Below, one piece after another: positions 1 to 60,209 of a stretch of 60,209 bases of DNA; the first letter of the stretch is position 1; each line of letters begins with the position of its first letter. The notes below the pieces were generated by a model. That model was not told where the DNA came from, did no database searches, and worked only from the letters and a program-made list of their open reading frames with translations. The position numbers were made by a program, and so were the translations under genes. This DNA is from Patescibacteria group bacterium (lineage in GTDB: Bacteria; Patescibacteriota; Minisyncoccia; Phycocordibacterales; XYD1-FULL-46-19), in assembly GCA_022705505.1 (NCBI GenBank), contig JAKJEI010000002.1, positions 1 to 60,209 on the forward strand. The letters run 5' to 3'.

Positions 1-1287
1 GCCGTAGACACTTCAAAAATCGTCTCTTTGCGTTTTCCGACATTTTGGTTTGAACCGACACCGCAGGGGCTCTTTATGTTGCAAGTGGCGTTCGGCCAAT
101 CGAAATATTACTCAGACAATTTGAAGCAAAATGTGGAGCGAGGTATGCGCCAAAAATTGCGCCGAGGAGAATGGCTTACAAAAGCTCCTTTCGGGTATGT
201 GAATAATCCGCGAACGAGGAATATCGAACCTGATCCGGTGAAATCAAAGATTATCGTTCGCGCGTATGAACAATACGCAAAAGGAACACATACCCTCATT
301 TCGCTGGCACAATTTTTTGCTGACCACGGTGTGACTACCAAGGCCGGAACGCCACTTGGCAAAGCTTCGGTGAAAAGAATATTGACCAATCGTGCCTATT
401 TGGGATTCACCAAACATCGTGACGAGTATTTCACCGGAAGCTTTGCGCCAATTCTTTCTCCGACACTGTTTGAAGCTGTGCAGAAACAACTTTCCGTGCG
501 AGCGCATCCAAGACACACGAAGCAAGCGCACGATTTTCCGTTCGCCGGACTTTTTCGTTGTGGCGAGTGTGGCTCGATGATTACTGCTCAGTGGGCAACG
601 GGAAAATGTGGCGGTCGCTATCGGTATTATCGGTGCACGAAAAAGAACGGCGTGTGCTTACAGAAGTATTTGCAAGAAGATGCGCTCGCTCTCCAAGTAA
701 AGGAACAGCTTCAATCAGTGTCACTTCCCGAAGCGTGGACAGATTATATGCTCAAAAAGACAGACGAATTTGAGCATAACGAAAAATACGCTTCGGGAAG
801 TCGTCTCGAACAGATGAAGAATGACCTCAAGAAGCTTGAAGCGAAGCTCGATTCGCTTGTTGATTTGTATCTAAATGGTGATATTGAGCGCGAGGCGTAT
901 CTCGCAAAGAAAGATGGTTTAATGCGCCAAAAAATCTCGCTTCAAGCAAAATCTTCATCTGTCCGAGCCGAGAGAAAGAATTGGGTCGAACCCCTGCGGA
1001 AGTGGGTTTTGGATTCAAAACACGCGGGGTTTCTGGCAAGCAGTACAAAGTACGCCGAAATGCGCGACTTTGTCCGTTCCTTCGGAACGAACCCCGCACT
1101 TTCAAACAAAACTATTTCGATCTCATTTTGCCCGCCCTCCGATTTCGCCCGCATTCGCAAGGCAGAATTCATTTCCTCACCACACAGCGCGCTTCGCGCG
1201 CCCGCACATTTTGGTCTTTCCGACCGAGAAGTTTCTATTTGTGACCCTACGGGGAGTCGAACCCCGATTACCACCGTGAGAGGGTGA
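1..1287 (+). CDS. Large serine recombinase (5'-truncated by the window edge)
   Basis: Frame 1 is open from base 1. It carries the tail of a resolvase catalytic domain, a recombinase domain, a Cys zinc ribbon (CGECGSMITAQ...YRYYRCTKK) and a coiled-coil stretch. The last 46 nt overlap tRNA-Glu on the opposite strand. Confidence 0.85.
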   Translation, partial: AVDTSKIVSLRFPTFWFEPTPQGLFMLQVAFGQSKYYSDNLKQNVERGMRQKLRRGEWLTKAPFGYVNNPRTRNIEPDPVKSKIIVRAYEQYAKGTHTLISLAQFFADHGVTTKAGTPLGKASVKRILTNRAYLGFTKHRDEYFTGSFAPILSPTLFEAVQKQLSVRAHPRHTKQAHDFPFAGLFRCGECGSMITAQWATGKCGGRYRYYRCTKKNGVCLQKYLQEDALALQVKEQLQSVSLPEAWTDYMLKKTDEFEHNEKYASGSRLEQMKNDLKKLEAKLDSLVDLYLNGDIEREAYLAKKDGLMRQKISLQAKSSSVRAERKNWVEPLRKWVLDSKHAGFLASSTKYAEMRDFVRSFGTNPALSNKTISISFCPPSDFARIRKAEFISSPHSALRAPAHFGLSDREVSICDPTGSRTPITTVRG

Positions 1288-1313
1288 TGTCCTAGCCATT
1301 AGACGATAGGGCC
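1242..1313 (-). tRNA. tRNA-Glu (anticodon CUC)
   Basis: Manual cloverleaf, 72 nt. Acceptor GGCCCTA/TAGGGTC; D arm GTCT-AATGGCTA-GGAC; anticodon arm TCACC-CTCTCAC-GGTGG (U33, CTC, A37). Variable loop TAAT; T arm CGGGG-TTCGACT-CCCCG; discriminator A. No encoded CCA. Confidence 0.85.
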
Positions 1314-1461
1314 GGAAAAGGATTTATGGATTATATCCGCAAGTCCGGATAAATCCAGGTACTGGCATCGCATTTTACTATACCACGCAACGTTTTTTGA
1401 AGCAATCAGCCCAAAAGCCAGGGCGAGCGCCTAAAGCTTGGATTTTTGTCTCAATGTTGCG

Positions 1462-2769
1462 TTAGAGCCACTCCGCTTCTTGTCTCACCAGCAATTTTTC
1501 TTTTTTATCCGGTTCCGCCATAATTTCTACCACTGTTTTTTCCATTCGCATTGATTGAGAGCCTTTGACCAAAATCACGTCCCCTGCCTCTATTTCGTTC
1601 TGCAAAGTCTGACCAGCCGATAACGAATCATCAAAATGCCTCACTTTTTCACCCAAGCCTTTTTCAATGAAAACTTCGTCAATAAATTTAGACCGCAAGC
1701 CGACCGTGTAAACCAGGTCACAAACTTCCGCTGCCAGATAACCAATTTCCCGGTGCGCTTCCGGCGCGTAGGTACCAAGCTGAAGCATATCGCCCAAAAC
1801 CGCAATCCGCCGGCCCTTGACCTGCAAAAGGCTTAGCGTTTTCAGCCCCGCCGCCACCGCCGCCGGCGACGAATTGTAAGTGTCGTCCAAGACTACCGAA
1901 TTTTTTAAACCAGGCAAAACTCGCAAACGTCCGGCCGCCGGTTTGTAATCTTTTAAAACTTCAATCATTTCAATTACGTTCACCCCTAAAATATCTCCCA
2001 ACGCCAAAGCTGCCAAGACTGGATAAATTTGATGCTCGCCGACAACCCCGCCAACTCGCACTGGCAAACTCTTGCCGTTGTGTTCAAATTTGAAAGTCAA
2101 CCCACTCGGCAAACCGGTTTCGTCATACAAAACACCCTGGGCTTCAGCGCGATAATCAGCCAAATCATTAAAACCAAAAGTCAGGATTTCGCCCTTGATG
2201 CCTCCAAGATGAGCGGCAACATTTTTGTCATCGGCATTAATTAAAACTTTGCCCTGGGCTGGGACTGCCTTGGCCAAAAGCATTTTTTCTTTGATCACTT
2301 CGGCCGGTGAAGAAAAGAACTCTACGTGCACCGGCATATCCGGCAAAAAAGTAACAACCGCGTGGTCAAATTTCACCCATTTGACAATTTGCGCGATTTC
2401 ACCCGGATATTCCACGCCAATCTCAAGCACCAACCATTTTGGGTAATCTTTTTTAAAAATAATTAAAAACAAACCGTGGAAAAAAATATCCAACCAACCC
2501 AAGATGCTATACCAAGCCGATTGACAACCCAGAATCGTCAGGGCCACGCCGATATCGGCGCTGTTGTAACTCTTCTCGCTTTTAGACACCGACAAATAAT
2601 TTTTTGTTACTTCATAAATCGCGTCCTTGGTGGAGGTTTTGCCGACACTGCCAGTCACTCCAATAATCTTTGGTTTATACTTTTTGAGCACCAATTTGGC
2701 CTCCCAGCGCAAGATAACGACAACGACTGGCCGAAAGCCCTTTTTGAGCATTTTTAAGGTGTTTTTCAT
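1462..2769 (-). CDS. murF: UDP-N-acetylmuramoyl-tripeptide--D-alanyl-D-alanine ligase
   Basis: Mur ligase P-loop GVTGSVGKTSTKD, typical length, and dcw context. ATG at 2769 is one codon inside the TTG of the ORF track. Confidence 0.88.
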   Translation of the reverse strand: MKNTLKMLKKGFRPVVVVILRWEAKLVLKKYKPKIIGVTGSVGKTSTKDAIYEVTKNYLSVSKSEKSYNSADIGVALTILGCQSAWYSILGWLDIFFHGLFLIIFKKDYPKWLVLEIGVEYPGEIAQIVKWVKFDHAVVTFLPDMPVHVEFFSSPAEVIKEKMLLAKAVPAQGKVLINADDKNVAAHLGGIKGEILTFGFNDLADYRAEAQGVLYDETGLPSGLTFKFEHNGKSLPVRVGGVVGEHQIYPVLAALALGDILGVNVIEMIEVLKDYKPAAGRLRVLPGLKNSVVLDDTYNSSPAAVAAGLKTLSLLQVKGRRIAVLGDMLQLGTYAPEAHREIGYLAAEVCDLVYTVGLRSKFIDEVFIEKGLGEKVRHFDDSLSAGQTLQNEIEAGDVILVKGSQSMRMEKTVVEIMAEPDKKEKLLVRQEAEWL

Positions 2770-2798
2770 CAATTTTGAATTATTGGGGGTCTCTGTTG

Positions 2799-4511
2799 TT
2801 AGCGGTCTGGTGGCACTTGGTAATAGTTTAACAAAAATTTGGTCAAATTGCTAAACGGTTCAGTCAAAGTTTCCGATGAGTAACGTACGCCTTTGGGGTC
2901 TTTAATATACATAAAAATGATAAAACGCGGGTTGAAAGCTGGGAAATAACCAAAGAAAGTGTGCAGGTAACGGTCAGGATAATATTTTCTGGTTTCCGGG
3001 TTCACCATTTGCGCCGTGCCAGTTTTGGCCGCAACCGAATAATGTTCCAGCTTAGCTTTGCCGCCGGCCAATTTCTCGTCTACGACTTCCACCAACATCC
3101 GGCTAATCTCCTCGCTTGTCTCTTTTTTTATCACTTGCCTTATAATCTTGGGTTCAATCTTGCGCGATAATTTATTTTGGTAATTGATTTCTTTGACAAT
3201 ATAAGGTTCAATCAGCTTGCCGCCGTTACCAAGCGCGGCCAACGCGCGCGCGGTCGCAATCGGCGTAAAAGACAAGCCCTGACCATAAGCCGCTGTAACA
3301 TAATTAATTTCATAAGGTTCATAGATTGTTTGAATTCGATTGTTCAATTCCCCGGGCAAGTCAATGCCGGTTTTTTCGCCAAAACCAAAGGCTTCATAGT
3401 AGGCACGGAATTTTTCTTGGCCCAGTTGACGAGCCACAAAAGCCATTCCCACGTTTAAGGATTGGTTCAAAACTTCTTGCATTGGCACTACACCTCTGGC
3501 TCTGCCGTCGTAATTACAAATTTTTTGGCCACTGACCGTAATGCAGCCAGTATCGTTAAAAGTAGTTGAGGTTGTGACTGCGCCGGCGTCCAAGGCTGCC
3601 GCCATGGCAATCGGTTTTATCGTGGAACCCATTTCGTAGATATGCTCCACAAAAGGATTGGGCAAGACTGACAAATCGGTAATTTTCTCGCCGGGATGAA
3701 AAGTGGGCCAAGCTGCCATCGCGATTATTTCACCGGTCTGCGGGTCCATCACCATACCGGCGACTGAATCTCCCCGGTATTGTTCTTGCGCTTCGGCCAA
3801 TTGACTTTCCAAAAACTTTTGGACGACCGGTTCAATAGAGGTAACAATATCTCCCTGAATGGCGGAATCTTTATCCGCGTCTTTTGTTTTGCTCAAGGTC
3901 GCAAAAGTTTCCACAAAAAAATTGGCAAACGATAAATCTTTTTCTCGCGACAAAGTATCATTATAAAACTTCTCCAAGCCGTAACGTCCCGCATATTCGT
4001 CCCCCTTGTAACCCATTAGGCCAATCACGTGCGCGGCGCTCTGGCCGGCCGGGTAAAACCTCTCCCTCTGTTTGATGGGATAAATCGCATTCAAACGTAA
4101 GGCTAAAATCCGGTCAGCGGTTTCTTTGGTCAAGCCATCGGCCAAAACTTCATAAGAATCCCCTTTTTTGGCCGCTGACTGGTAAAATTTTTCTTTATCC
4201 ATAACCACCAAGGGCGAAACTTTTTGCCAAGCTTCATCCACGGATTTGATTAAGGTCGGATTCATAATTAACAAATATGACGTTTCCAAAGTCGCCGCGG
4301 AAATTTTTTTGCCATTTTTGTCTGTAAAAAAAATAGAGCCTCGGTCGTATATTCTGGCCGAACCCGGACTAAAATGCTGTTTATCCGCCTCCGCGCGATA
4401 ATGGTCGGCCTTGACCACTTGAATAAAAAATAAGCGTACAATAAATAAAGCCGCCAAGGCAAAAATACCAAATGCCAAAAATTTAACCCTGAGACCGGAG
4501 TTATATTTCAT
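2799..4511 (-). CDS. ftsI: Penicillin-binding protein, division-type transpeptidase (FtsI/PBP3-like)
   Basis: N-terminal TM helix, PBP dimerisation and transpeptidase domains (STIKP, KTGTA). It follows ftsL in the dcw cluster. Start moved to the internal ATG (MKYNSGLRV...) to remove a long overlap with ftsL. Confidence 0.85.
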   Translation of the reverse strand: MKYNSGLRVKFLAFGIFALAALFIVRLFFIQVVKADHYRAEADKQHFSPGSARIYDRGSIFFTDKNGKKISAATLETSYLLIMNPTLIKSVDEAWQKVSPLVVMDKEKFYQSAAKKGDSYEVLADGLTKETADRILALRLNAIYPIKQRERFYPAGQSAAHVIGLMGYKGDEYAGRYGLEKFYNDTLSREKDLSFANFFVETFATLSKTKDADKDSAIQGDIVTSIEPVVQKFLESQLAEAQEQYRGDSVAGMVMDPQTGEIIAMAAWPTFHPGEKITDLSVLPNPFVEHIYEMGSTIKPIAMAAALDAGAVTTSTTFNDTGCITVSGQKICNYDGRARGVVPMQEVLNQSLNVGMAFVARQLGQEKFRAYYEAFGFGEKTGIDLPGELNNRIQTIYEPYEINYVTAAYGQGLSFTPIATARALAALGNGGKLIEPYIVKEINYQNKLSRKIEPKIIRQVIKKETSEEISRMLVEVVDEKLAGGKAKLEHYSVAAKTGTAQMVNPETRKYYPDRYLHTFFGYFPAFNPRFIIFMYIKDPKGVRYSSETLTEPFSNLTKFLLNYYQVPPDR

Positions 4512-4827
4512 CACCCAATGAAACCATGCTGACCGCTGAGCGATCAAGCGCGGCGTAAGTCGTGCTGTTAGACGAATCAACAAAACCAAGTGTTTTAGCG
4601 TACCCCCAGTTTATCAAACTTAGTTTGGCCAAATAATCCGATTCCAACGTGGCGACGGTCGCTTCCAAAAAGGCTGCTTGTTCAATTTGTTCTCGACGCT
4701 TAGCTGTATTAAAAACCGAGTCACTCAAAAAATAGACATAAAGGCCGGCGCAAACGGTGATACCAACAATTGCCGTCCAAGTTATTTTTCGACCCCAATT
4801 ATCAAGTTGTATGGCTCGCGCTTTCAT
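4501..4827 (-). CDS. ftsL: Small bitopic membrane protein, FtsL-like cell division protein
   Basis: 108 aa with a single TM helix followed by a helical segment. The call rests on its position between rsmH and ftsI; the sequence itself is not diagnostic. Confidence 0.55.
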   Translation of the reverse strand: MKARAIQLDNWGRKITWTAIVGITVCAGLYVYFLSDSVFNTAKRREQIEQAAFLEATVATLESDYLAKLSLINWGYAKTLGFVDSSNSTTYAALDRSAVSMVSLGDEI

Positions 4828-4865
4828 TTGTTTATAAAAATTTTTTGATAATGTATAACTGATGT

Positions 4866-5756
4866 TTAATTAATTTTTTTGAAAACCCTCAATTGAGCGC
4901 TGCGTGAACGCGGGTTGGCCAAAACCTCCGCGCGATCCGGTTTTGTGGCTTTGACTAAAAGTTCCAACTCCCCCGCTTCTTTTTTTGTCCTGACAAACTC
5001 CTTGACCAATCTGGCCTCTAGACCATGAAAAGTAATGACCGCGACCCGACCGCCAACCGACAAGGCCTCCCAAACCGCTCCTAGACCTTCTTTGAACGCG
5101 CCCAATTCGTCATTAACCGTAATCCGCAAAGCTTGAAAAGTCTTAGTCGCCGGATGAATTCGGCCAAACCGACCGCGCGGGCCGAGCGCCTTTTTGATGA
5201 TTTCGGCCAACTGGAAAGTGGTTCTGATTTCATTTTCTTCTCTGGCGGTCACAATGGCGGCCGCAATTTTCCGCGCGGCGCGTTCTTCACCATAGCCATA
5301 AATGATATCGGCCAAACTCGCTTCCGACCAAGTGTTGACAATTTCCGCAGCTGTCAAAACACTGGACTGAACGTCACCACTCAAGGTCATCAGCAACGGT
5401 TCATCTTTCTGAAAAGTAAAACCGCGGCCCGACCGGTCCAGTTGAAACGAACTGAAACCGAGGTCAAACAATGCTGCATCAATTTGGGCGACCCCAACTT
5501 TTTGTAAAATTTCAGACAAACGACGGAAATTGCCTAAGGCGAACATTTTCTGACCCGGGCAAGCCTCCAAGTTTCGTTTGGCTAGCTCAAGCGTCTCAGG
5601 GTCTTGGTCCAGCCCAATCAAAGTACCAGTTGATCCGATTTGCTCACAAATAGCTTTAGCATGACCACCTAAACCAAGCGTGGCGTCCAGAACGGTCTCG
5701 CCGCTTTGCAAACGCAATCCCTCAATTGTTGGTTGTAAAAGAACAGGAACGTGCAT
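4866..5756 (-). CDS. rsmH: 16S rRNA (cytosine1402-N4)-methyltransferase
   Basis: MHVPVLL N-terminus, SAM-binding DATLGLGGH motif, and position after mraZ. Confidence 0.92.
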   Translation of the reverse strand: MHVPVLLQPTIEGLRLQSGETVLDATLGLGGHAKAICEQIGSTGTLIGLDQDPETLELAKRNLEACPGQKMFALGNFRRLSEILQKVGVAQIDAALFDLGFSSFQLDRSGRGFTFQKDEPLLMTLSGDVQSSVLTAAEIVNTWSEASLADIIYGYGEERAARKIAAAIVTAREENEIRTTFQLAEIIKKALGPRGRFGRIHPATKTFQALRITVNDELGAFKEGLGAVWEALSVGGRVAVITFHGLEARLVKEFVRTKKEAGELELLVKATKPDRAEVLANPRSRSAQLRVFKKIN

Positions 5757-5757
5757 A

Positions 5758-6192
5758 CTACAAGATTCCGATATTTGTCAGATTCTCAGCCAAAACATCA
5801 GCTTGCTTTTCCACCTTATCAATATGGTCTTTCCACTTCTTTTCGTCCCAGATTTCTACTCGGTCGTTTAAGCCAACGATAACCACCTTGCTCTTTAAAT
5901 CGGCAAAGTCTCGCAAGTGATCAGGAATTAAAATTCGCCCCATAGTGTCTATGTCGGCCTCAAAAGCGCCGCCAAAAATAAAACGATTAAAACCGCGCGA
6001 AGCGCCTTGAGTCATTGGCAAAGTGTTAAGTTGTTCCACCACTTTTTTCCAGCCTTCAAGTGTGTAGAGGAAAAGACAATTGTCCAATCCTCTCGTGACT
6101 ACAACCTTACGGCCAATTTCTTTGCGAAAGTTGGCCGGAACGGAAATCCGTTTTTTGTCGTCTATGGTGTGTTTGAATTCGCCGATAAGCAT
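5758..6192 (-). CDS. mraZ: Transcriptional regulator MraZ
   Basis: 144 aa with two SpoVT/AbrB-like halves, each carrying a DxxxR-type motif (DDKKRISVP, DTMGRILIP). It is the first gene of the dcw cluster. Confidence 0.92.
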   Translation of the reverse strand: MLIGEFKHTIDDKKRISVPANFRKEIGRKVVVTRGLDNCLFLYTLEGWKKVVEQLNTLPMTQGASRGFNRFIFGGAFEADIDTMGRILIPDHLRDFADLKSKVVIVGLNDRVEIWDEKKWKDHIDKVEKQADVLAENLTNIGIL

Positions 6193-6233
6193 AATCTTTG
6201 AGCGTGAAACGAAGCAAACTCCCCTTTTTTTCT

Positions 6234-6263
6234 AAATCAAATTTTTAAGAAAAAATTTGATTT
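6234..6263. promoter_or_regulatory. Perfect 13-bp inverted repeat in the mraZ leader
   Basis: AAATCAAATTTTT-aaga-AAAAATTTGATTT, located 42-71 nt upstream of the mraZ start codon. Confidence 0.4.
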
Positions 6264-6293
6264 GATAAGCATTTTTACCTGAAAATGCATTGA

Positions 6294-6341
6294 CCCACTT
6301 CATCCCACCACATAGACATTTTATACCACCGGACACCACTT
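6294..6341 (-). promoter_or_regulatory. Candidate mraZ promoter with phased GTGG(G/T) repeats (putative MraZ operator)
   Basis: On the minus strand GTGG occurs at 6339, 6329, 6311/6308 and 6298, giving spacings of 10, ~21 and 10 nt. AAGTGG[GT] occurs twice, 41 nt apart. An extended -10 TGgTATAAA lies at 6320-6328. Confidence 0.4.
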
Positions 6342-6519
6342 GGGCAAATAAAATGTTGTGGATAACTGCTAAAATTACCTCTTTGAACCCAAAAGGCGTG
6401 AAACACAAGGCTAAAAACAGCAACAAGAATTCACTGTAACTTAATAATCAACCGGGGATGTTTGCAATTTTTTAAAGAAAAAACCGAAACAGTGACTCTG
6501 CTCAAAAATTCCGTTTGGG

Positions 6520-6564
6520 AAAATTTAAAAGCTCTGACTCTAGGAGTCAGAGCTTTTAAATTTT
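6520..6564 (-). terminator. Perfect 21-bp hairpin downstream of the GH18 gene
   Basis: AAAATTTAAAAGCTCTGACTC-tag-GAGTCAGAGCTTTTAAATTTT. The arms are A/T-rich at their outer ends, so it could act in both directions. Confidence 0.5.
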
Positions 6565-6628
6565 GATTCTCCCCCATTCATTCATTTCATACTCATCTCT
6601 GCCCATTGCGCTGGCTGGAAATTTTAAC

Positions 6629-7705
6629 TTATTTTAACGCGCGCCATAGTTTTGGGTCGCTTTCGCCATCAAGGCGGAAAAGAGCCACTCCTTTCACTCC
6701 GAGCTTTTTGGCCAAAGCCACTTTGTCAGCAATCGCTTGCGCATCCGAAAACCACACTAGCCTCGTTGCGCCGTCTTTCTTATAAGCAAAGGATAATTCA
6801 CCGGCACTGTTTCTCTTGGGAGTTACCCCTTCGGCCTTGGCCAACTCCATGGCGGCCTGATAACTTAAGCTCCGCAAACGTTTGTAATTATAAATTGAAC
6901 CATTATCCGTCACTTCATATTCATATCCGTAATTGACCACTCCTAACACCATCTTTTCTCGGTTGATTTCCTGGCTGGTAAAAACGGCCACCTTGCTCAC
7001 CCAGGCCACGTCCGCCAAGGGCTGGTAGTAACCCAATTTTATTTTTTGGTTGGTCAACTTCCAGTCAGCGGTAGTTTGTTCATAAGTCATTACCCGAATT
7101 TCATCACAATACTTGTTGATCGCCGGGTAATTATTGGCGTATTGAATATCGGTCGGTACCTCACGATACTTGGAAGTCGGCGCGAAGCGCGGTTCAATGG
7201 TGCAAACCAAAGTTTTGTTTCGAGCCTGCAACTTGAGCGACAACGAACGCAAAAAGGCGGCAAAACCATAGTAAGAGGAGGCCGGCTTGTTCTCGTAATC
7301 TATGTCAATACCGTCAAACTTGCCCGTTACCACTAAATCAACAATATCTTTGATGTGAGCCTCACGCAAATTGCGATTACGAAAAATTTTGTCCATCATC
7401 GCGCCATCAGACCACATAATTGAAGGGACAACCTTCACCCCCTGCTTTCGCGCGGCCGTTATCATTTCCGTCCAAGGGGCTTCGTCTATTTTCATGGCGT
7501 CACGGATTTGGCCATCAGCTGTCATTTCAAACGAAAAAGGACTAATTGTCGAAAGTTGTGATAAATGATTTTTAACTTCTGCCGTCGCGGCAGTTTTTTT
7601 CCAATATGGCACCCAGACTGAAAATTCTAGTTTATCCGTCTGTGCCCAAGAAGCAAACGGAAACAAAACCAAACCAAACAAAAAAATGTAAAATATTTTT
7701 TTCAT
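6629..7705 (-). CDS. Secreted glycoside hydrolase family 18-like protein
   Basis: Signal peptide (MKKIFYIFLFGLVLFPFASWA) and the GH18 catalytic motif FDGIDIDYE (DxxDxDxE). Confidence 0.75.
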   Translation of the reverse strand: MKKIFYIFLFGLVLFPFASWAQTDKLEFSVWVPYWKKTAATAEVKNHLSQLSTISPFSFEMTADGQIRDAMKIDEAPWTEMITAARKQGVKVVPSIMWSDGAMMDKIFRNRNLREAHIKDIVDLVVTGKFDGIDIDYENKPASSYYGFAAFLRSLSLKLQARNKTLVCTIEPRFAPTSKYREVPTDIQYANNYPAINKYCDEIRVMTYEQTTADWKLTNQKIKLGYYQPLADVAWVSKVAVFTSQEINREKMVLGVVNYGYEYEVTDNGSIYNYKRLRSLSYQAAMELAKAEGVTPKRNSAGELSFAYKKDGATRLVWFSDAQAIADKVALAKKLGVKGVALFRLDGESDPKLWRALK

Positions 7706-7794
7706 ATTCAAACAAACAACAAGTGATTGCGTATTATTTATAACGAAAAACCAAAAAAATTGTGACCAATATCATATTAAAAACAGAGAGAAAA

Positions 7795-7819
7795 CAGGGA
7801 GAGGGTTACCCTCTCTCTG
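7795..7819 (-). terminator. Hairpin directly after the lysS stop
   Basis: CAGGGAGAGGG-tta-CCCTCTCTCTG, with T runs on both strands (ttttt on plus, tttt on minus). It has one G.U pair on the plus strand and a C/A mismatch on the minus strand. Confidence 0.5.
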
Positions 7820-7832
7820 TTTTTGGAGTAAA

Positions 7833-9290
7833 TCATTTTTTAGGTCGTAAAAGTGGGAATATTTGTCCCTCGCGAACCGGTTTGTCCAAGAGGAAGCTGA
7901 GGAGTCTTTCGCTCAAACCAAAACCGCAAGCCGGTGGCATGCCATACTCCATCGCTTCAATAAAATCATCATCTTTACGTTGTGCTTCTTCATCACCGGC
8001 GACACGTAATTTGTCTTGTTCTTCAAAACGCCCAAGTTGATCTTGCGGATCATTGAGTTCACTAAAACCCTTACCGTTTTCCGAACCGGCCAATATTACT
8101 TGAAAACGTTCCACTAAATTCGGATTGTCAACCCGACGCTTAGCCAAAGGTTCCATCATCACCGGCACATTGACCAAAAAACCCGGGCCGGCAATTTGTT
8201 TGCGGCAATACTTCCAGAGATTATCAATCGCCCGATTTAGATTAAAGCCCTCTTTGTCATAATCAACTCCCAGTTCGTTTAATTTCTGTTCTATTGCCGC
8301 CAAATCAGCCTTCGCGATATCAATGCCAGTTTTTTCTTTGATAATTTCAGAATAATCATACCGCTCCCAAGTTTTACCCAAATCTACTTCAAAGTCTCTA
8401 ATTTTAAATTTGAGTGTACCGAAAGTTTTCTCGGCAATTTCTCGGTAAAGTTCTTCTACCAATTTCATCCCCTGTTCGTAATCAGCATAAGCCCAGTAAA
8501 ATTCCATCGCTTGATAATCTTGCAGGTGCTCGGCATCAATCCCCTCATTACGGAAAACTCGTCCGATTTCAAACACTTTGGGCAGGCCAGCCACCAAGAG
8601 CCGCTTAAGCCAAAGTTCCGGTGCGATTCGCAAATAAACATCCAAATCCAAAGCATTGTGATGAGTCACAAACGGCCTCGCTTCAGCGCCGCCAGGTATA
8701 TTTTCCAAGATTGGCGTATCTACTTCTTTGAAACCGCGCTCAAGCAAAAACTGACGAATGGTCTGCCAAAAGATGGATCGTTTCTCCACAATATTTCGAG
8801 TCTCAGGATCAGTCAAAATATCCAAATAACGTTTGCGCAATTTTTCTTCTTCGTCTTGCAGACCAGCCCACTTTTCTGGCAAGGGTCGCAAACTTTTGGC
8901 GAGCATCTTCCAATCTTCGGCCGCAATCGTCTTTTCACCTCGCTTGGTCACAAACAAAGTGCCCGAAACTTGGACAAAATCGCCAATGTCAACTGTCTCT
9001 TCCAGTAATTTAAATTTTTCCGGCGCATCATCTTTCTTAAAAAGCGCTTGAAGCTTACTGGTGCCATCAAATAAATCAAAAAAGGCCAAGGCCCCTTGAA
9101 TACGCAAAGCCATCACTCGTCCACCAACAGTCAGTTTGACCTGTTCGGTGGCTAATTCGTCAAAACGATTTAAGCTTTCTGACAATGAATGCGTAATTTC
9201 CGTCTTGGCCGGATAAGGTTCAAAACCGGCTTGCTTGAGCAAGTCCAACTTGCGCAGGCGTTCTTTGCGTATTTCTTCAAGAGAAGCCAT
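7833..9290 (-). CDS. lysS: Lysine--tRNA ligase (class II)
   Basis: N-terminal OB anticodon-binding domain plus class II core motifs (FRNEG, GGAEARPF, ERLLSF-type C-terminus). Confidence 0.93.
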   Translation of the reverse strand: MASLEEIRKERLRKLDLLKQAGFEPYPAKTEITHSLSESLNRFDELATEQVKLTVGGRVMALRIQGALAFFDLFDGTSKLQALFKKDDAPEKFKLLEETVDIGDFVQVSGTLFVTKRGEKTIAAEDWKMLAKSLRPLPEKWAGLQDEEEKLRKRYLDILTDPETRNIVEKRSIFWQTIRQFLLERGFKEVDTPILENIPGGAEARPFVTHHNALDLDVYLRIAPELWLKRLLVAGLPKVFEIGRVFRNEGIDAEHLQDYQAMEFYWAYADYEQGMKLVEELYREIAEKTFGTLKFKIRDFEVDLGKTWERYDYSEIIKEKTGIDIAKADLAAIEQKLNELGVDYDKEGFNLNRAIDNLWKYCRKQIAGPGFLVNVPVMMEPLAKRRVDNPNLVERFQVILAGSENGKGFSELNDPQDQLGRFEEQDKLRVAGDEEAQRKDDDFIEAMEYGMPPACGFGLSERLLSFLLDKPVREGQIFPLLRPKK

Positions 9291-9410
9291 AAATTAAGTT
9301 AAAAATTAGAAATTATAAGTTAAAAACCAAGAAAACTGATATAAAATATAGTATAGCAAAAAGCGGCAAAAATTGAAGTCCAAAATAAGAGCCGGAAATT
9401 TTTCCGACTT

Positions 9411-9872
9411 TTATTTTATGTCTACTATTTTGTACTTGGTTTTGCCTTTTGGTGTTACAACCGCAACCTCCTCGCCTTTTTTGTAGCCAAGCAAAGCCGA
9501 GCCCAAAGGCGATTCATAAGAAATTTTGCCGGCTGCCATGTCAGCTTCTTCCGCGCCCACTATTTGATAGGTTTCCGCCTGGCCATTTTTGTCAACTGTT
9601 ACCGTTGTGCCAACCTCCACCTGACCGCTATGATGACTTTTGACAATTTGCGAGTTTTTGAGAGAGTATTCAATCTGCGCAATTCGGTCTTCCACATCAG
9701 CCTGTCTTTCGCGCGCTTCGTGATATTCAGCATTTTCCGACAAATCACCAAGCGACTTGGCGTATTCCAAATCTTCGGCATTTTTTTTGCGTTCCACGAC
9801 TTTCAGATGAGCCAATTCCGCCTCAAGTTCATGATATTTTTCTTCACTCAAATATTGCGTTTTTTTAGCCAT
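9411..9872 (-). CDS. greA: Transcription elongation factor GreA
   Basis: Coiled-coil N-terminus with DLSENAEYHEARE and a C-terminal FKBP-like domain. Start set at MAKKTQYLSEEKY; the upstream 53 codons of the ORF look non-coding. Confidence 0.9.
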   Translation of the reverse strand: MAKKTQYLSEEKYHELEAELAHLKVVERKKNAEDLEYAKSLGDLSENAEYHEARERQADVEDRIAQIEYSLKNSQIVKSHHSGQVEVGTTVTVDKNGQAETYQIVGAEEADMAAGKISYESPLGSALLGYKKGEEVAVVTPKGKTKYKIVDIK

Positions 9873-9946
9873 ATTATGACAATAATAGCCCAAGTTCATG
9901 GAAAAATCAATGGGCAATACAATGCGAATATCACGAATGAGAGGCA

Positions 9947-11662
9947 TTAATCGTGGGGAAGATTTGCCGCTTCGCCCCTTAAGGAAAGGTCGGTATCTTC
10001 CAAATATTCCGGAGTATAAATTTTCATCCAATCAAATAATTGTCGCATGACAAAGACCCCGCCGATCGTATTACTGCGCGGACCTTTTTCCATCACGACC
10101 ACGAACGAATAACGCGGGGTGTCATAAGGGAAAAAACCAGTCACCCAAGAATTGACCTTTTCTTTGCTTACCCCCAATTCAGCGGTACCAGTCTTGGCGG
10201 CAATTTTGACAGACGGTGTGTTCAAGCCGGCCGCCGTCCCCTCCAACACGCCCTGCCTCATCCCCTCTCTGACTATCTTTAAATCTTTGGCTTCAATCGG
10301 CAGGGAAGCTACTATTTGAATCTCTTTTGGCGAAGCCAGTTTCCGCACGGTCGGTTTTATCAGTTTGCCACCGTTGGCAATCGCCGCGTAAGCCCTGGCC
10401 ATTTGCAAAGGCGTTACCAAAACGCCATACTGGCCAATTACTGTGTGATAGGTATCGCCGACTCGCCACGGCTCGCCGTCAAAATTCTTGGCCTTCCATT
10501 CAACACTCGGAATAGACCCCACCGCTTCACTGGGCAAGTCAATGTCGGTCAGACGAGCCAAGCCGAACATCTCAGCATATTTTTTAATGTTTTTTATACC
10601 CAAACCCTTCTGATCGCCAAAGCCGCCACCAATTACATAGAAGTAAACGTTTGATGAAACGGCAATGGCTTTTCGCATATCCACGGCGCCGTGCGCTTTC
10701 CAATCTTTGAAAATCGTTTTTAATTTTGGATTATAAGGATTGACCACTTCAAGTTGGCCGGCGCTATAAATGGTTTTTTGCGGTTCAATGACCCCTTCCG
10801 CCAAAGCGGCCGCGGCCATAAACGGCTTAAAAACCGACCCCGGCGTATACAATCCGAGAACCAAACGGTTTAAGAGCGGGTTACGGCTGTCACCGAAATA
10901 AGAATTTATTTTTACCGGGTCGTTGCCAAGCGAAATGGCATTTGGGTCATAACCCGGGTAGCTGGCCATCGCCAAAATTTCACCAGTTTGAGTATCAACA
11001 ATAACCCCGCTACCGGCCGTAAAACCACGATCGGCCACCACATTGCCAATTATTTCATAAAGTTTAGCTTGCACTTTGTGGTCAATGGCCAGGGTCAAAT
11101 CCTTGCCGCTTTGCGGCTGGTTAATCACATGGTCAGAAGCCACTTCCCCTCGTGCATTCACCTCAATAATTTTTACCCCCTTAACACCCGCCAATTCTTT
11201 GTTGTATTGCTTCTCCACGCCACTTTTGCCGGACAATTCCTTAGACTCATAAAGTTCTTGGGCCATATCCTCCGGCGAAGGATAGCCCAAATAACCAAGG
11301 ATATGACTGAAAGCTGGATTGTCGCTATATTTTCGACCTTGGTCGTTCCAAGCCAACTCTTCGCCGTTGCGGTCGTAAATGTTTCCGCGTTCCGGAAAAA
11401 TCGTTAACAAGTTCAGGGTATTATTCAAGCTTCGGTTGGCGTAGTATTCACCCTTGGCCAACTGAAGATAGCCGGTTCGCAAAACAAAAATAATAAAAAT
11501 CCCCAAACAAATCAAAAGAAAAAAAAGAATGGTCTTTCGGCTAATCGCCTTCTCCAAACGGCCTTCAAACTGCTGGTTATCAAACTCCGGCAAATTGCTT
11601 GAATCAAGGAAAACCTCATCAGGGTTAAGCTCTCGTGATTTGAGACGTGAACGATAAAACAT
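9947..11662 (-). CDS. mrdA: Penicillin-binding protein 2 (elongation transpeptidase)
   Basis: TM anchor, transpeptidase motifs (SVFKP, SSN, KTGTA), and position downstream of mreBCD. Start set at the internal ATG (MFYRSRLK...). Confidence 0.85.
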   Translation of the reverse strand: MFYRSRLKSRELNPDEVFLDSSNLPEFDNQQFEGRLEKAISRKTILFFLLICLGIFIIFVLRTGYLQLAKGEYYANRSLNNTLNLLTIFPERGNIYDRNGEELAWNDQGRKYSDNPAFSHILGYLGYPSPEDMAQELYESKELSGKSGVEKQYNKELAGVKGVKIIEVNARGEVASDHVINQPQSGKDLTLAIDHKVQAKLYEIIGNVVADRGFTAGSGVIVDTQTGEILAMASYPGYDPNAISLGNDPVKINSYFGDSRNPLLNRLVLGLYTPGSVFKPFMAAAALAEGVIEPQKTIYSAGQLEVVNPYNPKLKTIFKDWKAHGAVDMRKAIAVSSNVYFYVIGGGFGDQKGLGIKNIKKYAEMFGLARLTDIDLPSEAVGSIPSVEWKAKNFDGEPWRVGDTYHTVIGQYGVLVTPLQMARAYAAIANGGKLIKPTVRKLASPKEIQIVASLPIEAKDLKIVREGMRQGVLEGTAAGLNTPSVKIAAKTGTAELGVSKEKVNSWVTGFFPYDTPRYSFVVVMEKGPRSNTIGGVFVMRQLFDWMKIYTPEYLEDTDLSLRGEAANLPHD

Positions 11663-11679
11663 ATTTAAATAATAACCGA

Positions 11680-11937
11680 TTAATGGTAGAAAACAACTCG
11701 CCGCTTCACAAGCTCGCTCAAATAAACTAACAAAATCACTCCGGCGGTAACGGACATCGCCGGCCAAATAGTTTCTGGTTGTTGGCGCAAGACATCAAAC
11801 AAAAAAGCGCCGATCGTTGCTTCGTAAAAATTTGGAAAGCTAAAAATAAAAACCAAAAGCAAAACCAAGTTTAACCACCACGGGAAAAAAAGAGCTGAAA
11901 CCATCAAGATAAAGGCGGCGCCAAATCTAAACAGCAT
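11680..11937 (-). CDS. mreD: Small polytopic membrane protein, MreD-like
   Basis: About 85 aa and very hydrophobic, lying between mreC and mrdA. The call is by position only. Confidence 0.5.
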   Translation of the reverse strand: MLFRFGAAFILMVSALFFPWWLNLVLLLVFIFSFPNFYEATIGAFLFDVLRQQPETIWPAMSVTAGVILLVYLSELVKRRVVFYH

Positions 11938-12721
11938 AAACCTCAACCCACTTAATCTGAAAAATATTTATCGGCGCGTTGAAAAGAATTGTTTGGAAAG
12001 GATCAGCATTGGTTTTTTTTATCACATCCACCAACCCCAACAAGTAACCTCCATACTCAGGCGCGATTACCACGTCGCCCTTGACCACCTCAGCGCCCTT
12101 AGGCAAAGTGATAGAAAAGTTTCCGCCGCCCAAACCAGTGGCTTCCGCCGGCAAATTTTCTTTGCCAATCAAAACCGAAATGGCTTTATTGGTAGAAACT
12201 AGTCCAACTTTCGTGTGGTAATCCCGCACTTCCAAAACTCGGCCCAGTAAAACCTTATCGTTGTAAACCACCAGATCGCCGGGTTTAATCTCAGAGTTTT
12301 TTCGTCCAACATCCAATGTCACAACCCCGCTCGCAATCACGTTTGGGGTCAACAAGACTTTGGCCACAATTGATTTTTTACTTTCCTGATTAGAAAGATC
12401 GAGCAATCTTTTTAATTCACGGTTTTCTTTTTCCAATCCCCGACGATTGACCAAGGCTAATTTTAAATCAAAATTTTCGCGCGCCAGTTTTTCGTTCTCG
12501 CGAAGAAGGTCCTCTTTAGCCCGGAAAAAAGCAAAAAAGTTGAGCCAGCCAGACCCGGCTTCATCAGCCACCTTGCCAAATGGCGAAGCAACGCTGGCCG
12601 CCGCTGGAAAAAACTTTTGCGCCAAAAAATTACCTATAAGTAGCAAGCCCAAAATTACCACTAAAACAATCACCGGTTTTTGCCAATTTCGACTCTTTTT
12701 GCGGTAACTATAAAAAGTCAT
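11927..12721 (-). CDS. mreC: Rod shape-determining protein MreC
   Basis: N-terminal TM helix, coiled coil (ENEKLARENFDLK) and a beta-rich C-terminal domain. ATGA overlap with mreB. Confidence 0.85.
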   Translation of the reverse strand: MTFYSYRKKSRNWQKPVIVLVVILGLLLIGNFLAQKFFPAAASVASPFGKVADEAGSGWLNFFAFFRAKEDLLRENEKLARENFDLKLALVNRRGLEKENRELKRLLDLSNQESKKSIVAKVLLTPNVIASGVVTLDVGRKNSEIKPGDLVVYNDKVLLGRVLEVRDYHTKVGLVSTNKAISVLIGKENLPAEATGLGGGNFSITLPKGAEVVKGDVVIAPEYGGYLLGLVDVIKKTNADPFQTILFNAPINIFQIKWVEVYAV

Positions 12722-13773
12722 CTTGGGGGTAAATCATCTTCATTATCAATAAGAATGTCGCGATGTGATTCAAAGTCGTCCAAAATAACACCAGTACCCC
12801 TTACCACCGCCGTTCCCGGGTCTTCCGCCAAATGGATTGGTATCTCAATCTCTTTTTCCAAGAGCTCGGCCAAGCCTCTCACCTGGGAACCGCCCCCGAC
12901 CAAAATAACCCCCCGACGCATAATATCTGAAACTACTTCCGGCGGGGTAGATTCCAAAACTTCCTTTACCGCGTCCACAAACAAAACAACTGAATTGAAT
13001 ACTGCCTCGCGAATATCAGAGTCGGTCACCGCCACTTCACGTGGTAAACCGGTTACCAGGTCTCGTCCGCGAATCAAAGCTTCACCCGGCACTGGTTGCT
13101 TAAGGACCGCGCCAATGGAAACTTTTACTTCCTCGGCAGTTTTTTCACCAAGCAAAATTTTGAATTCGTCGCGAATATAATTCACAATATCTTGGTTATA
13201 TTTCTCACCGGCGATATGTAAATTTTTGGAACGCACAACGCCACCCAGCGAAATGACAGCAATGTCGGTGGTGCCACCGCCAATATCCACAATCATGTTA
13301 CCAACCGGGTCATAGACCGGAATATTGATGCCAATGGCCGCGGCCATCGGCGATTCCACAATATGGACTTCGCGCGCGCCGGCGTTCATCACCGCGTCTC
13401 GCACTGCCCGCCGTTCCACGTTGGTGATGTCTGAAGGCACACTCACCACCACCCGTGGTCGAAAATATGCCTTCCCAACTGAACTCAGGGCTTTGCGCAA
13501 AAAGCAAGCAATCATTTCCTCACCCACCTCAAAATTTGAAATAACACCATTTTCCAGCGGCTTAATCGCTTGAATGTGCGCCGGGGTGCGACCAATCATT
13601 TCACTGGCATCATCCCCAACCGCCACCACTCGGCCAGTCTTTTGGTTGATCGCCACGATTGATGGTTCCGTCAAAACAATCCCATGACCCTTGATGTACA
13701 TCAAGGTCGTAGACGTGCCAAGGTCTATCCCCACATCAGTTGTCAAATTTTTAAAAAATCTATCGTACCACAT
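12718..13773 (-). CDS. mreB: Rod shape-determining protein MreB (copy 1, in the mreBCD-mrdA operon)
   Basis: Actin-fold motifs GIDLGTSTT, DIGGGTTD and GGGS. Confidence 0.93.
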   Translation of the reverse strand: MWYDRFFKNLTTDVGIDLGTSTTLMYIKGHGIVLTEPSIVAINQKTGRVVAVGDDASEMIGRTPAHIQAIKPLENGVISNFEVGEEMIACFLRKALSSVGKAYFRPRVVVSVPSDITNVERRAVRDAVMNAGAREVHIVESPMAAAIGINIPVYDPVGNMIVDIGGGTTDIAVISLGGVVRSKNLHIAGEKYNQDIVNYIRDEFKILLGEKTAEEVKVSIGAVLKQPVPGEALIRGRDLVTGLPREVAVTDSDIREAVFNSVVLFVDAVKEVLESTPPEVVSDIMRRGVILVGGGSQVRGLAELLEKEIEIPIHLAEDPGTAVVRGTGVILDDFESHRDILIDNEDDLPPR

Positions 13774-13870
13774 CTTGCAATAGGAATTAGAAGTTGAGAA
13801 CTAAAATAAATTATAAGTTTGTTTGTAATTTAACAGAACCTGACTTTTTAATTTTTAATCTAGACTTAAC

Positions 13871-15148
13871 TTACCGAACTTTATTTAGCAATTCCGCTTC
13901 CGATAAGTATTCAATTTCCCCCGTTGCTCGGTCAACTAACTCAAACTTCCCTTTCTTGATCGCTGAATCGCTAATCACCAAACGAAAAGGAATGCCGAGC
14001 AAATCGGCGTCGGCCAACTTTTCACCAGCCGACAAATCGCGGTCATCACACAAAACCTCTTTCCCGCTTGCCGTTAACTCCTCATAGATTTCCAAGGCTG
14101 TCTTGGCGGTCTCCGTCAAAGCCTCGCGGTCACCCGACAATTCAACTTCTTTCCCCAAGATTACCAGATGAATATCAAACGGCGCCACGGCGCGTGGCCA
14201 GACCAAACCTTTATTATCAGATTTGATTTCGGCAATCACCCCCATTATGCGCGCTGGGCCAAGACCGTAACAGCCCATCACGACCGGCCACGACCCTCCT
14301 TTTTCATCTTTAAAGTAAAGTCCAAGGGGCTGAGAAAAGCGAGTCCCTAGTTTAAAAATGTTGCCAACTTCAATGGATTTTTTCTCAGACAGCTCCTCGC
14401 GAGAAAGACCCAATTCGGACAAAGTTTCATCATTCAAAACTTCTTTATTAACCGCCAGCTTTTTTCCCTCTGACAAATAAATCAGATCCTCACCCGCTTC
14501 GCTCAAAGTCTGAAACTCGTGACTATATTTACTAAAGACACCGCCGGACGCAAAAGTGATATAGGTTGAGTCGCCTAAACCAATCCGTTCAAAAATTCTT
14601 TCATAAGCGCCCTTGACCTTGTCATAAAAATTGTCCAGGTCCTCTTCGGAAACATGAAAGGAATAGAGATCTTTCATCAAAAATTCGCGCCCGCGTAAAA
14701 TACCGCTCTTGGCGCGAGTCTCATTGCGAAACTTGGTCTGAATTTGATAAATAGCACGCGGCAAATCTTTATATGAACTAACGTGGTTCTTTAGCAATTC
14801 GGTAATTGCCTCTTCGTGGGTAAAACCAAGACCCAGCTCGCCACCGGTCTGCAGCTCGGTCTTAAACCAAATATCCACCTTGTCGCCGCTCCAACGGTCA
14901 GTCTTTTCATAAAGCAACGGATTCTGCAGAGCGGTCAATTCAAGCTCCACGGCCCCCAAAGCATCCATCTCTTTACGAATGATGTCGTTTATTTTATTCA
15001 GAACCCTCAAACCAAGTGGCAAATAAGAATAAACGCCCGCCATCTCCTTATGGATAAAACCGGCCCGAATCAACAATTTAGCATTTTGGGAAACTTCACC
15101 CTTAGGATCTTCCCGCCTGGTTTTTGAGAATAATTGAGACTGAAACAT
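13871..15148 (-). CDS. proS: Proline--tRNA ligase, short form lacking the INS editing domain
   Basis: Class II core and a C-terminal anticodon-binding domain in only 425 aa. The N-terminus QNAKLLIRAGFI...GVYSYLPLG is typical of ProRS. Confidence 0.85.
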   Translation of the reverse strand: MFQSQLFSKTRREDPKGEVSQNAKLLIRAGFIHKEMAGVYSYLPLGLRVLNKINDIIRKEMDALGAVELELTALQNPLLYEKTDRWSGDKVDIWFKTELQTGGELGLGFTHEEAITELLKNHVSSYKDLPRAIYQIQTKFRNETRAKSGILRGREFLMKDLYSFHVSEEDLDNFYDKVKGAYERIFERIGLGDSTYITFASGGVFSKYSHEFQTLSEAGEDLIYLSEGKKLAVNKEVLNDETLSELGLSREELSEKKSIEVGNIFKLGTRFSQPLGLYFKDEKGGSWPVVMGCYGLGPARIMGVIAEIKSDNKGLVWPRAVAPFDIHLVILGKEVELSGDREALTETAKTALEIYEELTASGKEVLCDDRDLSAGEKLADADLLGIPFRLVISDSAIKKGKFELVDRATGEIEYLSEAELLNKVR

Positions 15149-15257
15149 ATGCTCATCTTAAACCAAAAAAAGAGGTTCGTAAAGAAACTGTCTCAAATAT
15201 CCTGGAACAGTCAAATTACTTGACACAATTCCAGGATGTTGGCTTATACCATTGACC

Positions 15258-16367
15258 TTAAATTATTTTCAAAATGTCGCTCACCGCCACCACGGCCATC
15301 AAGAGCAGCAACAAGGAGAAACCGACCACATTCAAGGTATTGGCGATTTTGGGGTTAAGACGTGAGCCCTTAACAGCTTCAATGGCCAAAAAAAGCAAGC
15401 GGCCGCCATCCAGAGCCGGAAACGGCAACAAGTTTAGAACCGCCAAGTTGATAGAAATAACGGCGGTAAAATTAATCAGATAAACCAAACCAAGTTGGCT
15501 GATATCCGCAACCATCCCAAACAAACCAATTGGACCGGCCACCTCCGCCAAAGCCTGACTGCCACCCGTAAACAAACTGATGACAAAATCGACAAAACCG
15601 ACAACTGTCACAATCGTCATGCGGTAAGTAAATTCAAGACCAGTGATAATTGATTGAAAGAAAGACAAGCGCGCGATACCAACTCGTTCCATTGAGACAC
15701 CGATGCCGGCCTTTTCGCCAACCACCCCCGCCTTAGGCACCACCGTTAAAATTCCCTCTTCCAACTCTTCGCCGCCACCCCGAGAGTAAGCGACCTCTAC
15801 CGGACGATTTTCCCTGGCTTGCAAAAAATCTTGCACCTCTTCGGTGGTCGGCAAAACGACTTTCGCGGCATCATTGGAAAGCGATAAAATAGTGTCCCCC
15901 GCCAATAGGCCCGACAAGTCTGCCGGTGAATCTTTTACCACACTGGTAATCAAAAGCCTTTCTTCTTTTATTTGCGCTCCAGCCGGCAAATCGGCCAAAG
16001 CGACCGGCATACCAATAAAAAGACTGGCCGAAAAAAGCCCCCAGGCCAAAACCAGATTCAAAAAGACACCGGCGGCCAAGACAACGGCCTGAATATAACG
16101 CGGCTTGTGGATCATGCTCCGCGCATTATCCGGGCCACTCTCTGATTCTTCATCCGAATTCTCACCAAAAATCTTGACGAACCCGCCAATCGGAATCAGG
16201 TTGATTGAATACTCCGTCTCCCCCTTCTTAAAGCTAAGCAGTTTTGGTGGAAAACCAAAACCAAACTCGTCCACCCTGATGCCAAATTTTTTGGCAGCCG
16301 AAAAATGACCCAGTTCATGAGTAAAAATCAAAATCGCCAAAATAATGATGAAGATAATAACGGTCAT
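15258..16367 (-). CDS. rseP: Site-2 protease (M50, RseP family)
   Basis: HELGH zinc motif in the first TM helix, an internal PDZ-like segment and the C-terminal NLLPxPxLDGG motif. Confidence 0.9.
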   Translation of the reverse strand: MTVIIFIIILAILIFTHELGHFSAAKKFGIRVDEFGFGFPPKLLSFKKGETEYSINLIPIGGFVKIFGENSDEESESGPDNARSMIHKPRYIQAVVLAAGVFLNLVLAWGLFSASLFIGMPVALADLPAGAQIKEERLLITSVVKDSPADLSGLLAGDTILSLSNDAAKVVLPTTEEVQDFLQARENRPVEVAYSRGGGEELEEGILTVVPKAGVVGEKAGIGVSMERVGIARLSFFQSIITGLEFTYRMTIVTVVGFVDFVISLFTGGSQALAEVAGPIGLFGMVADISQLGLVYLINFTAVISINLAVLNLLPFPALDGGRLLFLAIEAVKGSRLNPKIANTLNVVGFSLLLLLMAVVAVSDILKII

Positions 16368-16443
16368 ATTGTTAAATTAAAAATCAGAAATTAAAGCTAA
16401 AACTTTCTAAAACAAAGCGAGAAAAACACAAATAACACCTCGA

Positions 16444-16992
16444 CTAACCAAAAATTTCTTTTTCTTTGCGTTCGGCCAGTTCGGCAATTTTATTGTTCAC
16501 GCCATCAATAATTTTTTGCAATTCATCTTTGGCCTTAAATTTATCATCCTCAGAAATTTGACCGGCCTTTTCTTGCTCTTGAATGTCACTCCAAACCTTC
16601 TCTCGTTCCTTGCGAACCGACACTCGCGCTTCTTCCATTTTCTCATTTACCAACTTCATCAACATTTTCCGCCTTTCTTCGGTCAAAGCGGGAAATGACA
16701 AACGCAAACCGTCGGAATTTGGCGCCGCCGATAATCCCAAATTGGACTTTTCTATCGCCGTTTGGATATCTTTTATTTGATTCTTGTCCCACGGCGTAAC
16801 TCTGAGAGTTTTGGCATCCTCAATGGAAATGTTGGCAATATGTTTAATCGGCATTTTTGAGCCATAAGACTCAACCATGACACCGTCTAAAACCTGCGGC
16901 GTGGCCTTGCCAGTCCGCACACTCAAATATTCGCGACCAAGCCACTCTTCTATCTCTTGTAAATGATTTTTAAATGGCAAAAAATTATACAT
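16444..16992 (-). CDS. frr: Ribosome recycling factor
   Basis: 182 aa with typical RRF sequence (LDGVMVESYGSKMPI, PALTEERRK). Confidence 0.93.
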   Translation of the reverse strand: MYNFLPFKNHLQEIEEWLGREYLSVRTGKATPQVLDGVMVESYGSKMPIKHIANISIEDAKTLRVTPWDKNQIKDIQTAIEKSNLGLSAAPNSDGLRLSFPALTEERRKMLMKLVNEKMEEARVSVRKEREKVWSDIQEQEKAGQISEDDKFKAKDELQKIIDGVNNKIAELAERKEKEIFG

Positions 16993-17109
16993 TGATACAA
17001 AGTTAGCTCTTAATTAAGTTAATAATAGACCAAAAAATAACAAGCGTAAAGCCGAAATCAAAAAAGATTCAGGGAAACTTCAAAGTTAACACTTGAGTTA
17101 TTAAAATCC

Positions 17110-17790
17110 TTAAATCGTCAACGCCAGGTTTTCCAAAATCAAACGAAGTGAAGACCGCGGACTGGCAAGATGTTTTTTGGCTTGGCTAACGACCGCCAAA
17201 CTTTTTAGGCCATTCCCTCGTCCAACAGACCGGAAACCTCCATACAACTCTCTCTCCAAATCATCCAAAAAACGAAAAACTTCACCTTTGCCAATTGTTT
17301 TGTTTCTGATAAAATTTTTTTTGACATATTCCAGGCGCGCAACCGGAGAAAGTTTAAGAAAACTGGCAACCATCCCGTCATCCCCTTGGCTTCCGCGCGA
17401 CTCGCCGGAACGAATGACAAAAAAACGGGACTTCAATGTCGGCAAAAAAACATCTTCCGAGCGCAAGATGACAAAAAAATGTGTCCCCTTGGTTGGCTCT
17501 TCAAAAGTCTTGAGGAGCGCGTTCTGCGCCTCAATCGTGGCCGAATCTATCGTCAAAACAAAGAAACGGCCATTTTGACCAAAGGCGCTCAAAATCTGTC
17601 GCTGTCTGAGAGAATGGCTATCCTTAATTCCAAATAAAGAATAACTTTCTTCAATGTAATCCGGACTAGCCAAGAGGTTGACCAGCCCTAATCGTTCCGA
17701 AAGCAACAAACGAAGCTTGGGCAAAAAGTCCTCCGGTCGTCCCACCAAAAGATAAGCATGATGTAAATTGGAATTATTTAAAAAATCCAT
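17110..17790 (-). CDS. holB: DNA polymerase III delta-prime-like subunit (short)
   Basis: HAYLLVG N-terminus, EAQNALLKTFEEP and SR motifs. No Walker A motif is present. Confidence 0.7.
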   Translation of the reverse strand: MDFLNNSNLHHAYLLVGRPEDFLPKLRLLLSERLGLVNLLASPDYIEESYSLFGIKDSHSLRQRQILSAFGQNGRFFVLTIDSATIEAQNALLKTFEEPTKGTHFFVILRSEDVFLPTLKSRFFVIRSGESRGSQGDDGMVASFLKLSPVARLEYVKKNFIRNKTIGKGEVFRFLDDLERELYGGFRSVGRGNGLKSLAVVSQAKKHLASPRSSLRLILENLALTI

Positions 17791-17836
17791 TTAGCATTTA
17801 AAAAAACGAGAACGCAAAAACCAAGAACCGACAAAA

Positions 17837-18844
17837 TTAACGTTTGCTGATGATGCTCTTCTTGTAGGTGCCAAGGTGTTCCAAGGCAATGCCGGTCCCT
17901 TTGGCCACACAAAAAAGCGCTTCATCCGCCAAGTAAGCCTTAACCCCGGTCTTGCGATAAACCAATTCGGACAAATTGCGAAGTTGCGATGAACCGCCAG
18001 TCATCGTAATCCCCTGGTCAATAATGTCGGCGGCCAGTTCGGGCGGAGTTTCTTGAAAAACCACCTTGATCGCCCGAAGGATCTCCTTTAATTCGTTGTC
18101 CATCGCCCGCACAATTTCATTGGTCCGCACTTCCACTGAACGCGGCAAACCGGTCATAAAATCACGACCCTTGATTAAGTAGACCAATTCCTCTTCCACC
18201 GGGATGGCCGAGCCGATAGAAGCTTTTACTTCTTCAGCAGTCTTGTCGCCAATTGCCAAATTAAAAGTCTTTTTTATGTAATCGGCGATTGCCTGGTCAA
18301 TTTTATTACCAGCGTGTTTGACCGACGTGGAAGCCACTATCCCGCCCAACGAAATGACCGCCACATCAGTGGTTCCGCCGCCAATGTCTACAATCATATG
18401 ACCGCGAGCCTCATAAATCGGGATACCGGCGCCGATGGCCGCCAAAATAGGTTCTTTGACCACATAAGCGTTTTTAGCGCCGGCACGCATAGTCGCCTCT
18501 ATCACCGCTCGTCGTTCGGTGGAGGTAACCCCGGCCGGCACAGACACCATCACGTCCGGCTTGAAAAAATTCAGTTTCCCCAACGCCTTGCTGATGTAGT
18601 AACGAAGCATCGCCTCGGTGACACGGTAATCGGCAATCACTCCATCCTTCATCGGCCTGTAAACATGAATGTTGTCAGGCGCTTTGCCAACCATTTCTTT
18701 GGCTTCAGTGCCAACAGCAACAACTTTATTATCAGGTTCAGACATCGCCACCGCTGAAGGTTCATTCAGAACAATCCCCTTATTTGGCGCGTAAACCAAG
18801 GTGTTAGCCGTCCCTAAATCTATCCCTAATTTTTTGATAAACAT
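17837..18844 (-). CDS. mreB: MreB paralog (copy 2, stand-alone)
   Basis: GIDLGTANT, DIGGGTTD and TGGSS motifs. The ATG at 18844 is preferred over the GTG at 18850. Confidence 0.9.
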   Translation of the reverse strand: MFIKKLGIDLGTANTLVYAPNKGIVLNEPSAVAMSEPDNKVVAVGTEAKEMVGKAPDNIHVYRPMKDGVIADYRVTEAMLRYYISKALGKLNFFKPDVMVSVPAGVTSTERRAVIEATMRAGAKNAYVVKEPILAAIGAGIPIYEARGHMIVDIGGGTTDVAVISLGGIVASTSVKHAGNKIDQAIADYIKKTFNLAIGDKTAEEVKASIGSAIPVEEELVYLIKGRDFMTGLPRSVEVRTNEIVRAMDNELKEILRAIKVVFQETPPELAADIIDQGITMTGGSSQLRNLSELVYRKTGVKAYLADEALFCVAKGTGIALEHLGTYKKSIISKR

Positions 18845-18976
18845 CGCCACGGCAATAAATGTAAAATTTAAAAATTAAAATGTAAAAACTAAAGCTAATT
18901 GTCCTCATTTTAGCCCAAAAAATGAGAAATAGCCACTTGACGTGAAGTGGTAAATATAATATAAAAATAACCAATT

Positions 18977-20269
18977 TTATTTTATTCTTTCTATTTTGAT
19001 GCCAATTTTTTGGAAACGTTCTTCAATTTTTTCATAACCACGGTCAATGTATTTGACGTTATGGACGACGGACCGACCAGAAGCGACAATCGCGGCCAAA
19101 ACGTAAGCCAAGCCGGCGCGCAGGTCTGGACTTTCTATTTCCTTACCCTCTAATTTACGTGGTCCATAAATAATCGCTCGGTGAGTGTCCAAATTTTTAG
19201 CTTCCAAACCCATTCGCGACAATGCTTCTAAATAATTTAAACGCCCTTCAAAAATAGTTTCAAAAATAAAACTCTCGCCGTTCGCCTGAGACAAGAAAAT
19301 TGCGAGGGGTGCCTGCAAATCAGTCGGAAAACCAGGATACTCATGAGTCTTCACATCTACCGCTTGGTATTTTTTCTTGCTACTTCCGACCCTGACAAAG
19401 TTCTCCCCAACTTCAAGCGACACTCCGCTTTCACGCAACAAATTGATGAGAGCGTCCAGGTGCTTTGGTTCACAACCGACCACTTTCAGGTCAGAGGCGG
19501 CCAAAGCTCCTAAAATAATAAAACTGCCAGCCTCAATCCGATCAGGGATTGTTTTGTATTCATGTCTGCCGCCAGTCAAAAGCCCGTTGCCTTCAATTGT
19601 AATTGTTGACGTGCCCAAACCCGAAATTTTGGCGCCACACTCGTTTAAAAATTCACCCAAACTGGCAACCTCCGGTTCCAAAGCGCAATTTTTTAACACT
19701 GTCTTGCCCTTGGCCAAAACCGCGGTCATTAGAAAAGTTTCCGTGGCCGTGACACTTTGATTTTTGAAAAATATTTCAGCTCCCCAAAGACCCTCTCTTG
19801 GCGCTTTGACCCAAAAAACACCTTCCGTTTCCGTTATGGTCGCGCCCATTTTTTCAAAGCCAGACAAAAATAAATCAACCGGCCGTTTACCGATCACGCA
19901 ACCACCCGGATAAGGAAATGATATTTCGCCAAAACGCGCCAACAAGGGTCCAGTCAAAACAATTGAAGCGCGCATTCGCTTGGCAATCTCTGACCAAAGC
20001 GGCTTATTGGAAATCGCGCTGGCGTCAAGCTGGTAAACACCTTTGTCTTTTTTGTTTACTTTAACACCCAGGTTGACCAACAAATCAAGCATCCGAAACA
20101 CGTCCTCAATCTCCGGCACATTGCTGGTCATAAAACCATCCTGAAAAAGCACGACGGAAGCCAAAATCTTGAGAGCGGCATTTTTAGCGCCGCCAACCAC
20201 AATCTCACCGGACAATGTTTGCTGACCGCCTAAACCGTCAATAATAAATTTGTCAGTTACCTCAGGCAC
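18977..20269 (-). CDS. murA: UDP-N-acetylglucosamine 1-carboxyvinyltransferase
   Basis: GGAKNAALKILA N-terminus and the active-site loop PGGCVIGKRP. GTG start. Confidence 0.93.
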   Translation of the reverse strand: MPEVTDKFIIDGLGGQQTLSGEIVVGGAKNAALKILASVVLFQDGFMTSNVPEIEDVFRMLDLLVNLGVKVNKKDKGVYQLDASAISNKPLWSEIAKRMRASIVLTGPLLARFGEISFPYPGGCVIGKRPVDLFLSGFEKMGATITETEGVFWVKAPREGLWGAEIFFKNQSVTATETFLMTAVLAKGKTVLKNCALEPEVASLGEFLNECGAKISGLGTSTITIEGNGLLTGGRHEYKTIPDRIEAGSFIILGALAASDLKVVGCEPKHLDALINLLRESGVSLEVGENFVRVGSSKKKYQAVDVKTHEYPGFPTDLQAPLAIFLSQANGESFIFETIFEGRLNYLEALSRMGLEAKNLDTHRAIIYGPRKLEGKEIESPDLRAGLAYVLAAIVASGRSVVHNVKYIDRGYEKIEERFQKIGIKIERIK

Positions 20270-20316
20270 GGTAGAAATAATACTAGATTAGAGGGCAAAA
20301 AGCAAAAACTTCTAAT

Positions 20317-20450
20317 GCAGACGAAACACTGATTTGCGCTGACAAAAACGCAGATAGATAAGTTGTAGGGGTTTCATCTTGTTTTCTGAAACCTGATAGT
20401 TAAAAGCTGCCCATCCGCGTTTCATCCGCGAAGATCTGTGTCTTATCTGC
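20317..20450. repeat. 134-bp intergenic element bounded by imperfect 17-nt inverted repeats
   Basis: Left end GCAGACGAAACACTGAT (plus strand) and right end GCAGATAAGACACAGAT (minus strand) match at 13/17. Internal hairpins are GGTTTCA-10nt-TGAAACC and TCGCG-GATGAAA-CGCGG. A related end copy lies at 27383-27408. Confidence 0.4.
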
Positions 20451-20451
20451 C

Positions 20452-22491
20452 TTAGACACGCAGGTCCGTGGTGAACACGCCTTTCTTCAGTTCTAGCGGT
20501 TCAGATTGATAAATTTTCTGATAAGAACCGTCAGGCAATTTTTCTTCCACTGTGTAGTAATAACTCCCCGGTCTGACCAAGATATAAAAATTTCCCACCT
20601 GGTCAGTCACGACATTTTTAACCTGCTGATTAATTTCCGGCAAAAACAGTCTGATGATAGAAAAAGGCAATGGCTCGCCGGTTTCTTTTTTGTAAAGACG
20701 CCGCGGTTTATATTTAGAACGCCACAACTTATTAAAAATATAAACCGCCACATAGAGCAAAGCTAGAATTATGTTTAAAACCGAAGGCCGAAAAACCAGA
20801 GTATAAATAGACAAAAGAAAGCCCAAATAAAAAATCATGTTAAAAATCCGGTTTCGCCAAATTTCTTTTTTTGAATAGAAACGGAAAAAATCGGTTTTGG
20901 TTTTGGCAAACTCGTTCCAGTCAAAACCAATAGGGTCCATTGGAATGTTAAGGTTTATAACTTCCTCGCCTTCAGTTGCCAAGGGTTGGCCAAAATACAA
21001 ATTATCGTAAAGCTCATCCACCCTTTGGCCAGCCAATTTTTGCGATGGAAATTGGTAATGAGTTTTGTTTGCCTTGACTAGATAATTGCCGGCAGGTAAC
21101 AAAAAGCCAAACCGTCCATCAATATCCGTGATAGCGCTGGTTATTTCTTTGCCACCGCCGACTGGCTCTATTGAAACGTAGGCCGGATCAAGAGGCCGTT
21201 TGGTGACCGAATCATAAACTGTGCCCCAAGGCTTAGCTTTTTTCCGCCGGCCAAATAAGTAACCAAGCAAACGAACCAAATAATTAAAGGTATCAGCCAA
21301 TGTGGGGAAAAAACCCACCGCCAAACCGGAGGCAACCACCGTTGGCGCCACCGCCTCAACCGTCAGAGACAAAAGCTCGGCACCCGGACGCTTTGTCCCC
21401 GAAACCGAGATCTTACCTCTCGTCGGGACAATTGTTTGGTTGTTGTAGTCAATCAAATAAATATACATTTCGTAAACACCTCCATATTTAAAAGCCGGCA
21501 CAGTCGCGCGGTAAACTTTTTTATCAGCCGAAACCCGCAAGATGACTGCCGTCACATCTTGCGGGTTTTCTGTGTCCACAAAAGTTACGCCGATTGTTTT
21601 TAAAACTTTGGGCACCTGCTTGTAATTCATTTCCAAAGTCAGAGTTTTACCCCCCTTAATGTAAACTGTTTCCCCACGATTAAAGAGCTTGATTGGCTCG
21701 CCCGGTTGGAGCAAACGCAAAAACCAAGAGGCTTCACTCAAGGGGGTGGAAGTGGCCAGGGGCAAACCAATAAAAGGATCCATTGTTTCTTTTCTCCCCC
21801 CATCTTCCCCGTCAGATTTTCCTTCTTTATTTTCAGATTCCTTTTCTTCCTCTTTCTCCTCCGTTTCTTCAACCTCCTCTTTCTCCTCCTCCGTTTCTTC
21901 TCCCCTTAGATCAAGAGAGGCGATCGCGCCAGAAGAAAATTCTCCCTTCTTATTTTTAACAAAAGCGGCATAATAATATAAGCTGCCAGTCGCAACCCCG
22001 CTGTCTTTAGCCGATTGACCCTTGCCTTGGAAAATAAGAACGCCCTCACTTGGATTATTGGGAATTCCCCCCTCCAAACGAACTATTCTAACAAGCGAAA
22101 AGTCTTTTTTGGGGTTACGCCAAGACAAAAAAGCTTCATTTTTGTCTTCTTTATAAATTACCGAAAAATTTGTAACATTTGGCACACTTGGATACTGGCA
22201 GTAACCATCATCAACAGTGGCAGTTGAGTCATAATTTAAAGCTTCTTCATCAGTGCAACCATAAACATCTTTAGGCGGTGTCGGTTCACCACCATAAGCA
22301 CAGCTACCATCGTCAATTGTGGCGCTTGAACTATAATTGCTAGCAGAAGGATCGGTACAACCGCTAATTCCAGAACCGGAGGTAACTTCCAAACCAACTT
22401 GAACTGAGTCCGTCTCTGCCCCAAGAACAAAAGGAGTTACAAACAAAAATAAAAGCAAAAACAGAATAAAATTTTTTTTGAAATTAAACAC
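20452..22491 (-). CDS. Large secreted/polytopic surface protein (hypothetical)
   Basis: Signal peptide, then two copies of the Cys motif GCTD..NY....DDG.C.Y. These are followed by an FN3-like segment and a Glu-rich linker (EETEEEKEEVEETEEKEEEKE). TM helices are interleaved with two carboxypeptidase-regulatory-like beta domains. GTG start lies 1 nt after the upstream stop. Confidence 0.6.
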   Translation of the reverse strand: MFNFKKNFILFLLLFLFVTPFVLGAETDSVQVGLEVTSGSGISGCTDPSASNYSSSATIDDGSCAYGGEPTPPKDVYGCTDEEALNYDSTATVDDGYCQYPSVPNVTNFSVIYKEDKNEAFLSWRNPKKDFSLVRIVRLEGGIPNNPSEGVLIFQGKGQSAKDSGVATGSLYYYAAFVKNKKGEFSSGAIASLDLRGEETEEEKEEVEETEEKEEEKESENKEGKSDGEDGGRKETMDPFIGLPLATSTPLSEASWFLRLLQPGEPIKLFNRGETVYIKGGKTLTLEMNYKQVPKVLKTIGVTFVDTENPQDVTAVILRVSADKKVYRATVPAFKYGGVYEMYIYLIDYNNQTIVPTRGKISVSGTKRPGAELLSLTVEAVAPTVVASGLAVGFFPTLADTFNYLVRLLGYLFGRRKKAKPWGTVYDSVTKRPLDPAYVSIEPVGGGKEITSAITDIDGRFGFLLPAGNYLVKANKTHYQFPSQKLAGQRVDELYDNLYFGQPLATEGEEVINLNIPMDPIGFDWNEFAKTKTDFFRFYSKKEIWRNRIFNMIFYLGFLLSIYTLVFRPSVLNIILALLYVAVYIFNKLWRSKYKPRRLYKKETGEPLPFSIIRLFLPEINQQVKNVVTDQVGNFYILVRPGSYYYTVEEKLPDGSYQKIYQSEPLELKKGVFTTDLRV

Positions 22492-22492
22492 T

Positions 22493-23245
22493 TTATTGAC
22501 TTAAAGCGATTAAGGTAATGTCCGCCGAATAAGAGCCCACTGTTTGGGTTTTTCCGCTGCCGATTTCGGCCCTGAATTTTACAGTTGTAACCGTCCCGGC
22601 TGGATTGTTGGCATCATTGTTAGAGGCAATTAGATAATCAGAGGTTGATAAGTTATACCAACAACGATCAGCGGTAATTTCAGAACCAACATTGCAAACT
22701 GAACCATTGTTTTTAAAAGCGGCCGCCACATCACTGCCGGAAACAGTGAAGCCAAACTCAGAAGCAGTTGAGCCAACCGACCAGCCAAAATCAGGCACAC
22801 CAACTAAAGCTGGCGTATAATCAGCAAAACTGTCACCCGCGCTTTGCAACGCCGGCACAGCGCCAGCGCTAATATACAACAAGTAGCCATTCGGATCGTT
22901 CGTTGTTACCGTCCAGCTTCCACTGCCATCTGATTGCCCGCCGGTCGTCGTCAATCCAGCCAAAGATATATTCTCTGGCGCCGAAATTGTAATTGTGTAA
23001 TCCCCGGCCGCCGCGCGATAACCGGCCTTAACCGCGTAAAGAGTCCCCGACAAATCTCCCGACGCAAACTCCCCAAGAGTGTCACTCAAGCTATAATTTG
23101 AAGAAATTGAATTCTCCGTTCCGCCAAAATTAAAGCTGTCCTTTTCCATCCGATAGTTAGAACTTTCAGACACATAACCGAAAACCAAACCCGAGCTGGC
23201 AAAAAATAACATAACCGCCGTCACAATTTTTTTAAGATTAAACAT
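22493..23245 (-). CDS. Secreted beta-rich protein (hypothetical; WxL-like C-terminal strand)
   Basis: Signal peptide, SxNY repeats near the N-terminus, and a Gly/Ser/Thr-rich body ending GSYSADITLIALSQ. Confidence 0.6.
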   Translation of the reverse strand: MFNLKKIVTAVMLFFASSGLVFGYVSESSNYRMEKDSFNFGGTENSISSNYSLSDTLGEFASGDLSGTLYAVKAGYRAAAGDYTITISAPENISLAGLTTTGGQSDGSGSWTVTTNDPNGYLLYISAGAVPALQSAGDSFADYTPALVGVPDFGWSVGSTASEFGFTVSGSDVAAAFKNNGSVCNVGSEITADRCWYNLSTSDYLIASNNDANNPAGTVTTVKFRAEIGSGKTQTVGSYSADITLIALSQ

Positions 23246-24104
23246 TTTTTTTGCGGATTATTTTAAAGATTATCACCCAAACGAAGAACAAAAGAATAGC
23301 GGAAAAAATTAACAAAATCGGCCAAGGTAAAAACCAAAAACTGGTTTCCCTCATATCAACTTCGTCATTATACCCTCGATTAAGCAACAAGGAGGCGGAA
23401 TAGAGGCCGGGGAAACCCAACGCGCTTGTTTTGGTTTCAGATAAACGAGTTTGACCGGGCAAAACTGAACGTGGAGGAATATCCACTAAAGTTTGAGAGC
23501 CTGTTAATTTGTTGACCAAAATCATTTTACCATAAGGATTCAAATAAATATTGCCAGAATTTTCAAAAGAAAAGTGCCACTCCAAAGGAGCTGCAAATTT
23601 TAATTGCCGCCCCAAAATTCCAAAAGAAACCAGTTTCCCCTCTTCTTTAACTGGCCCCCCGACACGAACAAAAATAGTTGAGCCCAGGGCGGCTGAAACG
23701 CCCGCTTCTCCTTTGGCCCCCTGATTCGGACTGGCGATCACTTGCAGGAAACCATAAGCTCCTCCTGGGGCTGTTTCCGTCGGAATATTAATTCCAAAAT
23801 AAACTGTTTTTGTTTGACCGTCAGCCACAAAAACTCTTTCACCTTCCAAACTTACAAAATCAGTTAACGGATAAGCTCCCGGTCGATTTAATTCAATATT
23901 TTTTAACTTAAGCTCAAAATAAGAATTGCGTCCAAGGTTGTTGGTAATTGTAAAAGATTCTTGCGCTGAGACACCGGGGTTAAGCACAACTTCTTGTTTA
24001 GCTGGCCTAAGCGAAAAAGATTCAGCCAGCACCCAACAAGGGAAAAGAACAACGGCCATCAAAAGAACCGGCCGACAAAAATTTTTGATTCCTAACTTCA
24101 TCAT
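23238..24104 (-). CDS. Secreted protein with C-terminal TM anchor (hypothetical; DUF916/CscA-like architecture)
   Basis: Signal peptide, two beta-sandwich-like halves, and a C-terminal TM helix with a basic tail (WPILLIFSAILLFFVWVIIFKIIRKKN). Confidence 0.6.
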   Translation of the reverse strand: MMKLGIKNFCRPVLLMAVVLFPCWVLAESFSLRPAKQEVVLNPGVSAQESFTITNNLGRNSYFELKLKNIELNRPGAYPLTDFVSLEGERVFVADGQTKTVYFGINIPTETAPGGAYGFLQVIASPNQGAKGEAGVSAALGSTIFVRVGGPVKEEGKLVSFGILGRQLKFAAPLEWHFSFENSGNIYLNPYGKMILVNKLTGSQTLVDIPPRSVLPGQTRLSETKTSALGFPGLYSASLLLNRGYNDEVDMRETSFWFLPWPILLIFSAILLFFVWVIIFKIIRKKNV

Positions 24105-25381
24105 TGATTAATTGGCGTCAATAAAAAGACATAGTCGTCGCCTTTTTCGCCATCTTCAAATATCGGAGTGATGACCCCGGCTTGACCGCTCTTATCAAAA
24201 CTGATGGAAACCTCATCGGAAAACTGTTTCTCCAGGTCTTTTTTTATCTTTTCATCGGCGGACGGATCGCCGGTGGATGGCACGACTACCGCTCCGTAGG
24301 AAGCCCTCATTGTGTCATCATCGACTTGACCACTTTGGCTTTGTAATCGTAAGTTTTTGGAAATTTCTTCGGCGATCACTTTTTTAATTTCCGCCATGGC
24401 CTCCGGGCTAACCTCGCTTGGGTTTATAAAATTGCGCCAATTCAACGCAACTTCGTCGGCCTTAAGCAAAGTTGCTGTCCAAATAGCGGAAATTTTTTGA
24501 TTTAGGCGAACCGGTAAATTTTCAAACCAAAGTAAACCGTTATCAAGGAAGATCGCCCATTTGATTAATCTGATTGACCATCTCTCATAGATTTGGCGAA
24601 GAGTGTTTTCCATTCTGCCCAAATTAATCATAGAGGCCGAGTTCCAGGTTGCCGCCACTTGCGGGGGCAGAGCCTTGACTTCTTTGCTTACCTGAGACAC
24701 TCCCCGCTTAACGGAAGCAAAAAAACCTGAGTCAACACCGACGACTTTGTCCAAAACAACTAGAGCGCGCGCGCCAAGTAACTGACGACGAACAGCAACT
24801 TTTTCTTTAACCCCATTTATGTTCGTTGCCCAACTGTTGCTCTTTTGGATCAAGGCCAAACTGGAGTCTCGACTGGCTTGTTCTAATTTGTCAGCTATTT
24901 GATTTTCGCCAATAGCCAAAGTTTTGATAACCTGGCTATACCCCCTCTTGACCAATTCACCCCAATTGGCTGTCACCGCTGCCAAATTTTTTTGTTCAAC
25001 TCCTTTTATTAAATAAGCGGCCTTATCCAAAGTATAATCTAGAGGCTTAGTCATGTAAGCATAAGTTACCCCAATAGTGTTTGTAGTCATTGCCACTATT
25101 TTTGTCCCGACTCTGACAGCCGAATCCCAATAGAGCAAGTCCGTGCTCAACAAAGATAAAACAAACAAGACGCCAAGCAACACGGCCGGCCACCGGTTAA
25201 GTCTTTTGGCCGGTAAAATATCCGCTTTAATGGCTGGCAACAAAGCGCGACGACGCCAAAACAGCTGATAACCCAACCAGTTCTTTTTGGTTTTCGACAA
25301 AAGAGTTGTCTGTTGGTTAGAGACAAGATCCCCCGTCAAACTATCTTTGTCAAGGCTTGATTGATTTTCAGGTTCAGTCAT
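24101..25381 (-). CDS. Bitopic membrane protein, helical ectodomain (hypothetical)
   Basis: Polar N-terminus, one TM helix (AVLLGVLFVLSLLSTDLL) and a long helical region. ATGA overlap with the next gene. Confidence 0.55.
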   Translation of the reverse strand: MTEPENQSSLDKDSLTGDLVSNQQTTLLSKTKKNWLGYQLFWRRRALLPAIKADILPAKRLNRWPAVLLGVLFVLSLLSTDLLYWDSAVRVGTKIVAMTTNTIGVTYAYMTKPLDYTLDKAAYLIKGVEQKNLAAVTANWGELVKRGYSQVIKTLAIGENQIADKLEQASRDSSLALIQKSNSWATNINGVKEKVAVRRQLLGARALVVLDKVVGVDSGFFASVKRGVSQVSKEVKALPPQVAATWNSASMINLGRMENTLRQIYERWSIRLIKWAIFLDNGLLWFENLPVRLNQKISAIWTATLLKADEVALNWRNFINPSEVSPEAMAEIKKVIAEEISKNLRLQSQSGQVDDDTMRASYGAVVVPSTGDPSADEKIKKDLEKQFSDEVSISFDKSGQAGVITPIFEDGEKGDDYVFLLTPINQ

Positions 25382-25479
25382 CTTTTATTGCTTAAATTAT
25401 AACACTTTTGACAAACCGGCGGCAACTAGTACCGGTTGTGAATAACCCCAAAAGACTATATACTCTAAAATGAGAGCCT

Positions 25480-27375
25480 ATGAAAATAGTTGAGACCATC
25501 CCTATCGCAAAAGGTGTTTTTAAAGAGCGTCTAGCCTATTTTTCCAACCAAGAAATCAAGCCCGGTATGCTGGTGGAAGCGCCCTTAAAAAACAAGACTA
25601 TAACGGCCCTAGTGGCTTCTGTTAAAGAAGCAGGAGACCTTAAAGCGCAAATAAAAAATTCGGATTTCGCGATGAAAAAACTAGGCCCTATCAAAAACAA
25701 AGGGTTCTTTCTGCCCGAGTTTTTGGCAAGCGCCACCTGGTCGGCGGAGTATTTTGCCTGCTCGCTCGGCCAAATCATAAAGGAACTAACACCGAAAATT
25801 GTTTTGGATAATTCGGAAAACATCAAAGTTTCGCTGCCTAAAGAAGACGCCGAGGATGTTGTTTCAGAAATTCAAGCTTCACAGGCTTCGGAGGAAGAAC
25901 GTTGGTCTTTTTACAAAAGTCTTATTCGGGAAGCTTTTGCTAAAAAGCAATCTGTCTTCTGGTGTTTACCTAATGTCACTGAAATAAAAAACGCGCAAAA
26001 TTTTATCGCTCGCGGCATAGAACAATATGTGATAATTTTGCACAACAAACTATCCAAGAAAGAGTTGTTGACCGCCTGGAAAAAAGCGATTGAAAATGAC
26101 CATTCTGTTTTGATAATTGCCACGCCAATGTTCTTGTCCTTGCCGCGCGAAAACATAAAAACTTTTATCATAGATAAAGAAAATTCTTCCGCTTATAAAA
26201 GCCGCGTCCGACCCTTCTTAGATTTTCGTCGCTTTGCCGAAGATTATGCCCGACGCCGAAAAGTCAGATTAATTTTTGGCGATATTGTTTTGCGGAGCGA
26301 AACGATTTATCGTCTTGGCCAAAACGAAATCACGCCAATCAACCCAGTTAAATATCGTCTTTACGCTGAAATCAAACAGGTCATTGCCAAACTGAACAAA
26401 AATAGCGAAGACCGAATCACCGTTGGCAGCCTAAGTCAAGAACTTGGTTGGTTAATAGAAAATAACAAAGAAAGGAGCGAAAACTTGTTTATTTTTTCCG
26501 GCCGACGCGGTCTGGCGCCTGTCGTTATCTGTCGCGACTGCCAAACCGTGGTTACTTGTGATGTCTGCCAAACACCACTGGTGATACACAAAAAAACTCC
26601 AGAGCGTCAGACTGGCCGAATGTTTATCTGTCACCGCTGCAACCAGGCCGTTGAGATTGATGACACTTGTAAGGTTTGCGGCGGGTCACGGTTAGCGGTC
26701 CTTGGTTATGGAATAGAAAAAATAGAAGAAGATATCAGAACACTGCTACCTGAGATAAATATTTTTCGACTAGACAGCGATTCTGTTAAAAACAACAAAA
26801 AAGCGATTGAGATTGTCCAAAAATTTGCGTCTTCGCCAGGGTCCGTTCTTTTGGGCACGGAGATGGCCCTGCCTTACTTGCCGAACGAGATCGAAAATGT
26901 CGCGATAGGCGGAATAGACGCTTTTTTTGCCTTGCCGGATTTCCGAATTGCTGAAAAACTTTTTTCTCTGCTTTTTAGACTACGCGCCAAAGCGACCAGG
27001 CGTTTCTTAATCCAAACCGGCAACCCCGAGGAAAAAGTTTTTGATTTTGTTTTGGGAGGCAACTTGTTGGACTTCTTCCGTGAAGAGATCGCTGAACGTA
27101 AAAAGCTTGGCTATCCGCCGTTCAAGGTTTTGCTTAAAGTTAGTCTAGCCGGCCGACCTGAAATGGCAAAGCGCGAGATAAAAAAACTGGCTGACAAACT
27201 AGAAAGATACAAGCCACTCGTTTACCCTACCTTAACGGGCGCTATTAAGGAGTATGAACAAAACCTTTTGCTTAAGCTGGAACCAAAAGACTGGCCAAAC
27301 CCAAAGTTATCAGAAATTATAAAAAACCTCCCCCCTTCTTTTATTGTGGAGGTTGACCCTGAAAAAATACTTTGA
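25480..27375 (+). CDS. priA: Primosomal protein N' (PriA)-like, with degenerate ATPase motifs
   Basis: Collinear with PriA, including the Cys-rich zinc insertion (CRDCQTVVTCDVCQ...CHRCN...CKVCGG). However, Walker A is absent (SEEERWSFY), DEEH is replaced by DKEN, and RAGR by RAKA. Confidence 0.75.
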   Translation: MKIVETIPIAKGVFKERLAYFSNQEIKPGMLVEAPLKNKTITALVASVKEAGDLKAQIKNSDFAMKKLGPIKNKGFFLPEFLASATWSAEYFACSLGQIIKELTPKIVLDNSENIKVSLPKEDAEDVVSEIQASQASEEERWSFYKSLIREAFAKKQSVFWCLPNVTEIKNAQNFIARGIEQYVIILHNKLSKKELLTAWKKAIENDHSVLIIATPMFLSLPRENIKTFIIDKENSSAYKSRVRPFLDFRRFAEDYARRRKVRLIFGDIVLRSETIYRLGQNEITPINPVKYRLYAEIKQVIAKLNKNSEDRITVGSLSQELGWLIENNKERSENLFIFSGRRGLAPVVICRDCQTVVTCDVCQTPLVIHKKTPERQTGRMFICHRCNQAVEIDDTCKVCGGSRLAVLGYGIEKIEEDIRTLLPEINIFRLDSDSVKNNKKAIEIVQKFASSPGSVLLGTEMALPYLPNEIENVAIGGIDAFFALPDFRIAEKLFSLLFRLRAKATRRFLIQTGNPEEKVFDFVLGGNLLDFFREEIAERKKLGYPPFKVLLKVSLAGRPEMAKREIKKLADKLERYKPLVYPTLTGAIKEYEQNLLLKLEPKDWPNPKLSEIIKNLPPSFIVEVDPEKIL

Positions 27376-27382
27376 TATAGGA

Positions 27383-27408
27383 TGCGGATAAAACATAGAT
27401 CTCACGCG
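27383..27408 (+). repeat. Solo copy of the 20317-20450 terminal repeat
   Basis: GCGGATAAAACATAGATCTCACGCGG compared with the reverse complement of 20426-20450, GCAGATAAGACACAGATCTTCGCGG: about 21/26 with one indel. Both copies start within 10 nt after a stop codon, in the same orientation. Confidence 0.4.
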
Positions 27409-27542
27409 GGCCGGACAGTTAAAAACGCGCTTGCCGCCTTGGACAGAGAATTACGACGATTTTTCATTTTACCTTCCAACTCTAAATCCCCTAGCTTCTC
27501 CCCCTAAAAGATTGGCTTGCTTCATTCTTTATTCCGTATAAT

Positions 27543-27566
27543 ATATACTACAGAATATACTACAGA
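27543..27566 (+). repeat. Perfect tandem 12-bp duplication upstream of def
   Basis: ATATACTACAGA x2, immediately after a TATAAT box (27537-27542) and 29 nt before the def ATG. Confidence 0.7.
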
Positions 27567-27594
27567 CAGATTTGATGATATATAACACACAAAT

Positions 27595-28116
27595 ATGAAA
27601 ATTGTCCAAAAAGACGATCCGGTCTTGCGCCAAAAAGCCCAAGAGATCCCCTTGGAAAAAATCGGTTCACCGGAAATCAAGAAAATCATAAAACAAATGA
27701 GCGAGGCCCTCGTCAAAGAAGATGACGGAGTTGCTTTGGCCGCGCCACAAATCGGTAAAAGCCTCCGTCTTTTCATTATTTCCGGAAAGCTTTTTCAAAA
27801 AGAAAATGACAAAGAAAAACCGGCTGATTTGGTTTTTATCAACCCCAAAATCAAAAAATTATCCCAACGTAAACAAAAATTGGAAGAAGGTTGTCTCTCC
27901 GTACGTTGGCTCTATGGTTTGGTCAGTCGAGCCGATAAAGCAACCGTCGAAGCCTACAATGAGACCGGCCAAAAATTCAGCCGCTCCGGTTCCGGCTTGA
28001 TGGCCCAAATTTTTCAACATGAGATGGACCACTTGGACGGCACCCTCTTTGTGGACAAGGCCAAAAACCTACAGCGCATAGAGCCGGAGAAAATGAGACA
28101 CGGAAACAGAATATAA
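27595..28116 (+). CDS. def: Peptide deformylase
   Basis: GVALAAPQIG, EGCLS and HEMDH motifs. Confidence 0.93.
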   Translation: MKIVQKDDPVLRQKAQEIPLEKIGSPEIKKIIKQMSEALVKEDDGVALAAPQIGKSLRLFIISGKLFQKENDKEKPADLVFINPKIKKLSQRKQKLEEGCLSVRWLYGLVSRADKATVEAYNETGQKFSRSGSGLMAQIFQHEMDHLDGTLFVDKAKNLQRIEPEKMRHGNRI

Positions 28117-28123
28117 ATTAAAG

Positions 28124-28179
28124 TGTAAAAATTAAAAACTAAAATCTCTTTCCTTTCATTCTACATTTTAATTTTTACA
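28124..28179 (+). terminator. Long AT-rich hairpin between def and fmt
   Basis: Perfect 14-bp arms TGTAAAAATTAAAA / TTTTAATTTTTACA separated by 28 nt. It may be a terminator, or simply two inverted copies of the AT-rich upstream motif. Confidence 0.35.
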
Positions 28180-28200
28180 TTTTGTATTTACCTAATAACT

Positions 28201-29052
28201 ATGGACAAAACTTTTATTTTTTGGGGCACAGATGAATTTAGTGTCAAAATTCTGGAAACCCTGACAAAACGTGAATTAGAACCAGCGCTAATTGTCACAG
28301 TTCCCGACAAACCGCAAGGACGCAAAAATATCATCGTTCCCTCGCCTGTCAAAGTTTGGGCTCAAACAAAAGGAATTGACATCCTTCAGCCACCTTCGCT
28401 ACGTAACCCAGATTTTGCCGAGCAGCTAAAGGCCAAGGGAGCGGCATTTTTTCTGGTTGCTTCTTACGGCAAAATAATTCCGACCGACATTTTGGCCATC
28501 CCACCCAAGGGAACCTTGAATATTCATCCATCACTTTTGCCTAAGTATCGCGGTCCCTCTCCGCTGGAAACCGCCATTCTAAATGGCGAAACCGAAACAG
28601 GTGTAACGATTATGCTTGTAGACGAAGAAATGGACCATGGTCCGATTCTCGCAAATCAAAAAATCAGCCTGCGAGATCAATATAATTTTGAACGACTAAG
28701 AAATGAAACAGCTGTGATTGGCGCCAACTTGTTCGCCGATATTTTGCCTGATTATTTGGTCGGTTCTTTGGAATCCAAAGTGCAAGAACACCCGGCCGCC
28801 ACCTACACCAAAAAATTTACCAGGGAAGACGGTCAGCTTAACTTGTCCGCCACTCCCACGGAAAATTATCGAAAGATTCTCGCCTTAAATCCCTGGCCAG
28901 GCGCCTATTTCATTGACCAGCATAATAACCGTCAAATTAAAGTCAAAGTCAAAAAAGCTAAACTGGAAAACGGAGAACTGATCTTTGAGCGTGTCATCCC
29001 CGAAGGACGCAAGGAAGTAAGCTGGGCCGATTATCTCCGAGGCAAACGTTAA
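28201..29052 (+). CDS. fmt: Methionyl-tRNA formyltransferase
   Basis: Formyltransferase core (NIHPSLLPKYRG, GVTIM) and a C-terminal OB-like domain. It follows def. Confidence 0.92.
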   Translation: MDKTFIFWGTDEFSVKILETLTKRELEPALIVTVPDKPQGRKNIIVPSPVKVWAQTKGIDILQPPSLRNPDFAEQLKAKGAAFFLVASYGKIIPTDILAIPPKGTLNIHPSLLPKYRGPSPLETAILNGETETGVTIMLVDEEMDHGPILANQKISLRDQYNFERLRNETAVIGANLFADILPDYLVGSLESKVQEHPAATYTKKFTREDGQLNLSATPTENYRKILALNPWPGAYFIDQHNNRQIKVKVKKAKLENGELIFERVIPEGRKEVSWADYLRGKR

Positions 29053-29090
29053 AGCGCGCTTGCCAATTATAACCAGCGCCACCACCAATC

Positions 29091-29480
29091 TTAACTCGGC
29101 AAACCTTTTTCTTTGCGGCCCGGGTAAAAACCTTTGATAAAGTTTTTTACCACTCGCCCGCCACGACGCAAGAGATGATTTTTCTTTTTCAGATAAGAAA
29201 AGGCGTCGCGTTCAATTTTGTCTTTGGCTTGGTCAATTGCCGCGTAAAGGTCGTTGTCATTGACAACTTGGCGAAAAAACTTGCCGTCAATCGTTAAGTT
29301 TATCTCAGCAAACATTACTTCACCATTCTTGTGATGATTGGTAATTTTACCGACTTCCACTTCCGCCAACGAATTCTCGTAACCAACCGCCAGCTTGTCC
29401 AAATAAGAAATTTTGGACTTAATATAATCGGCAATCGCCGGGGTCATTTCCAAAGAGGTAGCCTTGATGTTAGTCTTCAT
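29091..29480 (-). CDS. hpf: Ribosome hibernation promoting factor / RaiA family
   Basis: MKTNIKATSLEMTPAIADYI... is a typical S30AE fold sequence. It has a basic C-terminal tail. Confidence 0.8.
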   Translation of the reverse strand: MKTNIKATSLEMTPAIADYIKSKISYLDKLAVGYENSLAEVEVGKITNHHKNGEVMFAEINLTIDGKFFRQVVNDNDLYAAIDQAKDKIERDAFSYLKKKNHLLRRGGRVVKNFIKGFYPGRKEKGLPS

Positions 29481-29555
29481 ATTTTTATGAATTAAACTTT
29501 TAATCTTGGCCAATAATTATTTTTATTATAGCAAAATTCAACCCGAATTTAAAGC

Positions 29556-29783
29556 TCAAGTCTGACTTCTAATTTCCAGAATTTTGGCCGGATTATGATG
29601 GCCGTGAATGATTCTGATTTGTCCCACGGCCACCCCCAAATGTTCCGCCACCAGTTCAATCACTCGCCGATTAGCCTGGTTACGTTCCGGTTTGGCGCGT
29701 ACCGAAACAATCAAAGTGTCCGGTGCCAATTCCGCCACTTCATCTTTTTTCGCTTCAACTGAAACACGAACTTTGATGTGCAC
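29556..29783 (-). CDS. DUF167 (YggU-like) protein
   Basis: 75 aa with the ...VRAKPERNQANRRVIELVAEHLGV... pattern typical of YggU/DUF167. Confidence 0.65.
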   Translation of the reverse strand: MHIKVRVSVEAKKDEVAELAPDTLIVSVRAKPERNQANRRVIELVAEHLGVAVGQIRIIHGHHNPAKILEIRSQT

Positions 29784-29791
29784 AAGAAATT

Positions 29792-30571
29792 TTATTTAAT
29801 TTCGTAACGCAAAGTAACAATCTCAACAATATCTTGCGAGCCGGGTTCAATAGTAGGAATTGCGTCCGACGCCGCTTTTGCCGACTCAAGCATCATCTGA
29901 TCTTCTCCCCGGCCATAAGCGACCGGATAAGGCGCGTTGGAAATTTCATCAATTGATAATAAATCCCCCAAACGGAAATCGCCGGCCTTAGCCATCGCCT
30001 TGGCGCGCTCTTTGGCTTTAGCAATAGCTTCGGCCTTGGCTTCGTTGATTGCCGCTTCCTTGTCATCCAAAGTAAACTGCAAGGCAGAAACTGAGTTAGC
30101 GCCATTTTTAACAACATTGGCTAAAGCTTCCCCCACCACGGCAAAATCGCGAATCTTCACGCTCACCGACTGACGAACGGTGTAGCCGACGATTGTCGGT
30201 GGCGGACAAACTCCTCCACGACTGCAGTTGTAATATTCATAACGCGGCTCCACATTGAAACCGGTCGTTTCAATGTCTTTTTTCTCAATCGCCAAAGTTT
30301 TCAGGTAATCAATCACTTTGTTGACCTTCTTGGTGTTCTCGGCCTGGATTTCACTTAACCCTTTACCGCCTTCAGAAATTACCGTTGCCGTAAAAGTTGC
30401 CACATCCGGAATAGCTGTCACCTTGCCTTCCCCAGTCACTGAAAAACTCTTATAAGAACCCGGCTCCACCGCTTTGGCGTAAGACCAAGCATAGCTGATT
30501 GCTGAATAAGAAACGGCCGCCATCGCCACCAAAGCCATTACCGCTAACGCATTTTTTAATTTTTGTTCCAT
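29792..30571 (-). CDS. SIMPL/DUF541 periplasmic protein
   Basis: N-terminal anchor followed by SVTGEGKVTAIPDVATFTATV, typical of the SIMPL domain. Confidence 0.7.
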   Translation of the reverse strand: MEQKLKNALAVMALVAMAAVSYSAISYAWSYAKAVEPGSYKSFSVTGEGKVTAIPDVATFTATVISEGGKGLSEIQAENTKKVNKVIDYLKTLAIEKKDIETTGFNVEPRYEYYNCSRGGVCPPPTIVGYTVRQSVSVKIRDFAVVGEALANVVKNGANSVSALQFTLDDKEAAINEAKAEAIAKAKERAKAMAKAGDFRLGDLLSIDEISNAPYPVAYGRGEDQMMLESAKAASDAIPTIEPGSQDIVEIVTLRYEIK

Positions 30572-30586
30572 ATTTTTAATGGTTAA

Positions 30587-31984
<1,398 letters not shown>

Positions 31985-32046
31985 CAATCCAAATCCATAT
32001 CAAAAACGCGTTCACCAACCGCCATAGTCAAAACCAAACCTAAAAC

Positions 32047-32220
32047 TTAATTGAGTTTTTGAAAACTAACCTTTGGATATTTATCAACCAAACCTTCAAT
32101 ATCACTCTTGTTGAGAGAGTTATAAAACAGTGCGCCGGTAAATCCTTCAGGAAAGACGAGACCCTTGGCGGAGGCGAGATTGGGAAGGTCAAGATCACCG
32201 CTGATGATACTTAATACCAT
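32047..32220 (-). CDS. Unannotated small ORF (57 aa) downstream of the gpmA-like gene
   Basis: ATG at 32220 and TAA at 32047-32049, 15 nt after the gpmA-like stop and on the same strand. Translation: MVLSIISGDLDLPNLASAKGLVFPEGFTGALFYNSLNKSDIEGLVDKYPKVSFQKLN. It falls below the 60-aa cutoff of the ORF track. Confidence 0.35.
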   Translation of the reverse strand: MVLSIISGDLDLPNLASAKGLVFPEGFTGALFYNSLNKSDIEGLVDKYPKVSFQKLN

Positions 32221-32235
32221 CGCTTTAATTATTTT

Positions 32236-32880
32236 TTATTTAACTTCTTTTTTGGCCACGGCTAAATCCTCATCCAGGTCATAAATAATGATTCCGCCAA
32301 ACGGAATTTCATATTGAGCGATGTCCTCGTTAGAAATTTTTTCCACATATTTCACCAGAGCGCGCAGACTATTGTGACTGCCAACCATCATCACATTCTG
32401 TCCGACTTTCAATCTTGGTTCCACATAATCTTGAAAGAACGGCACAATCCGCTGATAAACATCTTCCAAACTTTCCCCTTCCGGCGGCGCCACGTCCCAA
32501 CTTCGCCGCCACAGATGAAGTTGTTCCTCGCCGTAATCACGCTTTGCCTCGTCTTTATTCACCCCCTCCAAGAGACCATAGCTGCGTTCATTCAAAGTTT
32601 CGGTAACATAAACCGGCACGTCAGCGCGGTCAGCCGGTTCTTCGCCAGGTCTGAGAAAAACCGATTGCTTGCCCAACTGGTCCAAAACGAGCCAAGTGGT
32701 CGTTTTGTTTCGCGATAGAGGCGAAGTAAAAACTACATCAGGCGCCAGCGATAGTTTGGCGGTTTGCGCCGGCGCCGCCGCCATTCCTTCGGTTGACAAC
32801 GGCACGTCGGTCCAGCCTGAAAACTTGTTTTCTTTGTTCCACTGTGACAAAAAGTGTCGCAACAAAATTAATTTAGCCAT
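32236..32880 (-). CDS. Histidine phosphatase family protein (phosphoglycerate mutase-like, divergent)
   Basis: LILLRHFLSQWN (RHG signature altered to RHF), NERSYG and GSHNSLRAL. Confidence 0.7.
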   Translation of the reverse strand: MAKLILLRHFLSQWNKENKFSGWTDVPLSTEGMAAAPAQTAKLSLAPDVVFTSPLSRNKTTTWLVLDQLGKQSVFLRPGEEPADRADVPVYVTETLNERSYGLLEGVNKDEAKRDYGEEQLHLWRRSWDVAPPEGESLEDVYQRIVPFFQDYVEPRLKVGQNVMMVGSHNSLRALVKYVEKISNEDIAQYEIPFGGIIIYDLDEDLAVAKKEVK

Positions 32881-32942
32881 TATGTTCATTATAACAAAGC
32901 TTCACCCACGAAAAAAGCCTCCGGCTGGCGGAGGCATTGTGG

Positions 32943-33317
32943 CTATTTAACTTGGATCGGTCTCTCAACCGATGCCCGTCCTTGGCTGTCTCGCAGGACA
33001 TGCCCATCATCAAGGGTGGACATTAAAATCCCCGCGGCTACTTCAAGCCAAGCGTCTTCGAGCTTCTGGCCTCTAAGGCCATTGGTCTTGCAGATACAAA
33101 TGTGGGAAAACTTTCGTTCTCCCAACATGTTTTGGATAGTCTTGCTGACCCAATCACTGAGATTGAGCCAGGCCTGGCCCGAGATCTTCGGCTCAACAGG
33201 CCAATCAAAACACCTTGACTTACCCAAGGCTTGAATAGTTGCCCGATTTCGAAATCGGTCAACGACAGCAACCTTGGATAGGTCAAGGTGTATTTCCAAG
33301 TTCTTCAAGTTCTTCAA
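32943..33317 (-). CDS. Hypothetical protein (124 aa) with a canonical Shine-Dalgarno site
   Basis: TTG start preceded by AAGGAGG with a 5-nt spacer. I recognise no family. Confidence 0.6.
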   Translation of the reverse strand: MKNLKNLEIHLDLSKVAVVDRFRNRATIQALGKSRCFDWPVEPKISGQAWLNLSDWVSKTIQNMLGERKFSHICICKTNGLRGQKLEDAWLEVAAGILMSTLDDGHVLRDSQGRASVERPIQVK

Positions 33318-33430
33318 CGACCCCTCCTTTCTTCTGGGTTAATTCCCCCATTAAACAAAAAAGACCCGTCGGCCTTGTCTTTTCCAAGTTCAAATTTAAA
33401 AGTACTTCCCTATCTATCATTATAACATAT

Positions 33431-34216
33431 TTAACTGAAAAATGCAATCGCCAAAATGAGACTCAAAACAAGGCGGTAAGCCCCAAAGACAACAAAGTCA
33501 TGTTTTTGGATATAAGCGAGAAAAGTTTTGACCGCGAGCCAAGCAACCGCAAAACTGGTTACCAGACCAATCACCAACAAACCGTATTCTTCCGTTGTAA
33601 AACCACCTGAAGTTTTTAGAAGATCTAAACCAACAGCCGCCGCCATTGTTGGGACAGCCAACAAAAAAGAAAATTCTACAATCGCGCGCCGAGACAAACC
33701 CAAGGCCAAACCGCCGACAATCGTGGCCGCGGATCGAGACACTCCCGGAACAATCGCCACCGCTTGCGCCAAACCGATATAAACCGCTTGCCGGAATGAC
33801 AAGTCTTCAATTGAGTTTAGCGGATTTTCTTTCTCGCCGATTTTTTTCTCATAAAAAATTAAGAGCAAGCCGCCGATAAACAAAGCCGCCAACGTGACGG
33901 TTACGCTGCCAAGAAGATATTGTTTAACAAGCGGATAAACCAAAAGCCCGATAAGCGCGGTCGGCCCAAAAGCGACCAAGACCCGAGCCAAAACACGACG
34001 ATTAACCAAAAATTGGCGCCAATACAAAATAGCGACCGCCATAATCGCCCCCAATTGAATCACCACTTCAAAACTTTTGACGAATTCCGAATCCGGCAAA
34101 CCAAGCAAACGCGAAGCCAAAATCAAATGCCCAGTGGAGGAAACCGGCAAAAACTCAGTCAGGCCTTCTATAACGCCTAGAATCGCCGCCGAAAAAATTG
34201 TGACTTGGCTAAACAT
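33431..34216 (-). CDS. uppP: Undecaprenyl-diphosphatase
   Basis: Polytopic membrane protein with the EFLPVSSTGH and PGVSRS motifs. Confidence 0.92.
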   Translation of the reverse strand: MFSQVTIFSAAILGVIEGLTEFLPVSSTGHLILASRLLGLPDSEFVKSFEVVIQLGAIMAVAILYWRQFLVNRRVLARVLVAFGPTALIGLLVYPLVKQYLLGSVTVTLAALFIGGLLLIFYEKKIGEKENPLNSIEDLSFRQAVYIGLAQAVAIVPGVSRSAATIVGGLALGLSRRAIVEFSFLLAVPTMAAAVGLDLLKTSGGFTTEEYGLLVIGLVTSFAVAWLAVKTFLAYIQKHDFVVFGAYRLVLSLILAIAFFS

Positions 34217-34269
34217 AGTTCTTCCATTATAATTAATTTAAGCTTAAAAGAAAAATAAAATTTACCTCT

Positions 34270-34854
34270 ATGCTAAAAAGAATCAATCCAAAGATAAAAG
34301 AAAACGTGGAGAATGTGCGCGGTTTGCATGACGCTATCTGGGGCGACTTTTCCGCCTTACGCGGCGACGTCAGTAAAATTTACGGCGATGTTTCATTACA
34401 CAAAATAAACGGCAACGTCTCCGGTATCAATGGCAATATTGCCGGCCTTTTTGGCAACGTCTCAGCTCTGCGCGGCGATGTGAGTAACATTCGTGGCAAT
34501 ACCACCCACCTTAAAGGCGACGTGAGTAATATTTCCGGCGATATCAGCGGATTAATCGGCGACCCCAGCCACATCCGCGGCGACGTCACCAACATCCGCG
34601 GCGATTTATCCAAGATTGCCGGCAACGTCTCAGACTTGGTCGGCGATGTTTCAGACCTTCGCGGCGACGTCACCAACATTTCTGGCAATGTCACCAACAT
34701 TTCTGGCGATGCCAGTCATCTATCCGGCAACGTTAGCAATCTTACCGGTGAAATTTCCAGCCTAGAAGGCGACGCGACTGGGATTGAAGGCGACACGACT
34801 GGCTTGGTTGGCCGAATTGACAAACAGCTGGAAAAAGAAGAACCAACCTTCTAA
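34270..34854 (+). CDS. Heptad-repeat protein (22 tandem G-[DN]-V-S-x-[IL]-x units)
   Basis: A 24-aa N-terminus without a signal peptide, 22 repeat units (one of 9 aa) and a 14-aa acidic tail. Confidence 0.8.
   Translation: MLKRINPKIKENVENVRGLHDAIWGDFSALRGDVSKIYGDVSLHKINGNVSGINGNIAGLFGNVSALRGDVSNIRGNTTHLKGDVSNISGDISGLIGDPSHIRGDVTNIRGDLSKIAGNVSDLVGDVSDLRGDVTNISGNVTNISGDASHLSGNVSNLTGEISSLEGDATGIEGDTTGLVGRIDKQLEKEEPTF
34342..34809 (+). repeat. 21-bp periodic coding tandem repeat (GGCGAYGTSWSN...)
   Basis: Every unit starts GGC GA[CT]/AA[CT]. The periodicity is visible directly in the DNA. The units are diverged rather than identical. Confidence 0.9.
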
Positions 34855-35363
34855 CGAAAGAGTCGCCAATTGCCAATCAAGAAAGCTACCAAGATTATGG
34901 ATAGTTGCAACAAAAAGCCCAAAGACGGCTTTTTGTTTAACTCGCGATAAGAAGAATGCGCCCAGCCGTGGATTTTTTGCAAAGCAATAAACGGCTCCCG
35001 CCTTAACCTAATATAAACAAATTGCAAAAAATCCGGCAACAACGCGCCGATAATGCCGGCCATAACCGCCACTAGCTTCTCCGGCCGCGCCAAATTGACA
35101 AAAAATAAAACCCCCAAGACCAAACCAAGCAGGGCGTCAAAACCGATTTTGGCTAAATCATAATAAAAATCTTTACCCCTAGACAAGTCGTTGTTTAGCG
35201 GATTCTCAAGGTCCACCTTGGCTGAACGCAAATGATAGTCCCAGTGAGGCATAAAGTCAAAAAAGTAGTGGCTAACCCAACCGAGCGCCAAAGCTGTTCC
35301 CGGCTTGTCAGCAAAAACACTTCCAATTGCCGCGCCAATAATAGCATGAGTTCCCAATGTCAT
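34851..35363 (-). CDS. Membrane-bound metal-dependent hydrolase-like protein (YdjM/DUF457-like)
   Basis: MTLGTHAIIGAAIG N-terminus, several TM helices and conserved His residues. Confidence 0.5.
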   Translation of the reverse strand: MTLGTHAIIGAAIGSVFADKPGTALALGWVSHYFFDFMPHWDYHLRSAKVDLENPLNNDLSRGKDFYYDLAKIGFDALLGLVLGVLFFVNLARPEKLVAVMAGIIGALLPDFLQFVYIRLRREPFIALQKIHGWAHSSYRELNKKPSLGFLLQLSIILVAFLIGNWRLFR

Positions 35364-35364
35364 C

Positions 35365-36423
35365 TTAATTTATTTTTAAAGGAAAATTGTTAGCCAATTC
35401 CCCCGAATAATAAAACTGAAAAGCCAACCCGCCGAAACTGTGAACCTTACCCCCAATCTCAATTTCCGCGCCACCGACTGCCGGCTCGGCCTTGGGCGCC
35501 GATTTAGCAAAACCCAAGTTAAACAAGGTAGCTAAAATTTCCGGTCGGTCATCTATATTATAACCGGCCCTCTCCCATTGCGCCATTATTTGTTTTAGAA
35601 AAAGGGCGGCGTAAAGATAGGCATGGGAATGATCATGTTGGTCGGTCAAGCGAAGAAATCGCGCGCTTTCTTTGTCGGTCGCTTCCGTTGCTGAAAAATC
35701 AAGCAAGTTTTCAAACTGTGGGCCCAAATAAAAAGGTGAATTTTTATCTTTTAAATTGTTTTCTACCATTTCTGCCGTTTCCTCTTTCATCCCCATTACC
35801 CCCCAAGAAAATTTGCTTTGCGTCCCCAAAATTTTTAATGGTTGAAAGATTTGCTTAAAAACTTCTCGCTCAGAAGTAAAAAGACGCAACTGTTCTACTG
35901 TCAAAACTGAAACCAAAAGTCTCGCATCTCCTCCGGCCTTCTGGGCCGCCAAGTTTATAACTTCGGCATCTTTAACAATTGCCTCGCGCAAAGTCTGCCA
36001 TTCCGGCAAGGCGCGCCAGTCGGCTGGATCGTTTTGAGCAGAAAAATTCCAATCACCGCGACAAACAGACAAAGCTTGTCGATAATCTTCACTTTGCGTT
36101 AAGTAAATTTCTTGCGCGGCAATGGCGCGATTCAAGACTACACCATAATTTGCCTGGTCCATAATTTCAAACAAACCCCGCGCGACTGAGGGCTGAAATC
36201 GGCTGATAACCGCCAGCTTGCACAAGTCGTCCGCCTTAGCCATTCCGTCAACCGTCTTCTTATTTTGGTAAAAACCAATAAAATAACGGTCGTAAAAATC
36301 GGTTTTGCCTGCCGTCTTGGTCAGACCCAAACGAAGCGCCCAAAAGCCGCCCAAGAAAAAAAGACCGGCCATCGCCAGCAGAAGGACTAGAATGTTCAAA
36401 ACGACTTTGACTTTTCTACTCAT
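35365..36423 (-). CDS. Membrane-anchored hypothetical protein
   Basis: Start moved to MSRKVKVV... (ATG at 36423) to avoid overlap with rsmE. One TM helix followed by a large soluble domain of unknown family. Confidence 0.55.
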   Translation of the reverse strand: MSRKVKVVLNILVLLLAMAGLFFLGGFWALRLGLTKTAGKTDFYDRYFIGFYQNKKTVDGMAKADDLCKLAVISRFQPSVARGLFEIMDQANYGVVLNRAIAAQEIYLTQSEDYRQALSVCRGDWNFSAQNDPADWRALPEWQTLREAIVKDAEVINLAAQKAGGDARLLVSVLTVEQLRLFTSEREVFKQIFQPLKILGTQSKFSWGVMGMKEETAEMVENNLKDKNSPFYLGPQFENLLDFSATEATDKESARFLRLTDQHDHSHAYLYAALFLKQIMAQWERAGYNIDDRPEILATLFNLGFAKSAPKAEPAVGGAEIEIGGKVHSFGGLAFQFYYSGELANNFPLKIN

Positions 36424-36472
36424 CAGAATTAAATTAAAGCAATTTAGGCCAATCAAAGCAAGAAGAGCCTGC

Positions 36473-37171
36473 CTAAGGCCGCCAACCGCCACTTATCACA
36501 AAAGTGCCAATGATAGCGGCCGTCTCGGCGCGCAAAGTAAAATCACCCAAACTAAACTTGGAAAAACCTTTCTCTTGGGCCAAGCCAATCTCGGCCGGCG
36601 AAAAGCCGCCTTCCGGACCAACGAAAATTCCAATGTTACCGTCAACCTTTTTCAGTTTAGCGCCATTCAAATCAAAAAGAATATTCAACTCGTGGCTCTC
36701 CGCGGCTACCCGTATCGCTTCGTCAAACGAAAGCGCCTCACAAACCTTTGGCACAATTAATCGTCCGCTTTGTTCGGCCGCTTCTTTGGCGATTATTTGC
36801 CAACGTTCTGTCTTGTCTCCTTGCTTAACGGTCCTGGCCGCGACAATCGGCACGATTGCCAAAACTCCAGCTTCGGTGGCCTTTTGCACCACAAATTCAA
36901 AGTTGTCTCTTTTTAAGAGTGAGACATAGAGAGTAATTTTGTTGCCAAGTTCCTTGGCGCTTTGGACTGACAATATTTTAAAACGCAAATCTTCATCTTT
37001 AATCTCCGCCAAGCTGACAGTCGCCTCTTCGCCGCGACCATTGAACAAAAAAACAACCTTGTCACCATCAAGACGCAAAACATTTTTCAATTGGTGGGCC
37101 AATTCCCGATCTCGCCAAACCAAAAACTCTCCACTGTAATCAGTCGGGATAAAGAAACGGTCTTTTCTCAT
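36473..37171 (-). CDS. rsmE: 16S rRNA (uracil1498-N3)-methyltransferase
   Basis: PUA-like N-terminus and a SPOUT C-terminus with GPEGGFSPAE. Confidence 0.85.
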   Translation of the reverse strand: MRKDRFFIPTDYSGEFLVWRDRELAHQLKNVLRLDGDKVVFLFNGRGEEATVSLAEIKDEDLRFKILSVQSAKELGNKITLYVSLLKRDNFEFVVQKATEAGVLAIVPIVAARTVKQGDKTERWQIIAKEAAEQSGRLIVPKVCEALSFDEAIRVAAESHELNILFDLNGAKLKKVDGNIGIFVGPEGGFSPAEIGLAQEKGFSKFSLGDFTLRAETAAIIGTFVISGGWRP

Positions 37172-37176
37172 AAAAA

Positions 37177-37683
37177 CTACTCGTCAGTGCTTGTTGTTTC
37201 TTCAGTGACAGGTTGAGTTTCAACTTGTTGTTCGCTTGCTTCCTCGTTGTAATAAACCGGACCAGCATTTACAATCAATCCCCGACTCGGGCTGTAAATT
37301 ATCGCGCGCTTGGCTTCAGCGTAAAAAAGAACTTTGTCACCTTTGTTTACACCCTCGTAAAAAGGTTGTTCCTTGACCAGAGTGTCCGGGTCAACCACTG
37401 TTGCAATTTGCGGTTTTTCATCCGGAAGAATCATCAGCTTGCCGACGGCAGCGGTCACCTCTTTGATTTCTTGTTCCATTTCAGCTTCAGTTCCGGCGCC
37501 AGTCAAAAACTTCTGAGTCTCGGTGTACTTCCAATAGAACCACCCGGCGGCGGCCAAAGCAACAATAACAAGCACCACCAAAATATTTGTAATAATATGA
37601 CCACCCGATGATTTCCGATTTTCTCCGCCTTCAGAGATTGGTTCATCTTTGACCATATCAATATCAACTAGTCTTTTTGCCAT
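37177..37683 (-). CDS. Membrane-anchored hypothetical protein
   Basis: 168 aa with one TM helix (ILVVLVIVALAAAGWFYW) and a small C-terminal domain. Confidence 0.5.
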   Translation of the reverse strand: MAKRLVDIDMVKDEPISEGGENRKSSGGHIITNILVVLVIVALAAAGWFYWKYTETQKFLTGAGTEAEMEQEIKEVTAAVGKLMILPDEKPQIATVVDPDTLVKEQPFYEGVNKGDKVLFYAEAKRAIIYSPSRGLIVNAGPVYYNEEASEQQVETQPVTEETTSTDE

Positions 37684-37725
37684 AATTTTTTGAAATTAGT
37701 TTGATAATTAATTTATCTTATATTT

Positions 37726-37749
37726 ATATTATAAAGTATATTATAAAGT
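37726..37749. repeat. Perfect tandem 12-bp duplication
   Basis: ATATTATAAAGT x2 between the rsmI stop and the next gene. On the minus strand it supplies two TATAAT boxes. Confidence 0.7.
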
Positions 37750-38420
37750 CATTGGGCGAAATTGGCAATAACCACAAACTCCCCTTTGGTAAAACTTTTG
37801 TTTTCTTTTATCTTTTCCAAAAAATCCTCAGCATAGCCGACTTCATAACTTTCAAATTTTTTGGTCATCTCTTTGCCAACGAACAACAGGGTTTGGGGGT
37901 AATTTTCCGCCAAAAACTTTAGGGTCTTTTCCAAACGGAAAGTGGCTTCAAAAAAAACCAAGTTGTTGCCGGCCTCCGCCGCCGCTTTCAAAGTTTTAGT
38001 TAATTGCCCAACTTTTTTAGGCAAGAATCCTATAAAAAGAAAGGGGGCTTCAAAGCCGCAAACCGCCAAGGCGGCAGAGAGAGATGACGGACCGGGAATT
38101 GGCACAACTTCTATACCGGCTTCCCGACAAGCGCGAGCCAGGTAAGCCCCCGGATCGGAGATCCCCGGCATACCGGCCGAAGTGATAAAGGCCGCGTCTT
38201 TATCTTTTAATTCCCCCACCAAACGCGGTGTTACGCGTCGACAGTTGCGGTCATCGTAAGTGACAATCTTTTCCGGCTTAATTTCGTAGTGGTTGAGCAA
38301 CTTAATGGAGTCAGACCACTTCTCCACCAAAACCAGCGGACTGGTTTTTAGAACTTCCAACGCCCGCAAAGTAATATCCTTTAGGTTGCCAATCGGCGTC
38401 CCGACAAAATAAACTGCCAT
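37749..38420 (-). CDS. rsmI: 16S rRNA (cytidine1402-2'-O)-methyltransferase
   Basis: Tetrapyrrole-methylase fold with VGTPIGNLKDITLRALE and AGMPGISDPG. Confidence 0.88.
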   Translation of the reverse strand: MAVYFVGTPIGNLKDITLRALEVLKTSPLVLVEKWSDSIKLLNHYEIKPEKIVTYDDRNCRRVTPRLVGELKDKDAAFITSAGMPGISDPGAYLARACREAGIEVVPIPGPSSLSAALAVCGFEAPFLFIGFLPKKVGQLTKTLKAAAEAGNNLVFFEATFRLEKTLKFLAENYPQTLLFVGKEMTKKFESYEVGYAEDFLEKIKENKSFTKGEFVVIANFAQ

Positions 38421-38744
38421 ATTAGGATAAATTTAACACAAGATTTAAAAAAAGTAACCCCCTCGCCCGGCTAACGTCGCAAAGTTCAAAGGTTCTTCCC
38501 TTTTTTGCTCTTAGCCCACGTTCCGTCTTAGACCAAAAAGAACAATTAATTTAGCTGCTATTGAAGTTTACTTTTCAGCCAAACATGTTAAGTTGGATTA
38601 TAATAAATGGAAACAGCCGTCAAGCTAAAATCTTCATTAAGCATTCATCAAATCTTCTTAATCTTTAACAAAGCGCTTCGCTCATTTCATCAATTCATTA
38701 GTTAAAAACAAAAAACTCATTATCAATCTTTAACTTTATCTTCT

Positions 38745-39422
38745 ATGAAAATACTCATCGTCGAAGACGAAGAACGCCTAGCTAAACTTATTAAAAAAGC
38801 TCTCGAAAAAGAAGGCTTCGCCGCTGACTATGTCACGGACGGCGAAGCGGCGGAAACCAGGATAGAAATTTGCCATAAAGATTATGACTTGGTCATTCTG
38901 GACTTGATGCTCCCCAAAAAAGACGGCCTGGAGGTTTGCCGTAGCATCCGGGCAAAGAAAATTAACATCCCAATTCTTGTCTTAACGGCCAAATTTGATG
39001 TAGACGATAAAGTCAAAACCCTTGACGCCGGCGCTGATGATTATTTAGTCAAACCATTCTCCCTGGAAGAACTAGTTTCGCGTATCCGAGCGCTCTTGCG
39101 TCGCCCGCCACAAACCATCCCAACTGTTTTAAAAACCCAAGACCTAACTCTAAATAACGCCACTCGAAAAGTAACGCGCGGCAACAAAGAGATAAAACTA
39201 ACAGTCAAAGAATTCGCCATTTTAGAATATTTGATGCGCAATCCCAACCAAGTCATCAGCCGCAGTCAAATCTTGGACCACTTGTGGGGTTCGGATTTTG
39301 ATTCATTCAGTAATGTGATTGATGTCCATGTCAAAAATTTACGCAAAAAAATCAGCAATGGCAGCCGCCGGAGAATAATAGAAACCATCCGCGGTATCGG
39401 TTATCGCATTTCCACTGAATAG
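38745..39422 (+). CDS. OmpR-family response regulator
   Basis: Receiver domain (ILIVEDE, LVILDLMLP, LTAK) plus a winged-helix output domain (EFAILEYLMRNPNQV, RGIGYR). Confidence 0.92.
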   Translation: MKILIVEDEERLAKLIKKALEKEGFAADYVTDGEAAETRIEICHKDYDLVILDLMLPKKDGLEVCRSIRAKKINIPILVLTAKFDVDDKVKTLDAGADDYLVKPFSLEELVSRIRALLRRPPQTIPTVLKTQDLTLNNATRKVTRGNKEIKLTVKEFAILEYLMRNPNQVISRSQILDHLWGSDFDSFSNVIDVHVKNLRKKISNGSRRRIIETIRGIGYRISTE

Positions 39423-39600
39423 CTTGTTTCTTCATCGCAAATTCAAGCGAATATAATAAGCTAAACAAGATGTTTGATAAAAGTAAAAATAATATCTTGC
39501 GTCATATTGATATCCTGCACAATATTCCCCCGTAAAAAGACCGACTACAATCTTTTACTCTTATTTCCTTTTAACTATTTAATACTTAAATCAACTCCAC

Positions 39601-39633
39601 CAAAACGCGCCGCTCTTCCCCCGGCGCGTTTTG
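39601..39633. terminator. Bidirectional terminator between convergent genes
   Basis: Perfect 12-bp stem CAAAACGCGCCG-ctcttcccc-CGGCGCGTTTTG, with A/T runs on both sides. Confidence 0.65.
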
Positions 39634-39684
39634 ATTTGCCAACTAGGCCAAACCTCACGACAACAGTTTTGATATTTTCACTTT

Positions 39685-40554
39685 CTAAATTTCCTTTATC
39701 TTGTAGCCTTTCATTTCCGTATCCATAAAATCCGTTCTTATCCCCGAGTGGGATTCTTCAGTCAAAGGATTATTTTCTCTTTTATCTACCGCTTCAAGCG
39801 CTTTTTGCCAATCCCCTCTATCAAATAAGTCCAAATAAAAGATTATTAGGACATCTCCGTTTTCTTGGTTAATTGTCTCCAAGCGTAAACCCATCCACTT
39901 GTTCAGAGGCAAGATGTTGGGATTATAAGAACGGTCATATTCTCCGGCTAGAATCTTTTTTTCAGCGAGCACGGAATATTCCCCATCACGCTTTTTTTTA
40001 ATCACTATGTCACCGTCAACTCGCAAACCGGCATAATAAAGATTGTCATCATCCACGTAACGGCTGATGAGCAAAACACCATTGGACTCATTCCGGCTAG
40101 GCGTGTCGCTAACCCAATATTGGTTTACCTTAAAGTAAGTTTCTTGTTGGTGGTCTTGCCACTTCTTCTTAGTTATCAAACGAAATAGATTTTGCGGATG
40201 GTAACCCCCATCGGTATCAAAAGGGTTAGACCCGGCATATTCTCGCCACCAACGAGAGTCAGAGGACAAATCGCCTTGGATGGTAAAGAAGTGGTCTCCA
40301 ACCCAATAGACCATCGCGCCTGAATCAAGCCACCAAAAAGGGTCGGGACTTTCTTCCAGGGAGCCAGTTTCCTCTACCACATAAGCACTCCCCAAAGGGG
40401 CCTCAGGATTATTTTCCATGTAAATTGCCGTTGGCAAAATCCAGTTTGGGTTACCAAGGTTATTAACGCCGAACAAATCCTCGCCATAAACAAAGGCAAG
40501 CGCTAGCAATGAAATAAACAAAAGGCCGAACAAAAAATAAAATTTTTTTATCAT
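39685..40554 (-). CDS. Secreted protein with an unassigned jelly-roll-like domain (paralog of the N-terminal half of 46993-48702)
   Basis: Signal peptide. Blocks shared with the 569-aa protein are G[YF]HPQN[LI]F, NGV.LISR..DDN.YYA, DG...IKKK and NP..LP.N...GL. Confidence 0.65.
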   Translation of the reverse strand: MIKKFYFLFGLLFISLLALAFVYGEDLFGVNNLGNPNWILPTAIYMENNPEAPLGSAYVVEETGSLEESPDPFWWLDSGAMVYWVGDHFFTIQGDLSSDSRWWREYAGSNPFDTDGGYHPQNLFRLITKKKWQDHQQETYFKVNQYWVSDTPSRNESNGVLLISRYVDDDNLYYAGLRVDGDIVIKKKRDGEYSVLAEKKILAGEYDRSYNPNILPLNKWMGLRLETINQENGDVLIIFYLDLFDRGDWQKALEAVDKRENNPLTEESHSGIRTDFMDTEMKGYKIKEI

Positions 40555-42203
40555 AGCATTTCCGCTAGTCTAATGGGCTTATAATTTTCATTTTGAATTG
40601 CGGGTTCAGAAGTAAAATGTTTTATTTTAATCAAACTGTTACCGAGAGTTTTATCCCACCCCTTAACCGCAACACCGCCGGACAGATAAGCGTTATCATT
40701 ATCAACCACGCTAACCACCGACTCCCCACCAACAAGACAGCCAATCTCGTCCTGCCAAAAAGAAGCCCCGACCGTTAAATTGTTTTTGGACAAAACATTC
40801 TCGTTTTTTGCCTCCTTCAACAAAACTTTTTGACCATCTATTTGCTTTTCTACGCGAACAGAATTATCACTGTAAGTACAACTGTAATAATTAGATTCAT
40901 CTCTAAAACGGCCGATTAAAGAAAAGTGACTGCCTTTAAGCCAATCAATTGAAAGAGTTAGGCGGTAATCGGTCCAGTCGTATGTCCCGTCAAGCAAAGC
41001 AAAGGAACCTGTCGTCTGTTCGGAAGAACGTATTTCCAACTGACCACTTGACAGCCTCATCTCACCCCATGATCGACGCCAACCTTGATTCAGAGAAAAA
41101 TCATCCTCAAAATAAATATTTTTACTTTGACCATTTTCCAATAGACTGGTCAGGAATTCACCGTTCCAAGCCGGATAAGGTTCCATTCTTTTCAACATGC
41201 TCGTCTGTTCATCTCGATGGTTTTGACTAAAACCCCTATCGTGCGGCCAAGTTTGATAAAAAGCCAAATCATAAATATTGCTCACTGCTTCATTAATAAT
41301 CTGCCGGCTAGGCGGGAAGTTAACCGTCTGTTGTCCAAAATCTGAAAAAGGGTAAGAAAAAGCTGTAACTTTTATGTCTAGAGCATCTTCAATCTGTTTC
41401 TTTGAACCAGCAAGTTCCCTTACCACCCTGGCGACATATGCTTCTTCGTCTTCCAAACGATTTTCTTGAATCAACCACTGGCGATTACTTAAAAAATTTC
41501 TCTTTTCACCGTAGGAATTAATCGTCACAAAACCGCCGTCTTCCTGAATAGCATGAGAGCCAATTTCCCAACGGCCGGATTCAACCATTTTTTTCAGCTC
41601 TTCGCGATTCAGATAATATTGGCTGTCTTTGTCTTGGTCATCGTTCAAAGAAGCTTGAGTGGAAATAAACATAACCGCGTTGAAGCCCAGATCTTTTAAG
41701 ATGGGGTCTGTCGGGTAATAGCTGTCCTTACGACCGTCATCAAAGGTTAATAAAAAAGATTTTTGCGGCAAATCGAGGTTGCCTGTCAAAAATCCCTTCA
41801 TTTGGCTCAGCGTTATCGTTTGGTAACCAGCTTTCTTTAATTCAAACAAGTGATCACGAAAACCTTCCGGCGTTATATCAAATCGGTTGGCCGTCGGCGA
41901 GAGCCCGTGGTAAACCAAGACCGGTACCGACAGAGTCAAGATGGTTTCTTTTTTCTCAGCCTCCGGTTTAGCGTAAATCTCAGGCCCGAACAAATGATTA
42001 ACAGTGGCCAAAAACCGAAACCTAAATTCTCGCGCGCGGTAAATGACAACATCTCTGTAAGTTCGCAAATAATACCACCTGAAGTTTTCCAAAAATAAGC
42101 GATTCTTTTCATAGTAGTATAATCCTCCAGCCAAAATGATAGCCACCAGACCAAGTAAAGCTATTTTTTTTATCACTGTTTTGGTGGAAATGAAGCTAAC
42201 CAT
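40551..42203 (-). CDS. Membrane-anchored polysaccharide deacetylase (NodB/CE4) with a C-terminal lectin-like domain
   Basis: N-terminal TM helix, VLVYHGL...LTFDDGRKDSYY, and FSYPF. The C-terminal ~180 aa look like a beta-sandwich. Confidence 0.8.
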   Translation of the reverse strand: MVSFISTKTVIKKIALLGLVAIILAGGLYYYEKNRLFLENFRWYYLRTYRDVVIYRAREFRFRFLATVNHLFGPEIYAKPEAEKKETILTLSVPVLVYHGLSPTANRFDITPEGFRDHLFELKKAGYQTITLSQMKGFLTGNLDLPQKSFLLTFDDGRKDSYYPTDPILKDLGFNAVMFISTQASLNDDQDKDSQYYLNREELKKMVESGRWEIGSHAIQEDGGFVTINSYGEKRNFLSNRQWLIQENRLEDEEAYVARVVRELAGSKKQIEDALDIKVTAFSYPFSDFGQQTVNFPPSRQIINEAVSNIYDLAFYQTWPHDRGFSQNHRDEQTSMLKRMEPYPAWNGEFLTSLLENGQSKNIYFEDDFSLNQGWRRSWGEMRLSSGQLEIRSSEQTTGSFALLDGTYDWTDYRLTLSIDWLKGSHFSLIGRFRDESNYYSCTYSDNSVRVEKQIDGQKVLLKEAKNENVLSKNNLTVGASFWQDEIGCLVGGESVVSVVDNDNAYLSGGVAVKGWDKTLGNSLIKIKHFTSEPAIQNENYKPIRLAEML

Positions 42204-42218
42204 AATTAGCGATTCGTT

Positions 42219-43514
42219 TTAACGAGTCCCCCAGCGGGAATCTCTAATATTTATAATTGCCCAAGGCAGTTGCCAAATCAAAACCAAGGTGTAAAAAACC
42301 GCAAACAAGACCCCATAAAACCACTTGCGATCCCGAGTGTGGATATAATAGTACAAACCATAAATCAAAGACATTAACATCAATCCCAACAAATAATAGC
42401 AAGGAACCAAGCCAGTCATATACGGATACCAAACAAGGGCTCGCAAAACAATAATCGGCGCGGCTAAAGGCAAAATGAAGCCAAGATAAAAAGACAAACT
42501 CATAATTATATTGCGACGCCAAATGAAAGTGCTGGCAATTAAACTCTCCCGCACCCACGACTTTTTCCAACGCAACTGTTGTCGCATAAATTGTCTAAAG
42601 TTGTCTGGAACCATTGTGTGACAAATCGCCTCTTCAGCGAACAAAGTTTTATAACCGCGACGCAACAAAAAGTTGGTTAAGCTGCGGTCATCACCGTAAG
42701 TGCAGGCGATACCTAAAAATCGCTGCTGTCCCCAATCAGCCAAAACTTCCATGACCGCCTGGCGTCGGTAAGCCGAACAACAACCACTGCAGCAAGTCAC
42801 GCTATTAAACATCGCCTCAGCTGCCTTGTAGGCCTTGAAGGCAATGTAGTAACGAACCGACTGCATTTTGGTCAAATAATTTTTGTTTTCATTAGTGACA
42901 TAAGCCTGGCCGGCCACTGCCACCACTTGAGGGTCAGAAAAGTATTTTACTAAATTCCTGGCAGTGCTTTGATTAACAAAACTGTCAGAGTCAACAAAAA
43001 TCACCAAGTCTTTTTTTGACATCTTGACACACTCAGCCATCCCCTCTCTTTTGCCCCTGTTTTCTTTCCAATCAATGACTTTGACCACCGCGCCGTGGCG
43101 AGCGGCGATTTCTTTAGCAACCAACATTTCTTGCAAAGTATTGTCAGTAGACCCATCATTAACAGCAATGATGTCAAACTTGTTTTTGGGATAGTCACTT
43201 TTGGCCATTTTGAGAATTGTCTCTCGGATATTGTCTTCTTCGTTTTTAGCCGGCACGCCAAAAGAGATGGTTGGCAGATAATCAACTCTCATTTTTTTGT
43301 TGTCCACTTCGTAAAAATAAGCAATCACAAAACGACTCAACAAATAAAGAGAAACTCCTAAACTGTAAAGACCAAAAAGAATATTATTATCTATTTCTTT
43401 TATGGTTATCAATTTGATAACCAACACGAGGTAAACCAGAAAATAGAAAATAATCCAGAGGTTGATATTTCTAAGAGAATAAAGGTTATAGGCTTTTTTG
43501 AGTTTTGCAATCAT
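42219..43514 (-). CDS. Membrane-integrated family-2 glycosyltransferase, HasA/NodC-like processive synthase
   Basis: N-terminal TM helices, then AVNDGSTD, VDSDS, GDDRSLTN and QQLRWKKSWVRES (QxxRW). There are 4-5 C-terminal TM helices and a C-terminal RWGTR. Confidence 0.8.
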   Translation of the reverse strand: MIAKLKKAYNLYSLRNINLWIIFYFLVYLVLVIKLITIKEIDNNILFGLYSLGVSLYLLSRFVIAYFYEVDNKKMRVDYLPTISFGVPAKNEEDNIRETILKMAKSDYPKNKFDIIAVNDGSTDNTLQEMLVAKEIAARHGAVVKVIDWKENRGKREGMAECVKMSKKDLVIFVDSDSFVNQSTARNLVKYFSDPQVVAVAGQAYVTNENKNYLTKMQSVRYYIAFKAYKAAEAMFNSVTCCSGCCSAYRRQAVMEVLADWGQQRFLGIACTYGDDRSLTNFLLRRGYKTLFAEEAICHTMVPDNFRQFMRQQLRWKKSWVRESLIASTFIWRRNIIMSLSFYLGFILPLAAPIIVLRALVWYPYMTGLVPCYYLLGLMLMSLIYGLYYYIHTRDRKWFYGVLFAVFYTLVLIWQLPWAIINIRDSRWGTR

Positions 43515-43517
43515 AAT

Positions 43518-44819
43518 TTATCGTCCAATGCCCAAATAAACCAGGTCGCTGTTATTAAAACTTTCCTTGGGCAAAAAATTCCGCCCATCAATCACAACAG
43601 AAACGCCGTGACTTTTTAAAAATTCTGGCGTAAGACCGGAAAAAGCTCTATGACCGGTAACAATCATGACTGCTTGCGACCCAGCCAAGGACTTGCCTAG
43701 TGAAGGGCTGGTAGACCGATTCAAAACATGAGGGTCAAAAACAGAAACCTTAATCCCCTGTTTTTTCAAGTTTTCAATTATTTTAAACGCGGGGCTTTCG
43801 CGGCAATCATCAACGTTCGGTTTGTAGGCTAGGCCCAGCACCGTTACCCTGGCGCCGACTACTTCAATTTTTTTCTTGCGTAACCCCTCAATTAAAAGTT
43901 TGGTAGTAAATTCCGGCATATAATTATTTATCTTTCTCGCCAACTTCAAGAAGTTATGATTAAAACCATTTTCCTTGGCATATTTAATCAAGTAATATGG
44001 GTCAACCGGAATACAGTGACCGCCCACGCCGCAACCAGGAAGATGCCTCATAAAAGCGAAGGGTTTGGTCGCGGCGCCGTTTAAAACGTTTACGACATCA
44101 ATCCCCAACTTGGAAAAAGACATCGCCAACTCGTTTACGAAAGCAATGTTAATATCGCGGAAAGAGTTCTCCACCACTTTTACCGCTTCTGCCTCCTTGA
44201 GCGAGTCCATCTGTTTAACTTCCGCCTTCAAGATGGAACGATAAAAATCCGTGGCCCTGGCCAAACCAACTTCTTCCAAGCTCCCAATCACACGCGGGAT
44301 ATTCTCAACATCCCAAAACGGATCGCCGGGATTAATTCTTTCCGGACAATGGGCCAAATAAAAATCCTTGCCGCCAATCAGTCCTGAATTTTTCTGCAAA
44401 AACGGCAAGACAACGCCTTCGCTGACACCCGGGTTGACGGTAGATTCCAAAACTACCAACTGGCCTCTTTGCAAAATTAAACCAAGCGCTTTACTAACCT
44501 CCTCTAACGGCACCAAATCAGGTAGGTGCTTTTTATTGACCGGCGTTGGCACGCAAATCACAATAACTGAAGCGGTTTTTAGGGCAGCAAAATCAGTGGT
44601 TGCCTTAAAACCGCTTTCTTTAATAAGCTTCTCCACCTTGGCATCTTCAAAAGGTGGAACTTTCTTTTTTAGTTTATCCACCTTCTCTTGGTTGATATCC
44701 ACCCCAATTACTTCATAGCCCTTCTTGTCTGCCAACAAAGCCAACGGCAATCCGACATAGCCCAAACCAACCACGCCTATCGTCTTGCCTCTTTTATTCT
44801 TTTTGAGATTTTTGCCCAT
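43518..44819 (-). CDS. Nucleotide-sugar 6-dehydrogenase (UDP-Glc/UDP-HexNAc dehydrogenase family)
   Basis: Rossmann motif GVVGLGYVGLPLA and the catalytic Cys motif GGHCIPVDPYY. Confidence 0.88.
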   Translation of the reverse strand: MGKNLKKNKRGKTIGVVGLGYVGLPLALLADKKGYEVIGVDINQEKVDKLKKKVPPFEDAKVEKLIKESGFKATTDFAALKTASVIVICVPTPVNKKHLPDLVPLEEVSKALGLILQRGQLVVLESTVNPGVSEGVVLPFLQKNSGLIGGKDFYLAHCPERINPGDPFWDVENIPRVIGSLEEVGLARATDFYRSILKAEVKQMDSLKEAEAVKVVENSFRDINIAFVNELAMSFSKLGIDVVNVLNGAATKPFAFMRHLPGCGVGGHCIPVDPYYLIKYAKENGFNHNFLKLARKINNYMPEFTTKLLIEGLRKKKIEVVGARVTVLGLAYKPNVDDCRESPAFKIIENLKKQGIKVSVFDPHVLNRSTSPSLGKSLAGSQAVMIVTGHRAFSGLTPEFLKSHGVSVVIDGRNFLPKESFNNSDLVYLGIGR

Positions 44820-44916
44820 AAAAGATTTTTAAAAATAAATTTATAAGAGTAACTGCCTCAAACTTAGCAATAAGCAATGAGTTAAAAGTGAATCCTCAAA
44901 AGCCGCGTTCACCCAC

Positions 44917-44945
44917 TTGTCATTTTTTACAGTTAGGCTTAAATT
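44917..44945 (+). promoter_or_regulatory. Candidate sigma70-type promoter for the plus arm of the polysaccharide locus
   Basis: TTGTCA - 17 nt - TAAATT, about 40 nt upstream of the ATG at 44987, inside the divergent intergenic region. Confidence 0.35.
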
Positions 44946-44986
44946 CAAATTCAAACTTTAAAAAATTTAAAATAAAAAGAAATATA

Positions 44987-46666
44987 ATGGTCACCCAAAA
45001 AAATTTCTCTCTTATCTTAATCGTCGCGATTGGAGTTTTTTTTGTTTCCTTGCCCAAAGAAATTTCAGCTGAAATTTCTTTATTTTCTTTAGGACCAAAC
45101 TTGATAAACAATAGCGACCTTGAATCGGCCAGCCCTAGCGGCGACCCAACTGACTGGGCTCGCGGTCGTTGGGGCAACAATATTGCCACTTTTGAATATC
45201 CAGCAACCGGGCACAACGGCTCGCGCGGCAACAAGGTAACCTTAAACGAACGTCTTTCTGGCGACGCCAAGTGGTACTTCAAAGATGTAGCGGTTTCCAC
45301 CAACAAAACTTATGAGTTTTCGGACTATTACCAAGCCAATGCCTCAAGCCATGTCACGGCCAGATATTTATTAAATGACGGAAGTTATAAATATATTGAT
45401 TTAATCACTGACGTGCCCGTCGGCACGGCTGAAACAAAAGTCAACTTTTCTCCACCAACAAACGCGGTCTCGCTGACCATCTTCCACTTGATAAATCAAA
45501 ACGGTTACTTGATTACTGACAATTACAGCTTGCGCGAAATAATTGAGACTCCAACTGATAATCTGATTGCCAACTCCTCCCTGGAAATGGAGACCAATGG
45601 ACAGCCGAGCCATTGGTTCCGTGGTCGTTGGGGCAACAATATCGCTAATTTTATCTATCCGATAAATGGCAACTTCACCGCCAAGGCGGCCCGGGTAGAA
45701 TTAGGGAATCGCCTTTCTGGCGACGCCAAGTGGTACTTTGAAGACGTAACTGTAAGTCCGGGAGGCTTTTATTCTTTTGAAGACGACTATCGGGCAAATA
45801 CGGATTCCTACCTCACGGCTCGTTATAAAATGGATAACGGTCAATATGTTTATTCCGACCTGGCTATTTTACCCCCCAGCCAAAGTTGGAAACACTTCTT
45901 CACCTCTTTTAAGATTCCAGGCGAAGTATCAACTTTGACAATATTTCACCTAATAAAAAATAACGGCTGGTTAGAAACCGATAATTTTGATTTTCAAGCA
46001 ATCCGTCCAGACCGATTTAACGAAGGCCTTGTTACCTTGGCTTTTGATGACGGCCCAATTTCTGTCTATGAAAACGCCTTACCTATTTTGCGCGCCACCG
46101 GGCATAAAACAACACAATATATAGTAACTGGTTACACCTCTTTCCCGGGATACATGAACCCATCTCAAGTTTTTGAAATGTTTTTAGAAGGACATGAAAT
46201 CGGTTCTCACTCCCTTAATCACGCCGACTTAACCGCTCTTGCGCCGACTGAAATAAATTATCAATTGTCAGAATCAAAAAAAGTGCTGGGGGGTTATGGT
46301 TTCAACGTCACCAGTTTTGCCTATCCTTTTGGCTACAACAACAGCTTAATTAAGCAACTCCTGGCGCAAAACGGATATGGAAGCGGCCGCGCCACCATTG
46401 AAGGCGTAAATGTTAGGGGGGGCGACCCTTACGCTTTAAAAGTTATGTCCATCTTAAATGACACCTCCTTTCTAGACATCAAAAATGAAATAGACCAAGC
46501 CTTAATCGATAAAAGTTGGCTGATTCTTCTTTTCCACCAAGTCAATCACGAAGGAGACAGATACAGCACAACACCGGAAACTTTATCCGCGATCACCAAC
46601 TATCTAAACCAAAAACAAGCTAAGGTGGTCACCGTGAGCGAAGGTACCAATCTAATGAATAATTAA
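44987..46666 (+). CDS. Secreted protein: two tandem CBM-like modules plus a NodB polysaccharide deacetylase domain
   Basis: Signal peptide after the internal ATG (MVTQKNFSLILIVAIGVFFV). It carries duplicated ~154-aa modules, then LAFDDGP, GHEIGSHSLNH and FAYPFG. Confidence 0.8.
   Translation: MVTQKNFSLILIVAIGVFFVSLPKEISAEISLFSLGPNLINNSDLESASPSGDPTDWARGRWGNNIATFEYPATGHNGSRGNKVTLNERLSGDAKWYFKDVAVSTNKTYEFSDYYQANASSHVTARYLLNDGSYKYIDLITDVPVGTAETKVNFSPPTNAVSLTIFHLINQNGYLITDNYSLREIIETPTDNLIANSSLEMETNGQPSHWFRGRWGNNIANFIYPINGNFTAKAARVELGNRLSGDAKWYFEDVTVSPGGFYSFEDDYRANTDSYLTARYKMDNGQYVYSDLAILPPSQSWKHFFTSFKIPGEVSTLTIFHLIKNNGWLETDNFDFQAIRPDRFNEGLVTLAFDDGPISVYENALPILRATGHKTTQYIVTGYTSFPGYMNPSQVFEMFLEGHEIGSHSLNHADLTALAPTEINYQLSESKKVLGGYGFNVTSFAYPFGYNNSLIKQLLAQNGYGSGRATIEGVNVRGGDPYALKVMSILNDTSFLDIKNEIDQALIDKSWLILLFHQVNHEGDRYSTTPETLSAITNYLNQKQAKVVTVSEGTNLMNN
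45098..46000 (+). repeat. Internal tandem duplication of a ~462-bp module
   Basis: Two identical 26-mers CTTTCTGGCGACGCCAAGTGGTACTT at 45254 and 45724. The 20-mer GGTCGTTGGGGCAACAATAT also occurs in both copies. Protein blocks W.RGRWGNNIA.F.YP and RLSGDAKWYF are repeated. Confidence 0.85.
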
Positions 46667-46969
46667 AAACTGAACTTTAGGTCCTCATTCAAAGTAGCTT
46701 GCAAACACAAGCCACTTCTTTCTTAATGAAACCGGAGTGGCTTTTGCTCTTCCATTACCCAATGAAGTCAACTATACTTTTGCCTGAAGCCGTTTGTTTT
46801 TTCACGCTTTCTTAATCTTGAAAAATTGTCTTCAAACTTTTTTGCCCAAAAAACAACAACTACGGGAAAAACTAATCATCTCATCTTAATTCTCGTTACC
46901 AAGGGGTAAATTATTTTGACAAAGATTGACCTTAATCACAAACAGCTCATGGTCGTTAATAATTAACTT

Positions 46970-46986
46970 TTCCGGAAATTCCGGAA
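46970..46986. promoter_or_regulatory. Tandem palindromes TTCCGGAA-A-TTCCGGAA just upstream of a start codon
   Basis: Two copies of the self-complementary octamer, 9 nt apart centre to centre, ending 6 nt before the ATG at 46993. Confidence 0.3.
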
Positions 46987-46992
46987 CTGCAA

Positions 46993-48702
46993 ATGTCTAG
47001 TTATCTATATCATTATGTGGCACAACGCTCCATTAATGGGAACTTAAGAAAAAGTGGTTTTATCTTTCTGTTTGTCTGTTTGTTGTTTGCCTTAACTTTT
47101 GCGGTCAGCCAAACCTCGGCCGAAACCACTTCCCTTTTATCAACCAGCCGAACCCTCACTGAGACTTCTTCGCCCTCTGGTAGCCCCGACGCCAACCTCT
47201 GGTTAAAATCCGGCGGCAAAATTATAATCGCCAATGGAGAAGCGCTGAGCATTCAAGGTTCATTGCCGACTAATGACCCCCTGCGTTTGGCTTACGCGAC
47301 ACGCGCCGGCGTTGAAAGCGATAATGGTTTTCACCCGCAAAACATTTTCCAACTTAATACCAAAAAAAGTTGGCTAAACTCCAGCGCTGAAGTTGATGTT
47401 AAAATTACCAACCTAAACTTGTTCAATCTGGCCAATGTCCACCCTTGGAATGGTGTTTCCTTGATTTCTCGCTTCACCAATGACGACAACTACTATTACG
47501 CTTCTTGGCGAACTGACGGATACATGATTATCAAGAAAAAAGTTGGTGGCGTACATCACACTTTGAGTCAAAAGAAAGTTTATGAAGGAACTTATGACGC
47601 CACTGATAACCCAAGCCTTCTCCCCTTCAATCAAACGGTTGGCCTAAAGTTTGACACCAACACAAATTCTGACGGTTCCGTAAACCTAAGGTTCTACCTT
47701 GATAAAAACAACAGCGGAGATTGGACCTTGATCACAGAACACACGGATAAATCCCCGCTAAAATCCAGTGGCCAGTCCGGTTTACTAGCTAGTTATCTGG
47801 ACGCGGAATACCGCAATTACACAATCTCGGACCTTGACGGTCGTTCCGACTCCTCGCCCAACACAGCCGAAACGCCACCGGCGCCAATTCAAAACGATAA
47901 TTCAGTGGACCGTTTTGGAGTTAAAAAATTATATCCGACTTCAGGCAAAGAATGGATGTCCAAGTGGGATAACGGTCAGGACCGAAGTTTCTCTGGCATA
48001 GACCCGCAAGATCCATGGTTTGACGCCAATCATGGTGATGCCAGTTACAAGGTTGACGGCAACGGCCAACTTAAAGTGACCGGTTCGGTCCCCCGTATGT
48101 ATATTCATGACCCCAGCCACATCGACAGTTGGGGTAACGTAGAAATGACCGTCTACGCCATGCGCAAGTCAGATAGCAACACACCCTGGGGCGGAATCGT
48201 CGGCATCGCCCGTTCCAATCATGGCACCACCGGCAAAGAAACCGTAGATCTCTGTGATACTCGTGGTCTTGGCGCTCGTATGCGCTATGACGGCAAAGTA
48301 GACTTTGAGAAAGAAACTAGCCACCCCAACGCCACCTCCGTCGCGAGCAAAAATTTGTTTTCCGGCGGCTTGCCATACAACAAATGGATTGGCTATAAGT
48401 ATGTGGTTTATGACTTGCCAGACGGGAATGTTAAAACAGAACTTTGGCTTGATGAAACTGACGGGCAGAACGGCGGGGACTGGAAAAAAACCAACGAATT
48501 CATTGACACCGGTCGAAACTTCGGAGTCGGCGCCAAAGCTTGTAAACCGAACATTGACCCAGCCTTGAGATTGACGAGCAGCCAGAATCGTCCAGGATCC
48601 GAATCGGGCCGACCAAACGTCACTGTTTACTGGCGCAGCGATAACGTCGGCACTGACGGCTTAATTTACAAGAAAATGAGCGTCAGGGAAATCTCCGCCT
48701 AA
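46993..48702 (+). CDS. Secreted two-domain protein (N-terminal domain paralogous to 39685-40554; C-terminal beta-rich domain, possible glycan-binding or lyase-like)
   Basis: N-terminal TM/signal segment, the shared blocks listed for 39685-40554, a Pro/Ser linker and a ~270-aa C-terminal domain of unknown family. Confidence 0.65.
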
Positions 48703-48707
48703 AACAC

Positions 48708-48728
48708 AAAGCTCCAACTTGGGGCTTT
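48708..48728. terminator. Hairpin between convergent genes
   Basis: AAAGCTCC-aactt-GGGGCTTT (one G.U pair), followed by a T-rich tract. Confidence 0.45.
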
Positions 48729-48735
48729 ATGTTTA

Positions 48736-49737
48736 TTAGGAAGTTTCTGTCGGTCTAATGTTTTCTTTTGGCAAAAAGATGTGGAAAGAGGTCCCCTTTT
48801 CTGGCGATGACTCAAACCAGAGACGACCGCCAGAACGGTCAATAATAATCTTGGAGATATAAAAACCAAGCCCAGTATCGTTCAAGTCTTCTCGGTTTGG
48901 ATTATCGGTCTGATACCTCTTGCTGAAAACCTTACCTTGTTCAGATACAGGAATGGCCGCGCCGTTGTTGTAAAAACAAATAAAAACCCCCAGCTTATCA
49001 CCACAGGTTATTATTTTGACCTTGCCCCTTTTTTCCAAAGATGCATTTTTAACTGAATAGGCAATCAAGTTGCCGAGAGCAATGTTGATTAAATCAAAAT
49101 CCGCCTTAACCGTGGAAAATTTTTTATCATAGTCAGTTTCCACCTTAAGTTTCGCATTTTTGTTATCGGCCAATCTGTCAGCCAAGAGATTATCTAGAAT
49201 TTCCACCAAATCTATTAATTTTGGTTTTAAAACAAAAGTGTTAAGCTCAATTTTAGAAATTATAGAAAAAACATTGAGCATCTCCGTCATTCTCTTAAGC
49301 GACAGGAAAATTTCTTTCACTGATTTTTTTTGTTGTCTCGTAAGGTCGCCGTGATAACCAGCCAATAAAATTTCAATATTAAGCAAAGATATGGTTAAGG
49401 GAGTTCTTAATTGATGAGAAACCAGGGACAAAAAATCGGCTTTGGTTTCATCTGATTCTCGCCAAAACTTTTCTTCAGAGTGAAGTTGGAACTGAATTTT
49501 CTCAAGTTGGCGTCCCAGCCGAGCGGTATAATTTTGAAAAGTTCCCATTAATTCGGCTATTTCGTTTTTAGACTGTCTGTATTCTTCTTCTTTAAACTCC
49601 CCCCATTTGATTTTCTTTAACTTTTCCGACCATTTGTCCCATTCCGTTGGTTTTTGCTTGGTCATAAAAACCAAGGCTTCGTTGATTTTAGATTTTAAGC
49701 CCAACTTGTCCTTGTGCTTGCATACTTTATGTTGCAT
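48736..49737 (-). CDS. Soluble sensor histidine kinase
   Basis: H box LVSHQLRTPL, N box GNLIAYSVKN and G box DTGLGFYISKII. No TM segment. An AAAGGAA motif lies upstream of the ATG. Confidence 0.88.
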   Translation of the reverse strand: MQHKVCKHKDKLGLKSKINEALVFMTKQKPTEWDKWSEKLKKIKWGEFKEEEYRQSKNEIAELMGTFQNYTARLGRQLEKIQFQLHSEEKFWRESDETKADFLSLVSHQLRTPLTISLLNIEILLAGYHGDLTRQQKKSVKEIFLSLKRMTEMLNVFSIISKIELNTFVLKPKLIDLVEILDNLLADRLADNKNAKLKVETDYDKKFSTVKADFDLINIALGNLIAYSVKNASLEKRGKVKIITCGDKLGVFICFYNNGAAIPVSEQGKVFSKRYQTDNPNREDLNDTGLGFYISKIIIDRSGGRLWFESSPEKGTSFHIFLPKENIRPTETS

Positions 49738-49872
49738 TGGTTCCTTTTGTCCATTCTACATAATTCGGGGGGTGTTTCAACCCCAGGTTAAAATTTTTCA
49801 TGAACATTCCAAAATTTTTGTTTACAAAAATGAACAAAGCATGAATAAATAAACATCCCCCTCTAGACCTTC

Positions 49873-49902
49873 TTGACAAAAAGGTGTATTATGTATTAGA
49901 TA
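49873..49902 (+). promoter_or_regulatory. Candidate promoter of the second kinase operon
   Basis: Perfect TTGACA at 49873-49878, with TATTAG/TAGATA candidates 15-18 nt downstream. It overlaps the GTG start of the ORF track, which argues for the ATG at 49917. Confidence 0.4.
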
Positions 49903-49916
49903 TCTTGGCAAGATTT

Positions 49917-51053
49917 ATGAAAACTTCTTCAAAAAGAAAAATTCTAACAAACTCACCGGGCTATCCCAGGCAAGTTAAAAACCGAGGGGCTAAAATTACA
50001 CAAGCGCGCTTTTTGGAGAAAACCACAAGCGCGCTTGTTGATTGGCAAATAAATCTGATAAAAGATTTTATCAACTTTCTGGACCAACCGGCTATCGCTC
50101 TAGATTCTTTTTATAAAATTGTGCACTTTAACAACGCCTTTTTAGATACCTACGGCAAGCATGGCAAAAAAAGAGATCAACTTTCTTTGTTGGATTATCT
50201 GAATAAAAAAGACCTTGAATCGTTAAAAAAATGTTTAGATGATATTGAAGAAGACGAACTAGAGAGTTGCCAACAGAATATTCAAATAAAAGACAAGACA
50301 ATAAATATCCGCCTTAAAAATTTTAAAATTAACAATGAAGCAAATTTCATTCTTTTAATTTGCACCGAGATCAAGAAAGGTCCCCATGCCCAGAGCAACA
50401 TCCTAGGTCTGGTTAGCCATGAACTCAAGACTCCCTTGACCGCGATCAAGGCCTTTGGGCAACTAACAAATAGCACTTTAAAGCACTCAAACAAAAGAGC
50501 GGCTGATTACTTGGGGAAAATAGACGAACAGATCAACCGGATGGTTGAGTTGGTTGATGATTTGTTCGACGTTTCTAAAATCCATCTTGGGAAATTCACT
50601 ATTACAAAAAACCCTCATTCGTTAGACAATCTTATAAAAGAAACACTGGAAGAAATAAAACTTTCCCGGCTTGGTAAACATAAGATAATAGTCAGAGGTT
50701 CTATCAAGGAAAAAATAAACATTGATAAGAACAGAATTAAACAAGTTCTTTTGAATATTATCAGTAATGCCATCAAGTATTCCCCCAAGGCCAACAAAGT
50801 GCTTATCCTTTTAAAAAGAACCCCCCAAACCGCTCAAATCAAAATTAAAGATTATGGCCGAGGAATAGACCCTCAAAATTTAAAAAATATTTTTGACCAA
50901 TTCCGTCAAAATAAGGAGAGTGGCGGTCTAGGTTTGGGTCTTTATATCTCGCAAAAAATTATTAAAGAACACGATGGTGAAATAAATGTTACCAGCAAAA
51001 AAGGATACGGCTCAGTTTTTACCATAATTTTACCCTTAAAAAAAGTTAAATAA
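49917..51053 (+). CDS. Soluble PAS-like sensor histidine kinase
   Basis: PAS-like N-terminal region, H box LVSHELKTPL, N box NIISNAIKYS and G box GGLGLGLYISQKII. No TM segment. Confidence 0.88.
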   Translation: MKTSSKRKILTNSPGYPRQVKNRGAKITQARFLEKTTSALVDWQINLIKDFINFLDQPAIALDSFYKIVHFNNAFLDTYGKHGKKRDQLSLLDYLNKKDLESLKKCLDDIEEDELESCQQNIQIKDKTINIRLKNFKINNEANFILLICTEIKKGPHAQSNILGLVSHELKTPLTAIKAFGQLTNSTLKHSNKRAADYLGKIDEQINRMVELVDDLFDVSKIHLGKFTITKNPHSLDNLIKETLEEIKLSRLGKHKIIVRGSIKEKINIDKNRIKQVLLNIISNAIKYSPKANKVLILLKRTPQTAQIKIKDYGRGIDPQNLKNIFDQFRQNKESGGLGLGLYISQKIIKEHDGEINVTSKKGYGSVFTIILPLKKVK

Positions 51054-51054
51054 T

Positions 51055-51411
51055 ATGAAGGTCTTTGTTTGCGAAGATGAAAAAGAGATTGCCGAAATAA
51101 TAAAAACTATTTTGGAAAAACAAAACCATGAGGTTAAACTTGATTTCGGCGGAAACAAAATTCTTGAATCCATAATGAACTTTACTCCCAATTTGATAAT
51201 TTTGGATTACCGCTTGCCAAACCTTGACGGCGAAAAACTAACCAAGAAGTTAAAGGCCAATGAAAAAACAAAAAAAATCCCCGTGGTCATAATCTCGGCT
51301 TCCAATTATTTGGAAAAAGTGGCCGCTGATTCAATGGCTGATGATTATTTATCCAAACCTTTTGATATCCAAAACTTACTGGCTATCGTCACTAAATACG
51401 ATAGCCAGTAA
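51055..51411 (+). CDS. Stand-alone receiver (CheY-like) response regulator
   Basis: VFVCEDE, LIILDYRLPNLDG and ISAS...YLSKPF. The start lies 1 nt after the kinase stop. Confidence 0.9.
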   Translation: MKVFVCEDEKEIAEIIKTILEKQNHEVKLDFGGNKILESIMNFTPNLIILDYRLPNLDGEKLTKKLKANEKTKKIPVVIISASNYLEKVAADSMADDYLSKPFDIQNLLAIVTKYDSQ

Positions 51412-51426
51412 TAATCCCCCGCCAGC

Positions 51427-51612
51427 TTAGCTGCGATAACTTCTTTTGTGGGCCGCCTTACCGCCCTTTCTTCCGGCTTCTTTGGCTTCCTCAGACGTGA
51501 ACTCATGGGCCGTCCCTTTTTCGTGGGCTGCTTTGCCACCCCGACTGGCAATTTCCCTTTGTTTCTCTGGGTCCATTGAAGCGAAACCTCTTTTTTTGCT
51601 TCCTTGTGCCAT
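51427..51612 (-). CDS. KGG-repeat general stress protein (YciG-like)
   Basis: 61 aa with SRGGKAAHEKG and GRKGGKAAHK repeats. Confidence 0.7.
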   Translation of the reverse strand: MAQGSKKRGFASMDPEKQREIASRGGKAAHEKGTAHEFTSEEAKEAGRKGGKAAHKRSYRS

Positions 51613-51700
51613 AGACTAAGTTATTTTAATCGGTTGGCCATTCGACCTAAGTCCAAGGATAGAGCACGGGCGTAAAATTTAAGTGAAGAATAAAACAAAT

Positions 51701-52282
51701 TTAAATTATGTAATGCGCAAAACCTAATTTAACTATCTCGGCGGCGGTCAAAACAGTGTTCTTTTTCATTAAGCGCAAAACCTCGTTCGTCGTCAATCGG
51801 CCGGACTCTTTAGCCAACAAAGCCGCATACTGACGGTCTTTGATGTTGTCTTCTCGGGCCATGGAATTTATTTCCGCGCTTGAAAAACGTCTATCTCCAT
51901 CCATGGTCCGCCCCCCTAAATGAATAAACATCGTTGTGTTGGGAGTGACAAACCTTTGGCGGCCGGCCAAAAAAACAATAATGGCCGAAGAATCCACATC
52001 CCCAGAGCCAATCGTTTGCAAGTTGGGACGATAAAAACCCTTCACCAAATCGTAAAAACTCATGGCAATACCGGTTTGCCCCCCAGGTGAAGACACTAAC
52101 AAATTAATCACCTGATTTCTGTTTTTCTCTTGCAGAAGAGTCATTGCCTCAATCACATCAATGAAATTGCCATAGCTGACACTACCAACCCATTGGACCG
52201 TCCTTTTTGTTTCAAAAAAAGGTTCTCCGTTCGCAATTTGGGAGAACGACTTTCTGCTTTCAACTTCTGTTATTTCCAACAT
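51701..52282 (-). CDS. ClpP-fold serine protease-like protein (divergent)
   Basis: LVSSPGGQTGIAMSFYDLV resembles ClpP INSPGGSVTAGLAIYD. Candidate Ser (DSSA) and His (FIHLG) residues are present, but the protein is only distantly ClpP-like. Confidence 0.55.
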   Translation of the reverse strand: MLEITEVESRKSFSQIANGEPFFETKRTVQWVGSVSYGNFIDVIEAMTLLQEKNRNQVINLLVSSPGGQTGIAMSFYDLVKGFYRPNLQTIGSGDVDSSAIIVFLAGRQRFVTPNTTMFIHLGGRTMDGDRRFSSAEINSMAREDNIKDRQYAALLAKESGRLTTNEVLRLMKKNTVLTAAEIVKLGFAHYII

Positions 52283-52397
52283 TTAGATTTCTTTTTGTTT
52301 TTTAATTAAGAATAATAAAAATAAAGGTTTCGACAAAAACCAATAATATCCTACCGAAAAAAAGCCTAATATCAAGCTGAGGCATTAAGATAACTTA

Positions 52398-52493
52398 ATG
52401 AAGATAATTTTATTTCCTAAAAATTTTTCACAAACTCTTTCTGAAGTAAAAACGCAACCAGGACCGTTACCTGGCCCCAAAAATAACATCTAA
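52398..52493 (+). CDS. Candidate small ORF (31 aa) in front of an orphan terminator
   Basis: ATG at 52398 and TAA at 52491-52493. Translation: MKIILFPKNFSQTLSEVKTQPGPLPGPKNNI. No SD motif. The region may instead be a noncoding sRNA. Confidence 0.2.
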   Translation: MKIILFPKNFSQTLSEVKTQPGPLPGPKNNI

Positions 52494-52502
52494 TAAAGAT
52501 AG

Positions 52503-52538
52503 AAAAAAGGAATTAATTAAATAATTAATTCCTTTTTT
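52503..52538 (+). terminator. Strong orphan rho-independent terminator
   Basis: Perfect 16-bp stem AAAAAAGGAATTAATT-aaat-AATTAATTCCTTTTTT. No annotated plus-strand gene lies upstream. Confidence 0.55.
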
Positions 52539-52568
52539 ATTCATCGGTAATTTGTTAACATTAAACAT

Positions 52569-53318
52569 ATGAATAAAACAAGAATTGCCATATCCATTGT
52601 TGTAATATTATTAATAATATTAGGCGTTTGGGACTATGTCGCCAAAGATTCAAATAACGATATCACCAGTTTTGAAGAATGCCAAAAAGCAGGCTACCCG
52701 ATAATGGAGTCTTTTCCACTACAATGCAAGTTGCCGAACGGAACCATTTTTAGGCAAGAAACAGAGTCCAATAAAGACCTCCTTGATCCCGCTGACAAAA
52801 CAACAAACTTTATTTTAGAAACCAACCTAAATAAAACAATTGAAAGTCCCCTGTCTATTTCCGGCAAAGCGACCGGGCCTTGGTTTTTTGAAGCAAGTTT
52901 CACTTCCGAAGTTCAAGACGAAAACGGGACCGTTCTCGGTCTGGGCATTATGACGGCAGAAGAAGACTGGATGACTGAAGAATTGGTGCCCTTTCAAGGC
53001 GAAATCAAATTTTCAAATCCGACAACCAACTTCGGCTTGTTGGTCTTTAAGAGCGCCAACCCTTCTGGTTTATCAACAAACCAACAAAAAATATCATTCC
53101 CCATTAGATTTAACGTGGATAAGACAAATCAAACCACTTGCTATGTAGGCGGTTGCGGTAACCAAATTTGTTCCAGCCAAAAAGATGCCATCACCACTTG
53201 TGAGTACCGACCAGAGTATGAATGTTTGAAACATTCACAATGTGAAAAACAATTAAACGGGGGTTGCGGCTGGACTGAAACAACGGAATACAAAAAATGT
53301 TTAGAAAACCTGGAATAA
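52569..53318 (+). CDS. Secreted Gmad2-like Ig-fold protein with an 8-Cys C-terminal module
   Basis: N-terminal anchor. The pattern SPLSISGKATGPWFFEASF...WMTEELVPFQGEI...NPSGL resembles the Gmad2 domain. The C-terminus reads CYVGGCGNQIC...C...C...C...GGCGW...C. Confidence 0.5.
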   Translation: MNKTRIAISIVVILLIILGVWDYVAKDSNNDITSFEECQKAGYPIMESFPLQCKLPNGTIFRQETESNKDLLDPADKTTNFILETNLNKTIESPLSISGKATGPWFFEASFTSEVQDENGTVLGLGIMTAEEDWMTEELVPFQGEIKFSNPTTNFGLLVFKSANPSGLSTNQQKISFPIRFNVDKTNQTTCYVGGCGNQICSSQKDAITTCEYRPEYECLKHSQCEKQLNGGCGWTETTEYKKCLENLE

Positions 53319-53398
53319 TACTGGTTGACTAAAACTCAACAATTGTTACAATTCAAATATTAGGTCGTCATTACTAGCTGCTGTCATAATAAAATGTT

Positions 53399-53533
53399 AT
53401 GAATCCAGACGAGGTTAATGGTGCCCCAACTGATGGTACCACTGTCCCAGTTGACGAAACGACCGACGAAGGTCAAGTTGAAGAAACCACTCCGGAAGCC
53501 ATTGTTCCGGAAGTTGATGAGATTGCTGAGTAG
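53399..53533 (+). CDS. Candidate small acidic protein (44 aa)
   Basis: Translation MNPDEVNGAPTDGTTVPVDETTDEGQVEETTPEAIVPEVDEIAE, followed 21 nt later by a perfect terminator. It falls below the ORF-track cutoff and has no SD motif. Confidence 0.3.
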   Translation: MNPDEVNGAPTDGTTVPVDETTDEGQVEETTPEAIVPEVDEIAE

Positions 53534-53554
53534 CAAAAATCTTGGTTTAGATTT

Positions 53555-53582
53555 AAATACCCGCCTACACAGGCGGGTATTT
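53555..53582. terminator. Bidirectional rho-independent terminator
   Basis: Perfect 11-bp stem AAATACCCGCC-tacaca-GGCGGGTATTT, flanked by A/T runs. It lies between a plus-strand small ORF and the minus-strand vanY-like gene. Confidence 0.7.
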
Positions 53583-53645
53583 AAATTTAATAATTTTTAC
53601 ATTCTGACCTTGGCAAACTAAAACGAGGCGTTTATTCTTTTTTTG

Positions 53646-54494
53646 TTAATCAAACAAATGGATAAGAAACTCATCTATGGTTCTCTGAGGCAAGCTGTAA
53701 AAATACCGGTTGTCTTCTTTCACTTTCTTGGCCAATTTTGTCCCCACAAAACGCCAGTGCCAAGGCTCAAATTGGTAATAGTTATTCTCTTCAGGATAAG
53801 AAATGATAAAGCCATACTTATAAGCGTTGGCTTTAAGCCAATTGTAAGCTTCCGTCTTTTCAAATCCATTAAAAGTGGCGGACCCAGTAACAAAATCAAC
53901 AGTTGTCCCCAGTTGGTGTTCTGAATAACCTTGGTCAGCCGAAAACTGATTGGCGCCGGAACCATAAGTAACCTTGTAGTTAGATTTCAGCGATTCTTGG
54001 GTATCAAAAGAACGATAGGCTGAGGTTATTTTTAAATCGAGCCCGGCTTCTTCCGCCGCCCCCATCAAGCGATTTAAAAATGGCTCAACTTGAGATTGTA
54101 TTTCCAAAGGTTTTTCCGGGTCAAAAAGATACTCTTTGTTTATTTTGGTCAAATTTTTCGGTTCATAGTTCTCATTCAAAAAATAAATCTTAGAATACTT
54201 TTTTAATAGCTCAGGGTCAATCTTGCTTAATTTGGTCAAATCCCCCACCGTCCCCACAATATCGCTAATCTGAAACTCAATGGCATCATTTCGTTCTTTT
54301 TCTTCTGTCCAAAAAGCCAACAGTTCGTTGTTTTCTTTTCGCGCAATGCTTAGGTCATCGGCCAAAACATGCGCCTTTTGCCAGGCCAACTCTTGTTCCT
54401 GCAACAAACCTAAATAGAGCCGGGCCCCGTAAAATAAGCCTCCGATTACCGTAAATATCAAGATTAAAACCAACCAGCTGTGTTTTATTTGCAT
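53646..54494 (-). CDS. D-alanyl-D-alanine carboxypeptidase, M15B (VanY) family
   Basis: TM anchor, SAYRSFDTQ, SEHQLGTTVD and EPWHWRF. Confidence 0.85.
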   Translation of the reverse strand: MQIKHSWLVLILIFTVIGGLFYGARLYLGLLQEQELAWQKAHVLADDLSIARKENNELLAFWTEEKERNDAIEFQISDIVGTVGDLTKLSKIDPELLKKYSKIYFLNENYEPKNLTKINKEYLFDPEKPLEIQSQVEPFLNRLMGAAEEAGLDLKITSAYRSFDTQESLKSNYKVTYGSGANQFSADQGYSEHQLGTTVDFVTGSATFNGFEKTEAYNWLKANAYKYGFIISYPEENNYYQFEPWHWRFVGTKLAKKVKEDNRYFYSLPQRTIDEFLIHLFD

Positions 54495-54633
54495 AAAAAG
54501 ATTGTATCACCAACCAGCTATAGACTCAACTAAAAAGGCTCTTTTTGTTGCGATAAAAGTCATGAGAACAAGAAAACACAAGGTTTGCCTTTTGGGAATC
54601 ACTACTTTCAGTCTAGTCTCTTTTTAATCAAGT

Positions 54634-55281
54634 TTATTCAAAATCTTCAACTTTTTTAGCATCGGCAACTTGATAATCGCCGATAGTTATCCGACGCAAA
54701 TTTTTTAAGTAAGCGCCAACCCCCATCTTCCGACCAAGGTCATGAGCCAGCGACCTGATATAGGTGCCTGAAGAAACTGCGAATCTCACCTTGGCCGACC
54801 TTGCCGTAGATTCTAAGAGACAAGCTTCATACACTTCTATCATTTTTGGCTCTAAGACAAAATCTTTCCCAGCGCGAGCCAAATCATAAGCTCGCTGGCC
54901 CTTAATTTTTACCGCGCTAAAGAGGGGTGGAGTTTGCGGCTGTTTGCCTACCACCTCTTTTAATTCTTTTTCCAGATTGTTTTTGTCTAGCAAAAAATCT
55001 CCCGAATATTCAGCTACGATTTGTCCTTCGCTGTCATAAGTGTCTGTTTCCAGACCAAATTCTATTTCCGCCTCATAGACTTTTGGTAATTTTTGAAACT
55101 CCGCGAACCTTTTCGTCGCTTCGTCCAAAAGAATTATCAAGAGACCAGTCGCTCTTGGATCAAGCGTGCCAGCATGGCCGATTTTTCTCGGTTTTAATTT
55201 GCGTTTTAACAGACGCACCACATCTGCCGATGACCAGCCAAATGGTTTGTCTATTAACAAAACTTTTTTCTTGTGAAGCAC
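54634..55281 (-). CDS. truB: tRNA pseudouridine(55) synthase (short, no PUA domain)
   Basis: KPFGWSS and HAGTLDPRATGLL motifs, in 215 aa. Confidence 0.9.
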   Translation of the reverse strand: MLHKKKVLLIDKPFGWSSADVVRLLKRKLKPRKIGHAGTLDPRATGLLIILLDEATKRFAEFQKLPKVYEAEIEFGLETDTYDSEGQIVAEYSGDFLLDKNNLEKELKEVVGKQPQTPPLFSAVKIKGQRAYDLARAGKDFVLEPKMIEVYEACLLESTARSAKVRFAVSSGTYIRSLAHDLGRKMGVGAYLKNLRRITIGDYQVADAKKVEDFE

Positions 55282-55325
55282 TTAGCTAGTCTAACAACCC
55301 CACTCAAAATCAACAAGTTATGAAA

Positions 55326-57605
55326 TTATTTTCGCACCGTGATAGTTTTTGTGGCCTCGTTGCTTTGTTCACTATTGTCAACGGCCGTCACTGCTATATT
55401 GTGTGTTCCGACAGAAATAGTGCTAACTGGCACCTTGCCTGTACAAATAGATTTTTTACAAGTAGCAATTGAAACTCCGTCAAATTTAATAGTAACACTC
55501 GCGATTCCATTTTGGTCACTGGCGCTGGTCGAAATTGTCAAATCGCCCTTTTTAGGAACTGCTGAACCATCTTTCGGTTTTGTAATTTTTACAATCGGGG
55601 GGACATCATCCACAATTACAGGCACGGTGCTACTGGCCACTTCCACGGAGAAGTTGACTGAATTGTAATATTGAGTAAGTGAAGAATTTGTGATTCTTTC
55701 AGTCAAGACATAAGTTCCGGGAATTTGCGTCGAAACTACGGTAAGGGGAACAACATTAGTCCCCCCGGGCGGCAAAGTGACCACGTAGCTAGCAGGAATT
55801 TGTACAAAATCAGAAGGGAGGTTGGCGGATAAAACAAGATCCGAACTTGGACAACCGCTACTGTCATTATTTTTTATGGTGGCGCTTACAGACAAACTTT
55901 GGCCAGGCTCTGTCTTTATCGAAGTTGGGGAAATTTCTATGCCGGGGTTGGATCTAGTGCAAGGCTTGGGCAATAAATCAACTTTTATTTCAACGTAAGG
56001 TTCGGGTACGTCATTTCTAAAATCCAATTGAGTAACTGTCAGACCTGTCTTAGTATCGCTAAAAACAGAACCGTTTTTTAGGGTCTTTATGTAATAAGTT
56101 GGAGACAATAATTCGCTTGCCCGGTGAACCGCGAGGCCGCCAGAGTAAGGAAGCAATCTGGTAGACGAATAGAACAAGGAATCATAGCCAACCCCGCCTC
56201 TAAAAGAAAGGTAGTAGGAATTCGTGCTGTCTGGGATGTCAATTTTCAAAACCTGGGGGAAGGAAGAGCTAAAAGGGTTCGAAGCCAAAGCCCCAACTTT
56301 GTAAACCCCGCTGCTAGTAACGGTTTGCACTTGCCCCAAAACATCGCCAAACCAACCTTTCAGATATTTATGCGGACCATTATTGTGTCTAAGCCCAAAT
56401 CCACACATCCCCATAAAATCGGAATAATCACCATATTCAGATTCCATAACACCATCATTATTGGTGTCTGTTGACGAATGGCGCATACTTAAGTTGTGTC
56501 CAAGTTCATGGGCAATCATATCTACATCTGCCCCCGCCACCCAGGCTCGACACTGGAGCCTACAACCAACATTAGCAATGCCAAGCCAACTGCAAGTATT
56601 AGACGACGGAATGACATGTAGGATATGTTGATATAAACCCGTGTTCACGCCTGACGCCCTGGCAGCTTCTTCCGCTAAGGCAGCCCAACTATAGTAATCA
56701 CAGGAATCTGTTGATTTAGCATTAATGGTAAACGGACCGACGACATCGGGACTTCCATTGCCATCCGTGTCTGGGTTAAAACCCAATTGGTTAAAAGAAG
56801 TTTCTTTATAAAGGGTGTTAACTGAATTTTGGTCACCAAAAACACGACTGACGGCGGTTGCTGGGGACAAAAGTGGAGAAGTGTCTGTAAAATTAGATAT
56901 TATTACCAGAATTCTTCTTTCCTCTTGAGTTATACTGCTATCAACTGTGGTGGAGAGCATTTCAACACTCTCTGCCGCCAATACTTGTCCCATTTCCACG
57001 CCAACAACTTTTATCTTGTCACCGGTTAAAATATTTTTATTATTCTTTCCCAATGACAGTTTCGTTTTCTTCCCAGTCCCTTCTTCAATTAAGTAATGGT
57101 CGGTTGAGGTGATCTCCTTTTCAAAATTGTCAGAAATATAGACATCGGCTTGCCCTTTGGCTGTCTTTTTTGTTTCAACCAAAAGTCTGACTTCTTCAGG
57201 CATTTTGTTCTTTATTTCTGTTGGCAAAGCGTAAGCATTGGCTAACCCAGGATTATTTTCTATCGCTTCAATAATTTTTTTGCTCCGGTTTGAAGCAATT
57301 GCCAACATTTTGTCTAATTCGGCCTTTTTTCTTTCATCATTTGGCGCTTTTTGATAAAGATTAAAAGCATTTAAAAAGTCTTTATTTAAATTAGCCAGAG
57401 CCATAGCCGACATGTGATTGGCCGCCGCCTCGCTTAAGGGGACGGAGGCCGTTGCTGCCAAAGATAAACTAGACAAACTTTCCAAATCTCGACTGGAAAT
57501 TTTTACTACTACAATCGTCAAGATTGAAGCAAAAATTATCACAAAAATCCCAACCGCAGTAGAAACTCTGCGGGCCATGAGAGAGAAAAAATTTTTACCT
57601 TCCAT
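55326..57605 (-). CDS. Secreted zinc metalloprotease-like protein (metzincin-type HExxHxxxxxH) with C-terminal Ig/CARDB-like domains
   Basis: N-terminal anchor and AHELGHNLSMRHS. The C-terminal ~220 aa contain two beta-sandwich-like modules. Confidence 0.6.
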   Translation of the reverse strand: MEGKNFFSLMARRVSTAVGIFVIIFASILTIVVVKISSRDLESLSSLSLAATASVPLSEAAANHMSAMALANLNKDFLNAFNLYQKAPNDERKKAELDKMLAIASNRSKKIIEAIENNPGLANAYALPTEIKNKMPEEVRLLVETKKTAKGQADVYISDNFEKEITSTDHYLIEEGTGKKTKLSLGKNNKNILTGDKIKVVGVEMGQVLAAESVEMLSTTVDSSITQEERRILVIISNFTDTSPLLSPATAVSRVFGDQNSVNTLYKETSFNQLGFNPDTDGNGSPDVVGPFTINAKSTDSCDYYSWAALAEEAARASGVNTGLYQHILHVIPSSNTCSWLGIANVGCRLQCRAWVAGADVDMIAHELGHNLSMRHSSTDTNNDGVMESEYGDYSDFMGMCGFGLRHNNGPHKYLKGWFGDVLGQVQTVTSSGVYKVGALASNPFSSSFPQVLKIDIPDSTNSYYLSFRGGVGYDSLFYSSTRLLPYSGGLAVHRASELLSPTYYIKTLKNGSVFSDTKTGLTVTQLDFRNDVPEPYVEIKVDLLPKPCTRSNPGIEISPTSIKTEPGQSLSVSATIKNNDSSGCPSSDLVLSANLPSDFVQIPASYVVTLPPGGTNVVPLTVVSTQIPGTYVLTERITNSSLTQYYNSVNFSVEVASSTVPVIVDDVPPIVKITKPKDGSAVPKKGDLTISTSASDQNGIASVTIKFDGVSIATCKKSICTGKVPVSTISVGTHNIAVTAVDNSEQSNEATKTITVRK

Positions 57606-57791
57606 AATTAAAAATTATTAATAATTAATTGACTTTTATTTTAATGACAGAATAGCGTCCAAAACCAGAGTTCATTTCTGCTTAAATTATACAATAAAGA
57701 TTTAGTATAAGTCTATGAAACTGTGGACAAAAGCCTTGTTTGGCCCCAAAATGACTCTGGTTAAGGATTTTTGAGATTCTACCAAGACACT

Positions 57792-59531
57792 TTAGGATTC
57801 TTTTTTGTCTTCCAAAAACAGCCTCACTACCCGCAAATCGTCATAAGAATAAGCCCCGTTAAATTTTTCAAAGACCGGCGTAAGCGATTTGGTTTTAAGT
57901 TGATGGAACATCGCCAAAATTTCGGTCAAGTCCTTGACCGCCTTGGGATTCATAATTTTGGCCAAACTTTGTTTAGTAATCTTGCCCTCGGCGGCCAGTT
58001 TTTCTAGGTGGGTTCTGACTGTTCCCTCCTTTAGTCCGCGCGTTTTGGCGATCTGTTTCAAATTTTTGCCTTCGTTCCAAAATGCAAGCGTTTCAGCGTA
58101 GGTATTGTCTGCCGCCAATTTGTCTATTTTTTTTGACCGACCAGTTTTCGGTTTATTCTTTTTTCCCACCCCACAAGAACGCAAAAAATTTTCTTGCATC
58201 TTTTCTAAATCACTCTCTGCCATCGCGCCAAAAAGTCTTCCTGTCTCCGACGACTGTCCCCGCCAAGCAACATCCGCCTCGGCGACTATTGGATGAACCT
58301 GAAAAGTCCGTTCGTTCCAACCTAACAAAAACAAACCTTCTAACGCGCGTACTCGGGAAAGCGCGACATAACCTTGGCCGTATTCAAATACGGCCGAAAG
58401 GTCCATGACCGCCGCATCCAAGCTCATCCCCTGACTTTTATGAACGGTAATTGCCCAAGCCAAACGAAGCGGCACTTGTGTTACTTGGGCCAAAACCTTA
58501 CCACTATCATCTATTGTCCATTCCATCGGTTCAGCGACAACTCGCCGACCATCAAAAGTCCTGACGACCGGCAAATTATCAAAACCCTCGAAATCAACTA
58601 CCTGCCCCAAAGTGCCATTGATAAAACCAGCGCGTTGATTATTTTTGGTAAAAATAACACGGGCGCCAATTTTCAGCTCCAAGTTTTCTGGTGACAAGCA
58701 ACTTTTCTTAAGCGTGGCCACCAACACTTCGCGCCCTTTGCCAGACATCCGAAAACTTCGCGGCCGACCGGCCAACTTGGCCAACTCCCGTTCGTTAAGC
58801 GAGTCTACATTGACGTTATGTGTGAAGAGTTTCGGCAAATCAAAATCCAGCGATTCGGCAGCCGCTCTCCGCTTAGTTAAAATCTCGCTGTGATATTCCG
58901 TCACCTCGCCAGCGCGAATTGCTGAAAGCAACTCAAGATATTTTATGTCAGATTGGCGATGCTGTTCAGACAAATAACAAGTCAAAAATCGTCCTCGACG
59001 CCAAGCTGATGAATTAAAAGCAAAACCATCCGCTCGGCCAAAACCAGGTTCAGTTTCGTCAAAAATAGTTTCCGCCTCTGTTTCTCTCGTCCTGACAATC
59101 GGCGGTAGTTGAAAAAAATCTCCCACCAAAATCACTTGCAAACCACCAAACGGTTCCGACTGACTCCGAATCGCCCGGCAAACCGCCTCCACCATCTCTA
59201 AAGTCGCAGCCGAAATCATTGACACTTCATCAATTATCAAAATTTTCGCCCTTTTTATTCGCTTCACTAAATATTCAGTAGAGGCGATTTTATCCAGGTC
59301 GTAATTACTCAAACTCCGCCTGATACCAATTCCACTCCAGGAGTGAATTGTCATCCCGCCGATATGAGTCGCGGCAATACCAGTAGAAGCGGTAATCGAA
59401 GGTTCTACTCCATTCTGACGCAAATAAGCAATGTACTGGTTAATGGTGTGGGTTTTGCCTGAACCTGGTTCGCCGGTTAAAAAAACATTGGCCCCAGTTT
59501 TCATAATGGCCAAAGCTTGGTCTTGTTTCAT
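57792..59531 (-). CDS. Pif1/RecD-like SF1 helicase with a C-terminal helix-turn-helix module
   Basis: Walker A GEPGSGKTH, Walker B LIIDEVSM, and TVHKSQG. The C-terminal ~100 aa are HTH-like (KQIAKTRGLKEGTVRTHL). Confidence 0.8.
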   Translation of the reverse strand: MKQDQALAIMKTGANVFLTGEPGSGKTHTINQYIAYLRQNGVEPSITASTGIAATHIGGMTIHSWSGIGIRRSLSNYDLDKIASTEYLVKRIKRAKILIIDEVSMISAATLEMVEAVCRAIRSQSEPFGGLQVILVGDFFQLPPIVRTRETEAETIFDETEPGFGRADGFAFNSSAWRRGRFLTCYLSEQHRQSDIKYLELLSAIRAGEVTEYHSEILTKRRAAAESLDFDLPKLFTHNVNVDSLNERELAKLAGRPRSFRMSGKGREVLVATLKKSCLSPENLELKIGARVIFTKNNQRAGFINGTLGQVVDFEGFDNLPVVRTFDGRRVVAEPMEWTIDDSGKVLAQVTQVPLRLAWAITVHKSQGMSLDAAVMDLSAVFEYGQGYVALSRVRALEGLFLLGWNERTFQVHPIVAEADVAWRGQSSETGRLFGAMAESDLEKMQENFLRSCGVGKKNKPKTGRSKKIDKLAADNTYAETLAFWNEGKNLKQIAKTRGLKEGTVRTHLEKLAAEGKITKQSLAKIMNPKAVKDLTEILAMFHQLKTKSLTPVFEKFNGAYSYDDLRVVRLFLEDKKES

Positions 59532-59564
59532 TTATTTATTATAACATCAAAAAGCCAGTAATTT

Positions 59565-60209
59565 TTAGCCATTACCTAGCGCCTCGCCAATGTGTTCCGC
59601 AGCCACAAACCCCGTTGTCCAACAAAGCTGAAGAGAGTAACCGCCAGACTGGCGATTAATATCAAGTAAGTCGCCCAAAACAAACAAGTTGGGCCAAATT
59701 TTTGACCCCATAGACCGCGTATCAATTTCGGTCAAAGACACCCCACCATCAGAAACAACCGCCCGGTCAAAGCCCATCAAACCAGTTATGGTTACCGGCA
59801 AAGATTTCAGCGTTTTGACAATCCCTTTCCGCTCAGTTTTTTTTATTTCATTAACTTTTATATCAGGCGCCAAAGGTAAAATGGACAAAATCGCTTCCGC
59901 CGTCCCCAGGGGCGCGATATCCTTAAAAACATTTTTCAAACTTTTATTTTTGTTTGCGTCAAAAACTTTAATAATCTGTTTTTCAAGCGCGCCTAAATCG
60001 GTATCTGGAAAAGCATCAATCAGGGCCGTCACCGCCCCCGCTTCAAGCAAGCGCTTGACTTCTCGCGCGCTGTTCAAAATGAGCGGTCCAGATAAACCAA
60101 AATGGGTAAATAGAATCTTCCCCTTTTTGGAAAAAGCGCGCTTCCCTTCGGTATAAAAAGTGATTTTCATAAATGACAAAGATAGGCCGGAAAGTTCCTT
60201 CGCCCAAGC
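59565..60209 (-). CDS. BaiN/HI0933-like flavoprotein (5'-truncated by the window edge)
   Basis: The C-terminal half carries FTHFGLSGP and GGYSLQLCWTTG. The reading frame stays open to the last base of the window. Confidence 0.75.
   Translation of the reverse strand, partial: AWAKELSGLSLSFMKITFYTEGKRAFSKKGKILFTHFGLSGPLILNSAREVKRLLEAGAVTALIDAFPDTDLGALEKQIIKVFDANKNKSLKNVFKDIAPLGTAEAILSILPLAPDIKVNEIKKTERKGIVKTLKSLPVTITGLMGFDRAVVSDGGVSLTEIDTRSMGSKIWPNLFVLGDLLDINRQSGGYSLQLCWTTGFVAAEHIGEALGNG

Follow-up and report, generated by a model that had tools for sequence, protein, structure and literature searches.

A Patescibacterial gene cluster for the probable synthesis, export and trimming of an amino-sugar surface polymer, with a core shared with DPANN archaea

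What kind of glycan might be produced by a small group of genes that pairs a hyaluronan-synthase-like enzyme with a nucleotide-sugar dehydrogenase, deacetylases and exported proteins of unannotated families? The question is raised by six neighboring genes in a 60,209-nucleotide stretch of Patescibacterial DNA (‘the window’), which an earlier note had read as a synthase-dependent locus for a HexNAc/uronic-acid polymer that is partly de-N-acetylated outside the cell. That interpretation, taken as a whole, is partly supported by the present analysis: the most likely role of the cluster is to produce an amino-sugar polymer, export it to the cell surface and trim it. All six open reading frames were found at the coordinates and on the strands originally given (Table 1), and the spacing described for them is also correct: in the minus arm 3 nt (43515-43517) separate the dehydrogenase and GT2 genes and 15 nt (42204-42218) the GT2 and anchored deacetylase genes, an ATGA stop/start overlap (40551-40554) joins the latter to the gene for the 289-residue protein (‘X289’), and the divergent region measures 167 nt. 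Because each frame has hundreds to thousands of homologs, none is a chance occurrence. Signal or anchor N-termini are found in four of the six proteins, which implies that processing is extracytoplasmic and that the product must cross the membrane. The CPR host that had been presumed, an ultra-small bacterium, is borne out by the name Candidatus Paceibacterota, which members of the cluster carry.

Table 1. Features of the locus and its surroundings (positions in the window).
Feature	Positions	Strand	Basis
NAD-dependent nucleotide-sugar 6-dehydrogenase, 433 aa	43518..44819	-	three UDPG_MGDP_dh domains
Membrane GT2 ‘type A’, 431 aa	42219..43514	-	GT2 / Chitin_synth_2, HAS structures
Single-pass membrane-anchored CE4 deacetylase, 550 aa	40551..42203	-	Polysacc_deac_1, one N-terminal TM segment
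X289, predicted jelly-roll protein, 289 aa	39685..40554	-	AF2 and Foldseek; without Pfam match
AT-rich divergent intergenic region, 167 nt	44820..44986	.	sequence reading
Secreted 2x CBM_4_9-like + canonical NodB-type CE4, 559 aa	44987..46666	+	Pfam CBM_4_9, Polysacc_deac_1
Y569, secreted two-domain protein, 569 aa	46993..48702	+	X289 paralogy, AF2, profile comparison
OmpR-type response regulator	38745..39422	+	Response_reg + Trans_reg_C

The translated GT2 contains all of the motifs previously listed for it (DGS, VDSDS, GDDRSLTN, QQLRWKKSWVRES and a terminal RWGTR), its motifs include QQLRW, and its hydrophobic segments (residues 13-42, 45-64 and about 336-423) correspond to two at the N-terminus and about four at the C-terminus. 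It matches the Pfam GT2 and Chitin_synth_2 families (the latter at 87 bits); its best NCBIfam match is the NodC model (203 bits over residues 70-431, cut-off 550), and the PgaC/IcaA model scores 127 bits (cut-off 422). The closest solved structures are hyaluronan synthases (Xenopus HAS1, E 2e-35; Chlorella-virus HAS, 2.5e-31), in alignments that span residues 150-431, the membrane region up to the C-terminal WGTR included. Identity reaches 32% with Bacillus anthracis HasA, 28% with NodC and 24% with PgaC, and CPR and DPANN together supply over 100 homologs that are 61-70% identical to it. On these sequence comparisons the enzyme belongs to the hyaluronan-synthase / NodC / chitin-synthase group, as had been proposed, without being an ortholog of any named member; it is presumed to be a processive-type polymerase-exporter, with a membrane channel that is assumed from homology. 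Its donor is less easily read: in CvHAS the carboxylate of GlcA is touched by Arg341 of QxxRW and by Lys177 (PMC12987647), and since both positions (the QxxRW arginine and the GK lysine) are conserved in all GT2s compared, PgaC included, no residue offers a test by which HexNAc and uronic donors could be told apart.

The dehydrogenase, whose translation contains the expected motif GGHCIPVDPYY, scores 407 bits against the NCBIfam NDP-sugDHase model, and its best sub-models there (archaeal UDP-ManNAc dehydrogenase and TviB) both remain under their cut-offs. Its PDB matches are headed by 4r16 (4e-83) and Cap5O (4e-69), with UDP-Glc dehydrogenases at 1e-40 or weaker; its identity is 37-40% to WbpA/TviB and 33% to WecC, as against 21-27% to Ugd/HasB; and a neighbor-joining tree places it as sister to WbpA/TviB. 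These results place it in the clade originally favored, that of the WbpA/TviB-like UDP-HexNAc 6-dehydrogenases, and not with Ugd/HasB. No homolog of the WecB 2-epimerase was found in the window or in loci L001-L025, and the reaction is most likely the conversion of UDP-GlcNAc to UDP-GlcNAcA.

Both deacetylases had been described as NodB enzymes. Both do fall in CE4, but the anchored one is assigned by its sequence to the PgaB/IcaB type: behind its single N-terminal transmembrane segment lies a Polysacc_deac_1 domain (residues 145-294), the PgaB model covers residues 95-295, the nearest PDB entries are BpsB/PgaB/IcaB, and the motifs (VYH...TFDDG...GRWEIGSH) occur in permuted order. The second metal-binding histidine (H-x4-H), present in 38 of 45 homologs, is missing from it. 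A comparison by hhalign relates its C-terminal beta-rich domain, probably a jelly roll, to the profile of X289 (60%, E 9e-5). The secreted enzyme carries a signal-like N-terminus, a tandem-duplicated CBM_4_9-like module and a Polysacc_deac_1 domain (Pfam matches at residues 38-157 and 345-464; HfsH-like in NCBIfam), has the motifs FDD, HSLNH and LFH, and matches 6dq3 and chitin, peptidoglycan and xylan CE4s in the PDB. In L095, the closest relative, a 44% identical homolog holds this divergent position too, and matches to the CBM module were obtained at only 3 of 80 metagenomic loci (35-42% identity, 2.6-3 kb from the GT2 gene).

The remaining two proteins, X289 and Y569, have signal- or anchor-like N-termini; X289 has no match in Pfam or NCBIfam, and Y569 none in Pfam. 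The AF2 model of X289 (pLDDT 90) consists of an N-terminal helix (residues 3-27), a disordered linker and a beta-sandwich, for which Foldseek returned CBM66, L-type lectins, DUF1080, GH16 and PL7/14/20. Its family comprises 773 cluster representatives in 1.84 billion proteins, and about 30 positions, mostly charged or aromatic, are invariant. The N-terminal half of Y569 is a paralog of X289 (34% identity, E 2e-49), and its extremely conserved C-terminal domain (47860-48699) is modeled as a second jelly roll with an L-type-lectin-like fold (pLDDT 93); this domain, a remote homolog of X289 (hhalign 97%) with about 80 invariant positions, also lacks a Pfam family; it has 991 homologs, of which the best 120 share 63-78% identity with it, and its CBM partners on the N-terminal side vary. 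X289 is thus predicted to be an exported or membrane-tethered concanavalin-A-like jelly roll of an unannotated family, and X289 and both halves of Y569 are jelly rolls of lectin/CBM-like type, which supports the earlier reading of the secreted proteins as paralogs.

The extent to which these genes travel together was assessed at 74 distinct metagenomic loci, with informative loci as denominators. In 52 of 55 the GT2 gene is followed, within 2.5 kb downstream, by a deacetylase-like gene; in 25 of 30 it has X289 beside it, and in 25 of 49 it adjoins the dehydrogenase gene. The dehydrogenase gene is missing from L095, and in the GT2 tree the loci that have it are intermixed with those that lack it. 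No other type-A locus showed the Y569 gene. What is conserved is accordingly a core of GT2, deacetylase and X289, and not the six genes that had been treated as a unit. Nor is the cluster specific to CPR bacteria. The core is common to DPANN archaea at about 65% protein identity (62-74% for GT2, 40-46% for the 289-residue family), and X289 adjoins GT2 in both CPR and DPANN (38-50% identity). Other Patescibacteria repeat the order dehydrogenase-GT2-CE4-X289, with stop and start codons that overlap, and in DPANN archaea it becomes X289-(dehydrogenase)-GT2-DUF2334; a Woesearchaeota contig (L027) has a dehydrogenase-GT2-CE4 cassette and a small HTH gene, followed about 0.45 kb downstream by a domain of the Y569 C-terminal type. 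Among cultivated bacteria there is a parallel in a Paenibacillus plasmid that carries PDA-dehydrogenase-GT2-PDA-GH18, and a high-GC IMG/VR contig has a dehydrogenase-GT2-deacetylase version. At one further locus (L028), a dehydrogenase (60% identity) and a divergent ‘type B’ GT2 (31%) are followed by a single 1372-residue protein that joins a heparinase II/III lyase, a CE4 and an X289 domain, a fusion which implies that the CE4 and X289 share one substrate and that this substrate contains uronic acid; it lends independent support to the uronic-acid component originally proposed, a support tempered by the divergence of the GT2 at this locus.

The best reading of the locus, to which we assign a probability of roughly 60%, is that of a synthase-dependent HexNAc polymer, made acidic by HexNAc-uronic acid at loci that have the dehydrogenase, which undergoes de-N-acetylation outside the cell and to which the jelly-roll proteins bind. 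By homology, GT2 would polymerize UDP-HexNAc at the cytoplasmic face and thread the chain through its own membrane domain, a step suggested by its kinship with hyaluronan and chitin synthases and by its processive motifs (DxD, GDDR, QxxRW, WGTR). The upstream dehydrogenase of this genome would form by oxidation the uronic derivative of a UDP-HexNAc (UDP-GlcNAc being the most parsimonious substrate), giving an acidic chitin- or hyaluronan-like HexNAc/HexNAcA polymer, whose sugar composition and linkage we infer. The backbone itself may not need the uronic sugar, because the dehydrogenase is missing in about half of the loci, L095 included, and its presence is scattered through the tree. Partial de-N-acetylation would follow outside the cell; the anchored PgaB-like CE4 is one candidate for it, and the secreted CBM-CE4 is a second in this lineage. 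The latter may carry the activity, since the window's anchored enzyme is without one metal-binding histidine. X289, tethered or secreted via its N-terminal helix, would bind the polymer in the manner of a CBM or wall-binding module and retain or organize it at the surface (where it might also bear on host attachment), and the same domain could serve as an address tag for other exported proteins that bear it, such as Y569.

A simpler product, plain chitin-like poly-GlcNAc converted by the CE4s to a chitosan-like material, with a dehydrogenase that serves another glycan or is an optional addition, seems unlikely but deserves weight. It would explain why 24 of 49 informative loci, and the closest relative with them, have no dehydrogenase, and would account for the Chitin_synth_2 and NodC models among the best family matches of GT2, for the GH18 chitinase-family gene that ends the Paenibacillus locus, and for fusions of the X289 domain to enzymes of families GH5 and GH6, known above all for action on beta-1,4 glycans. 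It fits poorly with the tight coupling of dehydrogenase and GT2 wherever both occur (in this locus they are 3 nt apart, and at others they overlap or nearly abut), be it in bacteria, in archaea, on the high-GC contig or on a Firmicute plasmid, with the uronate-type lyase fused to CE4 and X289, or with the conservation of a dehydrogenase / CHS-like / deacetylase trio in fungi and algal viruses (PMC4059230). That GT2 is instead a true hyaluronan synthase making GlcNAc-GlcA chains is scarcely credible, even though JGI applies this label to many of its homologs and its GDDRxLT and terminal WGTR motifs and best PDB matches are of the HAS type: identity and PDB ranking alike show that its partner dehydrogenase is not one for UDP-glucose, none of the adjacent genes is hasC/galU-like, its identity to a bacterial HasA is low, and neither the extracellular de-N-acetylase nor the jelly-roll partners have an equivalent in the has operon (pXO1 layout).

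Very improbable, too, is a short chito-oligosaccharide signal of the NodC/NodB kind. NodC resembles GT2 in size and motifs yet makes short oligomers only, its equivalog is the best NCBIfam match, the C-terminus of GT2 aligns with the NodC WLAR motif, and nodB-nodC likewise set a deacetylase beside the synthase; however, the NodC score lies far under its cut-off, GT2 has GDDR where NodC has GEDR, and NodB is a soluble cytoplasmic enzyme of about 220 residues, whereas the deacetylases and jelly rolls here are exported or anchored with outside domains. No nodA-like acyltransferase or nodIJ-like export genes accompany the cluster, and the CBM-like partners and the lyase fusion suit a polymer better. 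A different alternative concerns only the jelly rolls: X289, and perhaps the Y569 C-terminal domain, might be a new enzyme, a polysaccharide lyase or a hydrolase, with the task of trimming the polymer or setting it free, as dedicated glycanases do in several synthase-dependent systems (AlgL for alginate, BcsZ for cellulose, the PgaB C-terminal domain for PNAG). This catalytic role is possible, given the invariant, often charged positions of both domains and a fold shared with PL7, PL14, PL20 and GH16, but we consider it doubtful; CBM66 and L-type lectins, which are non-catalytic, head the structural matches, with lyases in 34th place or below (TM about 0.35), no recognized catalytic motif was identified, and the attachment of the domain to several unrelated catalytic modules (GH5, GH6, CE4 and lyase) is the behavior of a binding module. 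PKD modules are also among its fusion partners.

The earlier note knew of no description of this gene combination, which holds for prokaryotes, where none was found in the literature, but not more widely: the trio of UDP-GlcNAc dehydrogenase (UNGD), chitin-synthase-like GT2 and polysaccharide deacetylase has been reported in fungi and algal viruses, with the product unknown (PMC4059230, PMC5122149, PMC7053769), and this uncharacterized cluster is the closest precedent for the locus.

The proposal of one divergent promoter was upheld only in part. The divergent region exists, but a consensus scan found only weak plus-strand promoter-like matches in it (44917-44973), with overall counts near shuffled expectation, and the Y569 gene is probably its own transcription unit, since sites resembling a terminator (46697-46712) and a promoter (46935-46963) lie in the 326 nt between the plus-arm genes. 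The OmpR-type response regulator gene, convergent with the X289 gene, recurs beside the X289 counterpart of L095/L096, the closest relative, and was not seen in that place at the more distant loci examined; it is a possible regulator of the locus, by a weak association. A terminator-like hairpin (48708-48728) follows Y569, and the divergent CBM-CE4 / GT2 layout recurs in L095, there without the dehydrogenase.

The six genes probably constitute, at a rough probability of 0.6, a synthase-dependent system for a HexNAc-based polymer that is acidic where the dehydrogenase is present, de-N-acetylated outside the cell and bound by jelly-roll proteins. The membrane glycosyltransferase (GT2) would polymerise and export the chain; the dehydrogenase, where encoded, would supply UDP-HexNAcA and so yield an acidic product; the two deacetylases, which carry NodB/PgaB-type (CE4) domains, would remove N-acetyl groups from the polymer outside the membrane; and the jelly-roll proteins, one of 289 residues (X289) and a two-domain protein of 569 residues (Y569), would bind it. 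In functional terms, the locus joins the logic of the has operon (synthase plus dehydrogenase) to that of the PNAG systems (synthase plus PgaB-type extracellular deacetylase). We infer the polymer's sugar composition, linkage and chain length, its membrane conduit and any part that it plays in host attachment.

The earlier note had read six open reading frames in two divergent arms, and translation of the window returns all of them where it had placed them, with minus-arm junctions (a 3-nt gap, a 15-nt gap and an ATGA overlap) and a 167-nt divergent spacer just as described. The motifs that it had listed for GT2 (DGS, VDSDS, GDDRSLTN, QQLRWKKSWVRES and a terminal RWGTR) and for the dehydrogenase (GGHCIPVDPYY) are equally legible. 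Of its ‘one divergent promoter’, the spacer stands and the single promoter is only putative, a consensus scan barely exceeding shuffled expectation; indeed, promoter and terminator scans gave counts so close to shuffled expectation that they were set aside as evidence. The 326-nt gap 5' of the Y569 gene holds terminator-like and promoter-like sites, a sequence arrangement suggesting that this gene is transcribed separately, as its own unit. By hydropathy, all four non-cytoplasmic proteins have a single N-terminal signal or anchor segment. The 90% protein clusters to which the window proteins belong have members named Candidatus Paceibacterota, which marks the host as a CPR bacterium; tRNA and Rfam scans found a single tRNA-Glu, distant from the locus. 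Two-component genes bracket the cluster on both sides; the response regulator on the left also adjoins the X289 homolog in L095 (the closest relative of the window) and in L096, and does not do so at more distant loci.

Positions of the features discussed, in the window and in the comparison loci (handles beginning with L)
Feature	Sequence	Position	Strand	Remark
OmpR-type response regulator	window	38745-39422		left of cluster
X289, jelly-roll protein	window	39685-40554	-	289 aa
Anchored CE4, membrane-anchored deacetylase	window	40551-42203	-	
GT2, membrane glycosyltransferase	window	42219-43514	-	
Dehydrogenase	window	43518-44819	-	
CBM-CE4, secreted deacetylase	window	44987-46666	+	
Y569, two-domain protein	window	46993-48702	+	569 aa
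Y569 C-terminal domain	window	47860-48699	+	about 265 residues
Histidine kinase and kinase/receiver pair	window	48736-49737, 49884-51053, 51055-51411		right of cluster
Heparinase II/III-type lyase + CE4 + X289-domain fusion	L028	10001-14119		1372 aa; overlaps GT2 stop
GlmS-type glutamine-fructose-6-phosphate aminotransferase	L027	13328-15145		
Intact dehydrogenase ORF	L017	5953-7197		414 aa
Dehydrogenase-GT2-CE4	L029	4589-8876		
Split dehydrogenase upstream of GT2	L009	8734-10004		336-aa and 86-aa ORFs
Region that differs between assemblies	L007/L008	about 6300-8500		

The synthase assignment is carried by GT2, whose nearest solved structures are the hyaluronan synthases (HAS) of Xenopus (HAS1, 2e-35) and a Chlorella virus (2.5e-31), with BcsA following at 1e-8; the alignment with HAS starts at residue 150 and ends in the terminal WGTR. 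Identity to references taken from plasmids is 32% for B. anthracis HasA, 28% for NodC and 24% for E. coli PgaC. It carries the sequence features of HasA (DxD, GDDRxLT, QxxRW and WGTR, flanked by N- and C-terminal membrane segments), and hydropathy indicates two hydrophobic segments at the N terminus and about four at the C terminus; sequence homology to the membrane helices of HAS predicts that the growing chain passes through a conduit across the membrane. Among Pfam families it matches Glyco_tranf_2_3, Glycos_transf_2 and Chitin_synth_2, the last above its gathering score (87.1 bits against a 27-bit cut-off) over partial stretches only of the 527-position model; that match denotes relatedness at the level of the domain, and is no proof of chitin synthesis. 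The best NCBIfam models are NodC (TIGR04242, 203 bits against an equivalog cut-off of 550) and PgaC/IcaA (TIGR03937, 126.6 bits against 422), and with scores so far under the cut-offs GT2 was rejected as an ortholog of either. A cysteine-rich TCCSGCCS (residues 240-247) is invariant in GT2 and in all homologs of its own family (‘type A’), at a position that reads SGPL[SA] in HAS (there SGPLS), in divergent GT2s of 31% identity (‘type B’) and in the Paenibacillus enzyme described below. The window ORFs include no PgaD/IcaD-like small gene.

The dehydrogenase is a complete three-domain enzyme by Pfam, with the catalytic cysteine motif GGHCIPVDP in place. Membership of the UDP-HexNAc 6-dehydrogenase clade (WbpA/TviB/WecC/Cap5O), of which the earlier note had seen a resemblance in the catalytic motif, is borne out by identities (37-40% to WbpA and TviB, 33% to WecC, 21-27% to Ugd and HasB), by a small neighbor-joining tree in which the dehydrogenases of ultra-small bacteria of the Patescibacteria type (CPR) and ultra-small archaea (DPANN) are sister to WbpA and TviB, and by the ranking of PDB matches, which is led by the Pyrococcus UDP-ManNAcA dehydrogenase (4e-83), Cap5O (4e-69) and then the Methanosarcina HexNAcA dehydrogenase, with UDP-glucose dehydrogenases far lower. 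The protein reaches no NCBIfam equivalog cut-off, and GlcNAc, ManNAc and GalNAc are all candidate substrates; since no homolog of UDP-GlcNAc 2-epimerase occurs in the window or in the comparison loci searched for it, the most economical substrate would be UDP-GlcNAc, with ManNAc or GalNAc as remaining alternatives. A match to the dehydrogenase on a Streptomyces plasmid (H31) was discarded as part of a TviB/TviC/GT4-type cluster, a different system.

The membrane-anchored deacetylase is nearest to BpsB, PgaB and IcaB, and scores 89 bits against the 322-bit cut-off of the PgaB model. The order of its motifs is the permuted one of PgaB and IcaB, from VYH through TFDDG to the position of the H-x4-H site, which is incomplete here. 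The H-x4-H metal site is kept in 38 of 45 distinct homologs; the window protein reads HAIQED (around residues 213-222) and has lost the second histidine, a loss for which the additional, canonical secreted deacetylase of the same lineage may compensate. The latter, CBM-CE4, consists of a canonical NodB-type domain behind two tandem CBM_4_9-like modules.

The two jelly-roll proteins belong to no Pfam or NCBIfam family, even when 44 family members were searched at E-values up to 1. The model of X289 (pLDDT 90) comprises an N-terminal helix, a disordered linker and a concanavalin-A-like beta-sandwich; structurally nearest to it are CBM66, L-type lectins, DUF1080 proteins and GH16, with the PL7, PL14 and PL20 lyases lower in the ranking. 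Searched with a profile, 1.84 billion representatives yielded a family of 773 proteins, most of them standalone and 270-350 residues long, some tandem and some fused (to a heparinase II/III lyase plus CE4, to CE4 plus PKD, to GH5, or to GH6 plus PG_binding_1). Such fusion to glycan-active modules is the typical pattern of a carbohydrate-binding or wall-targeting module. One family member (P0214, 45% identity) lies in the complete genome of a cultivated gammaproteobacterial methanotroph, Methylocaldum szegediense. X289 has a paralog in the N-terminal half of Y569 (34% identity, E 2e-49). The C-terminal domain of Y569 is a second, L-type-lectin-like jelly roll (pLDDT 93), itself a remote homolog of X289 (hhalign 97%); a weak relationship to X289 is also seen in the C-terminal domain of the anchored deacetylase (hhalign 60%, E 9e-5). 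The Y569 C-domain has 991 homologs, of which the best 120 share 63-78% identity, in Patescibacteria, Elusimicrobia, Deltaproteobacteria and DPANN archaea, with about 80 invariant positions and varied N-terminal partners (discoidin, Laminin_G_3, Big_7, CARDB, dockerin). The domain is a candidate enzyme or lectin; a sequence search of Y569 against the PDB gave no meaningful match, and a Foldseek comparison of the C-domain with viral structures gave generic jelly rolls only.

Exact-protein look-ups and tblastn recovered the order dehydrogenase-GT2-CE4-X289 in several Patescibacteria, where stop and start codons often overlap, and the arrangement X289-(dehydrogenase)-GT2-DUF2334 on DPANN contigs whose archaeal origin is indicated by neighbouring genes (L31e, S19e, PolB and eEF1A-type factors). 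The archaeal GT2s are 62-74% identical to bacterial copies, and the archaeal X289 proteins 44-46%. The synteny of L095 with the window takes in both the response regulator and the divergent CBM-CE4; its GT2 is 70% identical, and it has no dehydrogenase. A profile-based metagenome scan with GT2 yielded 80 loci (74 distinct) with 8-kb flanks: a deacetylase-like gene follows GT2 within 2.5 kb in 52 of 55 informative loci (DUF2334 in 5), X289 lies within 8 kb in 25 of 30, and a dehydrogenase stands directly upstream on the same strand in 25 of 49. A neighbor-joining tree of 65 GT2s intermingles loci that have the dehydrogenase with loci that lack it, and archaeal-type loci nest among bacterial ones at three or more places. 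These counts, taken with the tree, define a robust core of GT2, deacetylase and X289; the dehydrogenase is either a frequent mobile accessory or encoded elsewhere in the other genomes, both readings being compatible with the 8-kb flanks examined. The 80 metagenomic loci contained no further linked copies of the heparinase or of the Y569 C-domain.

More distant loci bear upon the nature of the substrate. Lyases of the heparinase II/III family cleave at uronic acids, through beta-elimination. L028 places the lyase-CE4-X289 fusion, whose X289 domain is 48% identical, after a dehydrogenase (60% identity to the window enzyme) and a type-B GT2 (31%); the fusion implies that CE4 and X289 share one substrate and, given the uronate-cleaving type of lyase, it speaks for uronic acid in that substrate, at any rate in loci that have the dehydrogenase. 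A few kb downstream of the fusion lie genes for a Wzz/GNVR plus ParA-type ATPase protein, DUF4012, a sortase, Polysacc_synt_2, a flippase and a GT4. L027, from Woesearchaeota, has a dehydrogenase/type-B GT2/CE4 cassette followed by a discoidin plus Y569-C-domain protein, and thus connects that domain independently, for a second time, with cassettes of this kind; in L026, a further homolog of the domain has no such linkage. About 4 kb downstream of the L027 group is a GlmS-type gene, possibly for the supply of UDP-GlcNAc precursor. The same gene order (dehydrogenase 36%, GT2 43%, CE4 28% identical) recurs in L029 (IMG/VR UViG_3300019888_000005), a high-GC contig which is classed as viral and may be a prophage-bearing contig of a high-GC bacterium, possibly, as a guess from composition only, an actinobacterium.

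Several known systems invite other readings of the product. The class I hasA-hasB-hasC operon (for example, hasACB on pXO1 of B. anthracis) resembles the window in its single membrane GT2 with GDDRxLT, QxxRW and WGTR, in the 6-dehydrogenase for an acidic donor that adjoins it and in having no separate exporter, and true hyaluronan would accord with the HAS-type motifs. However, the adjacent dehydrogenase is not the HasB-type UDP-glucose enzyme but one of the UDP-HexNAc clade, on which ground membership of the HasA family was rejected; the window also adds extracellular deacetylases and lectin-like proteins and is without GalU, and hyaluronan is scarcely to be expected here. The residues of the Chlorella-virus synthase that contact the carboxylate of GlcA (PMC12987647) are generic and conserved in all GT2s compared; they consequently offer no sequence test for a hyaluronan product, and were abandoned as a test for a uronic-acid donor. 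A Nod-factor-like oligomer is suggested by NodC/NodB, in which a GT2 of similar size and motifs adjoins a CE4 deacetylase. In contrast to the GEDRHLT and WLAR of NodC, the window GT2 shares GDDRxLT and the terminal WGTR with HasA; its deacetylases are exported, nodA and nodIJ are missing, and the partners are of a polymer type (CBM-like proteins, the lyase fusion). Since four of the six proteins are exported, the product should leave the cell, which disfavours an intracellular NodC-type oligomer and makes this reading very improbable.

The PNAG systems (PgaCD/PgaB and IcaAD/IcaB) likewise pair a GT2 with a PgaB/IcaB-type CE4 enzyme acting outside the membrane, whereas the window has a dehydrogenase and neither PgaD/IcaD, nor a PgaA porin, nor a GH153 domain. 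Plain chitin or chitosan, with the dehydrogenase unrelated, would be in keeping with the Chitin_synth_2 relationship and with loci such as L095; set beside the L028 lyase fusion and the close coupling of the dehydrogenase to GT2 at loci that have it, it seems improbable, and the de-N-acetylated HexNAc polymer, acidic where the dehydrogenase is present, is preferred. A further alternative concerns X289 alone, namely that it is a lyase or hydrolase and not a binder: its domain fusions point to binding, and a catalytic role is kept as an option, though an unlikely one, on account of about 30 invariant positions, many of them charged.

The nearest precedent, by gene functions as described, is the UNGD/chitin-synthase-like (CHS8, ‘CV/ESV class’)/polysaccharide-deacetylase cluster of fungi and phycodnaviruses (PMC4059230, PMC5122149, PMC7053769), which in Trichoderma is induced on host contact (PMC7053769). 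Like the window, where dehydrogenase, GT2 and CE4 are contiguous as they are in many of the loci, it brings together a UDP-GlcNAc-type 6-dehydrogenase, a HAS/CHS-like GT2 and a CE4 deacetylase, and its product is as uncharacterised in the literature searched as that of the window locus. Unlike the window, it is eukaryotic or viral, with no X289-type jelly-roll partner reported; a 2016 survey found no archaeal CHS (PMC5122149), and GT2s on IMG/VR contigs of giant-virus size reach only 23-29% identity with that of the window. The papers on this fungal and viral cluster were the sole related descriptions: full-text searches for CPR, DPANN and other prokaryotes returned no account of a prokaryotic version, of the X289 family or of the Y569 C-domain, and Patescibacteria papers examined directly do not mention the cluster.

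CPR and DPANN organisms have tiny genomes, are thought to live attached to hosts and have surfaces that are little characterised. A compact module of three to four polysaccharide genes, with 60-70% protein identity across both domains of life, represents a testable entry to those surfaces, and gives context to two unannotated families; the inter-domain sharing at about 65% identity and the constancy of an unannotated jelly-roll partner of GT2 are surprising, as is the prospect of a HexNAc-uronic acid product from a synthase of this type. Tentatively, and with more doubt than confidence, GT2, deacetylase and X289 may be viewed as an unrecognised surface-glycan system, repeatedly exchanged between CPR and DPANN, that lays down an acidic chitin-like coat (GlcNAc/GlcNAcA/GlcN), partly de-N-acetylated, on ultra-small episymbionts, with X289 and the Y569 C-domain as two new dedicated carbohydrate-binding or glycan-active families. 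If so, the coat would be an attachment or protection structure common to both episymbiotic radiations. The product might be a new polymer, a HexNAc-uronic acid chain from a HAS/CHS-type synthase; we know of no synthase-made polymer of that kind, and none appeared in the literature searched. The locus may also offer a way into the unexplained fungal and algal-viral cluster.

Among cultivated organisms, the nearest version found is L017, on a plasmid of Paenibacillus cellulositrophicus KACC 16577 (NZ_CP045296), in the order PDA-dehydrogenase-GT2-PDA-GH18, where PDA is a deacetylase; its GT2 is about 41% and its dehydrogenase 42% identical to those of the window. The PLSDB gene table omits this dehydrogenase, whose ORF is intact and lies between the genes annotated as deacetylase and GT2. 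In contrast to the window, the GT2 bears an N-terminal extension of roughly 190 residues, a GH18 follows the GT2-PDA pair and there is no X289 homolog. As a cultivable proxy, this locus could make it possible to identify the polymer.

Two other loci display local irregularities. In the Colwellbacteria locus L009, the dehydrogenase is split in two, through either a frameshift (a pseudogene) or an assembly error. L007 and L008 have an identical GT2 and differ just upstream of the dehydrogenase, one with a gene fusing NTP_transferase to a short-chain dehydrogenase and the other with unknown ORFs and a 109-aa Phage_capsid fragment, a difference that hints at a mobile or variable region.
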